Shown here in pieces: positions 1 to 64,000 of a stretch of DNA of 64,000 nt. Below the pieces are notes generated by a model. It made no database searches and was not told where the DNA came from. It saw only the letters and a list, made by a program, of their open reading frames with translations. The position numbers were made by a program, and so were the translations under genes. Source of the DNA: Parcubacteria bacterium DG_74_1 (lineage in GTDB: Bacteria; Patescibacteriota; Minisyncoccia; Minisyncoccales; DG-74-1). The stretch spans positions 9,169 through 73,168 of the forward strand of contig LJNE01000006.1 of the NCBI GenBank assembly GCA_001303125.1. The letters are read 5' to 3'. Numbering within the stretch: position 1 is the stretch's first letter; each line of letters opens with the position of its first letter.

Positions 1-431
1 AAAAATTTCTCAATGAGATGAACCACTACTTCGGTATCGGTATCTGAAGAAAATTGATGGCCTTCTTTAAGTAATTCTTTTTTCAGCTCAGTATAGTTTT
101 CAATAATACCATTATGAACTAAATAGATATTTTTTTGACAATCAAAATGAGGATGGGCATTATCTTCGGTTACTCCCCCGTGAGTTGCCCAACGAGTATG
201 TAAGATAAGGGGGTTAGCAAAAACGGAAGTATAATTATTATTCACCTTTTTTTCCAGATTAATAATCCTCCCTACTGCTTTTTGGCAAACAATCTCTTTT
301 TTATTTCTGTCCCAAAAAGCGAAACCAGCGGAATCATAACCGCGATATTCTAATCTTTTTAGAGCTTCTAGTCCCAATTTAAGAGTATTTGGATTTTCTT
401 TTTTTGAGATATAGCCAACTATACCGCACAT
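1..431 (-). CDS. glmS: Glutamine--fructose-6-phosphate aminotransferase, N-terminal part (gene runs off the window start)
   Basis: Not in the ORF track because it is open at the window edge. My translation of the minus strand from the ATG at 429-431 gives MCGIVGYISKKEN..RLEYRGYDSAGFAF..LHTRWATHGG..VHNGIIENYTELKKELLKEGHQFSSDTDTEVVVHL. This is a class-II (Cys2 nucleophile) amidotransferase domain with GlmS-type motifs. Confidence 0.8.
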   Translation of the reverse strand, partial: MCGIVGYISKKENPNTLKLGLEALKRLEYRGYDSAGFAFWDRNKKEIVCQKAVGRIINLEKKVNNNYTSVFANPLILHTRWATHGGVTEDNAHPHFDCQKNIYLVHNGIIENYTELKKELLKEGHQFSSDTDTEVVVHLIEKF

Positions 432-435
432 GCTT

Positions 436-2853
436 TTATATGACGATGTTGATTAGCTTACCCGGAACGAAGATGACTTTTTTAATTTCCTTGTCAGATA
501 TCCTATTTTTAATCTTTTCTCTGGAAATTGCAAGGCTACGAGCTTTTTCTTCGGAGATATCAGCCTCAACTTCAATTTTGTCTCTAACTTTGCCATTAAC
601 CTGAATAACTAAAGTTATAGTTTCTTCCTCAATCAACTTAGAATTATATTTTGGCCATTTTTGAAAAGCGATGCTTTCTTTCTGACCCAATAATCTCCAA
701 AGCTCTTCTGAAATATGAGGCGCCAAAGGATAAAGTAAGGTTAACATGTGTTCAAGCGTACCTTTCCCAACTTTCTCTTTTCTTTCCTGACATAAATTAA
801 CAAATTCCATAAAAGCAGCTACGGCCGTATTAAATTTCGTCGCTTCCAAATCTTCGTCTATTTTTTTATTTAGTTTATGTACGGCTCTTAAAATTTGCGG
901 ACTACTTTCTTTATTCTCAATACACTGAGAAAATAACCGCCACACTTTTTCCAAAAATCTGTAAACTCCTTTTACTCCCTGGGTACTCCAGGCGATAGTT
1001 TCTCCAAAAGGCCCCATAAACATTTCATAAACTCTTAGGGTGTCGGCCCCATATTTATTGACGATTTCATCAGGATTTATGACGTTGCCGAAAGATTTTG
1101 ACATTTTTCTGCCGTCTTCGGCCAAAACTACCCCATGGGAAGTTCTCTTCTGATATGGTTCGGGCTGAGGAACTACTTTAATATCGTAAAGAAACTTATA
1201 GATAAAGCGGGAATATAAAAGATGTAGAGTGGTGTGCTCAAAACCGCCGTTATACCAATCAACCGGCAACCAATATTTTAATTTCTTAGAGTCGGCTATT
1301 AGTTTATCGTTTTCTGGGTCGCAATAGCGCATATAATACCAGTTGGAGCCTGCCCAGTTTGGCATGGTATCGGTTTCTCTTTTAGCTCTACCTCCACATC
1401 CCGGACATTTAACATTGACCCAGTCAGAAATAACAGCCAAGGGTGATTCACTAGTTCCGGTTGGCTGATATTTCTCTACATAAGGCAACTCCACTGGCAG
1501 CTCTTTTTCGGGCACAGCCACTACGCCGCATTTTTGACAATGGATTATCGGAATTGGCTCTCCCCAATAATGTTGTCGAGAAAAAACCCAATCCCGCAAT
1601 TTATAATTTACTGTTTTTCTTCCCGCTCCTTTTTTTTCTAACCAGGTAGTAATTTTTTTTCTTGCCTCGGCGGAAGTCAAACCATCAAATTGTGCAGAGT
1701 TGACTAAAATTCCTTCTTCTGGGTAGCATACTTTTAAATTTTTGACTCTCTCCCAGAGGTCGTCGTTTTTTGGTCTTAAAGACACCTTCAATGGAATATT
1801 ATACTTTTTAGCCATTTCGAAGTCTCTCTGGTCATGCGCATCGGCAAAGACAGCACCGGTGCCATAATGCGCTAATACAAAATCCGCTATCCATATTGGT
1901 ATTTTTTCATTATTAGCTGGATTAATCGCATATGCTCCCGTGAATACACCCGTCCTTTCTTTTTCTAGTTCAGAGCGCTCCAATTCTCCTTTCTGAGCAG
2001 CCTCTTTCACGTATTTCTCTACCGCGTTTTTTTGCTCTTTGGTAGTAATTTCTTTAACTAATTGATGCTCGGGGGCTAAAATTATGAATGTGCCAGAAAA
2101 TATTGTATCAATGCGCGTTGTAAAAACTGGTATTTTCTTTCCAGAACTCTCAACTTGAAAATCAATTTCGGTGCCATAACTCTTACCAATCCAGTTTATT
2201 TGCTGAGTCTTAATTTTGTCTAAATAATCAACTTTTTCTAAATCTTCTATTAATCTGTCAGCGTAGGCTGTAATTTTTAACATCCACTGTTTCAAGGTTC
2301 TTTTTTCTACAACAGCTCCACAACGCTCGCAAGCACCTCCCACTACTTCTTCGTTGGCTAATCCAATTTTACAAGAAGGACACCAATTAACTGGTATTTC
2401 GGCCTGATAAGCTAAGCCCTTTTCAAAAAGTTTAAGAAAAATCCATTGGGTCCATTTATAGTATTTAGGATCGGTGGTATTAATCTCTCTTGACCAATCG
2501 AAGGAAAGGCCCAAGGATTTCAACTGTCTCTTGAAATTAGCGGTATTTTCTTCGGTCACTTTTTGGGGATGGATGCCCGTTTTGATAGCATAATTTTCAG
2601 TAGGTAAACCAAAAGCATCCCAACCGATAGGAAATAAAACATTATATCCTTCCATTTTTTTCTTACGGGCTATCGCATCTAAGGCCGAATAGCTCCGGGC
2701 ATGACCAACATGAAGACCGTCACCCGAAGGATAGGGAAATTCAACCAAGATGTACTTTTTAGGTTTTTTAGAAAAATCCTCTGCCCGAAATAGCTTATTT
2801 TCCTCCCAAAACCTTTGCCATTTAGGTTCAATTTTTTGCGGCTCGTATAGCAT
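436..2853 (-). CDS. leuS: Leucyl-tRNA synthetase
   Basis: 805 aa. It has the class I HVGH motif (PYPSGDGLHVGHARSY), the KMSKS motif (GRKMSKSFGN), and the CP1 editing and zinc-binding Cys regions typical of bacterial LeuRS. Confidence 0.97.
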   Translation of the reverse strand: MLYEPQKIEPKWQRFWEENKLFRAEDFSKKPKKYILVEFPYPSGDGLHVGHARSYSALDAIARKKKMEGYNVLFPIGWDAFGLPTENYAIKTGIHPQKVTEENTANFKRQLKSLGLSFDWSREINTTDPKYYKWTQWIFLKLFEKGLAYQAEIPVNWCPSCKIGLANEEVVGGACERCGAVVEKRTLKQWMLKITAYADRLIEDLEKVDYLDKIKTQQINWIGKSYGTEIDFQVESSGKKIPVFTTRIDTIFSGTFIILAPEHQLVKEITTKEQKNAVEKYVKEAAQKGELERSELEKERTGVFTGAYAINPANNEKIPIWIADFVLAHYGTGAVFADAHDQRDFEMAKKYNIPLKVSLRPKNDDLWERVKNLKVCYPEEGILVNSAQFDGLTSAEARKKITTWLEKKGAGRKTVNYKLRDWVFSRQHYWGEPIPIIHCQKCGVVAVPEKELPVELPYVEKYQPTGTSESPLAVISDWVNVKCPGCGGRAKRETDTMPNWAGSNWYYMRYCDPENDKLIADSKKLKYWLPVDWYNGGFEHTTLHLLYSRFIYKFLYDIKVVPQPEPYQKRTSHGVVLAEDGRKMSKSFGNVINPDEIVNKYGADTLRVYEMFMGPFGETIAWSTQGVKGVYRFLEKVWRLFSQCIENKESSPQILRAVHKLNKKIDEDLEATKFNTAVAAFMEFVNLCQERKEKVGKGTLEHMLTLLYPLAPHISEELWRLLGQKESIAFQKWPKYNSKLIEEETITLVIQVNGKVRDKIEVEADISEEKARSLAISREKIKNRISDKEIKKVIFVPGKLINIVI

Positions 2854-2930
2854 ATTTCAATGCTTAATTTTATATTGTTTTAGCGCTTTTGTCTATTAAA
2901 AAACATCCAAATATATCCCTAAGCCGCAAT

Positions 2931-2968
2931 TTTAATAAAAACGCGGGGAGACAAATTTCGTCTCCCCG
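2931..2968 (-). terminator. Rho-independent terminator downstream of the purC-like gene
   Basis: Perfect 9-bp stem CGGGGAGAC (2944-2952) / GTCTCCCCG (2960-2968) with a 7-nt loop. On the minus strand it is followed by CGTTTTTATTAAAA. Confidence 0.7.
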
Positions 2969-3026
2969 GTCTTACAAAGGTGCGGGAATTCTTAACAACG
3001 GAGAGTCACTCCTCTCTCCTTGTTAG

Positions 3027-3950
3027 TTAGATATCGAGGTTAACTCCGGCATAGGCTTCAGCTAGAGCTTTGTACCGTCGGCTGATTTCCCAAATCGTTT
3101 CTTCCGGCAACTCAGGAATTGGTGGTTCTTCCTCGCCCTTATCCCTTGCAGCTTTAAGTCGATCGTAATAGCGCATCTCAATCAGCTTCTGGCGGATGAA
3201 TTCTTTGGAATAATGCTCAATGATCCCCTGACGAAGTTTCTCCGTAGGAACTGGCCGATCCTCATCCGGCGTACAGAAGACATCACCAATCATTTTCCTT
3301 CTTCCTGGTCCCATCAACGGCTCAACTTTGCCGTCAAGAAGAGTGTAGCCACATCGAGCCATTTCCAAAGAACAAGCCCCAATCAGACGATCAATCATGG
3401 CCCAATAATGATCTAAATCTTCCATGGTAATACCTGCGAGTCTACACACCTCTTCCTCGGTCAGGTCACGGTCAACGCTCTCAAGCTTCGTTGTGAGATG
3501 TTTGATAGGATATGGAAAAGGCGTTCCGACGACCGGGATAACACCGACTGATAGGCCGTAATGTTCTGGCTTCTTTTTCCCTGAATGAAAATCTCTGTCG
3601 ATGCTTCCAGCCACCCGAAGCCGATAAATAAATTCGGCCGGCACTAAGTAATTTTGGTCTTGAGCGGTTAATGCCCGGTCGGCGATAAGCTGAACCTCCT
3701 TGATCCGGATAGTAACTGGGTCGAGTTGCTCGACAAAGTGCGTAGGAACCCCAATTTCTTCAGCAATTCGGAAAGACTTGACAGCGCAAGCGCACATTGC
3801 GAGCGCTTTACCGGGGATGGGGTAACTGGCCCGACCTCTATCGAATACCGAAAAAAAATTTGTAAAGCGGAAGGCGATATCTGATTCGTCGACCCTGTAA
3901 ATATCCTTGGCGCTGCCCGCCCTGATGAACTGCAGCTTCACTGGTTCCAT
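3027..3950 (-). CDS. purC: SAICAR synthetase-like protein (long form)
   Basis: 307 aa. N-terminal GSAKDIYRV..FRFTNFFSVFDRGRA..IPGKA..VPTHFVE matches the PurC pattern (GKAKDIY / SAFD / GKG / THF). The gene is GC-rich relative to its flanks. Confidence 0.75.
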   Translation of the reverse strand: MEPVKLQFIRAGSAKDIYRVDESDIAFRFTNFFSVFDRGRASYPIPGKALAMCACAVKSFRIAEEIGVPTHFVEQLDPVTIRIKEVQLIADRALTAQDQNYLVPAEFIYRLRVAGSIDRDFHSGKKKPEHYGLSVGVIPVVGTPFPYPIKHLTTKLESVDRDLTEEEVCRLAGITMEDLDHYWAMIDRLIGACSLEMARCGYTLLDGKVEPLMGPGRRKMIGDVFCTPDEDRPVPTEKLRQGIIEHYSKEFIRQKLIEMRYYDRLKAARDKGEEEPPIPELPEETIWEISRRYKALAEAYAGVNLDI

Positions 3951-3951
3951 T

Positions 3952-4488
3952 TTATTGACCCTCCTTTCTCCTTTTGTCTTCTATCATGGCGAGTGCAGTT
4001 TCGAGCGTGAGCTCGAGTGGCTCTTTTGCCGCCGGCAACTGGATTGTAGGCAGATTACCTTGAACCGCGTCGCGGCAGGCTCGATAGAACCCTTGCGAAC
4101 CAACATAGTCATCGTAGATTACCTCTACCCCGGGCAATTGGGTGATGCTAAGTATCGCTGCCTGCGTGTGAGTGGAATTATTTGGGTCTTCTAATGCCAC
4201 CCCGAAAACATGAATTGATGTGTTTTGTTTCTCGTAGCGCAGGAAAGCCTCGATTACGCCGGGGAGGATCGCGGCCCAGCCGGCCGCCGCTATTATGACA
4301 TCGACAGCTTGAGTTTCCACAAACCGAGTAAGAGATTCGACAAGTTTCTTCCTGTTACGATGGGCACTTATTACTTTTACAAAGGGTACTTCCGCCCTCG
4401 AAGAGCTATCCAGATATTTGAGCCCTGTCTCGCATTGCGCGAGGTCGTTCACCGATCCCAAAATGATTCCGAGTTTTCTTTTACCCAT
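3952..4488 (-). CDS. purE: PurE-like (AIR carboxylase / N5-CAIR mutase fold) protein, atypical motifs
   Basis: 178 aa. LGIILGSVNDL (versus GSKSD), VISAHRNRKKL (SAHR retained) and IIAAAGWAAILPGVI (versus AGGAAHLPGM) show the family fold. One of the two conserved His residues is replaced by Ile. Confidence 0.6.
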   Translation of the reverse strand: MGKRKLGIILGSVNDLAQCETGLKYLDSSSRAEVPFVKVISAHRNRKKLVESLTRFVETQAVDVIIAAAGWAAILPGVIEAFLRYEKQNTSIHVFGVALEDPNNSTHTQAAILSITQLPGVEVIYDDYVGSQGFYRACRDAVQGNLPTIQLPAAKEPLELTLETALAMIEDKRRKEGQ

Positions 4489-4491
4489 TCA

Positions 4492-5265
4492 TTACTCTCC
4501 TTCTACCCTAAACGTTAGATACTTCTCGTCTATTCCGGCTAAAATCCGTTCGGCTGCCTCTGTTTTAGTCCGGGGTTTAGGGTCATCCCATCCTTGAAGT
4601 TCAGTGATAGGACCACCGATCACTATGAAACGAGCTCCTCGTTCTTTTGCTTGGTTTGGAGTCAAGGTAAAGATATGTTCTCCTTTATCCGGGTATGAAT
4701 CTGGTCTAATAGCAACCGCTACTGTCATGGGGATATCTCTCTTTTCTGGCTGACGAGACAGATGCTCTAGTTCTTCGGCTGCACAGTAAAGCCCGGCTGC
4801 TTTTGTTTCTCGGGTCATCGCGGTGAAATCATCTGCCTTGGCCTCTCTGTTAACCGCGCCGAAGATAAACCTGATATCAGCTAAGCTGAGAGAGCTCAGG
4901 CTCGATCCAACTAGAATCTTTGTTGGGTGATGAGCGGTTGCCACCGCTCTCCGGATAGCCGTAGGGCCAGCCGCAGCATTACAGACAATAAAGCGTACTG
5001 CTGTACGACAGAAGAGCTTAATGCTATCCTCGATAAATTTAGGAGTGCCGATAAGCTGGAGATCAATGAGTAAATTCACTGATCCTACGCTTTTTTCTAT
5101 TTCCTCGAGCAATCTTACGCCTTCAGCAAAAATCGGAGTGCTTAGTTTATATCCCCAGACCATCTTGCCCTCTTCAAGCTCTTTTATTGTCTCTATCACT
5201 TCTTCCTTGCCCAGCATATCTAACGCCACAATAATGGGATTTTGTATTGGTTTACGCATCTTCAC
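4492..5265 (-). CDS. Orotidine-5'-phosphate decarboxylase-fold protein with non-canonical active-site motifs
   Basis: 257 aa. It is colinear with PyrF: PIIVALD, GYKL (KVG), LLIDLQLIGTPKF (versus LDLKLHDIPNT), ILVGSSLSS (versus AVTxLTS) and FIVIGGPIT (versus IVVGRPIT). The catalytic DxKxxD motif reads DLQLIG here. Confidence 0.6.
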   Translation of the reverse strand: MKMRKPIQNPIIVALDMLGKEEVIETIKELEEGKMVWGYKLSTPIFAEGVRLLEEIEKSVGSVNLLIDLQLIGTPKFIEDSIKLFCRTAVRFIVCNAAAGPTAIRRAVATAHHPTKILVGSSLSSLSLADIRFIFGAVNREAKADDFTAMTRETKAAGLYCAAEELEHLSRQPEKRDIPMTVAVAIRPDSYPDKGEHIFTLTPNQAKERGARFIVIGGPITELQGWDDPKPRTKTEAAERILAGIDEKYLTFRVEGE

Positions 5266-6767
5266 ACCTCCTTTCTCTGGTTATATTTTGCTAAAAAAGC
5301 GTCTGCTCTCCTAGCAATTTTAAAGGCTTTTTCTTTGGCGTAACCGATGAACTTCTCGGGCTCTTGCAACAAGTCGATTAGCTCGCTGGGAATATTAGCT
5401 ACTACCGGTTTTAGTCTTGGTTTCTCGTCTGCCAACAGAGACAACTCCGTTATCAGGTGACGACCAGAAACCTGAGAGCGCGGCATAAGAGTATGATTTA
5501 CCAAGCTATGGGCATCACCTTGATAACCTGCCATCACTAAGGCAACATAGACCGCCTCAGACAAAACAAGGTGCCTCTGGATGGCGAAATTGTGCTTCAG
5601 GGCTTCCGTGTCAACAGAAATTCTAGGCACAATCCTATTCGCTGTCTCTAATTGATGTTGAGTGAGAACAATTATGCCCGGGAACTCCCGCATGACACAC
5701 ATTCCAGTGGCATCACGCTGGTGATCAGAGATTACTACATCCAGAACCTTATGAAACTCACTCTTAACAATAGTGTAAATGCCCTCGATGCCTTCCCAAC
5801 TTATAGGGTTTCTCTTATGGGGCATAGCCGAAGACCCGTCCTGACTACCCTCAAAGGGTTCTACCACCTCTGCTAGCTCCGTTCTTTGAAGATTTCTGCA
5901 ATCCCGGGAAATCTGCCCTAAAGCACCGGAAAGCAAAGTGAACTCAAGGAGAAAACGAGCTAACGGTTCGGGTGGTAAAATTTGGGTGGAAATTGGAGCA
6001 GGAGAAAGCTTAAGTTCGGCCAGAACTAATTCTTCAAAGCTTTTACCGAGCATCTCTTGGGACTTTTTCTCAAACCCCAAAGCTACTTGGCAGTTGTAAG
6101 CTCCTACTGGGCCGCTAAACTTTCCTACTAACTCTGCTTCTCTGTCTACTAAATGCTCAGCTATGTCAATAATTCTTCCCAAAATAGTTGCTAACCAGAA
6201 GCCGACCGTGATAGGTTCGGCGTGCTGACCATGAGTCCGGCCAATCTGGACGGTATCGGAAAATTGAGCCACCCTCTCTTTCAGTGACTTAATTAGCCCC
6301 AAGAGAGCTGGAAAACTAACTTCCCAGAAAGCTCTCTTATAAGCAACTATCCTGGCCGTGTCAATGATGTCATAGCTGGTAGCTGGAACATGAAGCCAGC
6401 GTGCTAAAACCTTTACTAACTGTCGCCTGGTGGCTATTAAAAAATAGCGGATAGCTGTTAATAGGGCCCTGATATCATGTTTGGTAATATTCTTTTCGAT
6501 GGCATCTTCAAGTGTGGTAGCAACCTTAGAACGAATCATTTGATACATCTCGTCGGTTAAAAGAGTCGCTACTCCCGGTGGAAGCATATCGAGCTTAGCT
6601 GAAACTTTCAGTAGAGCCCACTCAACCTCGAAATAGAACCTGGCAATGTTATCGTGGCCGAAAAATGGCTTGAGTGACGCGGGCTGATAACGAGGGTTTC
6701 CTGGCAACTCTAATCTCTCTGGCATTCTTTTTATTTTCTTGACAATTTCTTTTACTTGGCTAGACAT
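5262..6767 (-). CDS. purB: Adenylosuccinate lyase (fumarate-lyase superfamily)
   Basis: 501 aa. GRTHGQHAEPIT, ISTQI, the signature GSSAMPHKRNP, and HQRD are present. It overlaps the upstream OMPDC-fold gene by 4 nt. Confidence 0.85.
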   Translation of the reverse strand: MSSQVKEIVKKIKRMPERLELPGNPRYQPASLKPFFGHDNIARFYFEVEWALLKVSAKLDMLPPGVATLLTDEMYQMIRSKVATTLEDAIEKNITKHDIRALLTAIRYFLIATRRQLVKVLARWLHVPATSYDIIDTARIVAYKRAFWEVSFPALLGLIKSLKERVAQFSDTVQIGRTHGQHAEPITVGFWLATILGRIIDIAEHLVDREAELVGKFSGPVGAYNCQVALGFEKKSQEMLGKSFEELVLAELKLSPAPISTQILPPEPLARFLLEFTLLSGALGQISRDCRNLQRTELAEVVEPFEGSQDGSSAMPHKRNPISWEGIEGIYTIVKSEFHKVLDVVISDHQRDATGMCVMREFPGIIVLTQHQLETANRIVPRISVDTEALKHNFAIQRHLVLSEAVYVALVMAGYQGDAHSLVNHTLMPRSQVSGRHLITELSLLADEKPRLKPVVANIPSELIDLLQEPEKFIGYAKEKAFKIARRADAFLAKYNQRKEV

Positions 6768-6899
6768 TCTTTTTCACCTCTCTCTATTTATTATTTTGAA
6801 GGAACTAATCTTCTCACTAAAGAGCTATAAAAAAGAGGGCCGTTCCTCCTTTAACCCTCCTTTTTAAAAGGGTAGCAAATTTTGAAGAAATGTCAAAGC

Positions 6900-7835
6900 T
6901 TAGATATATTCGATGGTAGCCGGAGGCTTTGGGGTTATATCGTAACAGACGCGATTTACTCCCGGAATTTCAGTCGTTAATCTTTTGGTAATTTTTTCCA
7001 ATAATTTCCAAGGTAATTTAGTTGGCTGAGCTTTCCTTGCATCAACGCTTTCAACACATCTCAAAATAATAATACTACCAAATTCTCTTTTATTGTTTCT
7101 TAAACCAGTTGCCCTATCTTCCATTAGTACCGGGAAATACTGGAAAGCGCCAGAATTCTTTAGCTCTTTCTCTACAACCTTGGTTGCCTTTCTGACAACA
7201 GTGATCTTTTGACGATTGGCTTCGCCGATCACTCTGGCGGACAAAGCTGGTCCGGGAAAGGGCATTCTTTGGCAGATTGATCTGGGTAACCCTAAAAGTT
7301 TAGACACCTTCCTTACGCCGTCTTTACGAAGCTTAATCAAGGGCTCGATGACTTGGTAACCGAATTCTTTTTGAGGGTTAATGCCGATTTGAGCCAAAAC
7401 ATTATGCTGCCTTTTGATCCCAGCTACCGTCTCTTCAATATCAGTAAGAATAGTTCCTTGAAATAAAAACTTAATCTTTTTTTCCTTAATAATTTCTCTG
7501 AAAATATCTTTATAAAAAGCTGTGGCGACAGCCTTTCTTTTTTCTTCGGGATCAGTTTTTCCTTTTAAGGCTTTAAAAAAAATATTTTGAGCATTAACTA
7601 TTTCCACTTTTATTCCTAATTTCTGAAAATTCTTAACAACGCTTTCTGGTTCTCCTTCTCTCATTAAGCCATTATCAACAAAGACAACTTTGAGATTTCT
7701 TTCTAGGGCTTTATATCCCAAAAGAGTTACAGCTGAACTGTCTACGCCTCCCGATAGAACACTTAAAGCTTTCTCTTCACCAACAATCTCTCTAATTTCT
7801 TTAATTTTTTCTTTAATAAATTTTTTGTAATTCAT
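6900..7835 (-). CDS. guaA: GMP synthase, ATP-pyrophosphatase subunit B (split, archaeal-type)
   Basis: 311 aa. PP-loop SGGVDSS, FLFQGTILTDIEE, and the C-terminal dimerisation region ending PPATIEYI. There is no GATase domain in the ORF or next to it. Confidence 0.85.
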   Translation of the reverse strand: MNYKKFIKEKIKEIREIVGEEKALSVLSGGVDSSAVTLLGYKALERNLKVVFVDNGLMREGEPESVVKNFQKLGIKVEIVNAQNIFFKALKGKTDPEEKRKAVATAFYKDIFREIIKEKKIKFLFQGTILTDIEETVAGIKRQHNVLAQIGINPQKEFGYQVIEPLIKLRKDGVRKVSKLLGLPRSICQRMPFPGPALSARVIGEANRQKITVVRKATKVVEKELKNSGAFQYFPVLMEDRATGLRNNKREFGSIIILRCVESVDARKAQPTKLPWKLLEKITKRLTTEIPGVNRVCYDITPKPPATIEYI

Positions 7836-8593
7836 AGGTTAAATAATTTTTTGGCATTTTCAGTAGTTATTTTAGATATTTCTTCATAGCTTATACTTCT
7901 AATCTGGGCAATTTTTTCAGCTATATATCTCACACATATAGGTTCATTTCTCTCGGTACTAGCTGAGGGAGGTGTTAAATATGGACAATCTGTTTCAATC
8001 AAAATTTTATCTAAAGGCGCCTTCTTTATTATGTCATCTAAGTTCATTTTAAAAATTATCCCGTTAAATCCTAAATAAAGCCTCATTGCTAAATATTTTT
8101 CTGCCTGAGCCCAGCTGCCGGTAAAACAATGCACCACTCCTTTTAATTGCTCTTTATTCGCCTTTTGTTGCTTATCAAGAATTGTTATCAAATCTTTGTG
8201 CGCCATACGACAATGAAAAATTACCGGCAAAGGCAATTTTCTTACTAATTGTAATTGTTCTAAAAAAAGTTCTTTTTGTTTTCCCTTAAAAGAAGCGTAT
8301 TCTTCTTTATAATCCAAGCCGACTTCTCCGATGGCCACCACCTTAGATGACTGAGCTAGTTGTTCATATTTTTTATAATCAAATTTGTCTCGTGCATAAA
8401 TAGGATGGAGCCCGATAGCAGCATAAACTCCCCTTTCGTATTTTTCAGCAAGCTCAACTGCTCTTTTGCTGGTTGAATATTGAGAACCAACATTGATAAG
8501 CCACGTATCGTTATCTAAAGACCGACGAATTATTTCGCCGGCATCATCTTTATACGCGTTGAAATTAACGTGAGCATGAGTATCAATCAGCAT
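7832..8593 (-). CDS. tatD: TatD-family metal-dependent hydrolase/DNase
   Basis: 253 aa. MLIDTHAHVNF start, GEVGLDY, HCR/HCF His motifs and ETDCPYL. Confidence 0.9.
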   Translation of the reverse strand: MLIDTHAHVNFNAYKDDAGEIIRRSLDNDTWLINVGSQYSTSKRAVELAEKYERGVYAAIGLHPIYARDKFDYKKYEQLAQSSKVVAIGEVGLDYKEEYASFKGKQKELFLEQLQLVRKLPLPVIFHCRMAHKDLITILDKQQKANKEQLKGVVHCFTGSWAQAEKYLAMRLYLGFNGIIFKMNLDDIIKKAPLDKILIETDCPYLTPPSASTERNEPICVRYIAEKIAQIRSISYEEISKITTENAKKLFNL

Positions 8594-8596
8594 AAA

Positions 8597-10195
8597 TTAG
8601 ATTTTTGGGAATAAAGGTTTACTTTTTTTAAATTTTGTTCCCGGCTTTAAACCGCCCCATTTTGTCGTTTCATCGAATGTTTTTTCTTTTTCTTTCTCAG
8701 GGTCCAATCCTAACTGCTCAAAAATTTTATTAGCTGTTTCAGGTAAAAATGGTAAAAGTATCCAAGCGATATGCCTTATTCCTTCTAAGACATTATATAA
8801 GACTGCGTCTATCTTTTCTTTTTTATTTCCTAATTTTTCGGCTGGTTTATATAATTTATGATGTTCTATGTAACCATCGCAAATAAAAACACTTGTGATA
8901 ACAGAGAAAAGGCTATTATTGAATGAAAAATTTTCTGTAGAAGATATTGACTTAATGAGTTCTTCTTTAATACTTTCTTGGAAATTTCCAACCCAACCAC
9001 TAGTAACAAATTTCCCTAAAGAAAGAGTTTCTGGAGTATTCTGAGGAATTTTAGGGACAATACCTAGCCAGTATTTCTCTGCCATAGTAAGCGTTCTGGC
9101 AAGCAGATTGCCTATACCATTTGCTAAATCCGCATTATATCTTTGTTTAAATTTCTCATATGTAAAGTCTCCATCTTCTGTCGGCGGAATCTCCCGCAAG
9201 AGAAAATAGCGAACAGCGTCCGTGCCGTATTTTTTAACCAATTCAAAAGGGTCAATGACGTTCCCTAGTGATTTCGACATTTTTTGGCCGCCAGAAGTTA
9301 TAAAACCGTGAACTAAAATGTTCTTTGGTCTTTCTAGTCCTGCCGCAATAAGTATTGCTGGCCAAATTAAGGCATGGAATTTAAGTATATCTTTACCAAT
9401 ACATTGAACATCGGGGGGCCAATACTTATTTTTAACTCCGGAAATGAAAGAAAGTCCGCCTAACCCCGAAATATAGTTCACTAAAGCATCAACCCAGACA
9501 TATGTTGTAGACTTTATACCGCCAACTTTAGGAATATAGGAAAGAACGGGAATTCCCCACTGCACTTTTTTTCTTGGCCTTGAAAAGCTTATATCTTCTA
9601 TCCCTTGTTCGATAAAACTTAGAATCTCATTCTTTCTCGCTCCGGGCACAACCTTTATTTTGTTAGCTTCTATTTCTTCTTTCACCTGTTTTGCATATCT
9701 TGAAAGTCTAAAGAAATAATTCTTCTCCTCAATTAACTCTGGCCTTGTCTGATGGACTGGGCATTCCCCATTGGCTAAATCCTTTTCCCTTATGAAGGCT
9801 TCACAACCAAAGCAATAAAATCCTTTATATTTTTTTATATAAATATCTCCTCCTTCTTCTAACTTACTCCAAATTTTTTGGACGGTTGGCCAGTGACGTT
9901 TTTTATCAGTCGTCCTGATAAAACCATCGTTTGATAAATTAAGTACTTCGACAAGTTTTTTAAATCTGCTTGAAAGTACATCGACAAATTCTTGCGGACT
10001 CTTTTTTGCATCCTCGGCCGCTTTAACAACTTTTTGCCCATGTTCATCAGTACCTGTCAAAAAGAAAACATCTTCACCTAAAATGCGATGATAACGAGCT
10101 AAAATATCGGCCTGAACCAATTCTAAAGCAAACCCGATGTGGGGAGGAGCATTAGTATAAGCTATGCTGGTTGTAATATAGAATTTCTTTTTCAT
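8597..10195 (-). CDS. metG: Methionyl-tRNA synthetase
   Basis: 532 aa. YITTSIAYTNAPPHIGF (HIGH-type), CxxC knuckle (CFGCE..ECPVH) and KMSKSLGN. Confidence 0.95.
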   Translation of the reverse strand: MKKKFYITTSIAYTNAPPHIGFALELVQADILARYHRILGEDVFFLTGTDEHGQKVVKAAEDAKKSPQEFVDVLSSRFKKLVEVLNLSNDGFIRTTDKKRHWPTVQKIWSKLEEGGDIYIKKYKGFYCFGCEAFIREKDLANGECPVHQTRPELIEEKNYFFRLSRYAKQVKEEIEANKIKVVPGARKNEILSFIEQGIEDISFSRPRKKVQWGIPVLSYIPKVGGIKSTTYVWVDALVNYISGLGGLSFISGVKNKYWPPDVQCIGKDILKFHALIWPAILIAAGLERPKNILVHGFITSGGQKMSKSLGNVIDPFELVKKYGTDAVRYFLLREIPPTEDGDFTYEKFKQRYNADLANGIGNLLARTLTMAEKYWLGIVPKIPQNTPETLSLGKFVTSGWVGNFQESIKEELIKSISSTENFSFNNSLFSVITSVFICDGYIEHHKLYKPAEKLGNKKEKIDAVLYNVLEGIRHIAWILLPFLPETANKIFEQLGLDPEKEKEKTFDETTKWGGLKPGTKFKKSKPLFPKI

Positions 10196-10866
10196 CTTTT
10201 ATCAACAATTACAACAAACTCTCCTTTTATTATATCCTTTTCTATCTGCTTTATCACTTCTTTGATCTTTCCGCGGTAAATCGTTTCAAATTTTTTTGTT
10301 AATTCCCGACAAACCACAATTTTCAATTCTTCATTCATAATTCCCAATTCATTCAAGCTTTTAATTATACGATGGGGCGACTCATAAAAAACTACTAGAT
10401 ATTTTGCATTTATTATTTCTTCAAAAAATTTCTTTCGCTTTTTTTTAGCTGGTGGGAAACCCAAAAATAAAAATTTATCCATGGGAAAACCAGAAATACC
10501 AGCTATCGCACTAATTGCCGATGGACCAGGGATAGGTACAATTTTTACTGAACTACTTAATGACTCAATTACTTTTTTCACTAATTTTCCGCCTGGGTCA
10601 GAGATTCCCGGAGTTCCGGCGTCAGAAACCAAAGCTAAGTTTTTACCTTCTTTCAAAAAATTAATAACTCGTTCAATCTTTTGGAGCTTTGAGTGCTGAT
10701 GATAACTTAAGGTCGGAGTTTTTATCTGGTAATGGTCTAATAATTTCTTGGTTACCCTAGTATCTTCGCACAAAATTAAATCAACCTCCGCTAAGGCACG
10801 GAGGGCTCTTTTTGAAATATCCTCTAAATTCCCAATAGGAGTAGCAACAATATAAAGGGTGCCCAT
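10192..10866 (-). CDS. rsmI: 16S rRNA (cytidine1402-2'-O)-methyltransferase
   Basis: 224 aa. GTLYIVATPIGNLEDIS..LILCEDTR..VSDAGTPGISDPG is the tetrapyrrole-methylase-fold RsmI pattern. Confidence 0.9.
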   Translation of the reverse strand: MGTLYIVATPIGNLEDISKRALRALAEVDLILCEDTRVTKKLLDHYQIKTPTLSYHQHSKLQKIERVINFLKEGKNLALVSDAGTPGISDPGGKLVKKVIESLSSSVKIVPIPGPSAISAIAGISGFPMDKFLFLGFPPAKKKRKKFFEEIINAKYLVVFYESPHRIIKSLNELGIMNEELKIVVCRELTKKFETIYRGKIKEVIKQIEKDIIKGEFVVIVDKR

Positions 10867-10872
10867 CTTAAC

Positions 10873-11961
10873 CTACCAAATTATGCTTTTTTTATGGCCA
10901 GATGACGACGGCTGATGAGAAGGCGGAATTTCGCCTTCTTTTCTTTTTTTCAAGAAATCTCGAGTAAACTCAAAAACAATACCGGCCAAAGGAATAGCTA
11001 AAATTGCTCCTAAAATTCCCCATAATTTACCGCCAATCATCAAAGAAATTAAAACTAAGGCCGGAGGCAAATCGGTGAATCTCTTGGTCAAAATTGGTGT
11101 TAAAATATTACCTTCTATCTGTTGAATAATAATAAAAACAAGCAAAATCATGACGGCTATCCCGGGAGAATTTAGGGCAGCGATTAAGGCAATAACTATT
11201 CCAGCTACTATTGGCCCGATAATCGGGATAATATCGGCAACACCAGCGAACAAAGCAAGGATAAACGGATAATTTATATCGAAGAGCCAGAGAGCAATAT
11301 AAGACATAAGGCCAACAAAAAGACAGGCTAAAATCCGCGCCCCAAACCAGCCTGAAACCTTTAATTGACAAGATTTCCAAATATTTAAAGCTTCTTCTTC
11401 CTGCCTCTTGGAGAAGAGAATCCTAATTGCCCTTTCTATTCCTTTTTCTTCTAAAGAGAGAAAAATTGCCAAGGTAAAAATAGTAATTGTCGTAAAAATT
11501 CCGCCAAAAATGGAAACTGTGGCAGAAATAATGCTTTCCGAAGCCTGGAGTAACCATTCTCGAAAGCCCTGAGTTAAAACACTAAAACTATCAGAGACTT
11601 CAAACCCCAATTCTTCTAAAAAAGGGGAGAGTGCTGCAAAATATTGTGGGATGTTTTCAACAAAATCTTGAATTTGATCAATAAAAACCGGAGCAACCAA
11701 ATAAATTAAAATTCCAAAAAACCCGAAGATAAAAATAAAAATGAAAATGGTGGCTACTACCCGAGGGATCCTTCTTTTCTGCAAAAAATCAATTGCCGGA
11801 GTCAATAAGACCGAGATGATCAAAGCAAAAATAAACCAAATTAAAATATCTTTGATCAAATAAACGACGTAAAAGACAAATGAAGCAATGCCAATTTTAA
11901 AAAGCGTCCCCCAAGAAATATCTAGAATTTTTTCATTGTTCATAAAAAACTTAAGTCTCAA
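10873..11961 (-). CDS. AI-2E (PerM/YhhT) family transporter
   Basis: 362 aa with about 8 predicted TM helices. The C-terminal LWGILGAILAIPLAGIV motif is typical of the family. Confidence 0.7.
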   Translation of the reverse strand: MRLKFFMNNEKILDISWGTLFKIGIASFVFYVVYLIKDILIWFIFALIISVLLTPAIDFLQKRRIPRVVATIFIFIFIFGFFGILIYLVAPVFIDQIQDFVENIPQYFAALSPFLEELGFEVSDSFSVLTQGFREWLLQASESIISATVSIFGGIFTTITIFTLAIFLSLEEKGIERAIRILFSKRQEEEALNIWKSCQLKVSGWFGARILACLFVGLMSYIALWLFDINYPFILALFAGVADIIPIIGPIVAGIVIALIAALNSPGIAVMILLVFIIIQQIEGNILTPILTKRFTDLPPALVLISLMIGGKLWGILGAILAIPLAGIVFEFTRDFLKKRKEGEIPPSHQPSSSGHKKSIIW

Positions 11962-11969
11962 TTGTCAAT

Positions 11970-13235
11970 TTATAATTTCAATAATTGTTGGAGTCTCGCT
12001 TTGTCTTTAAATGGACCAATTAAAGCTAAATTTAGTTTTTCCGGTCGGAAAACGTCTTTGGCTATTTCTAGAATATCATTTTGGCTAACTTTATCAATTT
12101 TCTTATAAATTTCTTCGGGGGTTAAAATTCTATTTTCTAAAAGTTCTTGGCCGGCATAAAAGGCAGCCTGAGCATCTGAGGATTCTAGTTCTAGGGCGGT
12201 TTTTCCCTTTATATATTCTTTAGCTTTTTTAAGCTCTTTAGCGGGAATTCTTTTCCGAGAAATTTTCTTATATTCTCTCAAAATAATAGGTATCGCCTTT
12301 TCTACATTTTTATTATCTATTCCAGCTTGAGTAACTAAGTATCCAGTATCAGGATCCAGGTGGGTGTTAGTTTTTATATAATAAGCTATACCTAGTTTCT
12401 CTCTTATTTCTACAAACAACCTCGAACTCATCATTCCTCCCAAGATTACTCCCAAAACCTCCTGCACAAATCTTTTATGATGCAAAAGGTTATAAGCTCT
12501 AACCCCTAAAGTTAAATGGGTTTGGTCAGTTTTCTTAGGGTAAAGAAGAACCTGAGGTTTATTTTGTTTTTCAATTACTGGAAGTTTAGTTTTGGAACTA
12601 GCGGTGCGAATTTTTGAAAAATATTTTTTAACTTCTTTAATTATACCTACTTCTGAAAATTTTCCTGCCAGACAAATAACGGTATTAGTGGCTACATACT
12701 GCGATTTCATATAATTAAAAATTTGCTGTCGAGTAATACTGGCCACATTCTCTTTTGTTCCTATTATTTCCCAGCCAGCCGGCTGGTCTCCATAAAGTAG
12801 TTTTTTCCAAAGCTCTCCAACATAAAGCATGGGCATATCTAAATACATATTTATTTCTTCAATTATCACTCCTCTTTCTTTTTCTATTTCTTTGGGTGGT
12901 AACAGACTGCCCAAATAAATATCAGAAATCCAGTCCAAAGCTAAGTCTATGTGAGAAGATCTTACTTTAGCGAAATAGCCAGTGTATTCTTCGGAAGTAA
13001 AGGCATTATAAATCGCGCCAACCCTATCTAAAGGTTCAATCAACGCCAAGGGAGTTGGTCTTTTTTTAGTGCCTTTAAAATACATATGCTCTAGAAAATG
13101 GGAAATGCCGTTATTTTCCTTGGTTTCATATTTTGAGCCAGTCCCTACTAATATCAAGGCAGTCACCGCTCGGGCACTTTCCTGAGGAATAGTAATTAAT
13201 CTAAGGCCGTTTTGAAAAGTTGTTTTTTTAAACAT
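11970..13235 (-). CDS. M16 (pitrilysin/insulinase) family zinc peptidase
   Basis: 421 aa with the inverted zinc motif HFLEH (GISHFLEHMYFKGT) and a downstream E. Confidence 0.85.
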   Translation of the reverse strand: MFKKTTFQNGLRLITIPQESARAVTALILVGTGSKYETKENNGISHFLEHMYFKGTKKRPTPLALIEPLDRVGAIYNAFTSEEYTGYFAKVRSSHIDLALDWISDIYLGSLLPPKEIEKERGVIIEEINMYLDMPMLYVGELWKKLLYGDQPAGWEIIGTKENVASITRQQIFNYMKSQYVATNTVICLAGKFSEVGIIKEVKKYFSKIRTASSKTKLPVIEKQNKPQVLLYPKKTDQTHLTLGVRAYNLLHHKRFVQEVLGVILGGMMSSRLFVEIREKLGIAYYIKTNTHLDPDTGYLVTQAGIDNKNVEKAIPIILREYKKISRKRIPAKELKKAKEYIKGKTALELESSDAQAAFYAGQELLENRILTPEEIYKKIDKVSQNDILEIAKDVFRPEKLNLALIGPFKDKARLQQLLKL

Positions 13236-14211
13236 TTTTATTGTTATTCAACAAGAGTTTTTTCAATAATTTTACGCCGAAACTTAAAAAGACAAATAAC
13301 CCTAGAAATGCAAAGAATAACTCCGCCCCTCGGACAATCATCGTAAAGGCAGTTGCCGTTCCAGCACTCAATCCCAGTTTTCCGAAAACAAAGATTTGGA
13401 TTATTTCAAGACTTCCGAGGGCCGCGGGAATCGGAAAAAATTGAGTTAATGTTGAAAAACTGAAAATAGAAAAGGCGGAAAAAAAGCCTAAAGACTTTCC
13501 CAAAAAAACAATTGCGAAAAAGGTTCGTAAAAGCGAAACAATGTCTTTTAAAAAGGCTACAATTAAGCCTTTCCAAAAAAACATTTTTCTCACGTTGAAA
13601 AAATTAAAAATTTCTTCTTCAACATTCAAAATAATGTTTCTTTCGCTCCTTTTTATAAAAAACTTGACTAAGCTTTCTTTCTTAAAGCTTTTAAAATAAA
13701 AAAGTGATATAGGTATTAGCGCTAGTAGAAAGCCCCCTCCCAGAATTATGGCTAAGTTACGAGGAGGCATTCCGATCTTCAAAAGAAAATAGACAATACC
13801 CAAAAAAGCCATTATTACGTGGGCTGTAATTTCCAAAATCCTATCAATAAAAGCCGAGGAAATGGCTATATTGCCAGGAAAATTTGTCTTTTCTTTTAAG
13901 ATGTATCCTCTGACAATTTCGCTACCAAAGGGAACCGTGGGCATCAAATAATTGACCGAGTGTGCGACTAAAAAAGGTTTGATAAGGGCGGCAATTGAAA
14001 TTTGACACCCCTGACTTTCAATAATCTGCTGCCATCTCAATATCGCCACCAACATCATCAAAAAAGTTAATCCTAAAATAGCTAATCCGTTAACTCCCGT
14101 AAACGACTGAAAAGCTAATATAAAATTATTCCATCCTATAAATCTTACAACGAAGATAAAAAGAACAATCCCAAGAGATAAAGAAGCCAAAAGAAATAAA
14201 ATTCTTTTCAT
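13228..14211 (-). CDS. Polytopic membrane protein, flippase-like (LPG-synthase TM / UPF0104-like)
   Basis: 327 aa with about 8 TM helices. The family call is from the general pattern only. Confidence 0.45.
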   Translation of the reverse strand: MKRILFLLASLSLGIVLFIFVVRFIGWNNFILAFQSFTGVNGLAILGLTFLMMLVAILRWQQIIESQGCQISIAALIKPFLVAHSVNYLMPTVPFGSEIVRGYILKEKTNFPGNIAISSAFIDRILEITAHVIMAFLGIVYFLLKIGMPPRNLAIILGGGFLLALIPISLFYFKSFKKESLVKFFIKRSERNIILNVEEEIFNFFNVRKMFFWKGLIVAFLKDIVSLLRTFFAIVFLGKSLGFFSAFSIFSFSTLTQFFPIPAALGSLEIIQIFVFGKLGLSAGTATAFTMIVRGAELFFAFLGLFVFLSFGVKLLKKLLLNNNKNV

Positions 14212-14212
14212 T

Positions 14213-14872
14213 TTAATTATTGTTTTTTCTTCCTAAAACTCCGAAGAGAGCTCCAAATACGGTTTCCCCTTCGTTAATAATTTCCAAACCGCTCTCTTTA
14301 AAAATAAGACGCAGTTCATCTTTGGTAAATGGCTGCTCCTTTATGCCTAAAATTTTATTTATTCTTTCAATCGGTTTGAAGGCTTTTGAAAAAACCGGGA
14401 CCCAGATCATAACTAACCCGCCGTCCCGAATAAAATCAGTGTGTCTTTTCACTGTCAAAAAACGTTCCTCTCCTTTAAAATGCTCTATCAAGCCCGTACT
14501 GTGAACAAGGTCATATTCTTTCCCCAATGAAATCTCAAAAATATCTCTATTGATTTTATTCACCGGACAGGGAAAATAATTTACTTTAACCCTTGCTAAA
14601 GCTTTTTCACTGAAATCAACCAGAGTAACCTCTTTTACGGAGTGAGTTTTTGCTAAATAAAGACTGTTATTCCCCGTCCCACTACCAAGCTCAATAATAT
14701 CTTTATCTCTAAGGGATATATTTTTTAAAAGCTTATCAATCGCATTAAAATAAATCCTGTGGCGGACAAAGTTCTCAAAATGCCAAGCAGCAGGAAGTTG
14801 GGGATAAAAATTCGTTATTTTATTTGTCCAAAGACGATTCCAATGATAACTTGAGTTTTCTAATTTTTCCAT
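14213..14872 (-). CDS. Class I SAM-dependent methyltransferase
   Basis: 219 aa with motif I IIELGSGTGNN and an acidic loop VDFS. Confidence 0.75.
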   Translation of the reverse strand: MEKLENSSYHWNRLWTNKITNFYPQLPAAWHFENFVRHRIYFNAIDKLLKNISLRDKDIIELGSGTGNNSLYLAKTHSVKEVTLVDFSEKALARVKVNYFPCPVNKINRDIFEISLGKEYDLVHSTGLIEHFKGEERFLTVKRHTDFIRDGGLVMIWVPVFSKAFKPIERINKILGIKEQPFTKDELRLIFKESGLEIINEGETVFGALFGVLGRKNNN

Positions 14873-15100
14873 GAATCAATAAAAAATTTTTTCTTCTTAT
14901 TTCTTTTACTCCCTTTCGCCAAGCACCTGGAAATTTCAAAAGGGATAATCGAAAAATTCTTCTCTTCTTACCGGACCGCCAATTAAGGCGTGAAGACAAT
15001 ATCTTATTTCAAAAAACTAAACTTTTTTTAAAAGCTATTTCACCATTTTTCAACATAGCAATTATCTATCATGAAAGGCGGCATTGTTAATTATAATATA

Positions 15101-16426
15101 TTATCTTATTTTTTTATTTAAAAATTCGCTTAATTTATTAATCTTTATTCTCTCTTGCTGCATTGTGTCGCGGTCGCGGACAGTGACATCCTCTTGTTTT
15201 AAAGTTTCGAAATCAATAGTAACAGCAAACAAGGTGCCAATTTCATCCTGGCGGCGGTAACGTCTTCCGATTGAACCCACTTCATCATACCGGACCATGA
15301 AATGAGCTCTTAAGATTTCAAAAACTTCTCTAGCTTTCTTAAGTAATTCTGGTTTGTTTTTGACCAAAGGCAAAACTGCCACCTTAATCGGCGCTATTTT
15401 TTTATTTAACTTTAAAACTACTTCAATCTCCTTTGCGGCTTTAGTAGTTTTGGTCCTGCCGCCTTTAATTTCCGTATAGGCATCACATAGAATTGCCAAA
15501 AGAGCTCTTTCTAGCCCCATCGTTGGTTCGATAACATAAGGATAATATTTCTTTTTTATCTCTTCATCAAAATATGCCAAATCTTCGCCAGAAAACTGAC
15601 TGTGCCTTTTTAAATCGTAATCTGTGCGATTAGCTACACCGGCTAATTCTGCCCAGCCAAAGGGAAATTTATATTCAATATCAACCGTCCTTTTGGAATA
15701 ATGAGATAAAGATTTTTTAGAATGCTCGTGACGCCTGAGGTTTTCTTTCTTCAGCCCCAGGCCTAGAAAGAATCTCTCCCAGTTATCTAACCAGACTTCA
15801 AATTGCTTCTCGTCCTTCCCCGGTTCAACAAAATATTCAATTTCGGCAATATCAAACTCTCGGGAACGAAAAGTAAAGTTGCCTGTAGTAATTTCATTTC
15901 TAAAACAACGGCCCATTTGAGCAATACCAAAAGGTATTTTCAAACGCTGAGATTCTTGAACTAGCTTAAAATCAGTAAACATAGATTGAGCAGTTTCTGG
16001 CCTGAGATAAGTTACATGCGCCTTGTCTTCCACTGGTCCCAAAAAAGTTTTGAAAAGTAAATTAAATTGTCTGGTAGGAGTAAGTTCTTCATTTCCACAC
16101 TGAGGGCACTTCTTTTTTGCTAACTCGTCTCCTCTGAAACGGGAGTGACATTTCTTACACTCAATTAAGGGATCAGTAAAACTTTCAAGGTGGCCTGAAG
16201 CTTTCCAAGTCTTGGGATGCATAAGAACTGTACCGTCTATCAAGACTACGTCCTCTCGGCCTTGAACAAATTTTTTAAGCCAGAGGTTCCTGATATTATT
16301 TTTTAAAAGAGCGCCTAGGGGCCCATAATCCCAGAGAGACTCTACGCCACCGTAAATTTCCGAAGATTGGTAAATAAAACCTCGGCGCTTGCATAAAGAG
16401 ACAATTTTTTCCATTAAATCAGCCAT
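15101..16426 (-). CDS. glyQS: Glycyl-tRNA synthetase (dimeric class II type)
   Basis: 441 aa. RRGFIYQSSEIYGG, YLRPETAQ, GRCFRNE and the C-terminal anticodon-binding domain. Confidence 0.95.
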   Translation of the reverse strand: MADLMEKIVSLCKRRGFIYQSSEIYGGVESLWDYGPLGALLKNNIRNLWLKKFVQGREDVVLIDGTVLMHPKTWKASGHLESFTDPLIECKKCHSRFRGDELAKKKCPQCGNEELTPTRQFNLLFKTFLGPVEDKAHVTYLRPETAQSMFTDFKLVQESQRLKIPFGIAQMGRCFRNEITTGNFTFRSREFDIAEIEYFVEPGKDEKQFEVWLDNWERFFLGLGLKKENLRRHEHSKKSLSHYSKRTVDIEYKFPFGWAELAGVANRTDYDLKRHSQFSGEDLAYFDEEIKKKYYPYVIEPTMGLERALLAILCDAYTEIKGGRTKTTKAAKEIEVVLKLNKKIAPIKVAVLPLVKNKPELLKKAREVFEILRAHFMVRYDEVGSIGRRYRRQDEIGTLFAVTIDFETLKQEDVTVRDRDTMQQERIKINKLSEFLNKKIR

Positions 16427-16427
16427 A

Positions 16428-18080
16428 TCATTGGACTTTGCCCATTTCTTCGGTTATGGTCTCATCATCTGGTAGAGTAGTATCAATGGCCGGAGAAGTG
16501 CCTTCTAGAATTCGGTCGGTCCAACTATCTTCGCCAGTTATCGTAGCCGCATTAATAATTTCTGGAGTTTGACCTCGTTGAAATTCATTAGGCGTAAAAG
16601 AAACTTGAAAGGCAATATTTTTAACCGGCGTAAAAACGCCACTTCCTCTCTCTAGGTCGCCGACCGACCAGATAATTTCTCTTGATTGCGAATCAAAGGA
16701 AAATTTTGTGGTTTCATCTTCGGGAAAGATTTTTCCGGTTAATTCAACACTCGGAGGCAAAAGAGCCTTCACCCTGATATCTTTCACCAGAGAATAGTAA
16801 TTTTTTACTTGCCAAATAATAGTATAACTTGTTGCCCCTCCTACTCGTGGCGGAATCGGCCCTCCATTCCCGAAAACCTCATCCCGGAAAAATCCTTTCT
16901 GAACTATCTCTATCTTTGAACTAATCTTAGTGATAAATTCTTCTTTCACATCATTGACAGAAATCTTGTTTATTAGAATAGGCTTTTCGGCCAAACCTAA
17001 GTCATCTTTTACCTTTATCCAAAAATCAACTTTTCTTTCCTCCATCGGTAGTAAATATTGAAGTTGAGAAATTTTATGCCAATCAAAAACTACCGAGTTC
17101 GAACCAGGTTCAGTTTGTCCAAAATCGGACCTAATAGTTCCTGAATCAAAGGCTTCTCCTTCTAGTTCACTAACTATAAATAGATTATTCAAAACATCTT
17201 CATCAATATTCTTAAAATAAATTTCGTAATGCAGCCAATCACCAGGCCGAGCCACATATTGGGGATTCCTGTTAATTTCTTGCCTAATATAAATTAATGG
17301 TTTTATAATCTCTAATCCTTTTTCTACTTCTTTTAACAAAATAAACTCTCCTTCTTTAAAAACGCCCAATTTTGCTACAAAGATTCTCGCCTCGCTGATT
17401 TGGCCAGAAACTTTACCGGTAATTTCAATTCTTCCCCCTTCGTTTTTATTCAAAAGCGAGACAAGCCATTCATTTTTCTCTAAAGAACTAGGGGTAGATT
17501 CAAGAAATTCAAATCCGGAAGGATATTCAGTCTGTACTCTTAAATCAGTCAATGGATAATCAACGTTAGAGAAATAATTTATTCTAAAGTTAAAACTTTT
17601 TACTGATTCAACCTTTGATGGCAGATCAAGTTCAAAGGTGATAGGAGCCGATTTAATGACGTTGGTGAAAGTAGTTTCCGATTCATATCGAGGTTTTAAA
17701 TTTTTAGGCCGATAACTTAAAGTGGCCTTGGCTGTTATATTTTCTCCTTCCTGGCCTAATAATCTGGCTTTGAAAGAAATAGTTCCTTCCATCTTGGGAT
17801 AAATATCATCTAAAATTATCTCCTGCCGCAAGGGTTTATCGTCGGGAACAAGAGCCTGTTTTGGATATTCAAAAATTAAGCGCGGCTCTTCAAGAGGAAC
17901 CGCTCCGTTATTCTTATATTTAACGGTATATTCAACTTCCTCTGCAAGACCTACTTCTCTTTTGCTCAAAATCTCCAAATTTAAATTTCCTTTAGAAAAA
18001 ACCTGTCTCTGCCATAAATAACCGATGAGGCCTATCAGAGAAGCTAAAATTATAAATACTAAAATCAGCCTATTACGCAT
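16428..18080 (-). CDS. N-terminally anchored surface protein with about four DUF11/CARDB-like beta-sandwich repeats
   Basis: 550 aa with one N-terminal TM helix. A recurring pattern (x-Y-x-I/V-x-Y/F-x-N followed by hydrophobic-N/D-L/I) appears around aa 45, 160, 290 and 420. Confidence 0.5.
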   Translation of the reverse strand: MRNRLILVFIILASLIGLIGYLWQRQVFSKGNLNLEILSKREVGLAEEVEYTVKYKNNGAVPLEEPRLIFEYPKQALVPDDKPLRQEIILDDIYPKMEGTISFKARLLGQEGENITAKATLSYRPKNLKPRYESETTFTNVIKSAPITFELDLPSKVESVKSFNFRINYFSNVDYPLTDLRVQTEYPSGFEFLESTPSSLEKNEWLVSLLNKNEGGRIEITGKVSGQISEARIFVAKLGVFKEGEFILLKEVEKGLEIIKPLIYIRQEINRNPQYVARPGDWLHYEIYFKNIDEDVLNNLFIVSELEGEAFDSGTIRSDFGQTEPGSNSVVFDWHKISQLQYLLPMEERKVDFWIKVKDDLGLAEKPILINKISVNDVKEEFITKISSKIEIVQKGFFRDEVFGNGGPIPPRVGGATSYTIIWQVKNYYSLVKDIRVKALLPPSVELTGKIFPEDETTKFSFDSQSREIIWSVGDLERGSGVFTPVKNIAFQVSFTPNEFQRGQTPEIINAATITGEDSWTDRILEGTSPAIDTTLPDDETITEEMGKVQ

Positions 18081-18703
18081 ACTTCTTTATTATACCACCG
18101 AGAGATATTTTTTAATAGTCTTAAATGGTCGGGTGTAATTTTCAATCTCGATAAGACGTGCCAATCTTTTTTTATAATAATTTTTAAAATTTTAGCAAGA
18201 TCGGGATCAATTTTTTTCCCGCAGATGTAATCAGCGCGCAGTTCCGGCTGATAGCCAAGGAGAGAAATAAGATTCCAGAAAAAATAATAGTACAAGAGCT
18301 CTAGTCTTACTCCGGTAATTTCTATCTTATTTAGTTTTTTAAAGATTTCCTCTAATAAATACCAAATTTTTTCGTCGGGCTCTTGATCTTTCACCAAATC
18401 ATCTAAAATCCCGGAAACTTTATAAGCAATTCTTAGTCTTTTTAAATCAGCTTTAATATTCGCGAATCTCTCAACTAAAATGGTGTCAGTCAAAGTTTTA
18501 TAATTTTTTCCCTGAATAAATTCAATTTCCGATAGATAAAAAATCTCAGCTCCTGACCTTAACTTTGAAGAAATTTTTCTAATTGCCTTTCCCAAAATTT
18601 CTAATTTTCCGAAATCCTTCGTGTAAATAGTAAATAATAAGTCCGCATCGCCACGATCCTCTTTTTTAAAGATAAAAGCCAAGGTCCGGTAATGAACGAA
18701 CAT
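18065..18703 (-). CDS. recO: DNA repair protein RecO
   Basis: 212 aa. The N-terminal OB fold (ALIFKKEDRGDADLLFTIYTKDFGKLEILGKAIRK) and helical C-terminal half match the RecO layout. Confidence 0.75.
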   Translation of the reverse strand: MFVHYRTLAFIFKKEDRGDADLLFTIYTKDFGKLEILGKAIRKISSKLRSGAEIFYLSEIEFIQGKNYKTLTDTILVERFANIKADLKRLRIAYKVSGILDDLVKDQEPDEKIWYLLEEIFKKLNKIEITGVRLELLYYYFFWNLISLLGYQPELRADYICGKKIDPDLAKILKIIIKKDWHVLSRLKITPDHLRLLKNISRWYNKEVCVIG

Positions 18704-18710
18704 TTATAAT

Positions 18711-19094
18711 TTATTTTTTAAAAAACCCTCTGTATATTTTTTTTACCTTCTCTCTATCGTTTAAGCTAAGGTTAAGGTCTCCAAATGCTCCGTATTTACC
18801 TTTGTCTAACTCGTGCTCTATATTTTCAGGTTCTCTTTTGGCTTTTTCAAAAAGCGTACCAACCAATTTCGGATCTGATATATGATGACCCAGTCTCAGT
18901 CTTTCGTCTCTCAATAAACCAGTAACCTTGAAAGCTTCATTACTTTCTAACCACCTGTCAAATTCTTTTGTAGAAAAGTGCGATCTTCCTTTATATGGCC
19001 CTGTATCTTTGGGCGGTTCTTTTCGGAGGGGCTTATCAAATTTTTCTTTAGCCTGTCCCTGTCTCAGCTCTTGTTTTTTTTCGATTAAAGCCAT
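18711..19094 (-). CDS. Hypothetical protein
   Basis: 127 aa, charged/basic, no motif recognised. It is packed tightly between recO and ileS. Confidence 0.5.
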   Translation of the reverse strand: MALIEKKQELRQGQAKEKFDKPLRKEPPKDTGPYKGRSHFSTKEFDRWLESNEAFKVTGLLRDERLRLGHHISDPKLVGTLFEKAKREPENIEHELDKGKYGAFGDLNLSLNDREKVKKIYRGFFKK

Positions 19095-19097
19095 ATT

Positions 19098-22000
19098 TTA
19101 ATTTTTTTTAATTGCTAACCATAGTTTTTGCTGGTCGACCATAATTTCTTTTTCAGCAGCAAAAACTTCTTTTTCTTTTTCTTTTCGGGCCAGATTTTTT
19201 ATCTTACCCTCTTTTAGAATAAGGTTCTTGTTCTTTTCCAGAATTTTGTTTAATCCTCCTGAACCAAAATAGTTTATTGAAACTTTATCTTCTGGTTTAA
19301 AGCGGGCAATTTTTCTCATTTCTTGGATTTGCCGAATAATTTCTCTAATGAACCCTTCTTCTCTCAATCCTGGAGTAATTCTGGTATCAAGCTCTACTTC
19401 TCCTTTAATTTTAGGATCAAAGACTATTTCTTTGACATTGACTTCTTCCTTGATTAGGCTTAATAACTCTGCTTTATTTCTCAATTCATAATTCTTAATT
19501 CTTAATTCATTTAAGGGCTGTCTAACTTTAATTTTTGCCCTAGCTCTCTCGGCTAGACTTTTAGTTACCATCTCTCTGGCTTTCTCCATTTTCTTTTCTA
19601 ATGCTCTACCAATCAATTTTTTACTCGCTTTCGGCCAATTCTCTAAATGAACAGAGTCTTGAATTTTTAATTTTGTCTGCCCTTTAGCGATTTTATCCTG
19701 TTTCGGCAGATTCTTAATTTTTTGATATATTTCTTCGGACAGAAAAGGAATAAATGGAGCGGTCAGCTTGCTTAAGGTCAAAAGTACATATTCTAAAGTA
19801 TCAGCGGCTTCGTCAAAGCGCTTACGCGATCTCCTAATATACCACAGAGAGAAATCATTAATAATAAAATCTTCAATTATTCTAGCGGCCCCAGTTATGT
19901 CGTATTTATCTAGTTTTTGAGTTGCCTCCTGGATAACTCTGTTTAATCTTGATATGACCCATCGGTCCAGTAAAGAAATGGCTTTGTACTGACCCATTTC
20001 TATATCAGAATTTGATTTAAGGTTAAATTTACTTGTCTTAATATCTGTAGCGTAAGTTCTGTAAAAGGTAAAACAATTCCAAAGAGTCAAAATGAATCTC
20101 TTAAGCGCCTGGTCAACATCTTTTTCCGAGAAAAGCTTAGAGTCGTCGGGCTGATTAATAGTGTAAAAATACCAGCGAGTGGCGTCGGCTCCGTATTTTT
20201 CAACAAGATACCAGGGATCAGTCACGTTCCCTTTCGATTTTGACATTTTTTCTCCCTTTTCATCTAAAACATGACCTACCGAAAGAACATTTTTATAGGA
20301 CGGACCCTTTCCAAGTAAAGAGGAGATAGCCAGTAAGGTATAGAACCATCCCCGAGTTTGATCAATTGCCTCTGAAATATATTCGGCCGGGAATTGAATT
20401 TTCTTATTAATCAAAGCTTTGTTCTCAAAGGGGTAGTGATACTGAGCGAAAGGCATGGCTCCGGAATCAAACCAACAGTCAATAACTTCAGGGACTCTTT
20501 CCATTGGGGCGTTACACTTTTGACAACAAAATTTTACTTCATCAATGTAAGGCCGGTGGAAATCTAATTCCATTTTTTCATTATAAGGCAGATCTTTGAA
20601 TTCAAATCTCCTGAGCTCTCCTGTTTTTATTTCTTTTTTCTTGATGATAATTCTTGTAAATCGTTTTAAATCATAGCTATAGTTCGCCTTTTCAAGTAAG
20701 GTTAGGGGTCGTTGATGGCCAATAATTAAAATGTTTTTCCCTTGATGTTTTCTATCAACTTGTTTTAAAAATTCGTACATTCTCTTCTCTATATCAGTAA
20801 AATTTTCTCCTTTCGGAGGATTGACCCGGAAACGCTTTGAATAATATTCCAAGGGAGAGAGTTCTTTTTCTTTGTCCCAAAACCTGCCAATTTCTTTCAC
20901 CGGCCTTCCGTTAAAAATACCAATATTTACTTCCCTAAGTTTTTTACTAAATTTGGGCCTTATTCCCAATTCTTTTCCGGCAATTTCAGCGGTTTGTTTT
21001 GTCCTTAAAAGATCTGACGAAAAGATCAGGTTAATTTTCTCCTTTTTTAATTTTTTGGTAGCTACTTTAACTTGTTCTTTTCCTTCTTTAGTTAAAGGAC
21101 AGGGTATTTTTTCTGGCCAACAAGCGGCAACATCTTTTAAATTTCTCAGGGATGTTCCATGTCTTAAAAGGAAATATTTGTTTTTGCTAAATTTTTGCGA
21201 CACTAAATCTTTCTTCGATCCGATTATTTCAAAACAACCACATTTTTTACATTGCCAAATGGGCAAAGGCGTCCCCCAGTATCTTTCTCTAGTTAAGGCC
21301 CAATCTTTTACTTCTTTCAGCCATTCGCCGAATCTTCCTTTTTTTAAATGGGCTGGAAGCCAGTTAGTTTTTTGATTATTTTTAATTAAATCTTTTTTGA
21401 TTTGAGTCATCCTAATAAACCAGGATTCTTTAGCGTAATAAAAAAGGGGCGAATGGCATCGCCAACAAAAAGGATAATCGTGTTCATATAATTCTCTTTT
21501 GAAAAGGATATTTCTATTTTTTAAATCCTCAATTATTAAGGGGTCAGCCTCTTTAATGAACATTCTCGCCCATTTCTTAACTCCCAACTTAAACCTCCCT
21601 TCTTCATCAACCGTTAAGAGTGTCGGCAAGTTATTCTTCTTGCCTGTTATCATGTCTTCTTCGCCAAAGGCCGGAGCTATATGAACCAACCCAGTTCCCT
21701 CTTCCAGAGAAACAAAGTCAGCCAGAATCACCCTGTAAGCCCCCTTAATAACCTCTTCACTGAAGGGATAGAGCGGTTGGTACCTTAAATCAACTAAATC
21801 TTTTCCCCTAAACTCCTTGACGACTTCTCCTTTCGCCCTGCAGGCCTTTATTCTTTCTTTGGCTAAAATTAAGTATTCTTTGTCAATTTTTACTTTAACG
21901 TAAGTAATTTCTGGGTTTACAGCTACCGCAACATTACCCGGCAACGTCCAGGGAGTAGTTGTCCAGACTAACAGAGAGGCGTTTTTGAATTCTGGATTTA

Positions 22001-22619
22001 AAACTGGAAACTTGATATAAATTGCTGGCTCTCTTATTTTTTCATAACCCAAAGCTACCTCATGACTTGATAGGCTTGTGCCACAACGAGCGCAGTAAGG
22101 GATCACCTTATAGTCTTTATATAAAAGTCCTTTTTGCCAAATTTGTTTAATAATCCACCAAACCGTTTCGATATAGTTCGGCATATAGGTAATATAAGGA
22201 TTTTCTGTGTCTAGCCAGAAGGCGATTCTTTCGGTTAAATTCTCCCAGTCTTTCTTATAATTCCAGACGGATTTCCGACATTTTTTGTTAAACTTAGCAA
22301 TTCCGTATTTTTCTATTTCTTTTTTTGATTTCAGCCCTAATTTTTTCTCAATTTCTAATTCTACCGGTAAACCGTGAGTATCCCAACCGGCCTTTCTCAA
22401 GACTTTAAAACCATGCATGGTTTTATATCGACAGATAATATCTTTAAAAACTCTAGTTAAAACATGATGGAGGCCGGGTTTGGCATTGGCTGTTGGCGGC
22501 CCTTCATAAAATACGAAATTCGGCGTCCTCTTGCGCTTCTGAATAGATTTTTCAAAAATTCTATTTCGCTGCCAAAATGTCAATATTTTCTTCTCAGTCT
22601 TGGGAAAATTTATTTCCAT
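19098..22619 (-). CDS. ileS: Isoleucyl-tRNA synthetase (type 2) carrying an internal histidine-phosphatase domain
   Basis: 1173 aa with HHVLTR-type HIGH, KMSKSKGN and a CP1 editing domain. About 200 extra residues (aa about 481-680) lie between the CKKCG zinc knuckle and DFHRPYID. They carry RHG, SSDLLRTKQTAE and IIGHQ motifs. Confidence 0.95.
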   Translation of the reverse strand: MEINFPKTEKKILTFWQRNRIFEKSIQKRKRTPNFVFYEGPPTANAKPGLHHVLTRVFKDIICRYKTMHGFKVLRKAGWDTHGLPVELEIEKKLGLKSKKEIEKYGIAKFNKKCRKSVWNYKKDWENLTERIAFWLDTENPYITYMPNYIETVWWIIKQIWQKGLLYKDYKVIPYCARCGTSLSSHEVALGYEKIREPAIYIKFPVLNPEFKNASLLVWTTTPWTLPGNVAVAVNPEITYVKVKIDKEYLILAKERIKACRAKGEVVKEFRGKDLVDLRYQPLYPFSEEVIKGAYRVILADFVSLEEGTGLVHIAPAFGEEDMITGKKNNLPTLLTVDEEGRFKLGVKKWARMFIKEADPLIIEDLKNRNILFKRELYEHDYPFCWRCHSPLFYYAKESWFIRMTQIKKDLIKNNQKTNWLPAHLKKGRFGEWLKEVKDWALTRERYWGTPLPIWQCKKCGCFEIIGSKKDLVSQKFSKNKYFLLRHGTSLRNLKDVAACWPEKIPCPLTKEGKEQVKVATKKLKKEKINLIFSSDLLRTKQTAEIAGKELGIRPKFSKKLREVNIGIFNGRPVKEIGRFWDKEKELSPLEYYSKRFRVNPPKGENFTDIEKRMYEFLKQVDRKHQGKNILIIGHQRPLTLLEKANYSYDLKRFTRIIIKKKEIKTGELRRFEFKDLPYNEKMELDFHRPYIDEVKFCCQKCNAPMERVPEVIDCWFDSGAMPFAQYHYPFENKALINKKIQFPAEYISEAIDQTRGWFYTLLAISSLLGKGPSYKNVLSVGHVLDEKGEKMSKSKGNVTDPWYLVEKYGADATRWYFYTINQPDDSKLFSEKDVDQALKRFILTLWNCFTFYRTYATDIKTSKFNLKSNSDIEMGQYKAISLLDRWVISRLNRVIQEATQKLDKYDITGAARIIEDFIINDFSLWYIRRSRKRFDEAADTLEYVLLTLSKLTAPFIPFLSEEIYQKIKNLPKQDKIAKGQTKLKIQDSVHLENWPKASKKLIGRALEKKMEKAREMVTKSLAERARAKIKVRQPLNELRIKNYELRNKAELLSLIKEEVNVKEIVFDPKIKGEVELDTRITPGLREEGFIREIIRQIQEMRKIARFKPEDKVSINYFGSGGLNKILEKNKNLILKEGKIKNLARKEKEKEVFAAEKEIMVDQQKLWLAIKKN

Positions 22620-22627
22620 GATTTTGT

Positions 22628-24169
22628 TTACATTCTCTCTGGAGCAGAAATTCCCATTAAAGCTAAAGTATTCTTTAAAACAATTTTAGTAGCCAAAATC
22701 AAAGCCAAACGAGCTTTTAACAAAGATTTGTCCTTCGCTAAAACCTTACAATCTCTGTAGAATCGATGGAAAGCAGTTGCCAACTCTGTCGAATATTGTG
22801 GTAATCGCTGCACTTGATAATCTTTAGCAGTCTCCTCAATAATCTCTGGTAATCTGATTAGCTGCTTGATCAAGTTAAACTCTGAAGGGTGAACTAACAA
22901 TTTCAGGTTGGAATCTTGGAATCGAGGATCGGAAATTTTTCTCAAGATACTACAGATTCTGGCGTGGGCGTATTGAACATAATAAACTGGATTTTTTTCT
23001 GATTGCTTTTTAGCTAACTCCAAATCAAATTCCATCTGGGTATCCAGCGACTTGGTTAGATATAAGAATCTGGCCACATCAAGGCCAACTTCATCAATTA
23101 AGTCTTCGAGGGTAACTATATTTCCTTTTCTTTTTGAGATTTTCCCCCGTTTTAGCCTGACCACCTGAGAAATTAAAATATCTAAATCTCCTTGGTATCC
23201 TAGCATTTTAGCTATCGCTTTTATTTTTGAAACATGCCCTTGGTGGTCAGCTCCCCAGATATTAATAATTTTTTTAAAACCTCTTTTAATTTTATAATCG
23301 TGGTAAGCAATATCGGTCAGGAAATACGTTGATTGGCCGTTTCTTCTGACTAAAACTTCATCTTTCTGGTTAAACCCTGAAAGGTCTAACCAGAGAGCAT
23401 TGTCTTTTTTGTAAACTAATTTTTTAGTTTCTAAAAAATCGTAGACTTTTTTTATCTTACCTTGGCGATATAGATTTTGCTCCGAAACCCACAAATCAAA
23501 TTTGATTTTCAGCTTTTCTTCTGTAAAACTCCTAATATCACCAAAAATATTTTGACCTAAGAGGTATCCTGCCTCGCTTTCTGATTTCACTTTTTTAAAG
23601 TAAGGTGCCAACCTCCGAATTACACGTTTCAAATGAGGAGTTAAATAACTTTTCCCCTGCCCTAAAGCTGTTCTTCCTAATTCCTGAATTTGAGTATTGT
23701 TTTTGGCGTCGTTAATATAATACTCTCTAAGCGCTCTGTATCCGGCCTTCTCCAAAATATTTGCTAAACAATCACCAAAAAAGGCTCCCCGGCCGTTACC
23801 AACGTGCAAAGGGCCGGTGGGATTAGCTGAAATAAATTCTACCAGAACCTTCTGGTGCTTCCCAATTTTTAATTCTCCGAACTTTTTGTCTCGTTTTAAA
23901 ATCTCCCTTACCTGTTTTTGTAAATGCTCTTTAGAAAGAAAAAAATTAATAAAACCATTCTTCGCCTCTACCCGCTCTAAAATAGTAGATTTTATCTGTT
24001 TGGCGATCTCTTGGGGATTTTCCTTGATCGCCATTGCCACATTAGTAGCGTAATCACCACAATCTTTTGCTGACGATCGGCTCACCTCAACTTCAACCTC
24101 TTTTTTATAGAGATTTTTGATTGCTCTGGCTGTCAATTTTTTGATTTTTTCTTTCATCATTTCCTTCAT
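22628..24169 (-). CDS. argS: Arginyl-tRNA synthetase
   Basis: 513 aa. SANPTGPLHVGNGR, the ADHQGH region, an MSKRKG-like loop (KISKRKGN) and a DALR anticodon-binding C-terminus. Confidence 0.95.
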   Translation of the reverse strand: MKEMMKEKIKKLTARAIKNLYKKEVEVEVSRSSAKDCGDYATNVAMAIKENPQEIAKQIKSTILERVEAKNGFINFFLSKEHLQKQVREILKRDKKFGELKIGKHQKVLVEFISANPTGPLHVGNGRGAFFGDCLANILEKAGYRALREYYINDAKNNTQIQELGRTALGQGKSYLTPHLKRVIRRLAPYFKKVKSESEAGYLLGQNIFGDIRSFTEEKLKIKFDLWVSEQNLYRQGKIKKVYDFLETKKLVYKKDNALWLDLSGFNQKDEVLVRRNGQSTYFLTDIAYHDYKIKRGFKKIINIWGADHQGHVSKIKAIAKMLGYQGDLDILISQVVRLKRGKISKRKGNIVTLEDLIDEVGLDVARFLYLTKSLDTQMEFDLELAKKQSEKNPVYYVQYAHARICSILRKISDPRFQDSNLKLLVHPSEFNLIKQLIRLPEIIEETAKDYQVQRLPQYSTELATAFHRFYRDCKVLAKDKSLLKARLALILATKIVLKNTLALMGISAPERM

Positions 24170-24199
24170 TTTATCTTAATTTTTGTTAAAATAAAAGAG

Positions 24200-24655
24200 G
24201 TGAAAGTTATAGCAGAGAACAAAAAGGCTTATTTTAATTATCAGATCCTGGAGAAATTCGAGGCAGGAGTTGCTTTGATTGGCCAAGAAGTGAAATCGAT
24301 AAAAACAAGAGGAATAAATTTGGTAGGATCATACATAATAGTTCGGAACGAAGAAATATATTGGATTGGGTCCAAAATCCCCGCTTATCAACCCAAAAAC
24401 GCGCCGTCAGATTATGATCCTGAGAGGTCGCGAAAGCTCCTTTTAAAAAAAGCAGAGATTAAATATTTAATCGGCAAATCAAAACAAAAAGGCTTGACTT
24501 TAATACCCTTAAGGGTATATACTAAAAATGGGAAGATAAAAATTGAATTTGGAATGGCCAAGGGAAAGAAAAAATTTGACAAAAGAGAGTTAATCAAAAA
24601 GCGGGAAACAGAAAGAGAGATCGAAAGAGTTTTAAAGCGGGGGCGCGTGGAGTAG
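24200..24655 (+). CDS. smpB: SsrA-binding protein SmpB
   Basis: 151 aa. IAENKKAYFNYQILEKFEAGVALIGQEVKSIK and a basic C-terminal tail. The GTG at 24200 abuts the AAGAGG Shine-Dalgarno, so the exact start is uncertain. Confidence 0.9.
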   Translation: MKVIAENKKAYFNYQILEKFEAGVALIGQEVKSIKTRGINLVGSYIIVRNEEIYWIGSKIPAYQPKNAPSDYDPERSRKLLLKKAEIKYLIGKSKQKGLTLIPLRVYTKNGKIKIEFGMAKGKKKFDKRELIKKRETEREIERVLKRGRVE

Positions 24656-24991
24656 ACGGGAAATCAGCCAAGATAGGCAAGCCGAGCAAGGTAGGCCAAC
24701 TCGTAAAACTACCTACCAAGGATATAAGCGCCAACTTATTCCAAAAACCCGCATTAGCCTACGCTTAATGCGGCATCCGGTTCGCTGATTCTCGATAGGC
24801 GGAAAATGGGTGTTATATTATCGAGATAGATAGCCCTTTTTAAAGTCTAGAAAGACTATCAAAAAAAATAGACTAAAAGCAGAAAGATTTCCGCCCAATT
24901 GATACTTTCTACTAATTGTTAAATTGGGACAAGCTTGTAGATCTATCTCTGGAAAATTTTCCGGACGCGAGCCCACAACTCGCCGCCTCCA
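24639..24991 (+). ncRNA. ssrA: tmRNA (SsrA), tag ANLFQKPALAYA
   Basis: The 5' GGGGGCG (24639-24645) pairs with CGCCTCC (24984-24990), including a G3:U wobble, and is followed by discriminator A. The 5' GGAGUAGACGGGA resembles the conserved GGAUUCGACGGGA. The T arm is GCGAG-CCCACAA-CTCGC. An internal tag ORF GCC AAC TTA TTC CAA AAA CCC GCA TTA GCC TAC GCT TAA lies at 24730-24768. The gene lies directly after smpB. CCA is not encoded. Confidence 0.85.
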
Positions 24992-25011
24992 TATAAAATC
25001 AATCTTGGAAT

Positions 25012-25521
25012 TTGCTAAAGAAGCCACTAGTCAATAACCAAATAAGGGCAAGAGAGGTAAAATTAATTGACCAAAGCGGAAAGCAGGCAGGGGTTATCCC
25101 GCTACTAGAGGCGCTCCGTATAGCTGAGGAGCGCGGTTTAGATTTAATTCAAGTGACAGAAAAAGTAGAGCCTCCAGTCTGCAAAATAATGGATTATGGA
25201 AAATATTTATATTGGTTGCAAAAGAAAGAAAAAGCGGCAAGAGGAAGCAAGGGTAGCGAATTAAAAGGAATAAGATTGGGCTTCAATATTTCTCTACATG
25301 ATTTAGAAATAAGAGCTCACCAAGCTGAAAAATTTTTAAAAAAGGGGGATAAGGTTAAGATAGAAATGGTCTTACGGGGAAGGGAAAAGGCTCTTGGAGG
25401 CTTCGCCAAAGGAAAAATCAGCCAATTTCTGGAAATTTTAGAAAAACTTGTCCCCATTAAAATTGAAAGGGAATTAAAAAGAGAGGTAAGAGGATTCACA
25501 ATGATTATCGCTAGGGCGTAA
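25012..25521 (+). CDS. infC: Translation initiation factor IF-3
   Basis: 169 aa with a TTG start (non-ATG starts are typical for infC). INNQIRAREVKLIDQSGKQ..LDLIQV..PPVCKIMDYGKY. Confidence 0.92.
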   Translation: MLKKPLVNNQIRAREVKLIDQSGKQAGVIPLLEALRIAEERGLDLIQVTEKVEPPVCKIMDYGKYLYWLQKKEKAARGSKGSELKGIRLGFNISLHDLEIRAHQAEKFLKKGDKVKIEMVLRGREKALGGFAKGKISQFLEILEKLVPIKIERELKREVRGFTMIIARA

Positions 25522-25525
25522 TTTT

Positions 25526-25705
25526 ATGAGAAAGTCAATTATCAAACGGTTCAAAATTACAAAAACTGGTAAGGTACTGCGGAAAGCAACCGGCCTTGAC
25601 CATTATCGGGTCAAAAAAACTGGAGAGGAAAAAAGAAAAAGCCGAAAATGGGTTGAGATTTCAAGGGCGGAATCAAAGAAGATAAAGAAACTTTTAGCTT
25701 CTTAG
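25526..25705 (+). CDS. rpmI: Ribosomal protein L35
   Basis: 59 codons, below the ORF-track cutoff. My translation is MRKSIIKRFKITKTGKVLRKATGLDHYRVKKTGEEKRKSRKWVEISRAESKKIKKLLAS. It lies between infC and rplT as expected. Confidence 0.85.
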   Translation: MRKSIIKRFKITKTGKVLRKATGLDHYRVKKTGEEKRKSRKWVEISRAESKKIKKLLAS

Positions 25706-25712
25706 TTTTGTT

Positions 25713-26090
25713 ATGACACGAGTAAAAAGAGGCAAAATCGCTCATAAACGAAGAAGGTATGTTTTAAAGCATGCTAAGGGTTTTCGTTGGGGAAGAAAGA
25801 AAAAATACCGCCTAGCCAAAGTGGCCCTCATGAAGGCTTGGCGCTATGCTTATCGAGACAGAAAAGCCAAAAAAAGAGATTTTAGGGCGCTTTGGCAAAC
25901 CAGGATTAATGCCGCCTGCCGGCTTTATGGAATGTCTTATAGCAAATTCGTCTACGGATTAAAGAAAAATAAAATTGGGGTTGACCGAAAGATCCTGTCT
26001 CAACTCGCCCAAAATCATCCTCAAATTTTCGAAAAAATACTTGAGAAAGTAAAAAGTCAAAAGCCTACCCCAAGAGAGACTCAAGAGTAA
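25713..26090 (+). CDS. rplT: Ribosomal protein L20
   Basis: 125 aa. MTRVKRGKIAHKRRRYVLKHAKGFRWGRKK..AYRDRKAKKRDFRALWQTRINAA. Confidence 0.95.
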   Translation: MTRVKRGKIAHKRRRYVLKHAKGFRWGRKKKYRLAKVALMKAWRYAYRDRKAKKRDFRALWQTRINAACRLYGMSYSKFVYGLKKNKIGVDRKILSQLAQNHPQIFEKILEKVKSQKPTPRETQE

Positions 26091-26135
26091 GTAAAGTACT
26101 CAAGGGTAGGCTTCTTTCTAGATCAAGCTCTCAAG

Positions 26136-26381
26136 TCATCCTTCTTTCTCGACACCTACTATTTCCCAAGCTCCTTTGCGGGGCCACTCTGGTATTGTCA
26201 TAGAAAAAGCTCTTATTTTCCCGTTAGCGTCAGCTGTGGCCTTAAGCTCTTCGACTGTCAGGGGATCAAAGTTTGAACAGAAGCATCTAGGACACGTTTC
26301 CACTTCCTGCTCACAGACTAATTTACAATCTCTACATTTTCTGAAGGGTGTAAACTGATTGGCTTTTGAGCTTTCTGGCAA
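26136..26381 (-). CDS. Small zinc-ribbon protein, function unknown
   Basis: 81 aa with CRDC..17..CPRC. A TTG start is preceded by the strong Shine-Dalgarno GGAGGTG. It lies downstream of guaB. Confidence 0.5.
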   Translation of the reverse strand: MPESSKANQFTPFRKCRDCKLVCEQEVETCPRCFCSNFDPLTVEELKATADANGKIRAFSMTIPEWPRKGAWEIVGVEKEG

Positions 26382-26456
26382 GGTGCACCTCCTTTTTTGT
26401 TAAATTATAGCTGTCTAACCTCAAACTACCACAGCTATTCTTAAAAATCAAGTTAA

Positions 26457-27941
26457 TTAAATCGGTCTAATGTCAGCCCCTTTTTGGAGCTGTTTTGTGT
26501 TTCTAAATCCCTGTTTTTGCAGAGATTGCTTTACTCCCACAATTAATTTGGGGAGGAAATCATGCCCGGAGCCACGATAAGGTACCTTGGTTACTACTCC
26601 CTCGGCAACCTTGATTTTCACTTTATCTACGGCGTATCTAACAGCTGAGGTTCCTTCCATCGCCTCTAAAGATCCCATACCTCGATATTTCTTAACCATT
26701 CTGTCTCCTTCATAGTCAAACTCTGCCTGGCCAGGAGACTCATCCAATCCAGCTAGGATACTCCCCATCATTACAGTATGAGCTCCTAGAGCTAAGGCCT
26801 TGGTAATATCGCTAGGCTTTTGAGGTTCTTCGGCTTCTTCATCGATTATTTTAATTCCTCCATCGGCAATTAATGGCATAAAACCATATTTGGGTTCTAA
26901 TTTTTTAGCCTCCTGACAGCAATCCCAGACAGCTGAAGCCTGGGCCCTGCCGGTACCCAACTCTTGTTGGGTGATACAAGCGGCTCCTGGTCCTAGGCCA
27001 ATTTTAATAGCGTCGCAATAATCGAATCCTTGTTCAATTATTTCCCTGACGACTTTAGCCGAAGCGACATTACCCATAATAACATCAAGGGTCGGGAAAT
27101 TTTCTTTACAATACTTGGCAATGGCAAATTGTTCTTTAAAAACGACACTTGCCTCGATATTAATCCCGTCTACGCCGGCAGCAAATGCCTTGCCAATTCT
27201 TTCCTTGGCTAATTTTAATCTTCCCTCGACGGCGATGAAAGCCCTCAGTTGGTTGTTCTCGTTCTCGGTAGCTAAAGGAAATTGTTCATTCTTCCTGATG
27301 TCAGAGTCAGTAACTAAAGCGGCTACCTTATCTTCCTTATCAATGATCAGTAAGGTATCAAGATTATGTTCTCTTAAGGTTTTTATCGCTAGAGACAACT
27401 CTTTTTTATCAACTGTTTCTGACTTCTTAGCAACTATTAATTTTTCTCTTGGCGTCATCACTTCTTTCAGTTCGGTTTCCATATCTTGTCTATATCTGAC
27501 ATCGCGATGAGTAACAATGCCTAATAATTTTGAAGTTAAGGTACCATCTGCAGTAATAGGAACACTGAAAAATCCATGTTTTTCGTTGACGTCATAAACG
27601 TCTCTAATCTTATTTCTGGGAGACAAAACTATAGGATCAAAGACGAATCCTGCCTGGAACTTTTTAACTTTTTTAACTTCCTCAATCTGCTCATCGATGG
27701 TCGGGAAGTTATAATGGATAACACCTATTCCTCCGTAAAGAGCCATGATAATTGCCATTTCAGCTTCGGTAACTGTATCCATAGGAGCGGAAACAAAAGG
27801 GTTTTTGAGTGCTACCCTTTTAGTAAAATGAGTAGTTAAATCAACCTCGTCTCTTTCAAAATCGGGGAAACGACTTGGAATCAAAGTAACATCTTTATAC
27901 CAAAACTCTTTATTTTGGAGGTCGGAATGTAATTTTGCCAT
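26457..27941 (-). CDS. guaB: IMP dehydrogenase (with CBS pair)
   Basis: 494 aa. VSAPMDTVTE, the CBS subdomain, the catalytic loop IKIGLGPGAACITQ, and GGIK..GSILAG. Confidence 0.92.
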   Translation of the reverse strand: MAKLHSDLQNKEFWYKDVTLIPSRFPDFERDEVDLTTHFTKRVALKNPFVSAPMDTVTEAEMAIIMALYGGIGVIHYNFPTIDEQIEEVKKVKKFQAGFVFDPIVLSPRNKIRDVYDVNEKHGFFSVPITADGTLTSKLLGIVTHRDVRYRQDMETELKEVMTPREKLIVAKKSETVDKKELSLAIKTLREHNLDTLLIIDKEDKVAALVTDSDIRKNEQFPLATENENNQLRAFIAVEGRLKLAKERIGKAFAAGVDGINIEASVVFKEQFAIAKYCKENFPTLDVIMGNVASAKVVREIIEQGFDYCDAIKIGLGPGAACITQQELGTGRAQASAVWDCCQEAKKLEPKYGFMPLIADGGIKIIDEEAEEPQKPSDITKALALGAHTVMMGSILAGLDESPGQAEFDYEGDRMVKKYRGMGSLEAMEGTSAVRYAVDKVKIKVAEGVVTKVPYRGSGHDFLPKLIVGVKQSLQKQGFRNTKQLQKGADIRPI

Positions 27942-28203
27942 TTGAATTAATTATTATACCTTCTTTTTTCAATAAAGCAATCTTTCTTTTGGCGCCGTAT
28001 CGGTAACCGCCGATTTCACCGTCCGATCTTATTACCCGGTGACAAGGAATTGTTTTAAAATCAGGGTTCTTATTCAGAATATTACCCACTGCTCGCCAAG
28101 CCCGAGGCCTATTTGCTAACCTTGCTACTTCTTTATAAGTTAAAAATCCCCCGCGGGGAATTTTTCTTACGACCTTAAAAACTTGTCCTGAAAGATTAAA
28201 CAT
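27910..28203 (-). CDS. ogt: Methylated-DNA--protein-cysteine methyltransferase (DNA-binding/active-site domain)
   Basis: Active-site IPCHRVI, preceded by the helix-turn-helix region YKEVARLANRPRAWRAVGN. The start is trimmed to MFNLSG (ATG at 28203) because the longer ORF overlaps mscS. The 3' end overlaps guaB by 32 nt. Confidence 0.85.
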   Translation of the reverse strand: MFNLSGQVFKVVRKIPRGGFLTYKEVARLANRPRAWRAVGNILNKNPDFKTIPCHRVIRSDGEIGGYRYGAKRKIALLKKEGIIINSNGKITFRPPK

Positions 28204-28210
28204 GATTGAA

Positions 28211-29068
28211 TTATTTTTTTGGTTTGCCGTGAGACCAAATCGCCATTTGAGGAAAGGGAATTTCAATCCCTTCTCTGTCGAAAGATTTCTTTAGCCTTCG
28301 TCTAAACTCTCTCAAGGTGTCCCATTGTTTTAAGGGCTGGGTTTCTCCTAAAACCTTAATCATCACCGCTGAATCACTAAATTTATCCGGGCCTGAACCA
28401 AGAACCTGGATTGGTTTTAAAATATATTCTTTCCATGGTTCTTCCTGCGCCATCTGGTTACCCACCCTATTAATTATTTTTATTACCTTATCTAAGTCTT
28501 CTTTATAGGCAACAGCAACATCCATGTGGGCTCGTGAATAGCCATGGGTTAAATTAGCAGCCATCTTAAAGGAACCATTGGGTATATGCATTTCTTTGCC
28601 GTCGAGGTCGCGCATAATGGTTTTTCTCAAGGTGATATCTTCCACAAAGCCACAGGTGTCATCTAGGCAAACCACGTCGCCTACCCGGTACTGGTTTTCT
28701 AAAATTATAAACATACCAGCTAAAAAATCGCGTACCATCCACTGGGCGCCAAAACCTAAAGCCACGCCCAAAAGCCCGGCTCCGGCTAAGATAGGTCCAA
28801 TGTCTAAACCCGCTTCAGACAAAATCATCATCGCAACTACCATCCAGACAAAAACCCTCAGAGCGCCGTTGAAAATCCCGATCAACGTTTTCTGTCTTTT
28901 AACTGCGCCGTCCTTGGTGCGATCCTTAATTTTAATTCCTTTTGCTATCGCGCTTTCAATTATTTTGGCCCCGAAGTGTGTAATCAAGAAAGCACCAACC
29001 AAAATTGCCAAAATTTTCAATCCACTTGATAAAAAATCCGGATTTAAACCTTGAAAAAACTGCATCAT
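28211..29068 (-). CDS. mscS: MscS-family mechanosensitive channel
   Basis: 285 aa with 3 TM helices followed by the pore-helix/beta-domain signature FLAGMFIILENQYRVGDVV. Confidence 0.88.
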   Translation of the reverse strand: MMQFFQGLNPDFLSSGLKILAILVGAFLITHFGAKIIESAIAKGIKIKDRTKDGAVKRQKTLIGIFNGALRVFVWMVVAMMILSEAGLDIGPILAGAGLLGVALGFGAQWMVRDFLAGMFIILENQYRVGDVVCLDDTCGFVEDITLRKTIMRDLDGKEMHIPNGSFKMAANLTHGYSRAHMDVAVAYKEDLDKVIKIINRVGNQMAQEEPWKEYILKPIQVLGSGPDKFSDSAVMIKVLGETQPLKQWDTLREFRRRLKKSFDREGIEIPFPQMAIWSHGKPKK

Positions 29069-29144
29069 ATATTTTTATTATACTCCGTTAGAAATTTTAG
29101 GACAAATTTTTTTATTTATCTAATTATTCAAGTTTCTAATAGGG

Positions 29145-30389
29145 TTATGCTAACTCTTTGAAAATCTTTAGATAGTCTCTTAAGACTCGAGGTACTAAAA
29201 AATCTCTCCTAACTGTTTGCCGAGCTGCTTTCCCTAATTTTTCAGCTAATTGAGGATTTTTGATTAGCTGAATAATTCTCTTTGACAGTTCCTGGGGACC
29301 AGAACTTAAAAATCCATTTTTATTATTTTGAATTTGAAGCCTTATCCCTTCTGCTGGACCGCCAACCACCGCTTTTCCTTTCCACATTGCTTCAGTAAGC
29401 GACAGCCCAAACCCTTCGCGGGTTGAATTTTGGACAATTACTTCCGAAGCAACCTGAATAGCATTAACAAAAGAATGAATTTCTAAGCTCCCTAACATTT
29501 CCGGATCAAAGAAAAGAAAAATATCGGGGTCTTTTTCCGCTTTTTCTTTAACAAGGCTATAAACCTTCATTGCCTCTGGATCATCTTTGGCTAAGAAAAA
29601 ACCAACTAAAGCCAGCTGCAAATCGGGAACCTTCTTTTTAAGCATTTGATAAGCCTCAATTAATTCCAAAAATCCTTTCCAAGGATCGAAACGAGAAACC
29701 TGAGAAACCAAAGGTCTTAAAGGATTTACTCCATAACTTTTTAAAATCTCTTTTGAGAAATCTAAATTTAGCGGTTGGTTTTTGTGGGCCAGAGGATCGA
29801 TGGCTGGAGGAAAAACCATCGTCTTCCTTCTTATCTCTTTTTTAATAAATCTTTTTGAGCTGAGAATAATTTTGTCGTACATCCCAAAAATTCCGGAGAA
29901 GAATTTCCAAGCCTCAGGGTTCGGCAATGTTAAATCAATATGTATTCTACAAATTGCCGGGTGGAAATGGGGTAAATACAAAATTACACCGGCCGGTTGG
30001 GGGTCGTGAATTATCCAGACATCGGGCTTCATGTCTCTCATTAAGTTAGCCGATCTTTCTATATGCTCCAGGTATCTCACTCGTTGCCAAAAAGGGATGA
30101 CATATTCTTTCCCCTGAAGGGCATTATGAATTTCTTTAGTAATTTTAAAAAAATCTTCTCTTGGCGGAATAGTATACCACTCAGCTCTTATCCCTATTCC
30201 TTTCATTAAGGGGACCAAACTTCTTAAAAGCTCAGCGACCCCACCGCCCCGGGGCGTAGCATTTACTTGAAAAACCCTCAGACCCTTAAGACCCTTAGCC
30301 AGCCTGGCTATCTCCTCAAAAAGATCTCCCGAGATCAGCTCTCTATAGTCCTCTAATTTTTGATGGTTAGTTCTAACTAATGGCAACAT
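29145..30389 (-). CDS. treT: Trehalose glycosyltransferring synthase-like GT4 glycosyltransferase
   Basis: 414 aa. KLEDY..VNATPRGGGVAELLRSLVPL..FFKITKEIHNALQG..HDPQPA..HIDL..VSRFDPWKG..REGFGLSLTEAMWKGK closely follows my recollection of archaeal TreT. Confidence 0.7.
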   Translation of the reverse strand: MLPLVRTNHQKLEDYRELISGDLFEEIARLAKGLKGLRVFQVNATPRGGGVAELLRSLVPLMKGIGIRAEWYTIPPREDFFKITKEIHNALQGKEYVIPFWQRVRYLEHIERSANLMRDMKPDVWIIHDPQPAGVILYLPHFHPAICRIHIDLTLPNPEAWKFFSGIFGMYDKIILSSKRFIKKEIRRKTMVFPPAIDPLAHKNQPLNLDFSKEILKSYGVNPLRPLVSQVSRFDPWKGFLELIEAYQMLKKKVPDLQLALVGFFLAKDDPEAMKVYSLVKEKAEKDPDIFLFFDPEMLGSLEIHSFVNAIQVASEVIVQNSTREGFGLSLTEAMWKGKAVVGGPAEGIRLQIQNNKNGFLSSGPQELSKRIIQLIKNPQLAEKLGKAARQTVRRDFLVPRVLRDYLKIFKELA

Positions 30390-30819
30390 AATTCTTTAAA
30401 TATTCATTAGCCTTTTTGAGAACCTTTTTAGCATTTTTGAAGGTTAGTTGTCTCAGGGCCTCGGAATATGGTAGCCATTTATACCCAATGTGTTCTCCAG
30501 AAATTTTTATTTCTTTTGTTTTTGTTTCTACCAAATAAAAAGTAACGAATTTTAGAATGTTTTCATCCCCCCATTTAAAAAAATATTTAATCGTTTCTTG
30601 AAATTCTTTAAGAAATTTAATATCTTGTAGGCCCGTTTCTTCTTCAACTTCTCTTCTGACGGTATCTTCCGATTTTTCTCCTTTCTCAATGTGCCCTTTG
30701 GCTAAATCCCAATATTCTTTTCGAGCCCGTGAACCAGAGGGGTAATGCAAAAGCAAAAATAATGGTTTTTCACTCTCTTTTCTGAAGATTATTGCTCCGG
30801 CTGATTTTTCAACTGGCAT
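30373..30819 (-). CDS. NUDIX hydrolase
   Basis: 148 aa with the Nudix box GHIEKGEKSEDTVRREVEEETGL. Confidence 0.88.
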   Translation of the reverse strand: MPVEKSAGAIIFRKESEKPLFLLLHYPSGSRARKEYWDLAKGHIEKGEKSEDTVRREVEEETGLQDIKFLKEFQETIKYFFKWGDENILKFVTFYLVETKTKEIKISGEHIGYKWLPYSEALRQLTFKNAKKVLKKANEYLKNYVAIS

Positions 30820-30925
30820 ATTTTAGCATTATAACAATTTTAAAAATAAACCAAAATGGCTTCTTTCAAGGAACCATTTTCAAGAATAATGGTCATTAAA
30901 TTCTATTTCTAAAAAAGGAGATAAC

Positions 30926-32641
30926 TTACTGCCTAAAAAACTTTAATAATTTTACTAAGGGGTGCGCGTTAATAATATTTGCCTTCTCGGCCCACCCCCT
31001 TCTCGCCTGGGCAATACCCAATTCAATATACCTTAATTGATCTTTATGATGAGCGTCGGTATTGATTACCATTTTCACTCCAGCCTCTTTTGCTCTTCTA
31101 ATATTTTGATCGTTTAAATCTAGCCTCTCAGGGCAAGAATTAATTTCCAAAATCACCCTATATTCTTTAGCCGCTCTCAAAATTTTATCAAAATCGCACT
31201 GAAACTCGTCTCTTTTTTTTAGGATTCTCCCAGTTGGATGAGAAATAATATTAATGTAAGGATTTTTCATGGCCCGAATTATTCTTTCTGTCATCCGTTC
31301 TTTTTCTATCTTAAAACTAGAGTGAATTCCGGCAATAGCATAATCTAATTCTTTGAGGGCTTCGTCTTTAATGTCAATTGTGCCGTTATTTAAAATATTA
31401 GTCTCAGCCCCCTGTAAGATTTTGAAATTCTTAAGCTTAGAGTTTACCTTATTAATCTCCTTTCTCTGTCGGGCTAATTTCTTTTCATCTAAACCGTGTT
31501 CAATCCTTAAGAACTTGGTATGATCAGAAATTCCCAAATATTCATAGCCCAATTTCTGAGCTGCCTTAACTAGTTCCTGAATTGAATTCACTCCTCCGTC
31601 CCAACTGGAGTGACAATGCAGGTCGCCCTTAATATCTTGGTAGCCAATAACCCTTGGGAGTTTTCTCTCTAGGGAAGCCTCTACTTCACCTTGATCTTCT
31701 CTCAACTCTGGTTCCATCCACTCCATGCCAAGTTTTTTGTAAACTTCCCCCTCGGTTTTACCGGCAATTATTTTTTTACTCTTAAATAATCCGTATTCTG
31801 AAAGTTTTAATCCTTTATTGATGGCTATCCTTCGGGTAGCTATATTGTGCTCTTTGGACCCAGTAAAATATTGAAGGGCCGAACCGTAACTTTTTTTAGG
31901 CAAAACCCTTACGTCTATATCAAAACCCTCTTCTACCCTGACAGAGCATTTCGTCGAACCCTTACCCCAAACCTTTATCACTTCTGGTTGAGAAACAATA
32001 AAATCCATCACCTTTTGTGGTTTTCTTGAAATAACCAAAAAATCAGCATCGCCGATTGTTTCCTTCATTCTTCTAACTGAGCCCGCATAATCTACTCTTT
32101 CCACTTCTTTTAATGCTTGCAGTTTCGAGTAAATCATTCTGACTCTCGGCAAAATTTCTCCTAAGAGAAATCGTCCTTTGTCTCTCTTCAAAAAAGCAAT
32201 TCCTTCTAGAATGTTTTTTTCAGTCTTCTCATCAAATCCAAATAAATGAGCAACCTGATGAGTTTTGGCAGCTTTTTCTAAATCCTTTAAACTCCTGATG
32301 CCTAACTTCTGATGAAGAACTTTTACCCTCTTTGGACCCAATCCTTCTACTGCTGTTAACTCTTCCACCTGAACAGGTGTTTTTTTTCTTAGATCTTGAT
32401 AATACTTGACTTTTCCGGTTTTTAGATATTCTTCAATCTTTCCTGCAATGCTTTTGCCCACTCCGGGAATTTTTTCCAAAGCTTTAATTCCTCCTTGTTT
32501 ATAAATTTCTTCCACATCTTCTTCTAAGCTTTCTAAGGTAATAGCTGCTTTCTGATAGGCATAAGGCTTAAAGGTTATTCCTTCCATTTCCAAGAAATCA
32601 GCAATCTCATATAAAACATTGGCTAATTCTTGATTCTTCAT
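30926..32641 (-). CDS. polX: Family X DNA polymerase with C-terminal PHP domain
   Basis: HhH motifs (IPGVGKSIAGKI, VEGLGPKR), the palm motif GSVRR..IGDADFLV, and PHP motifs GDLHCHS..SDH. The start is trimmed to MKNQELAN (ATG at 32641). Confidence 0.9.
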   Translation of the reverse strand: MKNQELANVLYEIADFLEMEGITFKPYAYQKAAITLESLEEDVEEIYKQGGIKALEKIPGVGKSIAGKIEEYLKTGKVKYYQDLRKKTPVQVEELTAVEGLGPKRVKVLHQKLGIRSLKDLEKAAKTHQVAHLFGFDEKTEKNILEGIAFLKRDKGRFLLGEILPRVRMIYSKLQALKEVERVDYAGSVRRMKETIGDADFLVISRKPQKVMDFIVSQPEVIKVWGKGSTKCSVRVEEGFDIDVRVLPKKSYGSALQYFTGSKEHNIATRRIAINKGLKLSEYGLFKSKKIIAGKTEGEVYKKLGMEWMEPELREDQGEVEASLERKLPRVIGYQDIKGDLHCHSSWDGGVNSIQELVKAAQKLGYEYLGISDHTKFLRIEHGLDEKKLARQRKEINKVNSKLKNFKILQGAETNILNNGTIDIKDEALKELDYAIAGIHSSFKIEKERMTERIIRAMKNPYINIISHPTGRILKKRDEFQCDFDKILRAAKEYRVILEINSCPERLDLNDQNIRRAKEAGVKMVINTDAHHKDQLRYIELGIAQARRGWAEKANIINAHPLVKLLKFFRQ

Positions 32642-32645
32642 GTTC

Positions 32646-33311
32646 TTATCCTTTAGGCAAATAAGGTTCCTGAAGTCCTTTTGCTTCAGGGGTCCGAGGG
32701 ATAGAATTATCTTTGGGTGCAATATCCTTATAAATCAGAAATGGCAAGAAGGCGCTAGCCAACGCAAAAAATGCTACCCCCATAAACAGAACATCAAAAC
32801 CAAATTTGACAGCAATTACTCCCCCCAAAGCTCCCGATGTGGCCGCTCCAATCCCAATAACGGTACTTCTAGTTGACCATTCAAAGGCTTCTTTCCCCCT
32901 ATCAATGTGACGAGTAAAAATGGCACACCATCCAGGAATATTCATTGCCATCCCTAAAGAATAAACTCCCTGGCACAGATAAATATGCCAAGGTAAATAA
33001 CTAAAAATGTAGCCTAAAACAGCTAAAGTCGCTAAAAAGTTACCAATTACCACGAACCATAAATCATCTCTTTCTCCCCTAATTTTATCTAAATACTGAC
33101 CGAAGGGAATTTGGAAAATTGATTTTACCCCCCAATAAATTCCCATAGTAAAACCGGCTATTTCTGTCGCTTCTATTGTGTCCCCAGCTGTAATTCTTTG
33201 AGCAATAAAAATAGCAAAAATTGGAGTAATAAACCCAAAACCAGTTAGAAGGGCAACGTCAGAAGCAATCATTACCTTAATCACTTTGTCAATTGACTTC
33301 AACATAATCAA
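32646..33311 (-). CDS. Six-TM MFS-like half-size membrane protein
   Basis: 221 aa with 6 TM helices. An MFS motif-A-like loop (GQYLDKIRGERD) lies between TM2 and TM3, and there is no second six-helix half. Confidence 0.5.
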   Translation of the reverse strand: MIMLKSIDKVIKVMIASDVALLTGFGFITPIFAIFIAQRITAGDTIEATEIAGFTMGIYWGVKSIFQIPFGQYLDKIRGERDDLWFVVIGNFLATLAVLGYIFSYLPWHIYLCQGVYSLGMAMNIPGWCAIFTRHIDRGKEAFEWSTRSTVIGIGAATSGALGGVIAVKFGFDVLFMGVAFFALASAFLPFLIYKDIAPKDNSIPRTPEAKGLQEPYLPKG

Positions 33312-33455
33312 CTACTAAATATTTTTATCGTTATTCCTCTCCCCCTGAGTGGACTATTAAAATCTAGAGGCCACTTTAGCCTTGTTTTCTTTAAACAAGA
33401 TATTCCCCAATAATATTATTCCCAACCAGAGACATCGATAAAAACCTTCCTCCGA

Positions 33456-34223
33456 CTATATTTCGCGAAATCTGTTTCTAAGAAAGGCTACAATTTCAGA
33501 GCCAACCTCTGGAGCGTCCCAAAAATAATCATGCCCCGGAGCTTGGATAGCTTGAGAAAATGAAAGATCTTGTCTTTTTATTTTTGCTGAAAGCCATTTG
33601 CGGGGTGAGTTTAACAAAGAGAAAAGCAAAATTTTAATTTTCCCTTTAGCTAAACTGTCTTTCCCGGCATTGTTTAATTGAAGAATATTTTCTGGCTCAG
33701 AAATGTTGGCCCAAAAAGGTGTTCCCGCGGTAATAACTATAACTGAACCTCTAGCTTCTTCGGAAATTTTCTCATAGGTTTCATTGGCAAAAGCTCCGCC
33801 AGCAGACAACCCTGTCACGATAACTTTTTTATCTGGCATTTTTTCAACCAAAGACTCAATTTCTCTCGCCAGAAGATTCGAAGAAGACTCAAAAGAATTT
33901 AAAAAATCTTTGGCCCCAGCTATTCTGCCAAAAAAATCATCTTTGGTTCTGGCATAAGGAATGACTAAAGAATTATAGCCCCAATCGTTAAGTGTTTTTT
34001 GAATTCCTTCAATAATCGGTGCGAAATCTTTAGCTTCTTCTAGAGAGGTATTTCCCCAACCACCGGAATTAAAAATAATAATGACGTCGGCCTGCGGGAC
34101 CGGGTTTAAAAACTCCTCAAGTTGAATATGTTCTGGAAAACCCGTCGGACTGAAAAGAAAAAGTAGGCCATTTAAAGCAACCAAAGAGATGGTAAGGTAT
34201 TTTATTTTTTTCATCTTCAACAA
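33456..34223 (-). CDS. Secreted alpha/beta-hydrolase-like protein
   Basis: 255 aa with an N-terminal signal/anchor and the nucleophile elbow VTGLSAGG. Confidence 0.55.
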   Translation of the reverse strand: MLKMKKIKYLTISLVALNGLLFLFSPTGFPEHIQLEEFLNPVPQADVIIIFNSGGWGNTSLEEAKDFAPIIEGIQKTLNDWGYNSLVIPYARTKDDFFGRIAGAKDFLNSFESSSNLLAREIESLVEKMPDKKVIVTGLSAGGAFANETYEKISEEARGSVIVITAGTPFWANISEPENILQLNNAGKDSLAKGKIKILLFSLLNSPRKWLSAKIKRQDLSFSQAIQAPGHDYFWDAPEVGSEIVAFLRNRFREI

Positions 34224-34831
34224 AACTTTTTTTCTAAGGCCTTTATAAATTCAAGTAGGGTAGAATTATCCACTAATTCTTCTATCTGAATCCACCAAGG
34301 CTCAATTGCAAAACGTTTTTCTTTTTTATAATACTCTAGGGCCTGTAATAAATTTTCTACACGGTCTACTTGACGAACGAACCTACCTTCCGGTGTTAAT
34401 CCCCTTTCGTAGTCAAGCCAAAGACTTTCTATTTCTTTTTTTGTCGTAGGGGCCAGTTTAAAAATTAATTTTTTCAATGCCGTATGTTCTTTTTTGTATT
34501 TCTCGGAAAAAAATTTTTCTTTTTCTTTTTTAGAAAATCTTGGCCATTTTTGGGTTAGTTTTCTCCGTTCCTTCTTATTTCTCGGATGGAGCTGGTGGTA
34601 AGGAGTAGTATCTCCGGCATAAACCTCGCAAATATCATGAATTAGAGAAATTTTAATAACTTTATTCACATTAAGCCTTCTCTTCTTTCCTAAAAGCCAG
34701 GCCATAATAGACATTCGAAAACTGTGAGCGGCAATTGTTTCCGGGTTTTTTATTCCCCTTAATACCCACCCTCGTCTTGGCATCTTTTTTAGTTTTCCGA
34801 CTTCAATTAAAAAATTAACGATGTTCTTCAT
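34217..34831 (-). CDS. HD-domain phosphohydrolase (YfbR-like 5'-deoxynucleotidase family)
   Basis: 204 aa. ETIAAHSFRM..SLIHDICEVYAGDTTPY provides the H..HD..D metal ligands. Confidence 0.8.
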   Translation of the reverse strand: MKNIVNFLIEVGKLKKMPRRGWVLRGIKNPETIAAHSFRMSIMAWLLGKKRRLNVNKVIKISLIHDICEVYAGDTTPYHQLHPRNKKERRKLTQKWPRFSKKEKEKFFSEKYKKEHTALKKLIFKLAPTTKKEIESLWLDYERGLTPEGRFVRQVDRVENLLQALEYYKKEKRFAIEPWWIQIEELVDNSTLLEFIKALEKKFC

Positions 34832-34894
34832 AAAATTAAACCAGGCTTTTGTCCTGGCTTAATGATATCAAAATTTTAAACTAATTTGAAGTTC

Positions 34895-35371
34895 TTAAGA
34901 AGTTTGATACTTTATTTTTTTAATCTTATAAATTGTTTTTACGGGGGAGGAGACTAAAACTGCGTCGCCGACCTTGTGTCCTAAAAGGATTCGGCCGACC
35001 GGTGATTCATTTGAAATCTTACCAACCGTTGGGTTAGCCTCTAAGGTCCCGACAATTTCAAACTCATCTTTTTGCCCGTCTATTTCTACTAAAACCTTTG
35101 CCCCTAGCTGGACAATATTTTGTTTTTCTTTTGGAGGCGGTTTAATCAACTGAGTATTTCTTAAGATATATTTCAACTCCATTATCCTTGACTCTAAAAA
35201 GCTTAAATCTTCCTGGAAAGAGAGGTATTCCGGGTTTAAATCTTCTGAATGCCAAATTTTAGGAACCTCTCCCTTGGTTTTGGATATTTTAAGACTATTT
35301 AAATCTTGGAGCTCTTTCTTGAGCTTTTCTAGGCCTCCTTTGGTTAAATAAAACTTTTTTTCTTGGGCCAT
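34895..35371 (-). CDS. greA: Transcription elongation factor GreA
   Basis: 158 aa with an N-terminal coiled coil (LTKGGLEKLKKELQDL) and a C-terminal FKBP-like domain (ISNESPVGRILLGHKVGD). Confidence 0.9.
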   Translation of the reverse strand: MAQEKKFYLTKGGLEKLKKELQDLNSLKISKTKGEVPKIWHSEDLNPEYLSFQEDLSFLESRIMELKYILRNTQLIKPPPKEKQNIVQLGAKVLVEIDGQKDEFEIVGTLEANPTVGKISNESPVGRILLGHKVGDAVLVSSPVKTIYKIKKIKYQTS

Positions 35372-35401
35372 TTTTTTAAAAAATCCCCTTGGCGAGGGGA
35401 T
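35372..35401 (-). terminator. Intrinsic terminator/attenuator in the greA leader
   Basis: On the minus strand: ATCCCCT-CGCCA-AGGGGAT (7-bp stem, 35383-35401), followed by TTTTTAAAAAA and then the greA ATG. The right arm AGGGGA is the only Shine-Dalgarno-like element for greA. Confidence 0.7.
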
Positions 35402-35425
35402 AAGTTTTCCAGAAGAATTATTTAT

Positions 35426-35539
35426 TCAACTTTCCCCTCGTAAAATCAACGGACCAGAAACATAAATAGCGATGCAGCCTTTCTTACAAGCAGCGCATGA
35501 GTCGATAAGATTTAATTGATTTCTTTCCTTTGGCATCAT
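35426..35539 (-). CDS. Candidate small ORF / leader peptide (37 aa, three Cys)
   Basis: My translation is MMPKERNQLNLIDSCAACKKGCIAIYVSGPLILRGES. It is preceded by AAGGT and a consensus promoter and followed by the terminator. It is below the ORF-track cutoff. Confidence 0.3.
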   Translation of the reverse strand: MMPKERNQLNLIDSCAACKKGCIAIYVSGPLILRGES

Positions 35540-35554
35540 TGTATTACCTTTTAT

Positions 35555-35582
35555 ATTATATTCCTTTAAAAGCCCTTGTCAA
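35555..35582 (-). promoter_or_regulatory. Consensus sigma70-type promoter (TTGACA-16 nt-TATAAT)
   Basis: On the minus strand, TTGACA (35577-35582), a 16-nt spacer and TATAAT (35555-35560). Both hexamers are perfect, and the -10 lies 15 nt upstream of the small-ORF ATG. Confidence 0.6.
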
Positions 35583-35730
35583 GAGGGCTTTGATTCTCTA
35601 AAACTTCTGTTTTAGAATTGATTAAGGGAATCGATTGGCCAGAGATTTATCTTTTTTATTTAGTAAAATAATCTAAAAAGATATGGCCTTGTTTTAGAGA
35701 TTATCTTAACAGATTTAAATTTTTATTCCG

Positions 35731-36756
35731 ATGATTGAAATTGACGGTTCATTTGGTTCCGGTGGTGGCCAGATTCTGCGTACGGCTTGTGCCCTGGCTG
35801 CGATAACTAAAAAGCCCTGCCACATATTTAATATAAGAGTTAAGCGACCAAAGCCTGGCTTGATGCCGCAACACCTTTTTGGTCTTCAGGCTCTAGCTCA
35901 GATTTGTAAAGCTAGACTAGAGGGTGACGAGCTTGAATCAAAAGAAATCAAATTTTATCCCGGAGAAATTTACAAAGACCGAATTACCATCAATATCCCA
36001 ACGGCAGGGAGCATTACTTTAATTTTGCAAGCATTAATCCCGCCAGCCCTATTTGTGCCAAGCATTACAAAAATTTCTTTTAATGGCGGGGCGACCGACA
36101 CCTTTTTCTCGCCGACGATCGATTATTTCAGATATGTTTTTTTGAAAATTATAGAAATAATGGGGGCGAAAGTTAAAATTAACGTTTCAAGAAGGGGTTA
36201 CTATCCAGAAGGTGAAGCAAAAATGGAGGCCGAAGTTTTTCCATCAGAATTAAAGAACCTTAATTTATTAAAAAGAGGGGCATTCAAAAAAATTACTGCA
36301 ATCTCCGGAGCCTCAACTTCTCTAAGAAATAAAAAGGTAGCTGAGCGTCAGTTAGCTGGAGTAAGAGAAGTTTTGGGTAAATTTAAATTACCAACTGAGG
36401 AAAAAATTGAATATTTTGATGTTTGTTGCCCGGGAAGCCAAATTTGTTTGATCGCCGAGTTTGAAAATACAACAATTGGCACCGATAATCTTGGAAGGCT
36501 TAATAAAAGAGCTGAAGATATTGGAAAAGAAGCGGCTTTAGAGCTCCTGAAAGAACAAAAATCTGGAACTTGTTTAGACAAATATTTGGCGGACCAAATT
36601 CTTCCTTATCTGGCCCTCTTGCCCGGGAAAAGCCAGGTCGCTTGTTCAGAAATTACAAAACATTCCCGAACTAACATTTGGGTAATTGAAAAATTCCTAG
36701 ATGGGGAATTCGAAATAGAAAATAGTTTAATCTCTTGGAGTCCTAAAAAAATTTAA
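35731..36756 (+). CDS. rtcA: RNA 3'-terminal phosphate cyclase
   Basis: 341 aa. IEIDGSFGSGGGQILRTACALAAITKKPCHIFNIR..RPKPGLMPQH..GGATD matches the RtcA family pattern. Confidence 0.9.
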   Translation: MIEIDGSFGSGGGQILRTACALAAITKKPCHIFNIRVKRPKPGLMPQHLFGLQALAQICKARLEGDELESKEIKFYPGEIYKDRITINIPTAGSITLILQALIPPALFVPSITKISFNGGATDTFFSPTIDYFRYVFLKIIEIMGAKVKINVSRRGYYPEGEAKMEAEVFPSELKNLNLLKRGAFKKITAISGASTSLRNKKVAERQLAGVREVLGKFKLPTEEKIEYFDVCCPGSQICLIAEFENTTIGTDNLGRLNKRAEDIGKEAALELLKEQKSGTCLDKYLADQILPYLALLPGKSQVACSEITKHSRTNIWVIEKFLDGEFEIENSLISWSPKKI

Positions 36757-37729
36757 GCATCAAAGAAGCGACAGAGAAATAGATTACCAAGGTTAAAACA
36801 TCTCTAACAATCGTAGCAAAGGGTCCAGAGCCAATGGCTGGGTCTTTTTTTAGACCTTGCAACAACCAAGGAACTAGAACAGCAATGAGACAAGCGCAAA
36901 TTACGGTCAAGAAAAGAGAGACGCCCAAAATAATTCCTATGTTCAAAAGCCCAAACCATAAAAAAGAAATCAAAGCAAGAAAGGCCCCTAATATCAAAGC
37001 GATGACAAGGCTAATTTTTATTTCTTTTAAAAAATATTTTCTTGCATCTAGTCGTGAATCTAGGGCCAGATTCCTGATAAATAAGGTTTGGGCTTGGACG
37101 CCAACTGCGTCAGCCATATAGACAATTAAGGGAATGAAGGCGGCTAGAACAAAATTAACCTTTAGGGGGCCCTCGAAAAAGGTGACTATTTTAGCGGCAA
37201 AAAGGCCTCCAAGAAGACCGAAAATCAACCAAGGGAGTCGAATCTTAGCCAGAACAGAGACCGGGAATTGTAAGGTTTTATTTAAAATGACATCACGTTT
37301 AGAAATTCCGGCAAAACGCAGAATATCTTCAACGTTTTCTGAATGTAGAATCCCCAGAATGACGTCTGAGGGGACAACGCCCAGAAAAATATCCTCTTTA
37401 TCAACTACCGGAACTGACTTAAGGTTATACTTTAAAGCTAAAATTGCTACTCTTTCCTGGTCGGTATGAGGACGAGCTCTTATAACGTCTTTTACCATCA
37501 GGTCTTTGACCTTACTTTCTTCTGGTTTCTGAAAAACATCTTTTAAAGAGAGAACGCCTGCTAGTTTCCCTTTTCGATCGATAATATAAACATAATTCAG
37601 GGTTTCAAAGTCATTGGCTTTTTCAAAAAGTCTTTTACGGATATCTGAAACTCTTTCTTCCGGTACGGCCTTAGGGACATCATCTATCATTCTTCTGCCG
37701 GCTGATTCTGGTGGATACCTATTAGACAT
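36743..37729 (-). CDS. mgtE: Magnesium transporter MgtE (CBS pair + TM domain, no N-domain)
   Basis: 328 aa. After the CBS region come FIPLIVYMADAVGVQAQTLFIRNLA and DPAIGSGPFATIVRDVLTLVIYF, the MgtE pore motifs. Confidence 0.85.
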   Translation of the reverse strand: MSNRYPPESAGRRMIDDVPKAVPEERVSDIRKRLFEKANDFETLNYVYIIDRKGKLAGVLSLKDVFQKPEESKVKDLMVKDVIRARPHTDQERVAILALKYNLKSVPVVDKEDIFLGVVPSDVILGILHSENVEDILRFAGISKRDVILNKTLQFPVSVLAKIRLPWLIFGLLGGLFAAKIVTFFEGPLKVNFVLAAFIPLIVYMADAVGVQAQTLFIRNLALDSRLDARKYFLKEIKISLVIALILGAFLALISFLWFGLLNIGIILGVSLFLTVICACLIAVLVPWLLQGLKKDPAIGSGPFATIVRDVLTLVIYFSVASLMLKFF

Positions 37730-37770
37730 TGTCTTATTTTAGTAAAATTAAAGGGTTAATGCCGCTACCA

Positions 37771-38736
37771 TTAGTCGTATTTTAAGTTAGAATATTTTCC
37801 GCAGCGGTCGTTCCAGCGGGCAACGACCTCTCCATCTATCCTGGCTTCAATTACTTCACAATTATTAGGGCAGCTTTTACATTGGAAAGAGGTACATTTT
37901 ATATTCTTATCTGAAATTTCAAAGCCTAAGAACTTAGTTTTTTGAGGATGATTTTCTTTAACAAGGAGCGCTACTCCAAAAGCTCCGATGACTGTGTTAT
38001 AAGGAGGAACAATAATTTTCTCTCCTAGGGCCTCTTTAAAGGCCCTTCTCATTCCTAAGTTCTCCGAAACCCCTCCCTGAAAGACAATGGGCGGCTTAAT
38101 ATTTTTTCCTTTAGCCACATTATTTAGAAAATTTCTTGCTAGCCCCTGGCAGAGACCAGCCACAATATCTTCAGTAGAATAACCAATTTGTTGTTTATGA
38201 ATCATGTCTGATTCAGCGAACACGGTACATCTTGATCCTATATTAGTTGGGTTGTCTGATCTCAAGGCTATTTCCCCAAATCTCTCAATTGGTAATTTTA
38301 AGCGAGAGGCCTGAGCATCAAGAAAAGAACCAGTACCAGCAGCACAAATAAGGTTCATAGCGAAATCAACCGCCACCCCATTTTCTAAAATAATAATCTT
38401 GGAATCCTGGCCACCGATTTCAATGACTGTTCTAACCTCGGGCACAAAAAAGGAAGCACCCTTGGCATGAGCCGTGATTTCATTTTTAACCAAATCTGCT
38501 CCAGTGATTACTCCGGCTAACTGGCGAGCCGAACCTGTAGTTCCTACGCCAGATACTTCAATGGCTGGATTATATTTTGAGATATAATTCTTTAACTCTT
38601 TCAGTCCCTTCTGAATAACCTCAATCGGATCTCCTTCTGTTCTCAAATAGAGCGAGCTCAAAATTTGGTTTTTCTCATCAATCAAAACCAGATTAGTAGA
38701 GATAGAGCCAACATCTATACCTAAATAAGTTTTCAT
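37771..38736 (-). CDS. BcrAD/BadFG/HgdC-type ATPase (radical-enzyme activase) with Cys-rich C-terminal tail
   Basis: 321 aa with the ASKHA-fold start LGIDVGSISTN and the cluster-helix Cys (ICAAGTGSF) plus a second Cys (GSRCTVFAESD). The extra tail is CTSFQCKSCPNNCEV..RCGKY. Confidence 0.8.
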   Translation of the reverse strand: MKTYLGIDVGSISTNLVLIDEKNQILSSLYLRTEGDPIEVIQKGLKELKNYISKYNPAIEVSGVGTTGSARQLAGVITGADLVKNEITAHAKGASFFVPEVRTVIEIGGQDSKIIILENGVAVDFAMNLICAAGTGSFLDAQASRLKLPIERFGEIALRSDNPTNIGSRCTVFAESDMIHKQQIGYSTEDIVAGLCQGLARNFLNNVAKGKNIKPPIVFQGGVSENLGMRRAFKEALGEKIIVPPYNTVIGAFGVALLVKENHPQKTKFLGFEISDKNIKCTSFQCKSCPNNCEVIEARIDGEVVARWNDRCGKYSNLKYD

Positions 38737-38741
38737 AATTA

Positions 38742-39833
38742 TTATTGTTTGCTATTATAATGATTTCTGACTACGTCTATAAAGGCCTCCAACCGAGTAT
38801 TGATTCCTGCCTCAGCTACTTGCTCATCTAAAGACAAAGACAAAAAGGGGATACCTGATTCCAAATGAATCTTTTCTAAAATTGGCCTGACCGTGACCTC
38901 CGGCATACAGCCGAAAGGTAATAAGTGGATTATACCGTCAAAGTCTTCTTTCACATAATGTAACATTTCATAAATAGCATCTCTTCCATGGCCGCCAACT
39001 GTGGAACGTAAATAGGGATTTATCTTTCTCTGAATTGTCCAGTCCTTCCAAGGAAAGACTAATTTTTTTAAATGATAAGTAATATCCATTTCCCGGTGGA
39101 CCTCAATCCCCTCTTTTCCCAGTTTACTTTCTAAATCAAAGTTAATACTTGGGTCGCAAACGGTATAAATTTCTCCCACTAAAGCTACTCTGGGAATTTT
39201 TTTATCTTTTTCAGTTTCAATTTCAGAAAAACTTTTCAAAATTTCTTTCCTCAGCCTTGGAAAATCTTTCTCCTTATTTAACTTCTCAAGTTCAGTAAGG
39301 CTCTCGGTCAACACCTGGTCAGTGGTTCCTTTTTTAATTTCTCTGGGACGATAGAATTGGGCTTTTTTCTCTATTTTTTCAATTAAACGCAGTTTTTTGA
39401 AAAAGAAACGAGCAGCTCTTATTATTTGCCAGGAAGAAGCACCAGAAATTTTTTTAATTGTTCGATAAATATCTCTGGGGGTAGCCCGGAAATCTAAAAA
39501 ATTAACTTGATGCCCGTTCTCTTCTAAAACCTTTTTCTGGATTGCTCCGTAATATCTCTGCCGGCAAGAGCCGCCAATATTTTGAACCATAAAAACAGTG
39601 TTGGCTCCCTTCCTTAAGCCGGGGAGAACATTGCCTAAGGTCGTTTTCAATGGAAAGCAATACATTTCTGGAGAAATCTTCGCCCCCTCGGCAATGGTGG
39701 TTGGATTGGTTGGTTCTGGAGGAATAACCTCTAAGCCAAGCTGATCAAAAATAGTCTTAAAAGCAATAGTATAATTTCCCCATCTGGCAAAAGTAATTAT
39801 TGTTTTTTTCATATTTTTAGCGCAGGGTATCAA
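38742..39833 (-). CDS. Acyl-CoA dehydratase activase-related protein (DUF2229-like), subunit 2
   Basis: 363 aa. ISPEMYCFPLKTTLGN, GGSCRQRYYG and C-terminal HLLPFGCMPE..IPFLSLSLDEQVAEAGINTRLEAFID. The C-terminal motif is shared with the neighbouring subunit. Confidence 0.6.
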   Translation of the reverse strand: MIPCAKNMKKTIITFARWGNYTIAFKTIFDQLGLEVIPPEPTNPTTIAEGAKISPEMYCFPLKTTLGNVLPGLRKGANTVFMVQNIGGSCRQRYYGAIQKKVLEENGHQVNFLDFRATPRDIYRTIKKISGASSWQIIRAARFFFKKLRLIEKIEKKAQFYRPREIKKGTTDQVLTESLTELEKLNKEKDFPRLRKEILKSFSEIETEKDKKIPRVALVGEIYTVCDPSINFDLESKLGKEGIEVHREMDITYHLKKLVFPWKDWTIQRKINPYLRSTVGGHGRDAIYEMLHYVKEDFDGIIHLLPFGCMPEVTVRPILEKIHLESGIPFLSLSLDEQVAEAGINTRLEAFIDVVRNHYNSKQ

Positions 39834-40722
39834 TAAAGGCTTCTAAGCGAGTTTGTAGACCGGCCTCTCCAGTTTGTTCATCAATTAATAAATATAAAAA
39901 GGGAATGCTATTTTGCTTAAATTTTTTTTCCACAAATTCTTTTAATACCGCGTCGCAGCCGCATTGGAAAGAGGAAATTTCAATCGCTCCAGTAATATTA
40001 TAGTCCAAGATGGCGTCGATTTTCTCCATCCACTCTTTTCCAAACTCCCAATGGAACTTTGGGTAATCTTTATCTTGGACTTTAGATCTTTGATTTATGG
40101 TTTCGTTTACTGGTGTCTCCTCAATAAAGATAGTTTGGGCTCCCAATTTTTCTAATTTTTCCTTTACTCTCAAATTCACATAATCATCGTAAAAATTATA
40201 AGGGTGGGAGACCAGCGTTATCTTCGTTGTTTTTTCTTCTATTTTTCTAAAAAAATTTTCTCTTTTTTCTCTCTCTTCGTCTTTTTCTTTTAAAAAAGCT
40301 TTTTCTCTGGCCCTCTTTACTTCTCTCTTCTCTCTGCCTATTTTTCTCCCTAATTTTGCGAGAGTTCCTTCAAGTGGTTCCTTTTTTTCATTAAATGTTT
40401 CGGTCAAAATTGGCGTTCTAACTAGGATCTTTGACAAATCAGGAAGCGCAAAGAATTTAGGACAATATTCAAGTTTTTCTGCGTTAGTTTTTAATCGTGG
40501 GACAAAAACCCAATCAACTTTCCCATCTAGCCACAGAAGGTGACCAAAAAAAACTTTCGTTGAGAAACAATTCTCCGGGTCAGAAACTCTTACTCCTGCC
40601 TCGACAAGCTCCTTATTGGTTTCTGGTGAAAGTAAAACTCTGAACCCTAGGTCTTCAAAAAAACTTTCCCAAAACTGAGGACGCTTCCAATAAATTAAAG
40701 CTCGCGGTATACCAATAGTCAT
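39817..40722 (-). CDS. Acyl-CoA dehydratase activase-related protein (DUF2229-like), subunit 1
   Basis: IGIPRALIYWKRPQFWESFFEDLGFRVLLSPETNKELVEAG..ENCFSTKVFFGH and the C-terminal SSFQCGCD..IPFLYLLIDEQTGEAGLQTRLEAFID. The start is trimmed to MTIGIPR (ATG at 40722), 1 nt after the stop of the upstream gene. Confidence 0.6.
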   Translation of the reverse strand: MTIGIPRALIYWKRPQFWESFFEDLGFRVLLSPETNKELVEAGVRVSDPENCFSTKVFFGHLLWLDGKVDWVFVPRLKTNAEKLEYCPKFFALPDLSKILVRTPILTETFNEKKEPLEGTLAKLGRKIGREKREVKRAREKAFLKEKDEEREKRENFFRKIEEKTTKITLVSHPYNFYDDYVNLRVKEKLEKLGAQTIFIEETPVNETINQRSKVQDKDYPKFHWEFGKEWMEKIDAILDYNITGAIEISSFQCGCDAVLKEFVEKKFKQNSIPFLYLLIDEQTGEAGLQTRLEAFIDTLR

Positions 40723-40723
40723 G

Positions 40724-41983
40724 TTAAAACAAGCTTTTCTGTTTAGAAAGTTTTTTTTGGTCACCTTCAGAAAAGATTCTGATCTTGCCGTAAACTCCAT
40801 CATAGCCAGGTTCAATATAAACCTTGCCTTCCCTAACTCTAATTATTCCCTCGGCGATTTCGGGTAGCGTAACCAGCTCTAATTCAGAACGAGAAGCCTC
40901 AAGTAAAACATTAAACTCAGAGCCAAATTTGTCAATAAGGCTCTTATATTCTGTTTTGGTCTGTTTCGTCCCCGACATTACTCCTAATGTATCGGCAATA
41001 ATTTCTTCTAAGGGAATCAAGCTCTTGAAAGGAAGAGCATTTTCTGGGTTAAAGCCTTCTGGCTTGTCAGCTAATTCGTCTATCCTATTTAAAACGCCAA
41101 TGGTTAAGGGTTTCCCGCAGTTAGGACAGATATTTCCTGCTTTTTTTGATTCTTGAGGAGAGAAAGAAACTCCGCATAATCTATGGCCATCGTAATGATA
41201 TTTCCCTTCTTGAGGAAAGAATTCAATGGTGCTAATTAGCTTTAGGGTTGCCGGCTCCTGACCCTGCCGCTTTATGGCAGTGATAATTGATTGATAAGTT
41301 AACTCGGAGCCCTCAAAAATATTGGCTTCCCGGCCTAATTTGGTTGGACTATGCGCGTCGCTGTTTGAAATTAAGGTAATCCTTCGACCGTCAGGCATGC
41401 GCCAGAGCATATCCGGGCTAGCCGAAAGTCCTGTTTCGCCAGCATAAATATATTCTGAATAGTTTCCGAAGCATTCTTCAATTGAATCAAACCCTGATTT
41501 TGAACCAAACAAAGAAAACCATGGCGTCATTAAGTGAGCAGGAACTATCAAACAATCTTTCGAGGCATTTAAAACAATTTTGGCTAATTCCTTGGCATCC
41601 AGTCCTAAAATGGGTCGGCCATCCGATTTTAGATTACCAATCCAACTTAAATGAGTATTAATTTTCTCAACTATTTCAAAAGAAGGGGCGAAAATTATAA
41701 TATGAATTTTTCTAACTTTTCCTGTTTTGGAATAAACACAGCTAATTTCAGAGGTCAAAACAAAGCGAGCTTCTGGACCGTTCCTTAATTTAAAAAGCCC
41801 TGGTTCGACAGGCTCTAGTGTTTCTTTCAAGCTTTTAAACCAATCGGGATGAGTAAAATCTCCGCTGCCTAAAATTTTGATTCCCTTTATCTTTGCCCAC
41901 TTACCAAGGTTCTCTAAATCCATATCTTTACTGGTCGCCCTGGAGTACCTTGAATGTAAATGAAAATCGGCAATAAATTGCAT
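40724..41983 (-). CDS. endoQ: Endonuclease Q-like PHP-domain nuclease with zinc finger
   Basis: 419 aa. ADFHLHSRYSRA, GSGDFTHP, SDGRPILGL, PAHLMTPW, NSDAHSP, CPNCGKPLTIGVLNRIDELAD and C-terminal PGYDGVYGKIRIF follow the archaeal EndoQ layout as I recall it. Confidence 0.7.
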   Translation of the reverse strand: MQFIADFHLHSRYSRATSKDMDLENLGKWAKIKGIKILGSGDFTHPDWFKSLKETLEPVEPGLFKLRNGPEARFVLTSEISCVYSKTGKVRKIHIIIFAPSFEIVEKINTHLSWIGNLKSDGRPILGLDAKELAKIVLNASKDCLIVPAHLMTPWFSLFGSKSGFDSIEECFGNYSEYIYAGETGLSASPDMLWRMPDGRRITLISNSDAHSPTKLGREANIFEGSELTYQSIITAIKRQGQEPATLKLISTIEFFPQEGKYHYDGHRLCGVSFSPQESKKAGNICPNCGKPLTIGVLNRIDELADKPEGFNPENALPFKSLIPLEEIIADTLGVMSGTKQTKTEYKSLIDKFGSEFNVLLEASRSELELVTLPEIAEGIIRVREGKVYIEPGYDGVYGKIRIFSEGDQKKLSKQKSLF

Positions 41984-41990
41984 TTTTACG

Positions 41991-42425
41991 TTATTTCTTC
42001 AAAAATTTCTCTTCTAATAGCCCAAAGCCGGTTAAAATAAAAAGAGCTAAAAAAGTAGTGAAACTGGCCAAAAAATAAAGTTTGGCACCAATGGCAATTC
42101 CAATGGCAGCGGCCGCCCATAATCCGGCAGCAGTAGTCAAGCCAATAACTCCTGAGGCTTGACGGAAAATAACTCCGGCGCCAATAAAACCAATACCAAC
42201 AGCAATGGCCATAATTATTCGTGAAGGATCAAAGCTGACGCCGGCTTTTTCAAAAAAGACATCGATATTAAACAATTCAAAAGAAATAATTGTAAAAAGG
42301 CAGGTACCTAAAGTAACTAAACTATAGGTTTGGAGGCCGGCCTCCTTTCTTTTGATTCCTCTTTCTAGGCCAATCAACGCACCAAAAATTGTAGCTAAAA
42401 TTAGCTGAAAGGCAGCTTCTCCCAT
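41991..42425 (-). CDS. mgtC: MgtC/SapB family membrane protein (membrane domain only)
   Basis: 144 aa with 4-5 TM helices. IGLERGIKRKEAGLQTYSLVTLG matches the MgtC N-terminal signature. Confidence 0.75.
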   Translation of the reverse strand: MGEAAFQLILATIFGALIGLERGIKRKEAGLQTYSLVTLGTCLFTIISFELFNIDVFFEKAGVSFDPSRIIMAIAVGIGFIGAGVIFRQASGVIGLTTAAGLWAAAAIGIAIGAKLYFLASFTTFLALFILTGFGLLEEKFLKK

Positions 42426-42444
42426 ACATTTTAGAATTCAGAGT

Positions 42445-42714
42445 TTAGAGTTTATATGCTTTATATCCGTCTCTAACTTTCTGGCTGACCTTTAAACCAA
42501 CTGAGTCGCCAGACTTAGCTTCCTTAACTTTTTGATGTTCAACCTCCATTGATTCAACAACTTGATTAAAGTCGGTTTCTCCCCCAACAATACGAATGGT
42601 ATCACCAACTTTCAAGGTGTCCGAAAGTTCAATTACTGCTACCCCAATGTTAGAAAAATAATGAGTGACTTTACCAATTAATTTTCCTTCTTCAGCTGGG
42701 GAAACTTCTTCCAT
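42445..42714 (-). CDS. Small EF-Tu domain-2-like beta-barrel protein
   Basis: 89 aa. GKVTHYFSNIGVAVIELSDTLKVGDTIRIVG..VESMEVEHQKVKEAKSGDSVGLKV resembles the translation-factor domain II barrel. Confidence 0.55.
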   Translation of the reverse strand: MEEVSPAEEGKLIGKVTHYFSNIGVAVIELSDTLKVGDTIRIVGGETDFNQVVESMEVEHQKVKEAKSGDSVGLKVSQKVRDGYKAYKL

Positions 42715-42807
42715 AAGTTAAGATATTTTAAATTATTTTTTAGCTCGTAGCGGTTTAAAAATAACTTGCTGGGGGAAATATATTAATTAAGCCCCGCTAA
42801 AAATCCA

Positions 42808-43267
42808 CTACAAAGCTTTAAATCGACCTTTGCTAAATTTCTTTTCTTTTTTAATGAGGGTAATTAATCTCTTAACTAGTCTCTGGAGATCTTTCTCGTA
42901 AATAATCTTTTTCACTCCTCGGTGAGGACCGGTAACAATTTTTTATCGGCAGCTTTTGTCATCATAATGTTTCTTTCTATGTAATCTGCTTTGTATAAAT
43001 CATTATATCAAAAGGAGACGAAGGAAGCCGATAGGTTTTTAGGTGAGCCGATTCTGAGGCAGCTGGTGAAAATCCGATACTAAATCCCCAGGCTTTGGCG
43101 CAGCCTAAAGCTGCGAAATAAGGGACGCCGGTTGTTGCTCCGGTAACCAAATTGCATTTCTGCCGGGCAACTTGTCTACCAATCTCTCTCGTTATCTCTT
43201 TTATTCTGCCGCAGCAATGATTGGCCTGGGCAGCTCCGGAAACAACAATCTCAAACTCATCTGCCAT
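42808..43267 (-). pseudogene. Degraded LOG/TIGR00725-like (SLOG Rossmann) gene
   Basis: The 96-aa ORF (42977-43267) has VSGAA..NLVTGATTGVPYFAALGCAKAWGFSIGFSPA..IMIYT and then stops. A shifted frame downstream (to 42808) reads KIVTGPHRGVKKIIYEKDLQRLVKRLITLIKKE. The central GG-GT-E region is missing and there is no Shine-Dalgarno before the ATG. Confidence 0.4.
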
Positions 43268-43282
43268 GTTTTTATTTTAGCA

Positions 43283-43316
43283 AATTAAAAGCGGAGAGTA
43301 AATCTCTCCGTTTTTA
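43283..43316 (-). terminator. Hairpin terminator (usable in both directions)
   Basis: CGGAGAG (43292-43298) / CTCTCCG (43304-43310) with a 5-nt loop. The minus strand continues CTTTTAATTT and the plus strand continues TTTTTAATG. Confidence 0.6.
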
Positions 43317-43498
43317 ATGAGGGGGCTCAGTCTTAATAAAATCGGTTAGATCGAATTCGCTGGAGTTGGCCTTAACCAGTGACGTCTTTTAAACCTCCTT
43401 TATCAAATACTGCGGCCTTAGAGAATAACATCTCGCACCCCCTCAATTCAATAATATTCATATGAAAATTAATGTCAAGTCCTGTTCTGTTTAAATTG

Positions 43499-43570
43499 TG
43501 TCCCCACCAGGAGTCGAACCTGGATCAATGGCTCCGGAGGCCATCACTCTATCCATTGAGCTATGGGGAC
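43499..43570 (-). tRNA. tRNA-Arg (anticodon CCG)
   Basis: The 72-nt cloverleaf folded by hand is GTCCCCA-TA-GCTC-AATGGATA-GAGT-G-ATGGC-CTCCGGA-GCCAT-TGAT-CCAGG-TTCGACT-CCTGG-TGGGGAC-A. The anticodon loop CT-CCG-GA has G37. CCA is not encoded. Confidence 0.92.
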
Positions 43571-43574
43571 AAAA

Positions 43575-44267
43575 TTATTTTTTAGCGATTAAATATATAT
43601 TATAATTCTTTGTCTCTTTTCTTCTAAAAATACCTACTTCTTTTACTCTTAGCCCTGTCCCCGTTATCAATTTGTCTAATTCTCTTTTTGTGAAACAATG
43701 AATATAGCGGTCAACTTTATTCTGCCACGGCACAAGAATATCTTTAAAATCTAGTTTCGTCTTCCCTAAAATTTTTAATATAGAAAATTTAATTATTTTT
43801 CTAAAATAGCTATATTGCGGCCAAAGGTTCCAAACGGTTATGAAAAAAATTCCGCCGGGGCGCAAAACTCTTTCAGCTTCTTTTATGAATCGTCTTCTAA
43901 AATAGGTCGAGGGGATATGGTGCAAAACTGCAATACAAAAAATTTTGTCGAAATAACTATCTTGGAATGGTAAATTTAAACTATCTGCTACTAAAAATTC
44001 AGCCCCCGGATTTCTTCTTTTAGCTATTTCGATAAGCTTTTCAGAATTATCTATCCCGATATAAACGATATTTTCACCCTTAAAAAGCTCAAGTAATCTG
44101 CCATTTCCACATCCTAAATCGAGCACTTTATCTCCTTCGTTTATGTATTTACTAAATAAATTAAGCTCTGGCCAGGCTGAGTATCGACTGCTTGAAAAGT
44201 CTTCGGCAATTAGATTATAATCTTCTTGAGTTTTTCTCATTAAATATTCGGCGTATTCTCTTTCCAT
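43575..44267 (-). CDS. Trm9/ALKBH8-like class I SAM methyltransferase
   Basis: YNLIAEDFSSSRYSAWPEL..VLDLGCGNGRL..VADSLNLPFQDSYFDKIFCIAVLHHI..ERVLRPGGIFFITVWN follows the Trm9 pattern (IAxxFSxTRxxxWP, GCGNGK, IAVxHH, RVLRPGG). The start is either the ATG at 44267 (MEREYAEY) or the one at 44285. Confidence 0.7.
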   Translation of the reverse strand: MEREYAEYLMRKTQEDYNLIAEDFSSSRYSAWPELNLFSKYINEGDKVLDLGCGNGRLLELFKGENIVYIGIDNSEKLIEIAKRRNPGAEFLVADSLNLPFQDSYFDKIFCIAVLHHIPSTYFRRRFIKEAERVLRPGGIFFITVWNLWPQYSYFRKIIKFSILKILGKTKLDFKDILVPWQNKVDRYIHCFTKRELDKLITGTGLRVKEVGIFRRKETKNYNIYLIAKK

Positions 44268-45818
44268 ATGGAGATTCTTCAGCAAATAATCAAAGACTTA
44301 ATTAAAGGACAGATTAAAACTTCGACGGAGTTAGTTTCTTTTAAAAGAAGGGTATCAAAAAAATATAAAATTCCTTGTCCGAGTAATATCAAGCTATTAA
44401 GAGCTTATCACGAACTGGTTAAAAATAAAAGTATCAAAAAATCAATGGAATTAGAGGACACACTTAAAACTCGACCGATCCGCTCTCTTTCCGGAGTTGT
44501 TAATGTCTCGGTTCTAACTAAACCCTATCCTTGTCCGGGAAAATGTCTTTACTGCCCGATAGAAAAAGGAATTCCCAAAAGTTATGTTTCCGGAGAGCCG
44601 GCCGTAGAAAGAGCTAAGAAATTAAAATATAATCCTTGCTCGCAAGTTAAAAAGAGGATTGAAATGTTAGGAATTGAAGGACATCCTACAGATAAGATTG
44701 AAATTAGGATAGTGGGAGGGACTTGGAGTTATTATCCCAGGGATTATCAAGCTTGGTTTATAAAAAGATGCTCCGATGCTTGTAATGAGAAGCCTAGTAA
44801 AAATTTAAAAGAGGCTCAAAAACTGAACGAGAAAGCAAAACATAGAATAGTTGGGTTATCAGTTGAGACAAGGCCAGATTTTATTAATAAAAATGAAGTC
44901 AAACGGTTAAGAGATTTGGGGGTAACGATGGTTGAGATTGGAGTTCAGTCAATATATGACAACATTTTAAAATTGAATCAAAGGGGACATGGAGTTAGGG
45001 AGACAATTTTGGCGACTAAGCTCTTGAAAGATGCTGGTTTCAAGGTTTTGTATCAAATAATGCCGAACTTACTTGGCTCCACTCTCAAAAGAGACAAGAA
45101 AATGTTTAAAGAGCTCTTCTCTAATTCTGATTTCCAGCCAGATTTATTAAAAATTTATCCCTGCGCCCTTTTGAAAGAAACCCCGTTATATGAATTATGG
45201 AAAAAGGGTAAATATAAGCCCTACGCACAATCGCAATTGATAAACCTTTTAAAGTCGATCAAAAAGAAAATGCCCTATTATGTCAGGATCCAACGAATTA
45301 CTAGAGATATTCCTTCAAAAATTATTATTGTGGGCCCGGCAAAAATTTCTAATTTGCGCCAGATACTGTTTCAAAAAATGAGGAAGGAGAGATGGCAATG
45401 CAAATGTATCAGGTGCCGTGAGGTTAAGGAAGCATACAATCAAAAAGAAAAAATATATTTTTTCCGTCAGGACTATAAGGCTTCGGGGGGCAGAGAAGTA
45501 TTTTTGAGTTTTGAAAGTAAACAAAAAACAAAACTTTATAGCTTACTCCGTCTCCATTTAACTTCAGATAAACGAGCAATAATACGCGAGCTTCATACTT
45601 ACGGCCAACAACTTTCTTTTTTATATCCCCTTAAGAAGTTAGCGGTCTCACCTCAGCATAAGGGATTAGGAAAAAAATTAGTTAAAGAGGCGGAGAAAAT
45701 TACTAAAAAAGATTTCAAATTAAATAAAATTGCTGTAATTTCAGCCGTTGGAACGAGGAATTACTTCCGCAGATTAGGGTACAGGTTAAAAGATACTTAT
45801 ATGGTCAAGAAAATATAG
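44268..45818 (+). CDS. elp3: Elp3-family radical SAM + GNAT tRNA-modification enzyme
   Basis: 516 aa. RPIRSLSGVVNVSVLTKPYPCPGKCLYCP provides the CxxxCxxC radical SAM motif. A TIM-barrel region (VEIGVQS) and a C-terminal GNAT domain with QHKGLGKKL follow. Confidence 0.88.
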   Translation: MEILQQIIKDLIKGQIKTSTELVSFKRRVSKKYKIPCPSNIKLLRAYHELVKNKSIKKSMELEDTLKTRPIRSLSGVVNVSVLTKPYPCPGKCLYCPIEKGIPKSYVSGEPAVERAKKLKYNPCSQVKKRIEMLGIEGHPTDKIEIRIVGGTWSYYPRDYQAWFIKRCSDACNEKPSKNLKEAQKLNEKAKHRIVGLSVETRPDFINKNEVKRLRDLGVTMVEIGVQSIYDNILKLNQRGHGVRETILATKLLKDAGFKVLYQIMPNLLGSTLKRDKKMFKELFSNSDFQPDLLKIYPCALLKETPLYELWKKGKYKPYAQSQLINLLKSIKKKMPYYVRIQRITRDIPSKIIIVGPAKISNLRQILFQKMRKERWQCKCIRCREVKEAYNQKEKIYFFRQDYKASGGREVFLSFESKQKTKLYSLLRLHLTSDKRAIIRELHTYGQQLSFLYPLKKLAVSPQHKGLGKKLVKEAEKITKKDFKLNKIAVISAVGTRNYFRRLGYRLKDTYMVKKI

Positions 45819-45832
45819 TCTTGTCTCCCCCA

Positions 45833-45871
45833 GGGGAAATCCTTCTTTTAAATTTCCCCTTTATTTTTTTT
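45833..45871 (+). terminator. Rho-independent terminator of elp3
   Basis: GGGGAAAT (45833-45840) / ATTTCCCC (45852-45859) with an 11-nt loop, followed by TTTATTTTTTTT. Confidence 0.8.
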
Positions 45872-45940
45872 ATGTTATTATAATTAAAGATGAGTAAAAA
45901 GGTCGATTTTTCTCCCTAATAAAAAAAATTTAATTCGCAT

Positions 45941-46705
45941 ATGGGAACCTTATTCGGATTTTTAATTTTTATTTTTGTAGTTTTTCTGCTTGGTTTACGT
46001 CTCATTAACCAATACGAAAGGGGGGTTGTATTAAGGCTAGGAAGATATAATAGTACGCGTCAACCAGGGCTTAACTGGATTATCCCTTTCATCGACAGAA
46101 TGATAAAGGTAGATATAAGAATCACCACCGTTGATATACCTCGCCAGGAAGCCATAACCAAAGACAATGTACCAGTCGGAATTAATGCTGTCGTTTATTT
46201 TAAAGTCCAGAGAGCCGAAGATGCAGTACTAAAAATTGAAAACTACTCCTACGCAACATCTCAATACGCCCTGGCTGCAATGCGAGATATTGTTGGGGGA
46301 GTTGAGCTCGATGTTCTCCTTACTGAAAGGGAAAAAATCGCCGGGGATATTAAGTTGGTAGTAGACAAAGAAACCGATCCGTGGGGAATTGATGTCACGG
46401 CAATAAAAATGCAGGATATAGAACTTCCGGCTGGAATGAAAAGAGCTATGGCTGCCCAAGCTGAAACTGAAAGAGAAAAAAGAGCAATTATTATTAAAGC
46501 AGAGGGTGAAGTAAAGGCGGCTGAAAACTTACAAAGAGCAGCAGGAATCCTCGGCACAATCCCTGGTGGTTTGTCTTTAAGGACCTTGGAAACAATTGAC
46601 AAACTTCAGCCCGATCCTTCTAAAACCGTGATTTTTGCTTTACCGGTAGAAATTATGGAAGGAATGCAGTCATTAATTGCCGAAAGGAAGAAAAATAAAC
46701 AATAA
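45941..46705 (+). CDS. SPFH/band-7 (stomatin-like) protein
   Basis: 254 aa with an N-terminal TM helix. YERGVVLRLGRY..GLNWIIPFIDR..TKDNV..YFKV and an Ala/Glu-rich coiled coil. Confidence 0.88.
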   Translation: MGTLFGFLIFIFVVFLLGLRLINQYERGVVLRLGRYNSTRQPGLNWIIPFIDRMIKVDIRITTVDIPRQEAITKDNVPVGINAVVYFKVQRAEDAVLKIENYSYATSQYALAAMRDIVGGVELDVLLTEREKIAGDIKLVVDKETDPWGIDVTAIKMQDIELPAGMKRAMAAQAETEREKRAIIIKAEGEVKAAENLQRAAGILGTIPGGLSLRTLETIDKLQPDPSKTVIFALPVEIMEGMQSLIAERKKNKQ

Positions 46706-46711
46706 GGACCG

Positions 46712-46752
46712 AATATTAAAAGTCCCTTTTAATATTCATAGGGACTTTTAAT
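46712..46752. terminator. Bidirectional terminator between convergent genes
   Basis: There are two alternative hairpins: AATATTAAAA/TTTTAATATT, and AAAAGTCCC (46718-46726)/GGGACTTTT (46741-46749). Both are flanked by T/A runs. Confidence 0.6.
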
Positions 46753-46766
46753 TTGAATAAATTTAT

Positions 46767-47552
46767 CTATCTGATTTCTTTCAAGAATTCTTTGGCCAAT
46801 TCTGCGGTTTCGGTACTGCTTTTATAAAAAGACTTCCAAACAACTACGATATCGGCGTCATTAAACAGTGCTCTTCGGGCTTCTTCAAAAGTGTCGCCGC
46901 CAGCAATAGCAATCATAATGTCGTAGTTGCTTTTTATTCTTTGAATTTCGTGAAAGGGAATTTCTTTTTCTGGATTAAAAGCCTCTTCGTCTACACCACG
47001 GTGCAAAATTACAACCTGGGGAGGTTCTTTTAACTGGCGGAGGACATTCAAAGGAAATTCAAAGTTCATCATGTCTATCATTGAATCCAAGCCGGCTTTT
47101 CCGCAGTTTTCAATAAAAGCATCCAGTGTTTCAATCGGAGCATGCCCAAGAACAACGGCGGCATTAGCCCCTCCTTCTCGGGCGATTTCTACTTCTCTTA
47201 GCCCCCTGTCCATACATTTTAAATCAGCGACAATATATGGCGTAAAAAAAGTTTCGGTAACCTTCTCCCTTCTATTCTGCTTTGTTCTTTTTTCTAAACT
47301 TCTAGCCAATAATCCGACCGGTCCCATTGAACTAAAGGCCGGAGGAGGTAGTCCGCCAGAGGTTCCGAAAATTCTTTGCTCCCACCAATTCCTTATAGCT
47401 CTGACACCTCTTATTCCATAAGCCTTAATCAAAGGAGTGCCAGCCTCAACAATAATTCTTTTATCTAAAGGGATTTGGCTTATAATACTATGAGCCTCGT
47501 TTAATGTGCTGTTCAGGGCAATCTGAAAATATTTTTGTTTTTTATCTAACAT
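46767..47552 (-). CDS. 3-hexulose-6-phosphate synthase-like protein (OMPDC/HUMPS superfamily)
   Basis: 261 aa. FQIALN (versus QVALD), IVEAGTPLIK, IVADLKCMDRG (versus ADLKTMDAG), and HRGVDE..IAIAGG. An insertion of about 45 aa (FGTSGGLPPPAFSS..REKVTETFFT) precedes the DLK motif. Confidence 0.5.
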   Translation of the reverse strand: MLDKKQKYFQIALNSTLNEAHSIISQIPLDKRIIVEAGTPLIKAYGIRGVRAIRNWWEQRIFGTSGGLPPPAFSSMGPVGLLARSLEKRTKQNRREKVTETFFTPYIVADLKCMDRGLREVEIAREGGANAAVVLGHAPIETLDAFIENCGKAGLDSMIDMMNFEFPLNVLRQLKEPPQVVILHRGVDEEAFNPEKEIPFHEIQRIKSNYDIMIAIAGGDTFEEARRALFNDADIVVVWKSFYKSSTETAELAKEFLKEIR

Positions 47553-47630
47553 TTTAATTGATATTCTATTTAGAATTAAAAAATATCAGCTTATTGAATA
47601 ATTATATAGCAAATTGATATTTTAAAGAAG

Positions 47631-48782
47631 TTAGCGACCCAAGAGCTGCAACCTTTTTTGAGCCCTGGCTTTCTCTGAAATAGAAATACTGCTTTTTTGA
47701 ATTCCTTTTTCTAAAATTTCTAAAGTTTTATCGTAGGTCATTCTGTCAACAGGAAAAGGTGTACCATCTTTCCCTCCAACGGAAAAAGTATAACGAGCCG
47801 GATCTTGATAAGAAGGTTTCGCCCCGTAAATTATTTCTGAAACCAAAGAAAGAGCTCTAATTGTCTTTGGGCCTACACCCTTTAACGAAAGAAGTTGCTC
47901 AAAGTTTTTTGGCTCCTTACCCCGGGCTCCAAAAATTATTTTTTCTATCCTTTTTAAGTCAAATTTTTCCTCGACTGTCCAAGTGGAACGAGGACGGGAG
48001 ATGAATGAAAATTCATCGACCACTGGATGCCAGTAGAATTCTTTATTGTATAATTCCATTGTTGTCAGGTTTTTTGATTTTTTCGTCTGAATTAAATTCA
48101 GATCTTTTAAAAATTGCCCTGGCTCCTCTCTAACTAAACCAAGGGAAATTTCCCTGTTGTCGTTACTTTTTTCCGCGGTTAGATTGAGAGGCCTTACCTT
48201 AGCCCCAGAGATAATTCCTGAATGAGGTCTCTCAATAAAATCTTTGACAGCAGAAGATAGCCAATGATAACGGCGGGCCGTCTGATTCTGCGTATTCATC
48301 CCCTGTTGAACAACTACCCAATTGCCTGATTTGGTAAATAAAAAATTATGCTGGTAGATTTGGTAATTATCCTGGATTAAGGAAGAATCAACTTTAGCTG
48401 CCATTTTGGAGGCATAAATTAATTTAGGGGCAAAAGAAAATTGCCGGGAAATTCCGTAGGCCGTAATTTCCTCTGGAGTTTTTCTTGACTCTCTTTTCCC
48501 TCCGCAGACATAAATACCCAACTGGTCTTGAATTTCAAAAAGTCCGGCTTTCAACGCCCCCAGAGTTGTCACCGTCAGCCCCGAAGAATTCCAGTCAAAG
48601 CCCAGAACGCAACCTAAACTCTGAAACCAAACCGGACTTGATAACCTCTTTAAAAATTCTTCCGGGCCAAATTCTTCCACAATAGCTATAGCAATACCTC
48701 GCCCCAATCTCTTCATCCTTTCAAAAAGCCACCTCGGGCACCGTCCATAATCAAGAGGTACTGTAGCAATTCCTGTTCTCAT
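47631..48782 (-). CDS. DUF763-family protein (archaeal-type, HhH motif)
   Basis: 383 aa. ATVPLDYGRCPRWLFERMKRLG..LSSPVWFQSLGCVLGFDWNSSGLTVTT matches my recollection of DUF763. LLSLKGVGPKTIRAL is a helix-hairpin-helix motif. Confidence 0.65.
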   Translation of the reverse strand: MRTGIATVPLDYGRCPRWLFERMKRLGRGIAIAIVEEFGPEEFLKRLSSPVWFQSLGCVLGFDWNSSGLTVTTLGALKAGLFEIQDQLGIYVCGGKRESRKTPEEITAYGISRQFSFAPKLIYASKMAAKVDSSLIQDNYQIYQHNFLFTKSGNWVVVQQGMNTQNQTARRYHWLSSAVKDFIERPHSGIISGAKVRPLNLTAEKSNDNREISLGLVREEPGQFLKDLNLIQTKKSKNLTTMELYNKEFYWHPVVDEFSFISRPRSTWTVEEKFDLKRIEKIIFGARGKEPKNFEQLLSLKGVGPKTIRALSLVSEIIYGAKPSYQDPARYTFSVGGKDGTPFPVDRMTYDKTLEILEKGIQKSSISISEKARAQKRLQLLGR

Positions 48783-48845
48783 AACTTCATTTTACAAAAA
48801 AACCGCTTTCTTGGCGATTTTTGCTGCCCTAAGGGTAGTATAATG

Positions 48846-49562
48846 TTAAAACTCGGTTTTGGAAAAATTCTCCCGTGGAGACCGTTTTAAAAGCATAGGA
48901 ATATATATTCCAACCAAAATAAATAATACGCCTAAAATCGAAAGAGACGCTGCTACTGTAGCCATTACTTTATTAGTAACGGCATTATGCATCGGACCGC
49001 CGATAAAGAAGGCCAGAATACCTAATCCTAGAAAGATCGATCTTAATTTTATTAATCTGTCTTTTATCTTAAATGATTCTCTTATGAATACATAAACGGG
49101 GAAAAGCATGCCCAAAGCTGCTGCACCAACTATTACTGCAATACTCAGCCCTGGAACACGCCAGTTGATTATGTTTTCTGGAGCCCTAAAGAGCTCAACA
49201 TTCGAAAGGTTAAATAAAAGAATTAATCCCCCGATAACTAAATACAAAATGCTAATTTTTTTTACCAGCTTTTCCTTGTTTGGAAATTTAAGCCTTATGG
49301 GTAAAATAACTAAATTACTCATCGCCACTATCAAAAAAATATGGGCTATCCACCAGGAAATGTTGCTCATTAAATAGTTATCGAAAAACACTGCCAATCC
49401 CAAAGTCAAAAAAATCATCTGCATACCCATAGTCAATAAAAATATAGTAAGTACTTGAAGAAGAAATTCTTTCTTCTTTCTCCAGGTAAGGAAAATATAT
49501 AAACCGGATAATAAAAATGCCGTTCCCGATATAATAGTAGTTATTGAAATTAATGTAATCAT
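48846..49562 (-). CDS. Hypothetical 7-TM membrane protein
   Basis: 238 aa with about 7 hydrophobic helices. No motif recognised. Confidence 0.55.
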   Translation of the reverse strand: MITLISITTIISGTAFLLSGLYIFLTWRKKKEFLLQVLTIFLLTMGMQMIFLTLGLAVFFDNYLMSNISWWIAHIFLIVAMSNLVILPIRLKFPNKEKLVKKISILYLVIGGLILLFNLSNVELFRAPENIINWRVPGLSIAVIVGAAALGMLFPVYVFIRESFKIKDRLIKLRSIFLGLGILAFFIGGPMHNAVTNKVMATVAASLSILGVLFILVGIYIPMLLKRSPRENFSKTEF

Positions 49563-49652
49563 AATTTCCAGTTGGTTTTACCTCGAATAATAATTAATTA
49601 TATCAAAAAAAGGAATAGGCGGAAATTTCAGCCCTGAGTATAGGACTCGAAG

Positions 49653-50606
49653 TTATTTCCCTAAACGAGAAACTCTAGTTAGTCCAGAGCAAGGCGTTAT
49701 TTCAATCCCTTGCTTTTCTAGCTCATCTAAGAATAAATTCACTCCCAGGGAGTCAGAGCTCATATGGCCAGCGACAACTACATTAATATTAGCCGTCTCT
49801 GCCTCTTTTTTATGCTCCTCGGAAACATGCATACCAATTATCGTGCCAATGCCAGCTTGCGCCATTTTTTCATAAAGTTTTGGCGAGCCTTCAGTGCCAC
49901 CGGTGATTTCGGTAATAGCAATTTTACCACATCTTCTTTCAGGGTCACCAACAAAGATTGCAGGACCAGCGCCGATTTTAATGGCCTCCTTATGTTCGGG
50001 TATCTCTTTTAAAAGATTTAACAAATCCTCTAGTCTCATCAGGCTGTCTTTTTTTTCAATTTTGTTTTTTAAAAATTTAGCTGCTAAGTTATCGCAAGCT
50101 GTGTGCAGACACATCAGGTTAAATCCTAGAATCCTAGCCGTGTCTACTGTTCTTTGATGGTTCTTAGCATTAACTCCTCTAGCCACCTCGTCAATTCTTT
50201 CTTTCATTAAACCCTCGGCAATGTTTATAGGAACGCCGTATTGGTTTAAAACGTCGCATTGAAGCTCCATTACTTCAGATAGGTAGGCCAAGCCTTTACC
50301 TAGCGGATGGTGAGAAATAATCAAATCAATATTACCGATCTCTTTAGCTAATAAGATTTCCGCAGGTTCAATGTCAATGCCCACCAAAACTCTTTTAATA
50401 TCTTCGTCTTGGCTGATATTTAGAATCCTTGAATCTAAATAGGGATTTTCTAGGGACTCTTTGTCAAATTCGTTTTTTTCCTGCTCAGAAAGTTTTTCAT
50501 ATTTTTCTTTCTTTCTTTGTAAAAATTTTGCCACCCCTTCTCTTCCCCGAAAGTCAGCCTCAATTCCTTTGTTTATCGCTAGATTGTAGATTTCTTTTGC
50601 TTTCAT
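49653..50606 (-). CDS. NIF3-family dinuclear-metal protein
   Basis: 317 aa. DLIISHHPL, the C-terminal VVAGHMSSDSLG, and a long inserted middle domain. Confidence 0.7.
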   Translation of the reverse strand: MKAKEIYNLAINKGIEADFRGREGVAKFLQRKKEKYEKLSEQEKNEFDKESLENPYLDSRILNISQDEDIKRVLVGIDIEPAEILLAKEIGNIDLIISHHPLGKGLAYLSEVMELQCDVLNQYGVPINIAEGLMKERIDEVARGVNAKNHQRTVDTARILGFNLMCLHTACDNLAAKFLKNKIEKKDSLMRLEDLLNLLKEIPEHKEAIKIGAGPAIFVGDPERRCGKIAITEITGGTEGSPKLYEKMAQAGIGTIIGMHVSEEHKKEAETANINVVVAGHMSSDSLGVNLFLDELEKQGIEITPCSGLTRVSRLGK

Positions 50607-50742
50607 CTTTTTTAAGGAATCTTTGATAAAGTTGGTTGATTAGTTCTCCTTGTTTTTTAGTATCTAAAACTTCTCGGCGAATCCGAGCTTTTTCCTGACG
50701 AATAAATTTTCTGATACTTCTCGGCATCTTTTTTCTTCCCAT
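50560..50742 (-). CDS. Small basic protein (hypothetical)
   Basis: 60 aa (MGRKKMPRSIRKFIRQEKARIRREVLD..). An AGGA lies 5 nt upstream of the ATG. It overlaps the NIF3 start by 47 nt. Confidence 0.4.
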   Translation of the reverse strand: MGRKKMPRSIRKFIRQEKARIRREVLDTKKQGELINQLYQRFLKKDESKRNLQSSDKQRN

Positions 50743-50833
50743 AATTCCTAATTATTAATCTATAATTCATAAAGTGAGACCCGCGAAGCGGGGTGAGGTG
50801 GGAGACGAGGTAATCCTCAGCGATCTTCGATGT

Positions 50834-52276
50834 TTATTCTCCCTTAATTACCGCTAATGGTTTTAATTTTACTACTTTTTTGGACAAGCCAGCGTTATGG
50901 ACTACTCCTACCACGTCGTCAACATTTTTATAGGCCATTGGGGCTTCTTCTGCTATCCCTCGAAGATTCCAACATTTAACAATAATACCTTTGGATTTTA
51001 ACTCTTTTAGCAAATTTTGTCCAGAAACCCTTCTGGTAGCTTCGTGACGAGACATGGTTCTACCCGCGCCATGATTTGTCGAGAAAAATGCGTCTCTCCC
51101 AGTATTTACTCCGACCAGGACATAGGAGGCGGTCCCCATTGAGCCGGGAATCAAAACCGGTTGGCCAACCGCTCGGTATTTCTGAGGAACCTCGGGATGA
51201 CTAGGGGGAAAGGCTCTCGTTGCCCCTTTTCTATGGAGACAAAGTTCTAATGTTTCTCCTTCAATTTCATGTTTCTCGATTTTAGCAATATTATGGGCCA
51301 CATCATAAACTGTAGTTAAGTTTGTAGATTTTTCTCCCAAAACTGACCTCCAGGCCTTCCTGACAAAGTGGGCGATTGTTTGGCGATTGGCCCAAGCATA
51401 ATTGGCTCCGGCAGCCATAGCTGATAGATATTTTTGTCCTTCAGGAGAATTAATCGGGCAGGCAGCTAACTCTCTATCGGGCAATCTTATACCGTATTTA
51501 TCCATCGTCCCCATCATTACCCTTATATAATCAGTAGCAATTTGATGACCTAGGCCCCGAGAACCAGTGTGAATCATGATAACGACCTGTTCTAAAAATA
51601 AACCGAAAATTTCAGCTGTCTTCCCGTCAAAAACTTCGTCTACTTTTTGAATTTCCAAGAAATGATTTCCGGAACCTAAGGTCCCCACCTGGTCTCTGCC
51701 CCTGTTTTTGGCATGATCGGAAACGAGAGAAGCGTCAGCTTGAGGAAGCCTCCCATTCGATTCGCAGCTCTCTAAGTCCTCCTTTTCGCCATAACCCTGT
51801 TCAACTACTCTCTGGGCCCCTCTCTCTAAAATCTTATTAATAGAAGCGGCGTCTAGCTTTATTTGCCTTCCCCGTCCTAAGCCAGAAGGAACTTCTTTTT
51901 GGATTTCTATTGCTAAGCCCTCTAAATAGTTTCTAATTTCTTCTTCTTTATAATCTGATTTTAAAAGCCTCATGCCGCAGTTAATATCATAGCCAACGCC
52001 GCCGGGCGAAATCACCCCACTCTTTATATCCATAGCGGCTACTCCGCCAATTGGGAAGCCGTACCCTTCATGCATATCCGGCATAGCCAAGCTATAATTT
52101 ACTATTCCCGGTAAAGAGGCTACATTAACCAACTGGTCAAGCGATTTATCCCGAAGGGCGCTTTCTAACATTATTTCTGAAACGTAGGCCCTAGCCGCTA
52201 CTCGCATATCTGACCTAAACCCTTTAGGAATCTCCCATAGCGAATCATTAATTTTTATAAAATCAGATTTTTTCAT
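50834..52276 (-). CDS. rtcB: RNA ligase RtcB
   Basis: 480 aa. PDMHEGYGFPIGGV, GYDINCGMR, GSGNHFLE, HTGSRGLGHQ and NHGAGR provide the metal and GMP-His motifs. Confidence 0.96.
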   Translation of the reverse strand: MKKSDFIKINDSLWEIPKGFRSDMRVAARAYVSEIMLESALRDKSLDQLVNVASLPGIVNYSLAMPDMHEGYGFPIGGVAAMDIKSGVISPGGVGYDINCGMRLLKSDYKEEEIRNYLEGLAIEIQKEVPSGLGRGRQIKLDAASINKILERGAQRVVEQGYGEKEDLESCESNGRLPQADASLVSDHAKNRGRDQVGTLGSGNHFLEIQKVDEVFDGKTAEIFGLFLEQVVIMIHTGSRGLGHQIATDYIRVMMGTMDKYGIRLPDRELAACPINSPEGQKYLSAMAAGANYAWANRQTIAHFVRKAWRSVLGEKSTNLTTVYDVAHNIAKIEKHEIEGETLELCLHRKGATRAFPPSHPEVPQKYRAVGQPVLIPGSMGTASYVLVGVNTGRDAFFSTNHGAGRTMSRHEATRRVSGQNLLKELKSKGIIVKCWNLRGIAEEAPMAYKNVDDVVGVVHNAGLSKKVVKLKPLAVIKGE

Positions 52277-52292
52277 ATTGATCTTTTATTTT

Positions 52293-52700
52293 TTAGACAT
52301 CGAAAAGGACTATCGCTTCCCAAGTTTTGTCTTTTTTTTGATGAACATCTAAATTATGATAGGTTACGGCTTTAATATCTTCCCCAAGTCTTTCTACTTT
52401 TCGCCCCGCAAGCCTAGCTTCAAGCTCGGTATCTGTAAATCTTATAAAATCTACATTACTGTATATCTCTTTATTTATTTGATTAAAATATAAAATCTCG
52501 CTTAAAAAATCAACTAACAAAGAAAGAGGGTTAAGAGACTTGATTTTAATTTTTCTTTCTGTCTTTTTATTGTCCTTAATTTCTGGTTTTTGACTCTCGC
52601 TCATTCCTAAAAGCATGTTCTGAAATAATTCTTCTTTTGTTTTCCCAAAAGCTCTAATTTTCAAATCTGCTTTATGTTCTAAAACCTCATATTTCTTCAT
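52293..52700 (-). CDS. Archease (RtcB activator)
   Basis: 135 aa. YEVLEHKADLKIRAFGKTKEELFQN..IKAVTYHNLDV matches the archease N- and C-terminal motifs. Confidence 0.85.
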   Translation of the reverse strand: MKKYEVLEHKADLKIRAFGKTKEELFQNMLLGMSESQKPEIKDNKKTERKIKIKSLNPLSLLVDFLSEILYFNQINKEIYSNVDFIRFTDTELEARLAGRKVERLGEDIKAVTYHNLDVHQKKDKTWEAIVLFDV

Positions 52701-53890
52701 AGATTTAGTCTCTTAAATTCTTCTCTCGCCACCCGCCTGTCGTCCCAAGGAACCTTTCTACCGCGAGCTTCTACCAACCAAGGTTCACAGCCTTTACCGG
52801 TAATAATTATCGCGTCTCCTGCTCGGGCAAACCCTAGGGCTTTTTTTATTGCTTCTCTCCTGTCTAATATTTTTTTAGCCTTACCATTAGTTTCTTTGGC
52901 TACTTGCTCAATAATTTCCATTGGGTCTTCGTCATACGGATCTTCGTTCGTCACGATTATCTCATCACAATATTTCACCGCTAACTTCCCCAGCTCAGGT
53001 CTTTTCCATTTATCTCTTCCCCCGCCGCAAGCGCCGAGCACGCATATCATCTTTCTCTTTTGAGGTTTTAGAGTTTGATAAACCTTTTCCAGGGCATTCG
53101 GAGTAAAAGCATAATCAACAAAAACCTTGAAGGGTCGGGAGATCACTTCTTCCATGCGACCCGGGATTCCCTCCATTTTTTCAATAACTCTTTTACAGAT
53201 ACCTAAATTAATTTCTTGAGACAGGGCAACGCAGGTTGCGGCCAAGGCGTTATAAATATTAAATTTGCCAAGCAATTTAAGGCCGAACTGAATATCGCTG
53301 TTTTTGACATCACCATTTTCTAAGCCATAAGTATATTTTTTCTCTGCAGGAAAACTCAAAAAATAATCAGCATTTTCATCTTCAACGTTTATAATGTGAA
53401 TTTTTTTAGTCGCTGCGAAAAGTCTACCCTTGGCTTTTTTGTAATTTTCAAAGCCCTTGTGAGCTTCGATATGCTCTGGCGATAAGTTGGTCAATACGGC
53501 TACCTCGAAGTTAATAAACCTATGGCGGTGTTGTAAAATCCCCTCTGAGGTAACCTCTAAAACTGCATACTGACAGCCAGAAGTAACTGCCTTTCTTAAA
53601 AATTCTTGAATTTTGAAACGGCCAGGCATGGTCATTTTTAACATGTTCGACTCCTCCTCCTCTCCAATCTTAAACCTGATCGAATTCATAACAGCTGTTT
53701 TATACCCGGCTTCTTCTAAAACTTTAGAGATCATTTCTGTCGTTGTCGTCTTTCCATTGGTTCCGGTTACTCCAATTACTTTTATCTTCCGAGAAGGGAA
53801 TGCATAAAAAAAGGCGCCCAAAAGAGCCAACAAAAAATGATACCAGTCAAGCAGGAAGGAGGGGATAAATTTTTTAATCAAACCCTTCAT
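52697..53890 (-). CDS. Mur-ligase family protein (MurE-like, lacking the N-terminal domain)
   Basis: 397 aa. VIGVTGTNGKTTT, NLSPEH, DYAFTPNAL (versus DYAHTPDAL), GACGGGRDKWKRPELG, TNEDPYDEDP and TGKGCE. It overlaps archease by 4 nt. Confidence 0.75.
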   Translation of the reverse strand: MKGLIKKFIPSFLLDWYHFLLALLGAFFYAFPSRKIKVIGVTGTNGKTTTTEMISKVLEEAGYKTAVMNSIRFKIGEEEESNMLKMTMPGRFKIQEFLRKAVTSGCQYAVLEVTSEGILQHRHRFINFEVAVLTNLSPEHIEAHKGFENYKKAKGRLFAATKKIHIINVEDENADYFLSFPAEKKYTYGLENGDVKNSDIQFGLKLLGKFNIYNALAATCVALSQEINLGICKRVIEKMEGIPGRMEEVISRPFKVFVDYAFTPNALEKVYQTLKPQKRKMICVLGACGGGRDKWKRPELGKLAVKYCDEIIVTNEDPYDEDPMEIIEQVAKETNGKAKKILDRREAIKKALGFARAGDAIIITGKGCEPWLVEARGRKVPWDDRRVAREEFKRLNL

Positions 53891-53949
53891 TAATTTTATT
53901 CTAACTTAAACTTGAAAAAAGAGAAAATGTGAGCCAAAATTAATCTGTT

Positions 53950-56013
53950 ATGTTCAGACTGGTTTCACGTTTCAGGCCGACCGGCGATCAACCTCAGGCG
54001 ATAGAAAAATTAGTTAAAAATTTAAAAGCTGGGGTACAACACCAGGTACTTTTGGGAGTGACAGGTTCGGGCAAAACATTTAGCATGGCTAAGGTAATTG
54101 AAAAAATCCACAAGCCCATTTTGGTTATATCTCACAATAAAACTTTAGCAGCCCAACTATATCAAGAGTTCAAGGAATTTTTTCCGGAAAACGGAGTCCA
54201 CTATTTTGTTTCTTATTATGACTATTACCAGCCCGAGGCCTATATTCCCCAGACCGATACTTATATAGAAAAAGACGCCAAAATTAACGAAGAAATTGAT
54301 AGATTGAGGCATGCTACCACTCAAGATGTTTTATCCAGGAAGGACGTTATCGTTGTGGCTTCAGTTTCCTGTATTTATAATATCGGCTCACCCGAGGACT
54401 ATCAGAAAGTTTCTTTAGAAATAAAAGGGGGCCAGAAAATAAAAAGAGGGGAATTAATCTCCCATCTGGCTTCCTTGCAATATCAGAGAAACGATATTGA
54501 TTTCAGGCCGGGGAACTTCAGGGTCAGGGGAGGTATAGTCGATATCTGTTTGGTCACAGGACAAGAGACGCTGCGAATTGAATTTTCTGGCGATAAAATT
54601 GAAAGGATTTTTATTTCTAAGCCAGGCCTTGATCCTAAATTCAGTCTTCTAAATACTAAGTACCAAATTTTTCCCGCTCATTTCTGGGTTACTCCCCAAG
54701 AAAAACTGAATATTGCTATTGGAAATATAAAATTAGAGCTTCAAGAGCAGCTGAAAAAATTAAAAAAACAGGGCAAATTATTAGAGGCCCAAAGGTTGAG
54801 ACAAAGAACAAGCTATGACTTAGAAATGCTCAATGAGGCCGGCTATTGTTATGGAATCGAAAATTACTCCAGACATTTAGAATTCAGGCAGCCAAGAGAA
54901 GCTCCATTTTCTCTCCTAGATTATTTTGGTTATTCAAACCACCCAAGCAATAAATTAATACAACCAGATTTCATTGTTTTTATTGACGAATCACACATAA
55001 CCCTACCCCAGCTCCACGCTATGGCCAACCAAGACAGAGCCAGAAAAGAAACCTTAATTGAATACGGTTTTCGCTTACCTTCGGCTATTGATAACCGGCC
55101 TTTAACTTACGGAGAATTTGAAGAAAGAGCCCCTCAAATAGTTTATATTTCGGCTACGCCAGCCCAAGAGGAAAAGAAGAGGGCCGGCAAGGAACATATT
55201 GTCGAACAATTACTCAGGCCAACCGGATTATTGGAACCATCGATTGAGATCAGGCCAATTCATCCTTTACCTAAACGAACGAGTGTTTTTAAAAGTGCCG
55301 ACGTCCGTTACGCTAGAGAAACGAAAAATCAAATTCAGGATTTAGTGGAAGAAATTAAAAAGCGGGTAGCTAAAAAACAACGAGTTTTGGTTCTTACTCT
55401 TACTAAAAGATTGGCTGAGGCTGTCTCTGATTATTTAACTGAAAGAGGAGTCAAGGCCCAGTGGCTTCATGCCGAAGTCAAAACCTTAGAAAGACCGCAA
55501 GTCCTTAAAAAGTTAAGAGAAGGGAAACATGATGTTCTGGTAGGAATTGGTTTGTTGAGAGAAGGGTTGGATTTACCAGAAGTGGCTCTAGTAGTAATTT
55601 TAGACGCGGATAAAGAGGGTTTTTTAAGATCAGAAACTACCCTTATTCAAACAATGGGCCGGGCAGCTAGGCATCAAGAGGGCCATGTTATTTTGTATGC
55701 TGATAAAATAACTAAGTCGATGAAGCTAGCGATTGCTGAAGTCATAAGAAGAAGGAAGATTCAGCAAAAATATAACAAAAAGCACCAGGTCACTCCTAGG
55801 CCGATTATTAAAGAAATAAGAGACTGGCCATTTGCTTTCAAAAAGAAGGAGGTAGCCTCGGAGTTCTGGCTAGTTCGAGATAAAAAATTATTAGAGAAAG
55901 AAATGCAAGAAGCTGCTAAAGACCTAGATTTCGAAAGGGCAACCGAAATCCGCAGCTTGATAAATAAGCTAAAAATACAAGACGAAAAGTTAAAACTTGC
56001 ACCAAAAAAATAA
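53950..56013 (+). CDS. uvrB: Excinuclease ABC subunit B
   Basis: 687 aa. PTGDQPQAI, GVTGSGKTF, the beta-hairpin region YYDYYQPEAY, the DESH box and a C-terminal UVR domain. Confidence 0.97.
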   Translation: MFRLVSRFRPTGDQPQAIEKLVKNLKAGVQHQVLLGVTGSGKTFSMAKVIEKIHKPILVISHNKTLAAQLYQEFKEFFPENGVHYFVSYYDYYQPEAYIPQTDTYIEKDAKINEEIDRLRHATTQDVLSRKDVIVVASVSCIYNIGSPEDYQKVSLEIKGGQKIKRGELISHLASLQYQRNDIDFRPGNFRVRGGIVDICLVTGQETLRIEFSGDKIERIFISKPGLDPKFSLLNTKYQIFPAHFWVTPQEKLNIAIGNIKLELQEQLKKLKKQGKLLEAQRLRQRTSYDLEMLNEAGYCYGIENYSRHLEFRQPREAPFSLLDYFGYSNHPSNKLIQPDFIVFIDESHITLPQLHAMANQDRARKETLIEYGFRLPSAIDNRPLTYGEFEERAPQIVYISATPAQEEKKRAGKEHIVEQLLRPTGLLEPSIEIRPIHPLPKRTSVFKSADVRYARETKNQIQDLVEEIKKRVAKKQRVLVLTLTKRLAEAVSDYLTERGVKAQWLHAEVKTLERPQVLKKLREGKHDVLVGIGLLREGLDLPEVALVVILDADKEGFLRSETTLIQTMGRAARHQEGHVILYADKITKSMKLAIAEVIRRRKIQQKYNKKHQVTPRPIIKEIRDWPFAFKKKEVASEFWLVRDKKLLEKEMQEAAKDLDFERATEIRSLINKLKIQDEKLKLAPKK

Positions 56014-56072
56014 ATATGATAATATAGCTTTACGCTTTTCGTTTTTTATTCTTTTTATTTAAGAAAAGGGTT

Positions 56073-56336
56073 ATGGCCATAACTAAATCAGCTAAAAAAG
56101 CCCTACGGCAAAGCCTAAAAAGAAGAACTAGAAATATACAGCAGAAAGAAAAAATAAAAAGCCTGATTAAACAGGTAAGGAATTTAGTTTCTCAAGAAAA
56201 TGGAGGAGAGGCAAAAAAGCTCTTGCCCCAAATCTATAAATTATTAGACAAGGCAGCTAAAGCCAGATTGGTCAAAACGAATACAGCGGCTAGGAAAAAA
56301 GCTAGGATAACTAAGTTAATAAATAAAAATATATAG
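56073..56336 (+). CDS. rpsT: Ribosomal protein S20
   Basis: 87 aa. ITKSAKKALRQSLKRRTRN..LDKAAKARLVKTNTAARKK. Confidence 0.9.
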   Translation: MAITKSAKKALRQSLKRRTRNIQQKEKIKSLIKQVRNLVSQENGGEAKKLLPQIYKLLDKAAKARLVKTNTAARKKARITKLINKNI

Positions 56337-56385
56337 TCGCTCCCGCCGCGAAATGGCTTATAGCTTCGCTCACGTTTATATCGAT

Positions 56386-57321
56386 TCATATCCCTGCAAT
56401 AAGTAAATCCAGCGCTACTTCGGGTTCTATCTTGCCAGTTTTAATATCAAGATCTGCCTGAGAAATTTTTTGGTAGATTTTTTTTAGCTCGCCCAAGGAA
56501 AAATTTCTAGCTTGTTGGATTGTTTTTTTGACTACATAAGGGTGCGCACTTAATCTAGCCCCTGATTTTACTATCAGGATGTTGCGCAGTTGAAAATTAA
56601 TCATTGTCAAAAGATATAAGGGGGCATCGCCTTTTTCCAAATGTTTGCGCAATAACCCTAGGGCTTGCTTTTTGTTTCTTAAGGCCATAGCATCAATTGT
56701 TTTAAAAATATCTAATTCGATTTTCGGCCTGACTAAAAGTTCAACATCTTCTGCCTCGACAGTCCCTTTATTTTTGTAATTAACCAGTTTTTTAATTTCG
56801 TTGGACATTTGCCAGAGGTTATTACCAACAAGGTCTATCAGTCTGTCTAGGGCTTTTTCTTCGATTCTTGCCTGATTGATACCAGCTCTTTGTCGAGAAA
56901 GAGCCTGGTAATCTTTGAGCTTTTTCTTGGCCCAATTCTTTAATTTTTGACCCTCTAGGAGTTGAAATTCTTGAGATTTTGCTTCCTTTTTAAGAAATTT
57001 AAAGAGAGGATTATCTTTTTCTACTTCTTTTTTCTCATAAATTAAAATGATATTGTCGAAATTAATAATTTTTTTTCCTTGCTTTAAAAATTCTTCTTGA
57101 AAATCATTATTATCAAAAACGCCTTTTAAAATTATCAATTTTTTCTCTCGAAATATAGAACGGGTCTCAATCTCGTTTTTAAAGTCCTGAAAAATTAAAT
57201 TTTCGTCATCAAAATATCTTAAATTCAGGCCACTCTTGTGGGTTTTTCTATAATACTCAACGATTTCTTTTAGTTTCTGGCGAGAACGGTAAGTGTCTTG
57301 CCCGTAGAGAAAAATTATCAT
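56386..57321 (-). CDS. holA: DNA polymerase III delta subunit
   Basis: 311 aa. MIIFLYGQDTYRSRQKLKEI start, AAA+-like domain layout and helical C-terminal domain. The call is based on overall pattern. Confidence 0.65.
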   Translation of the reverse strand: MIIFLYGQDTYRSRQKLKEIVEYYRKTHKSGLNLRYFDDENLIFQDFKNEIETRSIFREKKLIILKGVFDNNDFQEEFLKQGKKIINFDNIILIYEKKEVEKDNPLFKFLKKEAKSQEFQLLEGQKLKNWAKKKLKDYQALSRQRAGINQARIEEKALDRLIDLVGNNLWQMSNEIKKLVNYKNKGTVEAEDVELLVRPKIELDIFKTIDAMALRNKKQALGLLRKHLEKGDAPLYLLTMINFQLRNILIVKSGARLSAHPYVVKKTIQQARNFSLGELKKIYQKISQADLDIKTGKIEPEVALDLLIAGI

Positions 57322-57354
57322 AACCTTGGCGCTTTTCGCAAAAACTTTTTTAGG

Positions 57355-58035
57355 TCATGTTTCTATTTGAAATGCCCTATAAAGTAAAATTGCGCCTATC
57401 AGATATCCCCACCTGGCATAGATTGGAGAAATAAACATGCAGATGGTTACCATGGGGAAAGTTAAAAATACAAACCCTAAGCCATAGAGCAGCCCCTTCT
57501 GTCTTACGTTTTTCTCTTTTAATTTTAAGGCGTTGTACGAAATTATACCTAGTATTAAAAGAGGAACCAATAAAGACATCCAGAAAAACAATATAGACAA
57601 AACGTCCGGTTCGGCAATAAAGTTTCTAACTACAGTATAAGGAAAAAACTCGAAAGGAGCCTGAATTACCTCACTGTCAAAAGAAACAATCCTTATGCCA
57701 AATACCAAGAATATCATTAGTATTAAACCCAAGCCAAAGGAAATCTTGCGCAAACTTTCTGCGGCAAAACCACAAACAAACCAGAATAGTAAAATACTTC
57801 CTAAGATATGGAAAATACCGCCAAGCAAGAGAACGCTTTCTTGAATTTTATACATCTCTAGTTGGATAAACAGGTCCCTGATGGCATACATTAAAATTCC
57901 CAACCCTATCAAGGTTAAACTGACGCCTACTACCTTACCCGGGAAATAAGTTATTTCTTTAGCCTTGCGATAAAAATTAGCCCCGGCCCAGCAAAGTAAA
58001 ATAATTGTTAAAAACATTACTGACTGAGTAAACAT
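57355..58035 (-). CDS. Hypothetical 7-TM membrane protein
   Basis: 226 aa with about 7 hydrophobic helices. No motif recognised. Confidence 0.55.
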   Translation of the reverse strand: MFTQSVMFLTIILLCWAGANFYRKAKEITYFPGKVVGVSLTLIGLGILMYAIRDLFIQLEMYKIQESVLLLGGIFHILGSILLFWFVCGFAAESLRKISFGLGLILMIFLVFGIRIVSFDSEVIQAPFEFFPYTVVRNFIAEPDVLSILFFWMSLLVPLLILGIISYNALKLKEKNVRQKGLLYGLGFVFLTFPMVTICMFISPIYARWGYLIGAILLYRAFQIET

Positions 58036-58051
58036 ATTCTAAAACCGATCA

Positions 58052-58786
58052 TTAAAGCGGTTGACATTTAGGGCAAAAATAAGCAGATCTGCCGCCAATC
58101 TTTTCTCTTTTTATTGCTGCTCCGCAGCGGCTACATTTCTTTCCTTCCCGGCCGTAAACCTTAAGAAGCTTAAGGTAATCGCCTTCCTGACCACAAGCGT
58201 CACGGTAATATTGCTCAGTAGTTCCACGATATTGAATAGCTTTCTTTAAGATTTTTTTAACATTATGGAAAATTTGCCAAGCTTCTTTTTCAGACAACGT
58301 TTTTACTTGTCGTAAAGGATGAATCCTAGCGGCAAATAAAATCTCATTTGAATAAATATTACCAATACCCGCAATAGATTTCTGGTCCATGAGTAGGGGT
58401 TTAATTTTTGTATTTGATCGTTTTTTAAAAAGAGTTTTGAGACTTTTAAAGTCGACTTCCAGCGCTTCAGGGCCGAAACCCTCCTCGGCTCTCTTTGTCC
58501 CTTTTACTTTTTTCCACCAGCCAAACTTACGCGCATCGTTAAAAGTCAAATGTGAGCCGTCTTCAAAATAAAAAACCTTACGGGTTGATGACGAAGGTTT
58601 TCCATTAAAAATTAATTGACCAGTTAGTTTGAGATGAAAAATTAAGCTTGAATTGTCGCTAAAATCAATTATTAGAAGCTTAGCCCTTCTCCTAACATTG
58701 GTAATCTTTCGGTTTCTTAATTTCTTGCCGATAACTTTCCGGGCTAATTGCCGTTTTATTGTTTCAACCTCCGGCAACTCCGGCAT
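58052..58786 (-). CDS. mutM: Formamidopyrimidine-DNA glycosylase
   Basis: 244 aa. MPELPEVETI (Pro2 nucleophile), an H2TH region and the C-terminal zinc finger CSRCG..CPKCQ. Confidence 0.93.
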   Translation of the reverse strand: MPELPEVETIKRQLARKVIGKKLRNRKITNVRRRAKLLIIDFSDNSSLIFHLKLTGQLIFNGKPSSSTRKVFYFEDGSHLTFNDARKFGWWKKVKGTKRAEEGFGPEALEVDFKSLKTLFKKRSNTKIKPLLMDQKSIAGIGNIYSNEILFAARIHPLRQVKTLSEKEAWQIFHNVKKILKKAIQYRGTTEQYYRDACGQEGDYLKLLKVYGREGKKCSRCGAAIKREKIGGRSAYFCPKCQPL

Positions 58787-58787
58787 C

Positions 58788-59153
58788 TTATTTTAGGACG
58801 TTCTTAATTTTTTCGATAATCTCCCCTGGGGTAAAGTGAGCCTTAATCAAATAATCAACTGCTCCCAGCTTTAACCCTCGCTCCACGTCTTCCTTTTGGC
58901 CAAGATTAGAGAGGACGATAACTGGGATTTTGGCTATATTTGGATCTTCTTTTTTCTGCGATAGAACCTCGAACCCGTCAATGCCTGGCAAAATTAAATC
59001 AAGCAAGACAAGGTCAGGTTTTTCTTCTTTCACTTTTTTTATACCTTGCTCGCCATCGATCGCCTCTGAAGTTTCGTAGCCTTCCTTAATTAATTTTTGG
59101 ACAATTAATTCCCGAAGGAATTTATCATCCTCGACAATTAGAATTTTTTTCAT
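58788..59153 (-). CDS. Single-domain response regulator (CheY-like receiver)
   Basis: MKKILIVEDD..PDLVLLDLILPGIDG..IPVIVLSN..KLGAVDYLIK, with no output domain. The start is trimmed to the ATG at 59153. Confidence 0.88.
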   Translation of the reverse strand: MKKILIVEDDKFLRELIVQKLIKEGYETSEAIDGEQGIKKVKEEKPDLVLLDLILPGIDGFEVLSQKKEDPNIAKIPVIVLSNLGQKEDVERGLKLGAVDYLIKAHFTPGEIIEKIKNVLK

Positions 59154-59227
59154 AATGAGAATTTTGACTAAGACGATATCCAACAAAGTGGAATATCACC
59201 ATCATTGAAGTTACCTTGGCTATATTT

Positions 59228-59596
59228 CTATTTTCCAATTTGTCTGGCTACTTTATTAATCACTTCCTGAGGGTCAAATTCAGTTTTAACCAGCCAATCT
59301 TTTGCTCCTAATTTTTGAGCCCGATCTAACTCTACTGGCTGACCAGAATTAGAAACGACGATTACTGGAATCTTACTCAATTCTTGATCTTTGGCCATTT
59401 CTTCCATAACTTCAAGTCCACCCATTTTGGGCATAATGATGTCTAGCAGAACCAGGTCTGGCCTTGCTTCCTTCATGGCTTTTAGCCCTTTTTCGCCGTC
59501 TCTGGCGACCGAAACCTTATAACCCTCTCTTATTAATTTTTTTTGGAGGAGATCAATCATGATTTCCTCGTCCTCAATTAGTAAAATTTTTTTCAT
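59228..59596 (-). CDS. Single-domain response regulator (CheY-like receiver)
   Basis: 122 aa. MKKILLIEDEE..PDLVLLDIIMPKMGG..IPVIVVSN..KLGAKDWLVK, with no output domain. Confidence 0.9.
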   Translation of the reverse strand: MKKILLIEDEEIMIDLLQKKLIREGYKVSVARDGEKGLKAMKEARPDLVLLDIIMPKMGGLEVMEEMAKDQELSKIPVIVVSNSGQPVELDRAQKLGAKDWLVKTEFDPQEVINKVARQIGK

Positions 59597-59820
59597 AGTT
59601 ATAATTTATTTACATAAAGTTTTAATTAAAATTCCTACAAGAAAGGAGGAACTCCCACCACTAAGATCCTCTTTCCTCTATTTAATTATACTTAAAATTT
59701 AACCAAAAATCTAGAAGGGAATATTCGGGTTAGTCTCCAAAGATCTTGCTAACCCGCGCTATGGCCCCTTGTTCGTATCCATTATAACAAAACTAGAAAA
59801 TAAAAGAAACAAGCCAAGCG

Positions 59821-61395
59821 TCAAAATTCTCTTAAAAAACCTTCAAATTCTTCTTTAATCGGCAGGGCGAGATAAAAGGTGGTCCCCTTACCTTCTTCGG
59901 ACTCAAACCAGATTCTCCCACCGTGTGCCTCAATAATATTTTTGGTAATAAACAAGCCAAGACCAGTCCCTTCGGTTGCCATTCTTATAACATTAGCTCC
60001 TCGAAAAAATTTAGCAAATACTCTTCCTTGTTGGTCTTTGGGAATACCGACCCCAGAATCTTTTACCGAAAGCTCTATTTCCTTTGGGGTATTTTTTAAG
60101 GAAACTATCACTCTCCCGCCTGCCTGAGTGTATTTTATAGCATTATCAAGAAGATTTTCAACAGCCAATCTTATTTTTTCAATATCTAGCATGGCCCGAC
60201 GAGATTTCTTTTTTGGTTTTCTAAATTCTATTTTTATTTTCTTCCTTTCAGCTTCTCCTTTACAAGAATCAACTACAAACTGAACAATAGGCTCGAATTC
60301 GGTCAGAGCTGGTTTGTAAATATATCTCCCCTCTTCAATTCTAGTTATATCCAAAAGATTATTAATTAGGGTAATCATTCTTTCGTTGGATTGATAAGTT
60401 TTTGTAATAAAATCTCTCTGCTCTTCGGTTATCTTACCAAGGTCTCCATCTAAAAGCATTTTCAGGGTCCATTTAATCGCCGAAAGAGGTGTTCTTAGTT
60501 GATGGGCGGCCAAGGAAACAAATTCGGTTTTCATTTTCTCAACCAGCTTTTCGCGGGTGATGTCATGGAGAATAATTAGATTCCCTATTCTTTCTTTTTT
60601 TCTTAATACTGGAACAGCAGACATTTCTAAAGTTAAATCTTTTTTAAGAGATACTTCTTTTCTAAAAATTTCTCCAACTTCTTCCGTCAAAACCTTTATT
60701 AGAGGTTTTAAGGTAGGAAAAGTGCTTAATTCCGAGATTGGCCTGTCGATTAAATCTCTGGCTTTGATATCAAAGAACTTTTCAGCCAAAGGGTTCATCA
60801 GAGAAAGCTTGTCTTCCTCGCCAAATACCAAAATTCCGTCAGTAAGATTAATGATGATTGCTCCAGTTTTATTTTTTTCTTCCTCTGCTTTGGCCCTTGC
60901 TTCTTCTACGTCCTCTAATATGTTAGCTAGAGCGACCTGAGTCTCTCTTAGTTCTTTTTCTCTCTTTTTAATGCCGGCTAAATTAAAAAAACCTAGAAAA
61001 TAGCCAACGATTTCTCCTTCTTCGGTTTTTCTTAAAGTAGCAGAGGCGCTTCCGAGAATTTCTTTTTTGTTCTTGGTGAAAATACTGAGTTCTTCTGCTC
61101 TGACAAACCCTTTTTCTAAGGTTTGCTTTGATATTTCCCCAAGTCTCCCTTTGTCAAAAACTTCCTCTGCAGGTTTTCCGATAATTTCCTCAAGCCTATA
61201 ACCAGATAGCTCCTCAAAAGAAGGATTAGCGTCTAATATTATTCCTATCGCGCTGATAAGACAAACCGGTAGGGGTAAAAAAGAAAATAGGTCCCTGGCA
61301 TAACTCTCGAGAGAGGCTAAGTCTTCCAAGAGAATAGAGACTTTATCTTCTTCTCCCCTCCTTATTCTTTCTTTTTTCCCCTTTGCTACTGCCAT
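59821..61395 (-). CDS. Soluble PAS-domain sensor histidine kinase
   Basis: 524 aa with no TM helix. Two PAS-like regions precede the H-box SLAAHQLRTPLSAIKW, the N-box LDNAIKYT, G1 DSGVGI and G2 GTGLGL. Confidence 0.9.
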   Translation of the reverse strand: MAVAKGKKERIRRGEEDKVSILLEDLASLESYARDLFSFLPLPVCLISAIGIILDANPSFEELSGYRLEEIIGKPAEEVFDKGRLGEISKQTLEKGFVRAEELSIFTKNKKEILGSASATLRKTEEGEIVGYFLGFFNLAGIKKREKELRETQVALANILEDVEEARAKAEEEKNKTGAIIINLTDGILVFGEEDKLSLMNPLAEKFFDIKARDLIDRPISELSTFPTLKPLIKVLTEEVGEIFRKEVSLKKDLTLEMSAVPVLRKKERIGNLIILHDITREKLVEKMKTEFVSLAAHQLRTPLSAIKWTLKMLLDGDLGKITEEQRDFITKTYQSNERMITLINNLLDITRIEEGRYIYKPALTEFEPIVQFVVDSCKGEAERKKIKIEFRKPKKKSRRAMLDIEKIRLAVENLLDNAIKYTQAGGRVIVSLKNTPKEIELSVKDSGVGIPKDQQGRVFAKFFRGANVIRMATEGTGLGLFITKNIIEAHGGRIWFESEEGKGTTFYLALPIKEEFEGFLREF

Positions 61396-61991
61396 TTTAT
61401 CAGATACTCGTGATATTCATCCCCCTTAAAAGGACACTTTCTTTCCTGGCAGGTTATTTGGGGGCTTTTAATTATCAGAGAAAAAAGACCAGACATATAA
61501 CCTCTTAGAAAAATGCAGTAAATAGGATGAAGATTAAAATCTTTCAGCTGTAAAACGGCATATTTTTTCTCCTTATTGAATTCAATCGGAACCAATCTCC
61601 CTATGGTCCAGTGTTTTCTCCAAATTTTCTGACCTTCTCGTAAAAAAACTTTTGGAACTGAGGAGATGTATTTGATAAAAAATTTGGCAACCAAAGAAAC
61701 TCTGGTTCCAAAAAAACCAATCTCCTCAATCTTTTTATCATCAAAATCAAAAACTTTTTTAATAGCCAGAAGAGAAAGAGCTCTCAATCCTACCGGGTAA
61801 TAGCCGAACGTTTCAATCTCTTTGTATTTTATTGGGTAACCCAATTCCCCCAGCTCCTCTTCTACCTTCTTAAGCCCCTCTTCTCCTTTGTTTTTTAAAA
61901 TATAATCACGGTCAATTGTAAGGGTCACCCCCCTTGTTTCTCCTTTAACCTCCATTAATTTTTGGACCTCTTCTTTGGCTATTCCTTTCAT
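61386..61991 (-). CDS. H-NOX/V4R/DUF2378-like putative ligand-binding protein, paralog 1 (kinase-proximal)
   Basis: 201 aa. It shares YP, WRKH, HPIYC, GY and C-terminal ERKCPFKGDEYHEYLIKW with the three upstream paralogs. Its stop overlaps the kinase start (ATGGCAGTAG). Confidence 0.55.
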   Translation of the reverse strand: MKGIAKEEVQKLMEVKGETRGVTLTIDRDYILKNKGEEGLKKVEEELGELGYPIKYKEIETFGYYPVGLRALSLLAIKKVFDFDDKKIEEIGFFGTRVSLVAKFFIKYISSVPKVFLREGQKIWRKHWTIGRLVPIEFNKEKKYAVLQLKDFNLHPIYCIFLRGYMSGLFSLIIKSPQITCQERKCPFKGDEYHEYLIKWQ

Positions 61992-62041
61992 TTTATTGCT
62001 AGAAAGCTTTAATTGACATTTTTCGTCTTTTAATTTTCATT

Positions 62042-62659
62042 TTACTCCCACCTTATTACGTATTCATGATAGGGGCCTCCCTTAAAAGTACATTTTGTTT
62101 CTTCAACCGAAAATTTTTCACTTCTTTGTATGTATTGAGTTAATCGAAGGAAGTAGCCAGCTAAAAAGACGCAAATCACCGGATGAATTTTGAAGTTTCT
62201 AACTTGGAAGGTAACCCGTTTTTCTTTGTCGTTTGGATAAACTTCCAATTCTCCTATCGTATAATGTTTTTTCCAATATATATAGCCTAGCTTAAATACC
62301 GATATGGGCGCCGCCTTCAGAAAACGTAAATATTTTATTAACGTCTTTACGACAGGGGAATACTCAGATACAGAGTAGCCCAGATTAAAAATTTCTTTGT
62401 CTCCCCAGTTAAAAACTTCTTTTATCGCCAATAAATGACTTGCATATAAACCGATTGGGTACCATTGAGCAGGCTTTATTCTCTCGTACTTAATCGGGTA
62501 TCCCCAATTCTTTAGTTTTTCTTCTAGAGACTTTACTGCTTTTTCTCCTTTTTTCGCTTTTATATACTCCAAATGAATTAAAAATGTCGCTCCCGCTACC
62601 TGCCCTGGAACTCCTTTTAATTTTTCAATTTCCTGTTCAGTAACCTGACCTTTGGGCAT
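62042..62659 (-). CDS. H-NOX/V4R/DUF2378-like putative ligand-binding protein, paralog 2
   Basis: 205 aa with WYP, WKKH, HPVIC, GY and ETKCTFKGGPYHEYVIRW. Confidence 0.55.
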   Translation of the reverse strand: MPKGQVTEQEIEKLKGVPGQVAGATFLIHLEYIKAKKGEKAVKSLEEKLKNWGYPIKYERIKPAQWYPIGLYASHLLAIKEVFNWGDKEIFNLGYSVSEYSPVVKTLIKYLRFLKAAPISVFKLGYIYWKKHYTIGELEVYPNDKEKRVTFQVRNFKIHPVICVFLAGYFLRLTQYIQRSEKFSVEETKCTFKGGPYHEYVIRWE

Positions 62660-62662
62660 ATT

Positions 62663-63268
62663 CTAGTCCCACGTTATTACATATTCGTTATAAAGATCCC
62701 CCTTAAAAACACATTTTGTTTCTTTAATTGAAATTTTCTCAGCTTTAACAACATACTCAGTAATTCCTTGATAATAACCAGCGTGATAAACGCATATTAT
62801 GGGGTGAAATTTGAAATCTTTCTCACGTAAAACTATATATTTCTTTTCTTCATCAAATTGAACAACCTCAAGCTTCCCGCAGTCTAAATGTTTTCTCCAA
62901 TAATTAGGGACCTCTGCCAGAAATTTTTCTAAAGAAACGAAATATCTCATCAGTATTTTGGCAATGAAATTGTATTTCGGGGCTGACCTTCCCATCTCGA
63001 AAATGTCTTTTTCAGTCCAATTGAACAAGGTCTTAGCCGTTAGAATAATTAAGGTACTAAGAGATTCAGGATACCATTCTCCTGCCTTAAATTTTTCAAA
63101 ATTTACCGGATACCCCAACTCGGTTATTTTTTTCTCAACGGCGCCTACCCCCCCTTTTCCCTCTCTATTTTGAATGAAAATAGCATGGGACTGCAATATT
63201 GCTCCCCTAACGTTCCCTCTAACTCTCATTAATTTTTGAATTTCTTCTTTGGTTATTTCTTCTGCCAT
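62663..63268 (-). CDS. H-NOX/V4R/DUF2378-like putative ligand-binding protein, paralog 3
   Basis: 201 aa with WYP, WRKH, HPIIC, GY and ETKCVFKGDLYNEYVITW. Confidence 0.55.
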   Translation of the reverse strand: MAEEITKEEIQKLMRVRGNVRGAILQSHAIFIQNREGKGGVGAVEKKITELGYPVNFEKFKAGEWYPESLSTLIILTAKTLFNWTEKDIFEMGRSAPKYNFIAKILMRYFVSLEKFLAEVPNYWRKHLDCGKLEVVQFDEEKKYIVLREKDFKFHPIICVYHAGYYQGITEYVVKAEKISIKETKCVFKGDLYNEYVITWD

Positions 63269-63272
63269 ATTT

Positions 63273-63881
63273 TTATTCCCACTTTAATAAATACTCATGG
63301 TATTTATCTCCCTTAAAGGGGCATTTTGTTTCTCGGCACGTTATTTTATGGGACTTTATCAACATTTGCAAAATCCCTGAAAAATACCCGCAAAGATAAA
63401 CAGAGCAGTATAAAGGGTGGAGGTCAAAATCTTTCAACCTCAAAAGGCCATACCTCTTCTCTTCGTTTAAGTCAACTGGGATTAATGTCCCCTTAGTCCA
63501 ATGTTTTTGCCAAATTCTAGGGGCTTCTTTGAAAAAGACCCTTTCTACGGAAAGGAAGTACCTTACAAATAACTTAATAATTAATGACTTTTTAGTGGCC
63601 ACAAGCCCCATCTCTTTAATTTTTTCATCGTCAAAATTAAAAGTTTCCTTGATGGTCATTAAAGAAAGAATTCTTAATCCTACTGGGTAAAAATCCATAC
63701 TTTTAATCTCTTGATAATTTAAAGGATGGCCCAGTCTTCCTAGTTCTTCTTCTACTTTCTTCAGCCCTTCTTTTCCTTTTTCTGCCAAGACATATTCAGC
63801 GTCGGTCTTTAAAACTACCCCCCTCACCTGGCCCTCAATTTCCATCAGTTTTTTAACTTCTTCTTTTTTCATTTCTTCCAT
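63273..63881 (-). CDS. H-NOX/V4R/DUF2378-like putative ligand-binding protein, paralog 4 (operon-first)
   Basis: 202 aa with FYP, WQKH, HPLYC, GY and ETKCPFKGDKYHEYLLKW. It is most similar to paralog 1; by eye, more than half of positions are identical. Confidence 0.55.
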   Translation of the reverse strand: MEEMKKEEVKKLMEIEGQVRGVVLKTDAEYVLAEKGKEGLKKVEEELGRLGHPLNYQEIKSMDFYPVGLRILSLMTIKETFNFDDEKIKEMGLVATKKSLIIKLFVRYFLSVERVFFKEAPRIWQKHWTKGTLIPVDLNEEKRYGLLRLKDFDLHPLYCSVYLCGYFSGILQMLIKSHKITCRETKCPFKGDKYHEYLLKWE

Positions 63882-63930
63882 ATTTTTTTCGTTGACGAAA
63901 GGTCCAGTTGGCTTTCTCGACCTTTCTTTT

Positions 63931-64000
63931 TTATGTTACTTGTATCTTATAAGATACTAGTTTAGCAATTTTTTCTACCCCTTCTTCTTTGGTCACGTTA
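63931..64000 (-). CDS. C-terminal end of an unidentified gene running in from beyond the window
   Basis: The minus-strand frame reads ..NVTKEEGVEKIAKLVSYKIQVT followed by a stop (TAA, complement of 63931-63933). It lacks the paralog C-terminal motif. Confidence 0.3.
   Translation of the reverse strand, partial: NVTKEEGVEKIAKLVSYKIQVT

Follow-up and report, generated by a model that had tools for sequence, protein, structure and literature searches.

GreA rescues stalled RNA polymerase, keeps polymerase moving and protects genome integrity; to our knowledge, the way in which its level is set in cells is poorly understood, even in E. coli. Attenuators of greA and attenuators that work through a leader peptide are each already known. 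The latter are a textbook mechanism. In the attenuators of antibiotic-resistance genes (for example the mef/msrD leaders, and the Term-seq class), a ribosome that stalls in an upstream open reading frame (uORF) frees the antiterminator and the gene is turned on; these uORFs are usually shorter than the leader ORF described below, and specific drugs are sensed through specific arrest motifs. At E. coli pyrBI, a closely following ribosome prevents the terminator from forming, and the attenuator responds to how ribosome and RNA polymerase are coupled, physically and kinetically, and not to a single amino acid. In the classical trpL, pheL and hisL class, once a ribosome has reached the stop codon of the leader, it covers the antiterminator's 5' arm and the terminator forms (PMC1183508).

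For greA itself, a terminator in the E. coli leader yields the short transcripts known as GraL (Potrykus et al. 2010, PMC2836576); full-length greA mRNA is made as well, and the terminator serves to tune the level of GreA. E. coli GreA represses itself in cis via this leader terminator, and does so only in vivo, via an unidentified factor (Dylewski et al. 2019, PMC6829880). GraL lacks a leader ORF and has about 19 nt ahead of its terminator (PMC6829880). Among the gene families of Proteobacteria, bacilli and Clostridia for which terminators and antiterminators have been predicted on the 5' side, greA/rnk takes seventh place (Naville & Gautheret 2010, PMC2965389); its predicted leaders come from Enterobacteria, bacilli, Clostridia and Pseudomonas, were described as RNA-only, and have no features shared between these groups (PMC2965389).

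The greA leader described here lies in a 64-kb stretch of DNA, the whole of which we refer to as the window. Like the E. coli greA leader, it combines a strong promoter with an intrinsic terminator that lies between this promoter and greA. Unlike GraL, however, it is about 170 nt long and has a 37-codon ORF and a covarying antiterminator, and it comes from the phylum Patescibacteria; set beside GraL, it also matches no Rfam family, even at E <= 10. With the predicted greA/rnk leaders it shares a conserved 5' terminator with a detectable antiterminator, but none of those was reported from the Candidate Phyla Radiation (CPR), and none was reported to have a leader peptide with a stop codon that abuts the antiterminator. 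As in the trpL, pheL and hisL class, the leader ORF is promoter-proximal and the terminator and antiterminator share a strand. It differs from that class in having neither a regulatory codon run nor an upstream 1:2 protector/pause hairpin, and in that the regulated gene encodes a transcription factor and is not a biosynthetic operon. Since the 1:2 protector/pause hairpin is missing, untranslated RNA is expected to read through rather than to be super-attenuating, and the default state would be ON. The predicted switch logic is the same as that of the resistance-gene uORF attenuators, although no arrest motif was identified here and the target is greA. As at pyrBI, the switch is predicted to read physical and kinetic coupling and not one amino acid, but here a close ribosome is predicted to favour the terminator, which is the opposite sign. 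Relative to what is known, the differences are a leader ORF before greA, a predicted default ON state, a conserved spacing from stop codon to terminator, and a different phylum. In literature searches on greA with uORFs or leader peptides, and on attenuators in Patescibacteria, we found no description of the element.

Layout of the greA leader

The regulated gene, greA, occupies positions 34895-35371 on the minus strand and encodes a protein of 158 aa. Both of its Pfam domains score above the curated cut-offs (PF03449, GreA_GreB_N, 34.4 bits; PF01272, GreA_GreB C-terminal, 66.6 bits), and its alignment with E. coli GreA (PDB 1grj) runs the full length of both proteins. At the tip of the coiled coil, the sequence EDL--NPEY in the window is aligned with GDLKENAEY in E. 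coli; an equivalent of D41 is present, and that of E44 falls in a gap of two residues. As the tip of GreA in this clade is two residues shorter than in E. coli and has no aligned equivalent of E44, the cleavage activity of the clade's GreA is best regarded as putative.

All features of the leader lie on the same, minus strand. Its promoter matches both consensus hexamers perfectly, with TTGACA at 35577-35582 and TATAAT at 35555-35560, separated by a spacer of 16 nt. Within the window it is the sole 12/12 match; 0.04 perfect matches are expected by chance, and one arose in 4 of 100 shuffles. On the basis of the usual 7-nt spacing after the -10 hexamer, the leader transcript would start near 35548. 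In 23 of 25 relatives the leader ORF is preceded by the same promoter, with an invariant TTGACA, a spacer that is always 16 nt and a TATAAT-like -10 box. Relatives without the leader also have a promoter of this type, some 20 nt from the ATG of greA. A further promoter-like site inside the leader (35444-35417, a 9/12 match) was considered and rejected: it is not conserved, and transcripts from it, without the segment 1 defined below, would always terminate.

Downstream of the promoter, AAGGT and then ATGATG open the leader ORF (35426-35539), which consists of 37 codons and a TGA stop and encodes the peptide MMPKERNQLNLIDSCAACKKGCIAIYVSGPLILRGES. The 5' UTR of this ORF would be very short. The ORF is followed by a terminator hairpin, ATCCCCT-CGCCA-AGGGGAT (35383-35401), directly after the stem of which come a T6 tract (35378-35383), A6 and the greA ATG at 35371. 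Hairpin and T-run end 6 nt before the ATG, and an attenuated transcript is expected to be about 170 nt long, with its 3' end within the T6 tract. A first-pass annotation of the sequence had already pointed out the two perfect hexamers, the short ORF and its start, and the position of the hairpin, and all of these are present as it described them. Only 11 nt lie between the stem and the ATG, too few to accommodate a further promoter for greA beyond the hairpin, and nothing promoter-like was found there.

The first-pass annotation took the hairpin for a strong intrinsic terminator and did not mention an antiterminator. The terminator is present, but it is conditional, because its left arm can also enter a second helix. 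Segment 1, CGAGGGGAAAGTT (35428-35440), consists of the last four sense codons of the ORF (CGA GGG GAA AGT, RGES) and the T of the TGA stop. Segment 2, AACTTATCCCCTCG (35393-35406), contains the left arm of the terminator and is the shared strand: it pairs either with segment 1, over 13 bp with one bulge, or with segment 3, the hairpin being formed by the core of segment 2, the loop and segment 3. As the 1:2 and 2:3 helices are mutually exclusive, the 1:2 helix is an antiterminator, and it extends over the end of the ORF. Segment 1 was recognised from minimum free energy (MFE) folds, from covariation and from the energy of its duplex with segment 2, which is -15.9 kcal/mol; when the upstream sequence was dinucleotide-shuffled, the value was -7.7 +/- 2.2 kcal/mol, and none of 200 shuffles equalled the real duplex. 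Of the two helices, the antiterminator gives the more stable fold. The folding energy of the leader as a whole is ordinary (z = 0.29), and the case for a switch therefore rests on conservation and covariation and not on overall stability.

Conservation and covariation of the switch

A search with the GreA protein retrieved 76 greA loci from uncultured Patescibacteria (Nealsonbacteria, Parcubacteria and Paceibacterota), the closest of which, L001, encodes a GreA that is 88% identical to that of the window. A covariance model of the antiterminator, R1, matches the window at 35371-35451 on the minus strand (56.4 bits, E = 4e-11), which takes in the whole switch, and this is its sole strong match in the 64 kb. 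The model finds the element exactly once in each of 44 of 74 related greA loci, in every case on the greA strand and immediately 5' of the gene. All other matches of R1 with E < 0.01 coincide with these in position but lie on the opposite strand; an additional weak match (25 bits, 1156-1232 of L103) was set aside as it lies antisense inside a 255-aa ORF. The arrangement of promoter, ORF, antiterminator, terminator and greA recurs in these 44 of 74 Parcubacteria and Nealsonbacteria loci. Both the ORF and the hairpin are therefore conserved among relatives, whereas the first-pass annotation had named a lack of such conservation as grounds for refutation, and this is in keeping with the first-pass suggestion that promoter, short ORF, terminator and greA form a unit resembling a greA attenuator.

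A typical relative has TGAGGGGATTAG, then 15-59 nt, CTAATCCCCTC, a loop, AGGGGATTTTT and the ATG, and from one lineage to the next the sequences of the arms change together (for example GGAGGTTCGGTAG / CTACTGAACCTCC / GGAGGTTC). In alignments that were partly fitted to the covariance model itself, and with pair counts that overstate the number of independent events because the loci are phylogenetically related, 87% of the antiterminator cells are paired and both sides have changed in 10 of the 12 pairs, and 91% of the terminator cells are paired, with compensatory changes in 4 of 8 pairs. The antiterminator has a covariation score of 0.399; shuffles score 0.18, with 0 of 500 reaching the observed value, and sliding the partners gives no more than 0.153. 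The score of the terminator is 0.311, as against 0.146. A plain MAFFT alignment, made independently of the model, likewise has 84% of the antiterminator cells paired and changes in 11 of the 12 pairs (score 0.255 versus 0.18). The T-run after the stem is the sole invariant block of the family alignment; T-runs are poor in several divergent relatives (L004, L005, L031 and L059).

The association of the switch with greA is exclusive in the material that we searched. A three-segment DNA pattern which makes no reference to any gene returned 33 matches from 241 million metagenome records, all of them directly upstream of greA, with a greA homologue 7-159 nt downstream on the same strand in 33/33. 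No second genuine copy of the switch was detected by R1 in the 33 metagenome contigs (263 kb), and no switch was found before genes other than greA in the window, in the 76 genome loci or in the 33 metagenome contigs. When the whole window was scanned with Rfam at gathering thresholds, only a tRNA-Arg (43499-43570) was reported, and a search of 35300-35800 relaxed to E <= 10 yielded nothing but noise below threshold. The element is a conserved cis-regulatory RNA of Patescibacteria that has covariation support and is absent from Rfam.

The leader reading frame and its peptide

All element-bearing relatives keep an open frame of 27-48 codons (about 28-46 after correction for the position of the promoter), which ends at, or just inside, segment 1. 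In most of the relatives, the three bases of the TGA stop are the first bases of segment 1. The window has CGA at this position, and its ORF is therefore four codons longer and runs right through segment 1. Across 25 loci, the 28 codons before the leader stop contain no stop codons in frame 0, as compared with 50 and 55 in the other two frames, although this test is partly biased by the choice of frame; at the base composition of the leader, the chance of a 28-codon open frame is about 0.1 per frame. The persistence of the frame suggests that the leader ORF is translated. No Shine-Dalgarno (SD) sequence is conserved before the leader ORF among the relatives (25 loci). An SD-like motif was seen, in a lenient test, at about 14 of the 54 long ORFs of the window, strong SD sequences occur in a few genes of the genome, and many window genes have a TATAAT just 8-17 nt before the ATG. 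As the SD is rarely used in this genome, a leader ORF with no conserved SD is normal for the organism.

The peptides of the relatives usually begin M-L-x-K-N and have the general look ML.KN...KWSYATIVVLFGKIIR; in most of them a hydrophobic stretch leads into a final F-G-K-(I/M)-(I/T)-(R/C). We found little sign that their amino acids are under selection. The first-pass annotation had proposed to look for a synonymous substitution pattern in the ORF, and the comparisons give little hint of one: the leader ORFs of the window and L001 differ by 3 synonymous and 11 non-synonymous codon changes, close pairs of leader ORFs differ by 42 synonymous and 64 non-synonymous changes, and pN/pS over all leader pairs (0.79-0.84, Nei-Gojobori) cannot be told apart from that of frame-shifted controls (0.68-0.90). 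Conservation at the three codon positions of the last 16 codons (0.50, 0.55 and 0.50) is only marginally periodic. Selection on the amino acids of the peptide thus seems to be slight or undetectable, and in the lineage of the window and L001 the peptide sequence drifts freely. The description of the ORF as Cys-rich fits this same lineage and not the family: there are 3 Cys in the 37 residues of the window peptide and four Cys codons in the ORF of L001, but such codons are limited to these two and are absent from most homologous leader peptides, for which reason we rejected cysteine sensing as a property of the family. No regulatory codon run of any kind is conserved among the leader ORFs of the relatives.

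From these observations we conclude that what is conserved is a translating frame of a given length that leads to a given end point, much more than its product. This argues against a free-standing micro-protein, which the first-pass annotation had offered as an alternative. An independent micro-protein gene with its own terminator, with greA expressed by leaky read-through, would account for the pattern shared by the peptides (a polar N-terminus, a hydrophobic stretch and FGK(I/M)(I/T)(R/C)) and for some synonymous codon variation at those F, G, V, L, A and T residues that are conserved. A covarying antiterminator, however, has no role in a plain unit of gene and terminator, the element is never found away from greA, and the peptide drifts freely between the window and L001; moreover, five of the leader peptides compared with Pfam and NCBIfam (E <= 10) matched no family. 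The leader might instead act in trans as a small RNA of about 170 nt, like GraL, but such a role would add to attenuation and not replace it. Neither form of this explanation seems to us at all probable.

Folding, stop-codon geometry and the choice between helices

Of 36 switches, 29 have the antiterminator and 7 the terminator as their MFE fold. On average over these 36, the antiterminator fold is better by 7.25 kcal/mol than the fold in which segment 1 is masked, and once segment 1 is masked the terminator forms. When full-length leaders are folded, the antiterminator forms in 21/25, and in 23/25 there is no partner for segment 1 within the ORF, that is, no anti-antiterminator or 1:2 protector/pause hairpin. 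With no upstream partner for segment 1, untranslated RNA should read through, unlike that of the trp leader. The order of synthesis points the same way: segment 1 is transcribed ahead of the others and forms the more stable helix, so that naked RNA would default to read-through.

These folds bear on another proposal of the first-pass annotation, that the hairpin sequesters the SD of greA. The part concerning the sequence stands, as AGGGGA in the right arm of the hairpin is the only G-rich, SD-like stretch before the greA ATG; sequestration itself is not supported. The corresponding explanation would be that the terminator is strong and constitutive and that its right arm serves as the SD of greA, with control exerted mainly on the initiation of translation and with a Cys-rich peptide that senses cysteine or acts as a peptide. 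It could draw on the lone SD-like stretch, on the true GGAGG that lies within segment 3 of some relatives, on the few genes of the genome that have a strong SD, and on the three and four Cys codons in the ORFs of the window and L001. We nevertheless consider it very unlikely. The last G of AGGGGA is 13 nt from the ATG and, in a genome in which the SD is rarely used (the motif was seen at just 14 or so of 54 genes), AGGGGA at this distance is unlikely to be a working SD. Among the relatives, stem and ATG are 6 to 80 nt apart (median 12.5), and it is the T-run that is invariant; free RNA does not favour the terminator fold; and Cys codons are missing from most homologous leader peptides. The spacing of the G-run, the scarcity of SD sequences, the variable distance from stem to ATG and the T-run as the most conserved feature together indicate transcription termination and not translation control. 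We therefore rejected SD sequestration as the main mechanism, on the grounds of the rare SD motifs and the 6-80 nt spread, although the hairpin may exert a minor translational effect on greA.

A further regularity concerns the position of the leader stop codon. The distance from this stop to the left arm of the terminator has a median of 35 nt (IQR 33-40), and that to the end of the stem a median of 57 nt (IQR 55-62). Relative to the start of segment 1, the stop lies anywhere between -7 and +35 nt, and the loop of the antiterminator can be anything from 15 to 59 nt long, yet the position of the stop follows that of the terminator (r = 0.84, without correction for phylogeny). As a matter of geometry, the leader ORF thus overlaps or adjoins the switch with its end. 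A ribosome at the stop would cover segment 1 or sit in the antiterminator loop, with segment 2 untouched, and would therefore block only the antiterminator.

We favour, with moderate confidence, the view that the element is a ribosome-dependent (leader-peptide) transcription attenuator of greA. Transcription would start at the consensus promoter near 35548, and the short leader ORF would be translated. Pairing of segments 1 and 2 would form the antiterminator and allow RNA polymerase to read into greA, whereas pairing of segments 2 and 3, followed by the U-tract, would form the intrinsic terminator and stop transcription 6 nt before the greA ATG. With a ribosome at the end of the leader ORF as segment 2 emerges, segment 1 would be masked or trapped behind the ribosome, the terminator would form and greA would be off. 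If translation of the leader lags or fails, through uncoupling or through slow or stalled ribosomes, greA would be on. Conversely, greA would be attenuated when ribosome and polymerase move together, and the output of GreA probably depends on whether a ribosome closely follows the polymerase. The parts of the switch, their conservation, covariation and energetics, and their exclusive linkage to greA are established by the sequence data, and from these we infer that the ORF is translated, that a ribosome decides between the folds, and which physiological signal the switch reads. Such an element would tie the expression of greA to the translation of a leader ORF that has no amino-acid-specific codons. 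If occlusion by the ribosome is indeed the mechanism, the leader would be a simple natural sensor of whether ribosomes are keeping up with polymerase, and would provide feedback on a factor that rescues polymerases left without a ribosome.

The same switch could also be set by the kinetics of RNA polymerase or by a protein factor, with translation of the ORF irrelevant or secondary; an example would be a GreA-dependent release of polymerase paused in the A/U-rich spacer, as at the GraL terminator of E. coli. This would be in line with the finding that E. coli GreA makes the terminator in its own leader more efficient, an effect that depends on the catalytic activity of the protein (PMC6829880). 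It would also be in line with the weak constraint on the amino acids of the leader ORF, with the lack of a conserved SD before it, and with a spacer motif, AAATTATTCACTTTAAAAC, that is kept in one subclade. Every element-bearing locus, however, has a conserved start and an open frame of at least 28 codons, and the constrained distance from stop to terminator is unexplained if ribosomes play no part. We regard an explanation of this kind as unlikely, although it is compatible with the attenuator proposed above, as the GreA-dependent speed of polymerase could time events relative to the ribosome.

Whether the ribosome-dependent attenuator serves to monitor the coupling of transcription and translation is a more speculative matter. 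A closely trailing ribosome suppresses the backtracking of polymerase, so that turning greA on when coupling fails would be homeostatic: the anti-backtracking factor would be raised when polymerases lose the ribosome that pushes them. A distance of about 35 nt is also roughly the minimum spacing of ribosome and RNA polymerase in expressome structures. As the leader stop lies some 35 nt before the terminator, a coupled ribosome would be parked at the stop while segment 2 is being made and would force termination. A polymerase that is uncoupled, or delayed by backtracking, would find that the ribosome has left or never arrives; the antiterminator would form and greA would be transcribed. GreA-dependent polymerase speed could feed into the same timing, and since GreA speeds polymerase through pauses, the switch would then close an autoregulatory loop for GreA. 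We put forward only tentatively, as a possibility on the doubtful side, that the leader is a sensor of transcription-translation coupling which sets the level of an anti-backtracking factor. If it is, the ribosome would be the kind of factor, acting only in vivo, that is missing from the account of GraL in E. coli.

The covariance model, with about 80 instances of the element, provides a defined RNA motif for the annotation of CPR genomes. The host of the window is a Patescibacteria bacterium with a small genome, and the element is common to many of its relatives.

Promoter region of the greA leader and the divergent rtcA gene

The greA promoters of the related Patescibacteria share the sequence CTTGACAAGG..TTTCTTG and a spacer that is invariably 16 nt long; these common features could be an operator, or it could simply reflect the promoter style of the clade. 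In DG_74_1 the -35 hexamer also forms the loop of a hairpin on the minus strand (35568-35590; AAGCCCT-CTTGACA-AGGGCTT, followed by TTT), which is only partially preserved in L001, the greA locus of the closest relative. The divergent neighbour of the leader encodes an RtcA-type RNA 3'-terminal phosphate cyclase (35731-36756, plus strand). The 148 nt that separate the leader promoter from rtcA are poorly conserved in L001, unlike the adjoining greA leader itself, which is approximately 86% identical between the two loci.

Sequences adjoining start codons

We found that most genes in the window lack a Shine-Dalgarno motif and that many carry TATAAT just 8-17 nt 5' of the ATG, as judged from the start regions of its 54 long ORFs; strong AGGAGG-type sites are confined to a gene cluster at approximately 3.0-6.8 kb. 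Together, the position of TATAAT and the general absence of Shine-Dalgarno motifs imply very short or leaderless 5' UTRs.

Another hairpin lies 3' of greA on the minus strand (34838-34860; AAGCCAGG-ACAAAAG-CCTGGTTT, then AATTTT). This hairpin is preceded by an extended -10 promoter predicted at 34890-34862 on the same strand, and it stops 6 nt short of the ATG (34831) of the following gene, whose product is an HD-domain protein. Thus, greA is not the only gene of this genome with a hairpin and T-run adjoining its start codon.

The leader terminator and greA are separated in a few relatives by a conserved insert about 60 nt long (L003, 2949-3000; L008, 2931-3000; L030, ~307-364; L090, ~125-192); the insert contains the hairpin GATGAAT-n4-GATTCAT and a possible ORF of 12-13 codons starting MF(D/N)E. 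Two greA loci, L091 (~6492-6650, reverse strand) and L071 (~1080-1105), have a different sequence, AGTCGAATTTCTACTACCGGGT, immediately 5' of the greA ATG. This sequence, which is present twice in L091, may be another greA-proximal element.

Coiled-coil tip of GreA

The coiled-coil tip of the protein encoded by greA (34895-35371, minus strand; residues ~41-49) reads SEDLNPEY, against HGDLKENAEY in E. coli, and the aligned equivalent of the catalytic E44 of E. coli GreA is lost through a two-residue gap. The score of this protein against the anti-cleavage factor Gfh1 nearly equals its score against GreA.

Follow-up and report, generated by a model that had tools for sequence, protein, structure and literature searches.

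A run of six tightly packed genes in Parcubacteria bacterium DG_74_1 includes two putative subunits of a radical enzyme and an activase. What might this enzyme reduce, and do the flanking genes belong to it? The run lies in contig LJNE01000006.1, within the 64,000-nucleotide stretch analysed here (the window). An earlier note on this DNA described six minus-strand genes, forming one operon in which a reductive radical enzyme is coupled to a DNA-lesion nuclease and two Mg-related membrane proteins. All six open reading frames were confirmed between positions 36743 and 42425 (Table 1). The family calls were also borne out by Pfam, NCBIfam/TIGR and PDB searches, which identified MgtC, EndoQ, two DUF2229/HGD-D proteins (D1 and D2), a BcrAD/HgdC-type activase (Act) and MgtE. 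The core of the locus is the three-gene module D1-D2-Act.

Table 1. Features of the six-gene run, by position in the window.
Feature	Position	Strand	Basis
D1, reductase subunit 1, 301 aa	39817..40722	-	DUF2229 + HGD-D C-terminus (Pfam)
D2, reductase subunit 2, 356 aa	38742..39812	-	DUF2229 + HGD-D C-terminus (Pfam)
Act, single-domain ATP-dependent electron-transfer activase (archerase), 321 aa	37771..38736	-	PF01869, TIGR00241
Cys-rich C-terminal tail of Act	37801..37896	-	Cys conservation
EndoQ-family PHP nuclease, 419 aa, 1 nt upstream of D1	40724..41983	-	full-length match to 5zb8
MgtC/SapB-family membrane protein, 144 aa, membrane domain only	41991..42425	-	PF02308
MgtE Mg2+ channel, 328 aa, CBS pair + TM domain, without N-domain	36743..37729	-	TIGR00400

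The packing itself says little. Co-directional junctions have a median length of 7 nt in the window, and 29 of 53 are no longer than 10 nt. Hence, the tightness of the six-gene run, including the 1 nt EndoQ/D1 junction, is not distinctive. One proposed junction requires revision. The 17-nt overlap of D2 with D1 assumed a TTG start at 39833; the homologues of D2 are 354-359 aa long and so the ATG at 39812, with a 4-nt spacer, is the most likely start.

The D1 sequence matches DUF2229 at 1.5e-42 and the C-terminus of HGD-D at 2.1e-5 (Pfam). The equivalent values for D2 are 5.6e-14 and 2.5e-6. An AlphaFold (AF2) model of D1 had a pLDDT of 93.5. Its top matches in the PDB were DCCP, HadB/C, MbdO/N and BzdN/O (probability 1.00, TM 0.56-0.63). 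The fold of D2 was linked via profiles, to the D1 profile (99.9%, E=7e-32) and to the PDB profile of HadB beta (5.7e-4). In alignments, C52, C87 and C254 of D1 are invariant in 42 sequences, and C52, C83 and C302 of D2 are invariant in 62 sequences, PlsR included. Thus, both proteins have the pattern of a three-Cys [4Fe-4S] site, with HadBC as the reference and the cluster itself predicted. Taken together, the data support placing D1 and D2 in the BCR/HAD radical-enzyme superfamily, as catalytic subunits that are paralogues. The expected relationship to dehydratase and reductase components was therefore found, in the HGD-D, HadB/C, BzdN/O and MbdO/N matches. The motif IPFL..DE..EAG..TRLEAF, previously taken to link D1 and D2 as a pair, is real and occurs in both. 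However, the double-cubane protein 7yyl_C has it too; judged by this distribution, it is a superfamily-wide HGD-D C-terminal signature and not a special D1/D2 link.

The activase assignment is equally clear. Act matches PF01869 at 4.6e-52 and TIGR00241 at 3e-63, and the PDB entries of MbdQ (1.3e-41), HgdC (7.4e-40) and HadI (1.4e-38). Its sequence has the hallmark of the BCR/HAD superfamily, an ASKHA-fold activator ATPase with two bridging Cys. These residues, C131 and C170, are 100% conserved, also in both activase domains (Act1 and Act2) of the plasmalogen synthase PlsA, and the cluster they bridge is predicted. Hence, the fold, profile and Act matches uphold the view of two related catalytic subunits served by an archerase-type activase. 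Relatives carry inteins inserted exactly at Act C131 and D2 C302, which argues that both sites are critical. Solved activases are 269-276 aa long, and past the part that aligns with them Act has the tail C281-x4-C286-x2-C289-x3-C293-x18-C312. Residues C286, C289, C293 and C312 are 100% conserved across 50 Act homologues and in PlsA. Conversely, C281 is 98% conserved among Act homologues and is Ser in PlsA. The five-Cys tail reported for this protein, and both bridging Cys, are thus present, but only four tail Cys are family-wide. The tail probably forms an additional site for Fe-S or Zn.

The earlier note considered such an enzyme unexpected in a genome this reduced. This is not so; the homologues of D1 fall into more than 1,000 clusters. 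The closest 120 homologues are 64-100% identical and their named organisms are all Parcubacteria/Patescibacteria, with the single exception of Candidatus Humimicrobiaceae. The D1-type split family comprises 2,280 representatives at E<=1e-3, with no 1,400-aa fusion among the best 150. The D1-D2-Act order is kept in 56/57 and 45/46 loci of Parcubacteria. Relatives with 33-47% identity show it as well, among them Dehalococcoidia, and Bacillota with D1 and D2 fused. Conservation of gene order therefore extends far beyond the lineage for the three-gene module, but the six-gene order is not a conserved unit.

The three flanking genes were matched to their families as follows. The EndoQ-like protein matches PfuEndoQ (5zb8) over its full length (E=3.6e-59), and TIGR00375 at 2.5e-54 (185 bits, below the curated cutoff of 326.6). 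It keeps the PfuEndoQ residues H8, H10, E76, H139, T142, W144, E167, G169, L170, N191, D193 and H195. PfuEndoQ H84 aligns one position off; the other tested residues are conserved. The Zn site is H/C/C/C, with His in place of Cys as the first ligand. MgtC matches PF02308 at 1.4e-34 over residues 8-138, and falls far below the cutoffs of the NCBIfam equivalogs. Virulence-type MgtC proteins carry an extra C-terminal soluble domain. For MgtE, the TIGR00400 match (2.5e-70, 237.5 bits, cutoff 232.75) covers profile positions 128-448 only. Of the N-domain, CBS pair and five-TM MgtE domain that mark the family, the protein has the CBS pair and PF01769 but no N-domain.

Could these proteins work with the radical enzyme as one functional unit? 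In 66 of 69 close relatives, EndoQ lies directly upstream of D1; the two genes overlap or are 1-4 nt apart. MgtC is upstream in 29/35 loci, and the spacers of the six-gene run contain no terminator-like site. However, the loci with EndoQ are confined to one clade with at least 63% D1 identity, in which a whole 12-gene block is syntenic (the block includes ELP3-like, methyltransferase, SLOG and EF-Tu-D2-like genes, with RtcA downstream). Other members of the block are conserved to a similar degree (EF-Tu-D2-like, 32/35; SLOG, 30/35), and MgtC belongs to this wider synteny. In relatives at 33-47% identity, EndoQ is beside the module in 0/5 cases. An amino-acid-permease-like gene often separates MgtC from EndoQ, and MgtE adjoins Act in only 1/37 related loci, with DUF498 or PGA_cap genes there in others. 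Moreover, neighbouring genes in this genome are normally no more than 10 nt apart, and EndoQ keeps all its DNA-lesion nuclease residues. A six-gene functional unit, as implied by the earlier note, is thus very improbable. EndoQ, MgtC and MgtE are co-directional, and probably co-transcribed, with the module. They look like ordinary neighbours and not functional partners: EndoQ a clade-conserved neighbour, MgtC a frequent but variable one and MgtE an incidental one.

We turn to the function of the module. Such modules are indeed fused into proteins of about 1,400 aa elsewhere, as the earlier note stated. Their function was given as unknown, but the fused counterparts are the plasmalogen synthase PlsA/PlsR and the glycerol ester reductase Ger. 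These oxygen-sensitive enzymes turn ester lipids into ether lipids in other anaerobes. The domain content of the module (PF01869, PF09989 and PF06050) is that described for Ger and for Enterococcus faecalis PlsA. For comparison, a reference PlsA/PlsR pair was retrieved via a published Clostridium perfringens cloning primer. The pair spans exactly 4,199 bp, the fragment size credited to Jackson et al. in PMC12838417.

In BLASTP searches, D1 matched PlsA residues 664-972 (24% identity, 5e-19) and gave no significant match to PlsR. Conversely, D2 matched PlsR (25% identity, 1.4e-17) better than the C-terminal reductase domain of PlsA, Red1 (1e-6). Aligned by hhalign, D1 corresponds to Red1 over its full length (99.9%, E=1.7e-31, 295 columns), and Red1 retains 20 of the 25 D1 positions at which at least 95% of the family agree. 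In natural D1-D2 fusions, PlsR matches the second half only. Hence, the two paralogous modules, each a DUF2229 region with an HGD-D C-terminus, pair one-to-one: D1 with Red1 and D2 with PlsR/Red2. Act is most similar to PlsA Act2 plus its linker (residues 317-630; 34% identity, 2e-52), and the match to Act1 is weaker (28%, 3e-28). The C-x2-C-x3-C-x18-C spacing of Act C286, C289, C293 and C312 is identical in the linker between Act2 and Red1. We propose from the present data, and not as a published criterion, that this motif after the (second) activase domain may be a feature of the PlsA/PlsR-Ger family.

D1-D2-Act is best read as a split, single-activase version of the fused proteins. For the one PlsA/PlsR pair compared, Red1 is 24-29% identical to split-family representatives, which are themselves 30-40% identical to the window D1. 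Since Red1 is the more distant, the split family would be a sister clade of PlsA/PlsR and not a demonstrated orthologue. The BBD core, two tandem activase domains fused to the first reductase domain, is stated to be conserved in all alkyl-ether producers. No such fusion occurs at the window locus, where Act is encoded separately, downstream of the reductase genes. Patescibacteria are missing from the Ger carriers named in published surveys, although the coverage thresholds applied there would overlook split genes.

We consider the chances about even that D1-D2-Act is a three-component, ATP-dependent, low-potential radical reductase of this split PlsA/PlsR-Ger type, acting on a membrane-lipid ester. 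By analogy with HgdC/HadI, Act would form a homodimer in which C131 and C170 bridge a [4Fe-4S] cluster. A ferredoxin or flavodoxin would reduce Act, and ATP hydrolysis would drive the electron into a D1/D2 heterodimer; the C-x2-C-x3-C-x18-C tail may join in electron transfer. A 2-oxoacid:ferredoxin oxidoreductase is common in Parcubacteria. As in HadBC, D1 and D2 would each hold a three-Cys [4Fe-4S] cluster with one free Fe. The free Fe would bind the ester carbonyl, giving a ketyl radical, and the sn-1 acyl ester of a membrane glycerolipid would be reduced to a vinyl ether or an alkyl ether. PlsA and Ger both use preformed diacyl lipids, and sequence homology alone cannot separate Ger from PlsA. 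Hence, the window module could yield either product. Fatty-acid and lipid synthesis is reportedly absent from Parcubacteria; the substrate would therefore be lipid from other cells, in a lipid-scavenging host.

Alternatively, the module could belong to the DUF2229 clade as a radical reductase or dehydratase driven by an archerase, yet have a non-lipid substrate, its similarity to PlsA/Ger reflecting shared chemistry only. It might then act on a thioester, of CoA or otherwise, on the oxygen ester of some soluble metabolite or, like double-cubane proteins, on a small molecule. We regard this as a serious possibility that stops short of being probable. In its favour, the module is only distantly related to PlsA/PlsR (24-25% identity), and the split family forms a large clade of its own. 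No lipid-synthesis gene adjoins the module at the window locus, and the neighbourhoods of five distant relatives contain no shared lipid genes. Furthermore, the CPR-rich small-cell fraction of one aquifer contained 72 intact polar lipids, every one an acylglycerol, which counts against an ether-lipid product. The single activase domain and the permuted gene order also count against the PlsA/PlsR-Ger reading. Conversely, PlsA/PlsR and Ger are the sole DUF2229 proteins with an assigned function in the literature searched, and the module shares with PlsA residues of the active-site region as well as the Act tail. The three-Cys pattern excludes the double-cubane type, and Parcubacteria, going by general descriptions, do little fermentation via CoA esters for which a HAD/BCR enzyme would be required.

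The split reductase proposed here resembles four known systems. It shares with PlsA/PlsR the same three Pfam domains, three conserved Cys per reductase module and both activase bridging Cys. However, the window module occupies three separate genes, whereas PlsA/PlsR occupies two in C. perfringens (CPE1194/1195) and a single ORF in E. faecalis. The window order is Red1-Red2-Act, in place of Act1-Act2-Red1-Red2, and identity is only 24-34%. Act has one activase domain, presumably acting as a homodimer, in place of a tandem pair, and extra conserved Cys in its tail (C281) and ATPase (C196). Unlike PlsA/PlsR hosts, the window host is a lipid-auxotrophic CPR bacterium. Ger, known from Thermotoga maritima (Tmari_0479) and Desulfatibacillum alkenivorans, belongs to the PlsA family with the architecture BBDHDDH. 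Under anoxia only, Ger turns the sn-1 ester of preformed lipids into an alkyl ether. The likeness to Ger is drawn from its description; unlike the split window module, Ger is one fused polypeptide of about 150 kDa.

DCCP with its reductase DCCP-R (7yyl, 6eno) is an ATP-dependent reductase of the same superfamily. It was the best PDB match by profile (3.8e-7) and the first by fold E-value (1.8e-8, about level with HadB). A seven-Cys motif, with six ligands, binds the [8Fe-9S] cluster of DCCP. With only three invariant Cys each, D1 and D2 were ruled out as double-cubane proteins.

HadBC/HadI, HgdAB/HgdC, BzdNO and MbdONPQ, which are 2-hydroxyacyl-CoA dehydratases and class I benzoyl-CoA reductases together with activators, act on CoA thioesters. 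Sequence alignment to these HAD/BCR enzymes is confined to the C-terminal ~70-90 residues of D1 and ~60-65 of D2. The N-terminal part of D1 and D2 is DUF2229, whereas HAD/BCR subunits have a full HGD-D domain, and HadI/HgdC-type activators are without the Cys-rich tail of Act. Conversely, the modelled fold of D1 is that of HAD/BCR enzymes, three-Cys [4Fe-4S] sites are common to them and, as predicted, to D1 and D2, and Act matches their activators at 1e-38 to 1e-41. The organisation is also alike, with a separate activator and, as proposed for D1 and D2, a heterodimer of paralogous catalytic subunits.

The earlier note had described six packed minus-strand genes encoding MgtC, EndoQ, two DUF2229-like subunits, an HgdC/BcrAD-type ATPase and MgtE. 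All six open reading frames were found where it placed them, and its family calls stand on Pfam and NCBIfam profiles and a match to structure 5zb8. The features are listed in the table; D1 and D2 denote the two putative reductase subunits and Act the activase. In homologue searches, D1 was 100% identical to a protein of the Parcubacteria bacterium DG_74_1 MAG. D2 most likely starts at the ATG at 39812 and comprises 356 aa, in keeping with homologues of 354-359 aa. The 17-nt overlap described upstream of D2 is gone with this start. The spacer between EndoQ and D1 is 1 nt. Tight spacing was considered as a sign of special coupling and rejected; such junctions are normal in the window, which has a junction median of 7 nt, junctions of 10 nt or less in 29 of 53 cases and a coding share of about 93%. 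A promoter and terminator scan of the window gave no enrichment over shuffles, and nothing firm on operon limits.

Features of the window and of related loci (L numbers; coordinates are those of each locus)
Feature	Coordinates	Strand	Remarks
IleRS-like class I aminoacyl-tRNA synthetase	19098-22619	-	1,173 aa; His_Phos_1 domain (3.1e-31) at residues 483-661
Class-3-lipase-like alpha/beta hydrolase	33456-34223	-	membrane-anchored
RtcA	35731-36756	+	RNA 3'-phosphate cyclase
MgtE	36743-37729	-	without its N-domain
Act	37771-38736	-	BcrAD/HgdC-type activase, 4.6e-52; TIGR00241, 3e-63
Act C131	38344-38346		equivalent of intein point NLI/CAAGTG, before bridging-cluster Cys
D2	38742-39812	-	DUF2229, 5.6e-14; HGD-D-type C-terminus
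D2 C302	38907-38909		equivalent of intein point LLPFG/CMPEV, before third cluster Cys
D1	39817-40722	-	DUF2229, 1.5e-42; HGD-D-type C-terminus
EndoQ-family PHP protein	40724-41983	-	full-length match to P. furiosus EndoQ 5zb8, E=3.6e-59
EndoQ Zn site	41140-41200	-	residues about 263-286
EndoQ, after H149	about 41535		equivalent of intein point PAH/C.., right after metal-ligand His H139 (PfuEndoQ numbering)
MgtC	41991-42425	-	PF02308, 1.4e-34
SLOG/LDcluster4 gene	42838-43258	-	fragmented over three reading frames
96-aa ORF	42977-43267		N-terminal half of SLOG/LDcluster4 only
RtcB	50834-52276	-	RNA ligase
Archease	52293-52700	-
L009 four-gene module	8001-12972		relative at 46% identity
L017 Act	4604-6820		intein-bearing
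L023 D2	7827-10103		intein-bearing
L016 EndoQ	66-2564		intein-bearing
L024, L025, L026, L036, L042, L051, L056, L066, L074, L076, L087			further intein loci
L001 lipase-like/LPG-synthase-type region	13004-14810
L003 lipase-like/LPG-synthase-type region	15142-16912
L005 lipase-like/LPG-synthase-type region	14413-15426

The AlphaFold2 model of D1 (pLDDT 93.5, pTM 0.90) found its best PDB matches in the double-cubane cluster protein (DCCP), HadB/C, MbdO/N and BzdN/O (probability 1.00, TM 0.56-0.63). All are catalytic subunits of the 2-hydroxyacyl-CoA dehydratase/benzoyl-CoA reductase superfamily. The D2 profile matched that of D1 with E=7e-32 and HadB with 5.7e-4. Hence, the refuting condition set in the earlier note, that the subunits bear no relationship to dehydratase/reductase components, falls away, and the kinship is real. 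The C-terminal motif that had been noticed in both subunits is indeed present, but it is a general HGD-D signature that DCCP shares, and it was rejected as a mark of a specific D1/D2 partnership.

Fused proteins with this domain content had been described in the earlier note as having unknown function. We traced them by a Pfam-accession search of the literature. According to PMC9702350, PMC8788747 and PMC12838417, the proteins that fuse two BcrAD_BadFG domains with DUF2229 and HGD-D segments constitute PlsA/PlsR, the anaerobic plasmalogen synthase of Jackson et al. (2021). The glycerol ester reductase Ger is a 'modified PlsA' (PMC13159169). Both have assigned functions, and the earlier description is therefore outdated. 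For a reference pair, the genome collection was scanned with the cloning primer published for C. perfringens plsA-plsR, trimmed to its gene-specific part. The locus recovered, from a Clostridium sp. other than C. perfringens, encodes PlsA (975 aa) and PlsR (420 aa). The two genes occupy exactly 4,199 bp, and PMC12838417 credits Jackson et al. with a fragment of that size.

PlsA has the domain order Act1-Act2-Red1, and PlsR corresponds to Red2. In BLASTP/phmmer comparisons, D1 aligned with PlsA residues 664-972 (24% identity, 5e-19) and had no significant match to PlsR. D2 aligned with PlsR (25% identity, 1.4e-17), and with PlsA Red1 only at 1e-6. Act matched the second activase domain of PlsA and the linker that follows (34%, 2e-52) better than the first (28%, 3e-28). 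The mapping is clean and one-to-one. A profile of 42 D1 homologues matched PlsA Red1 with 99.9% probability (E=1.7e-31, 295 columns). Of 25 positions with at least 95% conservation among D1 family members, PlsA keeps 20, including C52, K56, G60-H61, C87, Y175, D179, C254, D257, D281-E282 and R292 (D1 numbering). In natural D1-D2 fusion proteins, PlsR matches the second halves only. Domain by domain, these matches make the module read as PlsA/PlsR taken apart and reordered into Red1, Red2 and a single activase.

A word-indexed search with D1 returned homologues in 1,049 clusters at 90% identity. The best 120 of these are about 300 aa long (64-100% identity), and all organism names given are Parcubacteria or Patescibacteria, bar one (Candidatus Humimicrobiaceae). 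An exhaustive search returned 2,280 clusters at 50% identity, 326 of them below 1e-30. Nearly all of the best 150 are stand-alone subunits (about 300-400 aa) or D1-D2 fusions (about 700-770 aa). No 1,400-aa protein is among those 150, and the split form is thus a large family in its own right. The relative L009 carries four genes, for D1, a 671-aa DUF2229 protein, a 347-aa DUF2229-like protein and an activase, which suggests further subunit variation.

The six-gene order holds in part. In relatives at 33-47% identity, including a Dehalococcoidia MAG and a Bacillota MAG in which D1 and D2 are fused, all contexts fetched had the order D1-D2-Act, and none had EndoQ, MgtC or MgtE nearby. Close relatives were counted in 80 metagenome loci from a narrow-alignment search (D1 identity at least 63%). 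D2 follows D1 in 56/57, Act follows D2 in 45/46 and EndoQ lies immediately 5' of D1 in 66/69. MgtC is upstream in 29/35, where an amino-acid-permease-like gene often separates it from EndoQ, and MgtE adjoins in 1/37. These loci also have a larger syntenic block in common, which runs ELP3-like radical SAM, methyltransferase, SLOG, small EF-Tu-domain-2-like, (MgtC), EndoQ, D1, D2 and Act, with RtcA and GreA further downstream. The EF-Tu-domain-2-like (32/35) and SLOG (30/35) genes are kept about as well as EndoQ. Because these flanks are about as well conserved, and the distant relatives have no EndoQ near the module, EndoQ's adjacency is lineage-wide synteny and no evidence of shared function. 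EndoQ is probably co-transcribed and translationally coupled with the module. The Mg-related genes are variable neighbours. Hence, the functional coupling to EndoQ, MgtC and MgtE that the earlier note implied is not upheld.

Several observations concern the neighbouring genes themselves. Read against the published structure, EndoQ keeps its metal ligands and lesion-pocket residues. At its Zn site, the first ligand, Cys249 in PfuEndoQ, is replaced by His, giving H-x2-C...C-x2-C, and PfuEndoQ His84 is shifted by one position in the alignment. In some close relatives, Act, D2 and EndoQ orthologues carry inteins of about 400 aa each (Intein_splicing plus the LAGLIDADG homing endonuclease domain LAGLIDADG_3), inserted at precise points (table); the window alleles are intein-free. 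The SLOG/LDcluster4 gene lacks about 40 of the 183-186 residues found in relatives; it is probably either a pseudogene or an artefact of the assembly. RtcA, RtcB and Archease all lie within the window, and the 3' ends of RtcA and MgtE overlap convergently by 14 nt. In the IleRS-like protein, the His_Phos_1 insertion, which is unusual, splits the halves of the catalytic domain.

Taken together, the module is very probably a reductase with three components, driven by an archerase and belonging to the DUF2229/PlsA-Ger family. On the reading with the best support, an Act homodimer would take an electron from ferredoxin or flavodoxin and spend ATP to inject it, at low potential, into the D1/D2 heterodimer. 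At a three-Cys cluster, the free Fe would bind an ester carbonyl, on which a ketyl radical would form, and reduction would turn the ester into a vinyl ether or alkyl ether.

Whether that ester belongs to a lipid is evenly balanced. The substrates of PlsA/PlsR and Ger are preformed diacyl lipids, and both enzymes work only under anoxia. These traits fit an anaerobe of this kind: Parcubacteria reportedly make neither fatty acids nor lipids but obtain lipids from other cells, and 2-oxoacid:ferredoxin oxidoreductases are common among them. Against the lipid assignment, PlsA falls outside the split clade, the module shares little identity with PlsA/PlsR, no lipid genes adjoin it, and only acylglycerols were present in one CPR-rich cell fraction. 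Sequence homology alone cannot separate Ger from PlsA products. Pfam scans of most larger remaining ORFs of the window found no lipid-synthesis genes; they found housekeeping, RNA-repair and transport genes and two ORFs with no Pfam match. The ferredoxin-type CxxCxxCxxxC motif is absent from all window ORFs, and an Rfam scan of the window returned one tRNA and nothing else. The lipase-like hydrolase lies a few genes downstream in the same syntenic block, and also occurs in L001, L003, L020 and L073. A lysyl-phosphatidylglycerol-synthase-TM-type gene lies near it in relatives, directly after it in L001 and L002; none was seen in the window. These two genes weakly suggest that lipid-related functions lie close by.

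We tentatively suggest, at somewhat below even odds, that many Parcubacteria convert scavenged ester lipids to plasmalogens or alkyl ethers by a conserved, split three-gene enzyme of PlsA/PlsR-Ger type. In the literature searched, we found no description of the three-gene, single-activase, permuted form, and the Ger/PlsA surveys found do not list Patescibacteria as carriers. The original Ger survey, which mentions hits in 'bacteria candidate phyla' and DPANN archaea, required hits to cover at least 30% of the query, which is out of reach for a 300-aa subunit when the query is about 150 kDa. If the suggestion is true, ultrasmall episymbionts could customise membranes borrowed from hosts or neighbours, and surveys that demand long coverage of the fused protein would have missed a bacterial source of ether lipids in anoxic sediments. 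Were lipid esters reduced, the module would be a rare case of lipid-modifying chemistry kept by strong selection in bacteria that presumably live on borrowed membranes (close relatives share 64-89% identity, and the inteins target cluster Cys), and Parcubacteria would join the candidate sources of sedimentary ether-lipid biomarkers. If the substrate is something else, the module would define a large branch of ATP-driven radical enzymes, so far uncharacterised, that numbers more than 2,000 clusters at 50% identity. PlsA and Ger were both tested earlier by anaerobic expression in E. coli. If it reduces lipid esters, the module would also be PlsA/Ger in naturally dissected form, and its separate activase and two separate reductase subunits should be easier to handle biochemically than the 150-kDa fusions.

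Among the predicted cofactor sites, three Cys are invariant in D1 (C52, C87, C254) and three in D2 (C52, C83, C302), and those of D2 are all common to PlsR. In HadBC, three Cys hold a [4Fe-4S] cluster with one Fe free for the substrate carbonyl, and the Cys pattern in D1 and D2 is the same. It is distinct from the seven-Cys double-cubane motif of DCCP. Act keeps both [4Fe-4S]-bridging Cys, C131 and C170, as the earlier note had it. The five-Cys tail also claimed there is invariant at C286, C289, C293 and C312, whereas C281 occurs in the split family only. The activators of solved structure, HgdC, HadI and MbdQ, stop short of the tail, and the PlsA linker after Act2 has the same C-x2-C-x3-C-x18-C spacing as the four invariant Cys. 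The tail thus ties Act to the PlsA type, and it is probably a site for one more Fe-S cluster or for Zn.

Follow-up and report, generated by a model that had tools for sequence, protein, structure and literature searches.

Does a bacterium carry, in two genes whose start codons touch, a wobble-uridine modification pathway of the eukaryotic and archaeal kind, and if so, from where are two such genes transcribed? The locus that raises these questions lies within a window of 64,000 nucleotides, that is, the whole stretch of DNA that was analyzed, and belongs to a bacterium of the Patescibacteria (CPR, Parcubacteria-type). In it, the gene for Elp3 and the gene for a methyltransferase diverge from a shared CATATG (table 1). 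We favor the hypothesis, with a probability of roughly 0.7, that the two constitute a tRNA wobble-uridine module in which Elp3 would supply cm5U and a Trm9-type enzyme would convert it to mcm5U, both genes probably being expressed with little or no leader from -10 boxes embedded in each other. In such a module, a stand-alone archaeal-type Elp3 would use radical SAM chemistry and acetyl-CoA to carboxymethylate U34 at C5 (cm5U), and the Trm9-family methyltransferase would methyl-esterify this product to give mcm5U or a derivative such as mcm5s2U. The chemistry of both steps is predicted from characterized archaeal and eukaryotic enzymes.

Table 1. Coordinates, within the window, of the features at the divergent junction and around it.
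Feature	Position	Strand	Basis
tRNA-Arg(CCG), 4 nt (TTTT) past the methyltransferase stop codon	43498..43570	-	ARAGORN; Rfam 68 bits
Trm9-family SAM-dependent methyltransferase, 230 aa, proposed cm5U34 to mcm5U34	43575..44267 (stop codon included)	-	Trm9 profiles
Alternative sigma-70-like Elp3 promoter, TTGAAA-18-TATAAT, methyltransferase codons 16-26	44192..44221	+	11/12 matches
Candidate Elp3 -10 box, TATTCT, 8 nt before ATG, methyltransferase codons 3-5	44254..44259	+	T1, A2, T6 of TATAAT
CATATG junction, divergent start codons abutting	44265..44270	.	direct reading
Elp3, radical-SAM + GNAT, predicted tRNA U34 carboxymethyl-forming, archaeal-type N-terminal extension	44268..45818	+	TIGR01211, Pfam
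Weak candidate methyltransferase -10 box, AAGAAT, 6 nt before ATG, Elp3 codons 3-4	44274..44279	-	4/6 matches incl. A2, T6

Read directly from the sequence, CAT is followed at once by ATG on the plus strand, and the intergenic distance is 0 nt. The sequence-only reading had placed Elp3 and its neighbor in this way, and its coordinates were all verified; it had also offered a second start for the methyltransferase, a TTG that would extend the minus-strand open reading frame to 43575..44285 and create an 18-nt overlap. Homologs speak for the ATG at 44267. Met1 is invariant in an alignment of 25 sequences, residues 1-9 are kept (M-E/D-K/R-x-Y-A-x-Y-L), nothing upstream of Met1 is conserved, and the top-ranked homologs are mostly 228-240 aa long. 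We therefore take this ATG to be the real start, and the TTG is ruled out. The Elp3 frame (516 aa) leaves no alternative start, its next Met being residue 60, and a conserved IIK(E/D)L motif occupies residues 7-11. Nor is the abutting pair an assembly artefact, given its recurrence on contigs from different samples: an identical Elp3 occurs on 16 contigs, and the three examined, each from a different sample, have the 230-aa methyltransferase and Elp3 called 0 nt apart. The window has other closely spaced divergent gene pairs, 30 and 59 nt apart.

Start codons that are 0 nt apart leave only coding DNA to house a promoter, as had been expected from the layout, and for both genes candidate -10-like hexamers are found in the first codons of the partner. 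On the Elp3 side, GCGTATTCT recurs before the ATG in many relatives, at 6 nt in loci that share CATG and at 8 nt in those that share CATATG. Among the tight loci, 53% have a -10-like hexamer 5-9 nt upstream of the methyltransferase start codon and 44% have one at this distance from the Elp3 start codon, compared with 17% in antisense-coding controls; these counts come from phylogenetically related loci and so are not independent, and they use starts chosen with the window N-termini as guide, gene callers sometimes putting the starts 14-33 nt further apart. A Shine-Dalgarno core precedes only 6 of 58 window genes, a -10-like hexamer (>=5/6 matches) lies 5-9 nt before the start of 9 of 59 (3.2% for other ATGs, p about 1e-4), in three other window genes a perfect TATAAT is placed exactly 8 nt ahead of the start codon, and several genes of this genome carry TATAAT at 6-8 nt. 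The few Shine-Dalgarno sequences together with these TATAAT boxes are suggestive of leaderless or near-leaderless transcription of both genes of the pair, from TATTCT and AAGAAT within the partner's first codons, in which case the RNA polymerase sites would overlap and form one shared regulatory point. Codon choice near the junction is also skewed. Elp3 Ile7, which falls in the ATTAT stretch that recurs upstream of the methyltransferase ATG, is ATA in 16/24 (background 0.31), and methyltransferase Tyr5 is TAC in 13/15 (background 0.30), a base left unexplained by the -10 model.

The leaderless part of our hypothesis, and this part only, has a possible though less probable rival in conventional promoters lying deeper in the partner gene, which would yield mutually antisense leaders of ~40 nt and perhaps regulation by antisense RNA or transcriptional interference. 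The best promoter-like match in the region, TTGAAA-18-TATAAT, is of this type and would give the Elp3 mRNA a ~40-nt leader that runs antisense to the 5' end of the methyltransferase gene. Its TATAAT (44216-44221, read as Asp-Tyr-Asn codons) nevertheless depends on Asn18 being encoded by AAT, as it is in just 14/27 tight loci, and we rejected it as a conserved embedded promoter. No comparable minus-strand promoter was found in the first 130 nt of Elp3, and TATTCT keeps its leaderless spacing across CATG and CATATG loci. Deeper promoters would agree better with the weakness of AAGAAT on the methyltransferase side and with the finding that -10-like hexamers in this genome are equally enriched 0-4 nt upstream of starts, with no sharp peak at leaderless spacing.

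With respect to the proteins, the window Elp3 is a bona fide Elp3, as had been proposed, and formation of cm5U34 is predicted for it. It matches TIGR01211 ELP3, a model whose cutoff is 350 bits, over its full length (residues 7-516 on model positions 2-522) with 542.6 bits. In Pfam it has hits to Radical_SAM and Radical_SAM_C in addition to weak ones to ELP3_N and GNAT (GNAT E 6e-4). The closest solved relative is the archaeal MinElp3 (6iaz, 459 bits); for DmcElp3 (5l7j) the score is 372 bits and the alignment does not begin until residue 71. The segments CPGKCLYCP (iron-sulfur), CKCIRC (zinc), and QHKGLG (acetyl-CoA) align to those of MinElp3, the Zn and Fe-S ligands being those given in the literature (PMC6367351). 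The pathway had been called eukaryote-like; the window Elp3 is nearer to the archaeal enzyme than to the eukaryotic one, so that archaeal-type is the more accurate label. A further claim, that Elp3 homologs are known from only a few bacterial lineages, is at odds with current databases, in which Elp3 is not rare: at least 7,996 proteins, not sorted by domain of life, match DmcElp3 at E<=1e-50, most of the named ones among the 120 matches listed are from Dehalococcoidia or other Chloroflexota bacteria, and a naming model for Elp3 exists at NCBI.

Several lines of evidence support the assignment of the methyltransferase to the Trm9 family rather than to generic Methyltransf_11. First, its best sequence match in the PDB is Yarrowia Trm9 (5cm2_Z), with E 1.7e-18 from the single sequence and 3e-23 from the profile, and hhalign against 16 fungal Trm9 sequences gives a probability of 100% and E 7e-41 over 199 columns, covering residues 14-230. 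Second, a fungal Trm9 HMM assigns it 112 bits, compared with 347 for Yarrowia Trm9 and <=41 for any non-Trm9 PDB chain; PDB chains served as the negative controls because other methyltransferases in the fetched loci gave just one weak match. Third, of the yeast Trm9 residues essential for activity, R29, D72, H116, W145, W168, R241, Y243, and N271 (PMC4678810), seven of the eight are kept in the window protein as R28, D73, H117, W146, W181, R187, and N223, and yeast H115 is likewise present as H116. Among 52 Elp3-linked methyltransferases, R28, D73, and W146 occur in all, H116 and H117 in 49 each, R187 in 47, N223 in 46, and W181 in 44 (aromatic in 51). The general features of the class are present as well: the GCGNG loop and the acidic D73 of class I SAM methyltransferases are both invariant, the AF2 model (pLDDT 92.9) has a Rossmann-type strand order, and each of the motifs by which the protein had been likened to Trm9 (IAEDFSSSRYSAWP, GCGNGR, IAVLHHI, RVLRPGG) is found in it. 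General-purpose libraries are less specific. Pfam and NCBIfam report generic methyltransferase domains only (Methyltransf_11, E 1.7e-23 in Pfam), no NCBIfam model exceeds its cutoff (the best, DVU_1556, reaches 72 bits against 155), and JGI annotation labels two family members TRM9 or ALKBH8 and some others UbiE or generic SAM methyltransferase. The family is large, at about 1,000 clusters at 50% identity, and its Anaerolineae members score just 36-43 bits with the fungal Trm9 HMM.

It is considerably less likely, in our view, that the methyltransferase is tied to Elp3 and yet makes something other than mcm5U, whether by acting on another atom of the Elp3 product or on another tRNA position, by methylating another carboxylate (compare CmoM on cmo5U), or by serving as an accessory or regulatory partner. 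The eighth essential residue, Y243 of yeast, corresponds to Ile189 in the window, at a position that is variable and hydrophobic among the homologs and Tyr in 17/52. An extra helix of ~12 residues (152-166) separates W146 from the VPW motif relative to fungal Trm9, and Foldseek against the PDB ranks Trm9 (3.9e-16) level with an uncharacterized Methanosarcina methyltransferase, 3sm3 (2.5e-16). These points are offset in that the proposed binding residues for the cm5U carboxylate and the uracil ring (R28, H116/H117, R187, N223) are retained and that the full-length match to the Trm9 profile greatly exceeds the match of every other solved methyltransferase. A role other than mcm5U formation would also accord with reviews that see no direct evidence of xcm5U derivatives in Elp3-bearing bacteria (PMC7663514).

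The same alternative draws on the question of the partner protein. Trm9 of eukaryotes and of Haloferax requires Trm112. With phmmer searches from approximate E. coli YcaR and yeast Trm112 queries and a motif regular expression, no Trm112-like open reading frame turned up, either in the 64-kb window or in flanks of roughly ±6 kb (less at contig ends) at 86 loci. To describe the wobble-uridine pathway as complete goes beyond these results, a Trm112 partner having been found neither in the window nor in any flank. The tRNA-Arg(CCG) gene noted downstream of the methyltransferase is real, ARAGORN and Rfam being in agreement on it and on its 4-nt distance, and a promoter-like site at 43628-43599 (minus), in the methyltransferase 3' end, could drive it. 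This tRNA has C34 and so is not an Elp3 substrate, and it follows the methyltransferase in the 12 closest loci only; on these two grounds we rejected it as a functional part of the module.

The sequence-only reading had further proposed that the two genes are co-inherited, and the linkage survey bears this out. Of 73 informative genome loci, 58 have Elp3 divergent from the methyltransferase and adjoining or near it, the gap being <=185 nt in 51 of the 58, and in 3 more Elp3 is present in a different arrangement; all five contexts fetched through exact protein look-up have Elp3 divergent and adjacent. Linkage of the genes in related genomes is thus plain. The divergent pair is found in Patescibacteria, Chloroflexota (including Dehalococcoides mccartyi), Fermentibacteria, Acidobacteriota, and archaeal contigs labeled DPANN (loci L063 and L069). 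Start codons of the patescibacterial pairs usually abut (CATATG) or overlap (CATG). CATATG occurs at 5 other loci and the overlapping CATG at 13. In D. mccartyi (CP019867.1), a Trm9-like methyltransferase of 224 aa, at 567446-568120, lies divergently 43 nt upstream of Elp3, and the fungal Trm9 HMM gives it 77 bits. The pair is kept over at least four bacterial phyla and the DPANN-labeled contigs at 28-56% methyltransferase identity, while the flanking genes differ, and the linkage is not due to chance. That genome compaction brought the two genes together by accident and that the methyltransferase is an unrelated UbiE-like small-molecule enzyme, for which one could cite the UbiE and generic labels of the JGI annotation and the close spacing of the window's other divergent pairs, is highly improbable and effectively refuted by this survey, in which the pair persists amid changing neighbors, and it is contradicted as well by the Trm9-specific residues and profile scores.

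These findings suggest that an mcm5U-type tRNA modification, regarded as eukaryotic or archaeal, also exists in bacteria. Reviews hold that methyltransferases dependent on Trm112 have no bacterial homologs (PMC5372719), that Elp3 is essentially confined to a single clade of bacteria, and that evidence for xcm5U derivatives is lacking (PMC7663514); a Trm9-family enzyme beside Elp3 in several bacterial phyla argues against this picture. We found no paper describing a bacterial Trm9, though the Dehalococcoides neighbor may have been mentioned before. Because the pair extends to D. mccartyi, whose Elp3 has already been purified and crystallized, the question of whether bacteria make mcm5U is directly testable with existing reagents. 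The answer bears on how CPR bacteria with very reduced genomes decode split codon boxes and on how the Elongator pathway arose in evolution, and the abutting or overlapping divergent starts offer a compact natural example of coding-embedded promoters and a test case for leaderless expression in CPR bacteria. We advance a bolder version only tentatively, as doubtful when taken whole: that CPR bacteria and Chloroflexota, including Dehalococcoides, may make mcm5U-type nucleosides through a minimal system of two enzymes, a stand-alone Elp3 and a Trm112-independent Trm9, and that the CPR pair may be wired as mutually embedded leaderless promoters, each -10 box consisting of the partner's first 3-5 codons and the start codons sharing a CATG or CATATG palindrome, with overlapping RNA polymerase sites and with the two steps obligatorily coupled or mutually exclusive.

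Set beside known systems, the pair adds a bacterial representative to a known pathway, and its compact architecture is unusual. The two catalytic families are those of eukaryotic Elongator and Trm9/ALKBH8-Trm112, which produce mcm5U34 and mcm5s2U34, and the window methyltransferase aligns with fungal Trm9 from the N-terminal Y-N-x-I-A / F-S-x-x-R to the C-terminal N-(W/I) motif. The window system, however, is without the Elongator subunits Elp1, 2, 4, 5, and 6; its genes are physically paired, whereas those for Elp3 and Trm9 are unlinked in the eukaryotic pathway; and in contrast to eukaryotic Trm9, which uses Trm112, no such partner was detected near the pair (window and flanks of the 86 loci). 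Archaea provide another parallel. Clustering of Elp3 and Trm9 genes is documented in Sulfolobus solfataricus (PMC2584109), and Trm9-Trm112 is described in Haloferax volcanii (PMC6144793); a stand-alone Elp3 physically clustered with a Trm9 homolog is common to these archaeal systems and the window, but here the host is bacterial and the start codons abut divergently. According to reviews, archaeal Trm9 is restricted to Sulfolobales and Halobacteriales, and bacterial homologs have not been reported (PMC5372719). In D. mccartyi, DmcElp3 (5L7J), the characterized bacterial Elp3, is likewise a stand-alone enzyme with a divergent Trm9-like methyltransferase, although it does not have the ~70-residue N-terminal extension of the window Elp3 (PMC6367351) and its pair is separated by a normal 43-nt spacer containing TATAAT rather than by 0 nt.

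The MnmE/MnmG(/MnmC) and CmoA/CmoB/CmoM systems arrive at the same class of outcome, a U34 side chain of xm5U or xo5U type, by unrelated enzymes and chemistry. CmoM is also a Methyltransf_11 enzyme and methyl-esterifies a carboxymethyl group. As for the architecture, the geometry is one known from compact genomes with leaderless mRNAs and with divergent promoters that overlap, with a -10 box 6-8 nt before the ATG and no Shine-Dalgarno sequence. Among prokaryotic gene overlaps the divergent class is known as the rarest, and what sets the present pair apart from the leaderless systems of other compact genomes is that each putative -10 box would be at the same time coding sequence of the partner, the two start codons sharing one palindrome.

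The sequence-only reading described the two genes correctly, and its interpretation is supported. The Elp3 gene and the divergent methyltransferase gene of the window are, judging from their sequences, most likely representatives of the known Elp3-Trm9 wobble-uridine pathway in a bacterium, and this bacterial pair is widespread, tightly linked and unusually compact in its divergent layout. First, the identification of a bona fide Elp3 is borne out by NCBIfam TIGR01211, which the protein matches over its whole length at 542.6 bits (cutoff 350). Its closest solved relative is the archaeal MinElp3 of Methanocaldococcus infernus (459 bits).

Second, the methyltransferase, which Pfam and NCBIfam assign only to a generic Methyltransf_11 type, is matched best by Yarrowia Trm9 in a sequence comparison with all solved structures (E 1.7e-18 with the single sequence, 3e-23 with a family profile), in an alignment spanning the Trm9-typical N-terminal (S/T)R-x-x-x-W and C-terminal VPW...RY-x-H motifs. 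The Yarrowia Trm9 sequence was rebuilt from the alignment, named fungal Trm9 proteins were retrieved and 16 of them were aligned. Profile-profile comparison of the CPR methyltransferase family with this set gave a probability of 100% (E 7e-41, 199 columns, residues 14-230). The fungal Trm9 HMM was also run against the whole PDB, a control that a generic methyltransferase would fail: Trm9 scores 347 bits and any other methyltransferase at most 41. The window protein reaches 112 bits, which argues for the proposed Trm9-like rather than generic Methyltransf_11 identity. The AlphaFold model is of high confidence (pLDDT 92.9). The fold alone does not decide the matter, since Foldseek against the PDB places 3sm3, an uncharacterised Methanosarcina methyltransferase, level with Trm9. 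The family is large (992 clusters at 50% identity retrieved by the methyltransferase profile at E<=1e-30), and a few members already carry TRM9 or ALKBH8 as their automatic JGI label. Mutation of eight yeast Trm9 residues abolishes or strongly lowers activity (Létoquart et al., PMC4678810). Counted over 52 Elp3-linked methyltransferases, R29 (window R28), D72 (D73) and W145 (W146) are present in all 52, H116 (H117) in 49, R241 (R187) in 47, N271 (N223) in 46 and W168 (W181) in 44, with an aromatic residue in 51; Y243 is not conserved, the position being variably hydrophobic (Ile189 in the window, Tyr in 17/52). Yeast H115 (window H116) is retained in 49/52.

The start codons of the two genes abut, as had been claimed, because the plus strand reads CATATG at this point. 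For the methyltransferase, the ATG is the actual start, given that top-ranked homologues are for the most part 228-240 aa long and that, in a 25-sequence alignment, residues 1-9 are conserved and Met1 is invariant. The upstream TTG, which had been offered as an alternative with an 18-nt overlap, is rejected: homologues start at the ATG, with no conservation ahead of it. The window Elp3 has no alternative start and carries a conserved N-terminal IIK(E/D)L motif from residue 7. A protein identical to it is present on 16 contigs, and in 3/3 contigs examined, each of which came from a different sample, the 230-aa methyltransferase and the 0-nt spacer were annotated by gene callers; the junction is no assembly artefact.

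Features of the Elp3-methyltransferase region and other window loci
Feature	Window position	Strand	Remark
Methyltransferase ORF	43575..44285	minus	ORF reading; from TTG; internal ATG at 44267 gives 230 aa
Elp3 ORF	44268..45818	plus	ORF reading; 516 aa
CATATG	44265-44270	plus	both start codons
Candidate -10 for Elp3, TATTCT	44254-44259	plus	8 nt before Elp3 ATG
Candidate -10 for methyltransferase, AAGAAT	44279-44274	minus	weaker; 6 nt before methyltransferase ATG
TTGAAA-18-TATAAT	44192-44221		inside methyltransferase
tRNA-Arg(CCG)	43498-43570	minus	ARAGORN and Rfam
TTTAGA-18-TATAAT	43599-43628	minus	10/12 matches; last methyltransferase codons
SLOG cluster-4 (LDcluster4) gene	42715-43267	minus	96 aa
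35-aa ORF	42808-42915		similar to C-terminus absent from the SLOG gene
Archaeal-type nucleic-acid enzymes	40724-41983, 47631-48782, 50834-52276, 30926-32722
Ile/Val-type class I aminoacyl-tRNA synthetase	19098-22619	minus	1173 aa
Other divergent pairs	24169/24200, 53890/53950		30 nt and 59 nt between start codons

Linkage in related genomes was surveyed with one genome per species, in 80 loci whose methyltransferases are 28-54% identical to that of the window. Elp3 was found by tblastn with the window protein in 61/80 loci. Seven loci were too short upstream to judge, and among the remaining 73 Elp3 lies divergently upstream of the methyltransferase in 58, in keeping with the co-inherited module that had been proposed; three loci have another arrangement, and in 12 tblastn found no Elp3 within ~6 kb. 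Exact protein look-up added five further contexts with the same divergent arrangement. The pair is present in many Patescibacteria lineages, in Chloroflexota (Anaerolineae, Caldilineae), in Fermentibacteria, in the acidobacteriotal Ca. Multivorans with an intervening gene, and on contigs labelled as DPANN archaea. In one of the three otherwise arranged loci, from a Gracilibacteria genome (L045, 447-2694), the genes form a co-directional operon, with Elp3 ending ~19 nt 5' of the methyltransferase. Read with genetic code 11, both ORFs of locus L035 are truncated, a possible sign of an alternative code or of frameshifts.

To compare the spacing of the two genes, the window N-terminus was aligned to every locus and the start codon closest to the aligned position was taken, so that the choice is steered by the window sequence; gene callers' starts are sometimes 14-33 nt further apart. 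Measured in this way, the gap is -2 nt in 13 loci (CATG, with AT common to both start codons) and 0 nt (CATATG) in five loci and the window. Altogether, about 40 loci have a gap of <=40 nt; it is ~110-185 nt in Chloroflexota and in certain other groups. The gene caller's ATG falls downstream of the conserved Elp3 LIKELI motif in two Parcubacteria loci, where only a GTG that overlaps the methyltransferase by 19 nt allows the motif to be translated. Two other divergent pairs in the window also have short spacers (see table), and very short divergent spacers are thus a general trait of the genome.

A Shine-Dalgarno core precedes only 6/58 window genes, and a perfect TATAAT lies exactly 8 nt upstream of three starts (18080, 29068 and 30819, all minus). 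A -10-like hexamer (>=5/6 positions) is found 5-9 nt before the start of 9/59 genes versus 3.2% of other ATGs (p about 1e-4), an enrichment that is only suggestive because hexamers 0-4 nt before the start are enriched to the same degree. These patterns suggest that leaderless mRNAs are widespread in this genome. At the junction itself, a -10 for Elp3 and one for the methyltransferase would each be embedded in the partner's first codons. The Elp3-side GCGTATTCT recurs upstream of the start codon, at a distance of 6 nt where the junction is CATG and of 8 nt where it is CATATG. Across 36 loci with a short gap between the divergent starts, -10-like hexamers occur 5-9 nt upstream of 53% of methyltransferases and 44% of Elp3 genes, against a control rate of 17% at random antisense-coding positions. 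Synonymous choice is skewed at the overlapped codons of both genes: Elp3 Ile7 is ATA in 16/24 (background 0.31), and methyltransferase Tyr5 (window 44253-44255) is TAC in 13/15 tightly spaced loci (background 0.30) and Tyr8 TAT in 13/13. The Tyr5 bias, which concerns the base at -13 on the Elp3-sense strand, is unaccounted for by embedded -10 elements. Elp3 might instead be transcribed from the TTGAAA-18-TATAAT inside the methyltransferase, which remains a rival as the strongest sigma-70-like match of the region but is not conserved. The embedded -10 elements would make the junction a natural case of putative promoters lying within the opening codons of the neighbouring gene.

Downstream of the methyltransferase, the stop codon is followed by four T and then by tRNA-Arg(CCG), on which ARAGORN and Rfam agree and whose 4-nt distance had been noted correctly. 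The promoter-like TTTAGA-18-TATAAT lies ~22 nt 5' of the tRNA start, so the tRNA may have its own promoter embedded in the methyltransferase 3' end. The wider synteny (RtcB, NIF3, DUF763, OMP-decarboxylase-like, Band 7, Elp3, methyltransferase, tRNA-Arg) is confined to the closest relatives, and thus the conserved unit is the Elp3-methyltransferase pair itself. Archaeal-type nucleic-acid enzymes are abundant nearby: a PHP protein (MJ0043_C family), DUF763, RtcB RNA ligase and a PolX-PHP polymerase. In the window the SLOG cluster-4 gene seems to have decayed or lost an internal part, its counterparts in related loci encoding 184-198 aa. Elsewhere, a histidine-phosphatase domain (PF00300, residues 483-661, E 3e-31) splits the two catalytic-domain halves of the Ile/Val-type synthetase.

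Elp3-Trm9 clustering is known from Sulfolobus (PMC2584109) and a Trm9-Trm112 complex from Haloferax (PMC6144793); neither the window nor the flanks of 86 loci (~±6 kb, less at contig ends) yielded a Trm112-like ORF. According to one review, archaeal Trm9 is confined to Sulfolobales and Halobacteriales, and bacterial homologues of Trm112-dependent methyltransferases are not detectable (PMC5372719). Another review limits bacterial Elp3 to a single clade and notes no evidence for xcm5U derivatives (PMC7663514); the wording of a 2026 paper is "numerous bacteria" (PMC13315578). Our full-text search, with key subscription papers outside its reach, yielded no published account of a bacterial Trm9 or of the Elp3-linked methyltransferase. 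The sequence of DmcElp3, the crystallised Elp3 of Dehalococcoides mccartyi, was rebuilt from its PDB alignment and traced to the D. mccartyi protein, whose locus was fetched (L087, 4283-6380; CP019867.1, 567446-569543). Divergently, 43 nt upstream, lies a 224-aa Methyltransf_11 gene whose product reaches 77 bits against the fungal Trm9 HMM and has kept R, D, HH, W, VPW, RYY and N at the corresponding positions. This pair offers a cultivable test system for which reagents already exist, and whether bacteria make mcm5U can now be put to a direct test, preferably in Dehalococcoides or with both genes co-expressed in a heterologous host. DmcElp3 aligns with the window Elp3 (372 bits) only from residue 71 on, and the window protein thus has an N-terminal extension, whereas DmcElp3 has none (PMC6367351).
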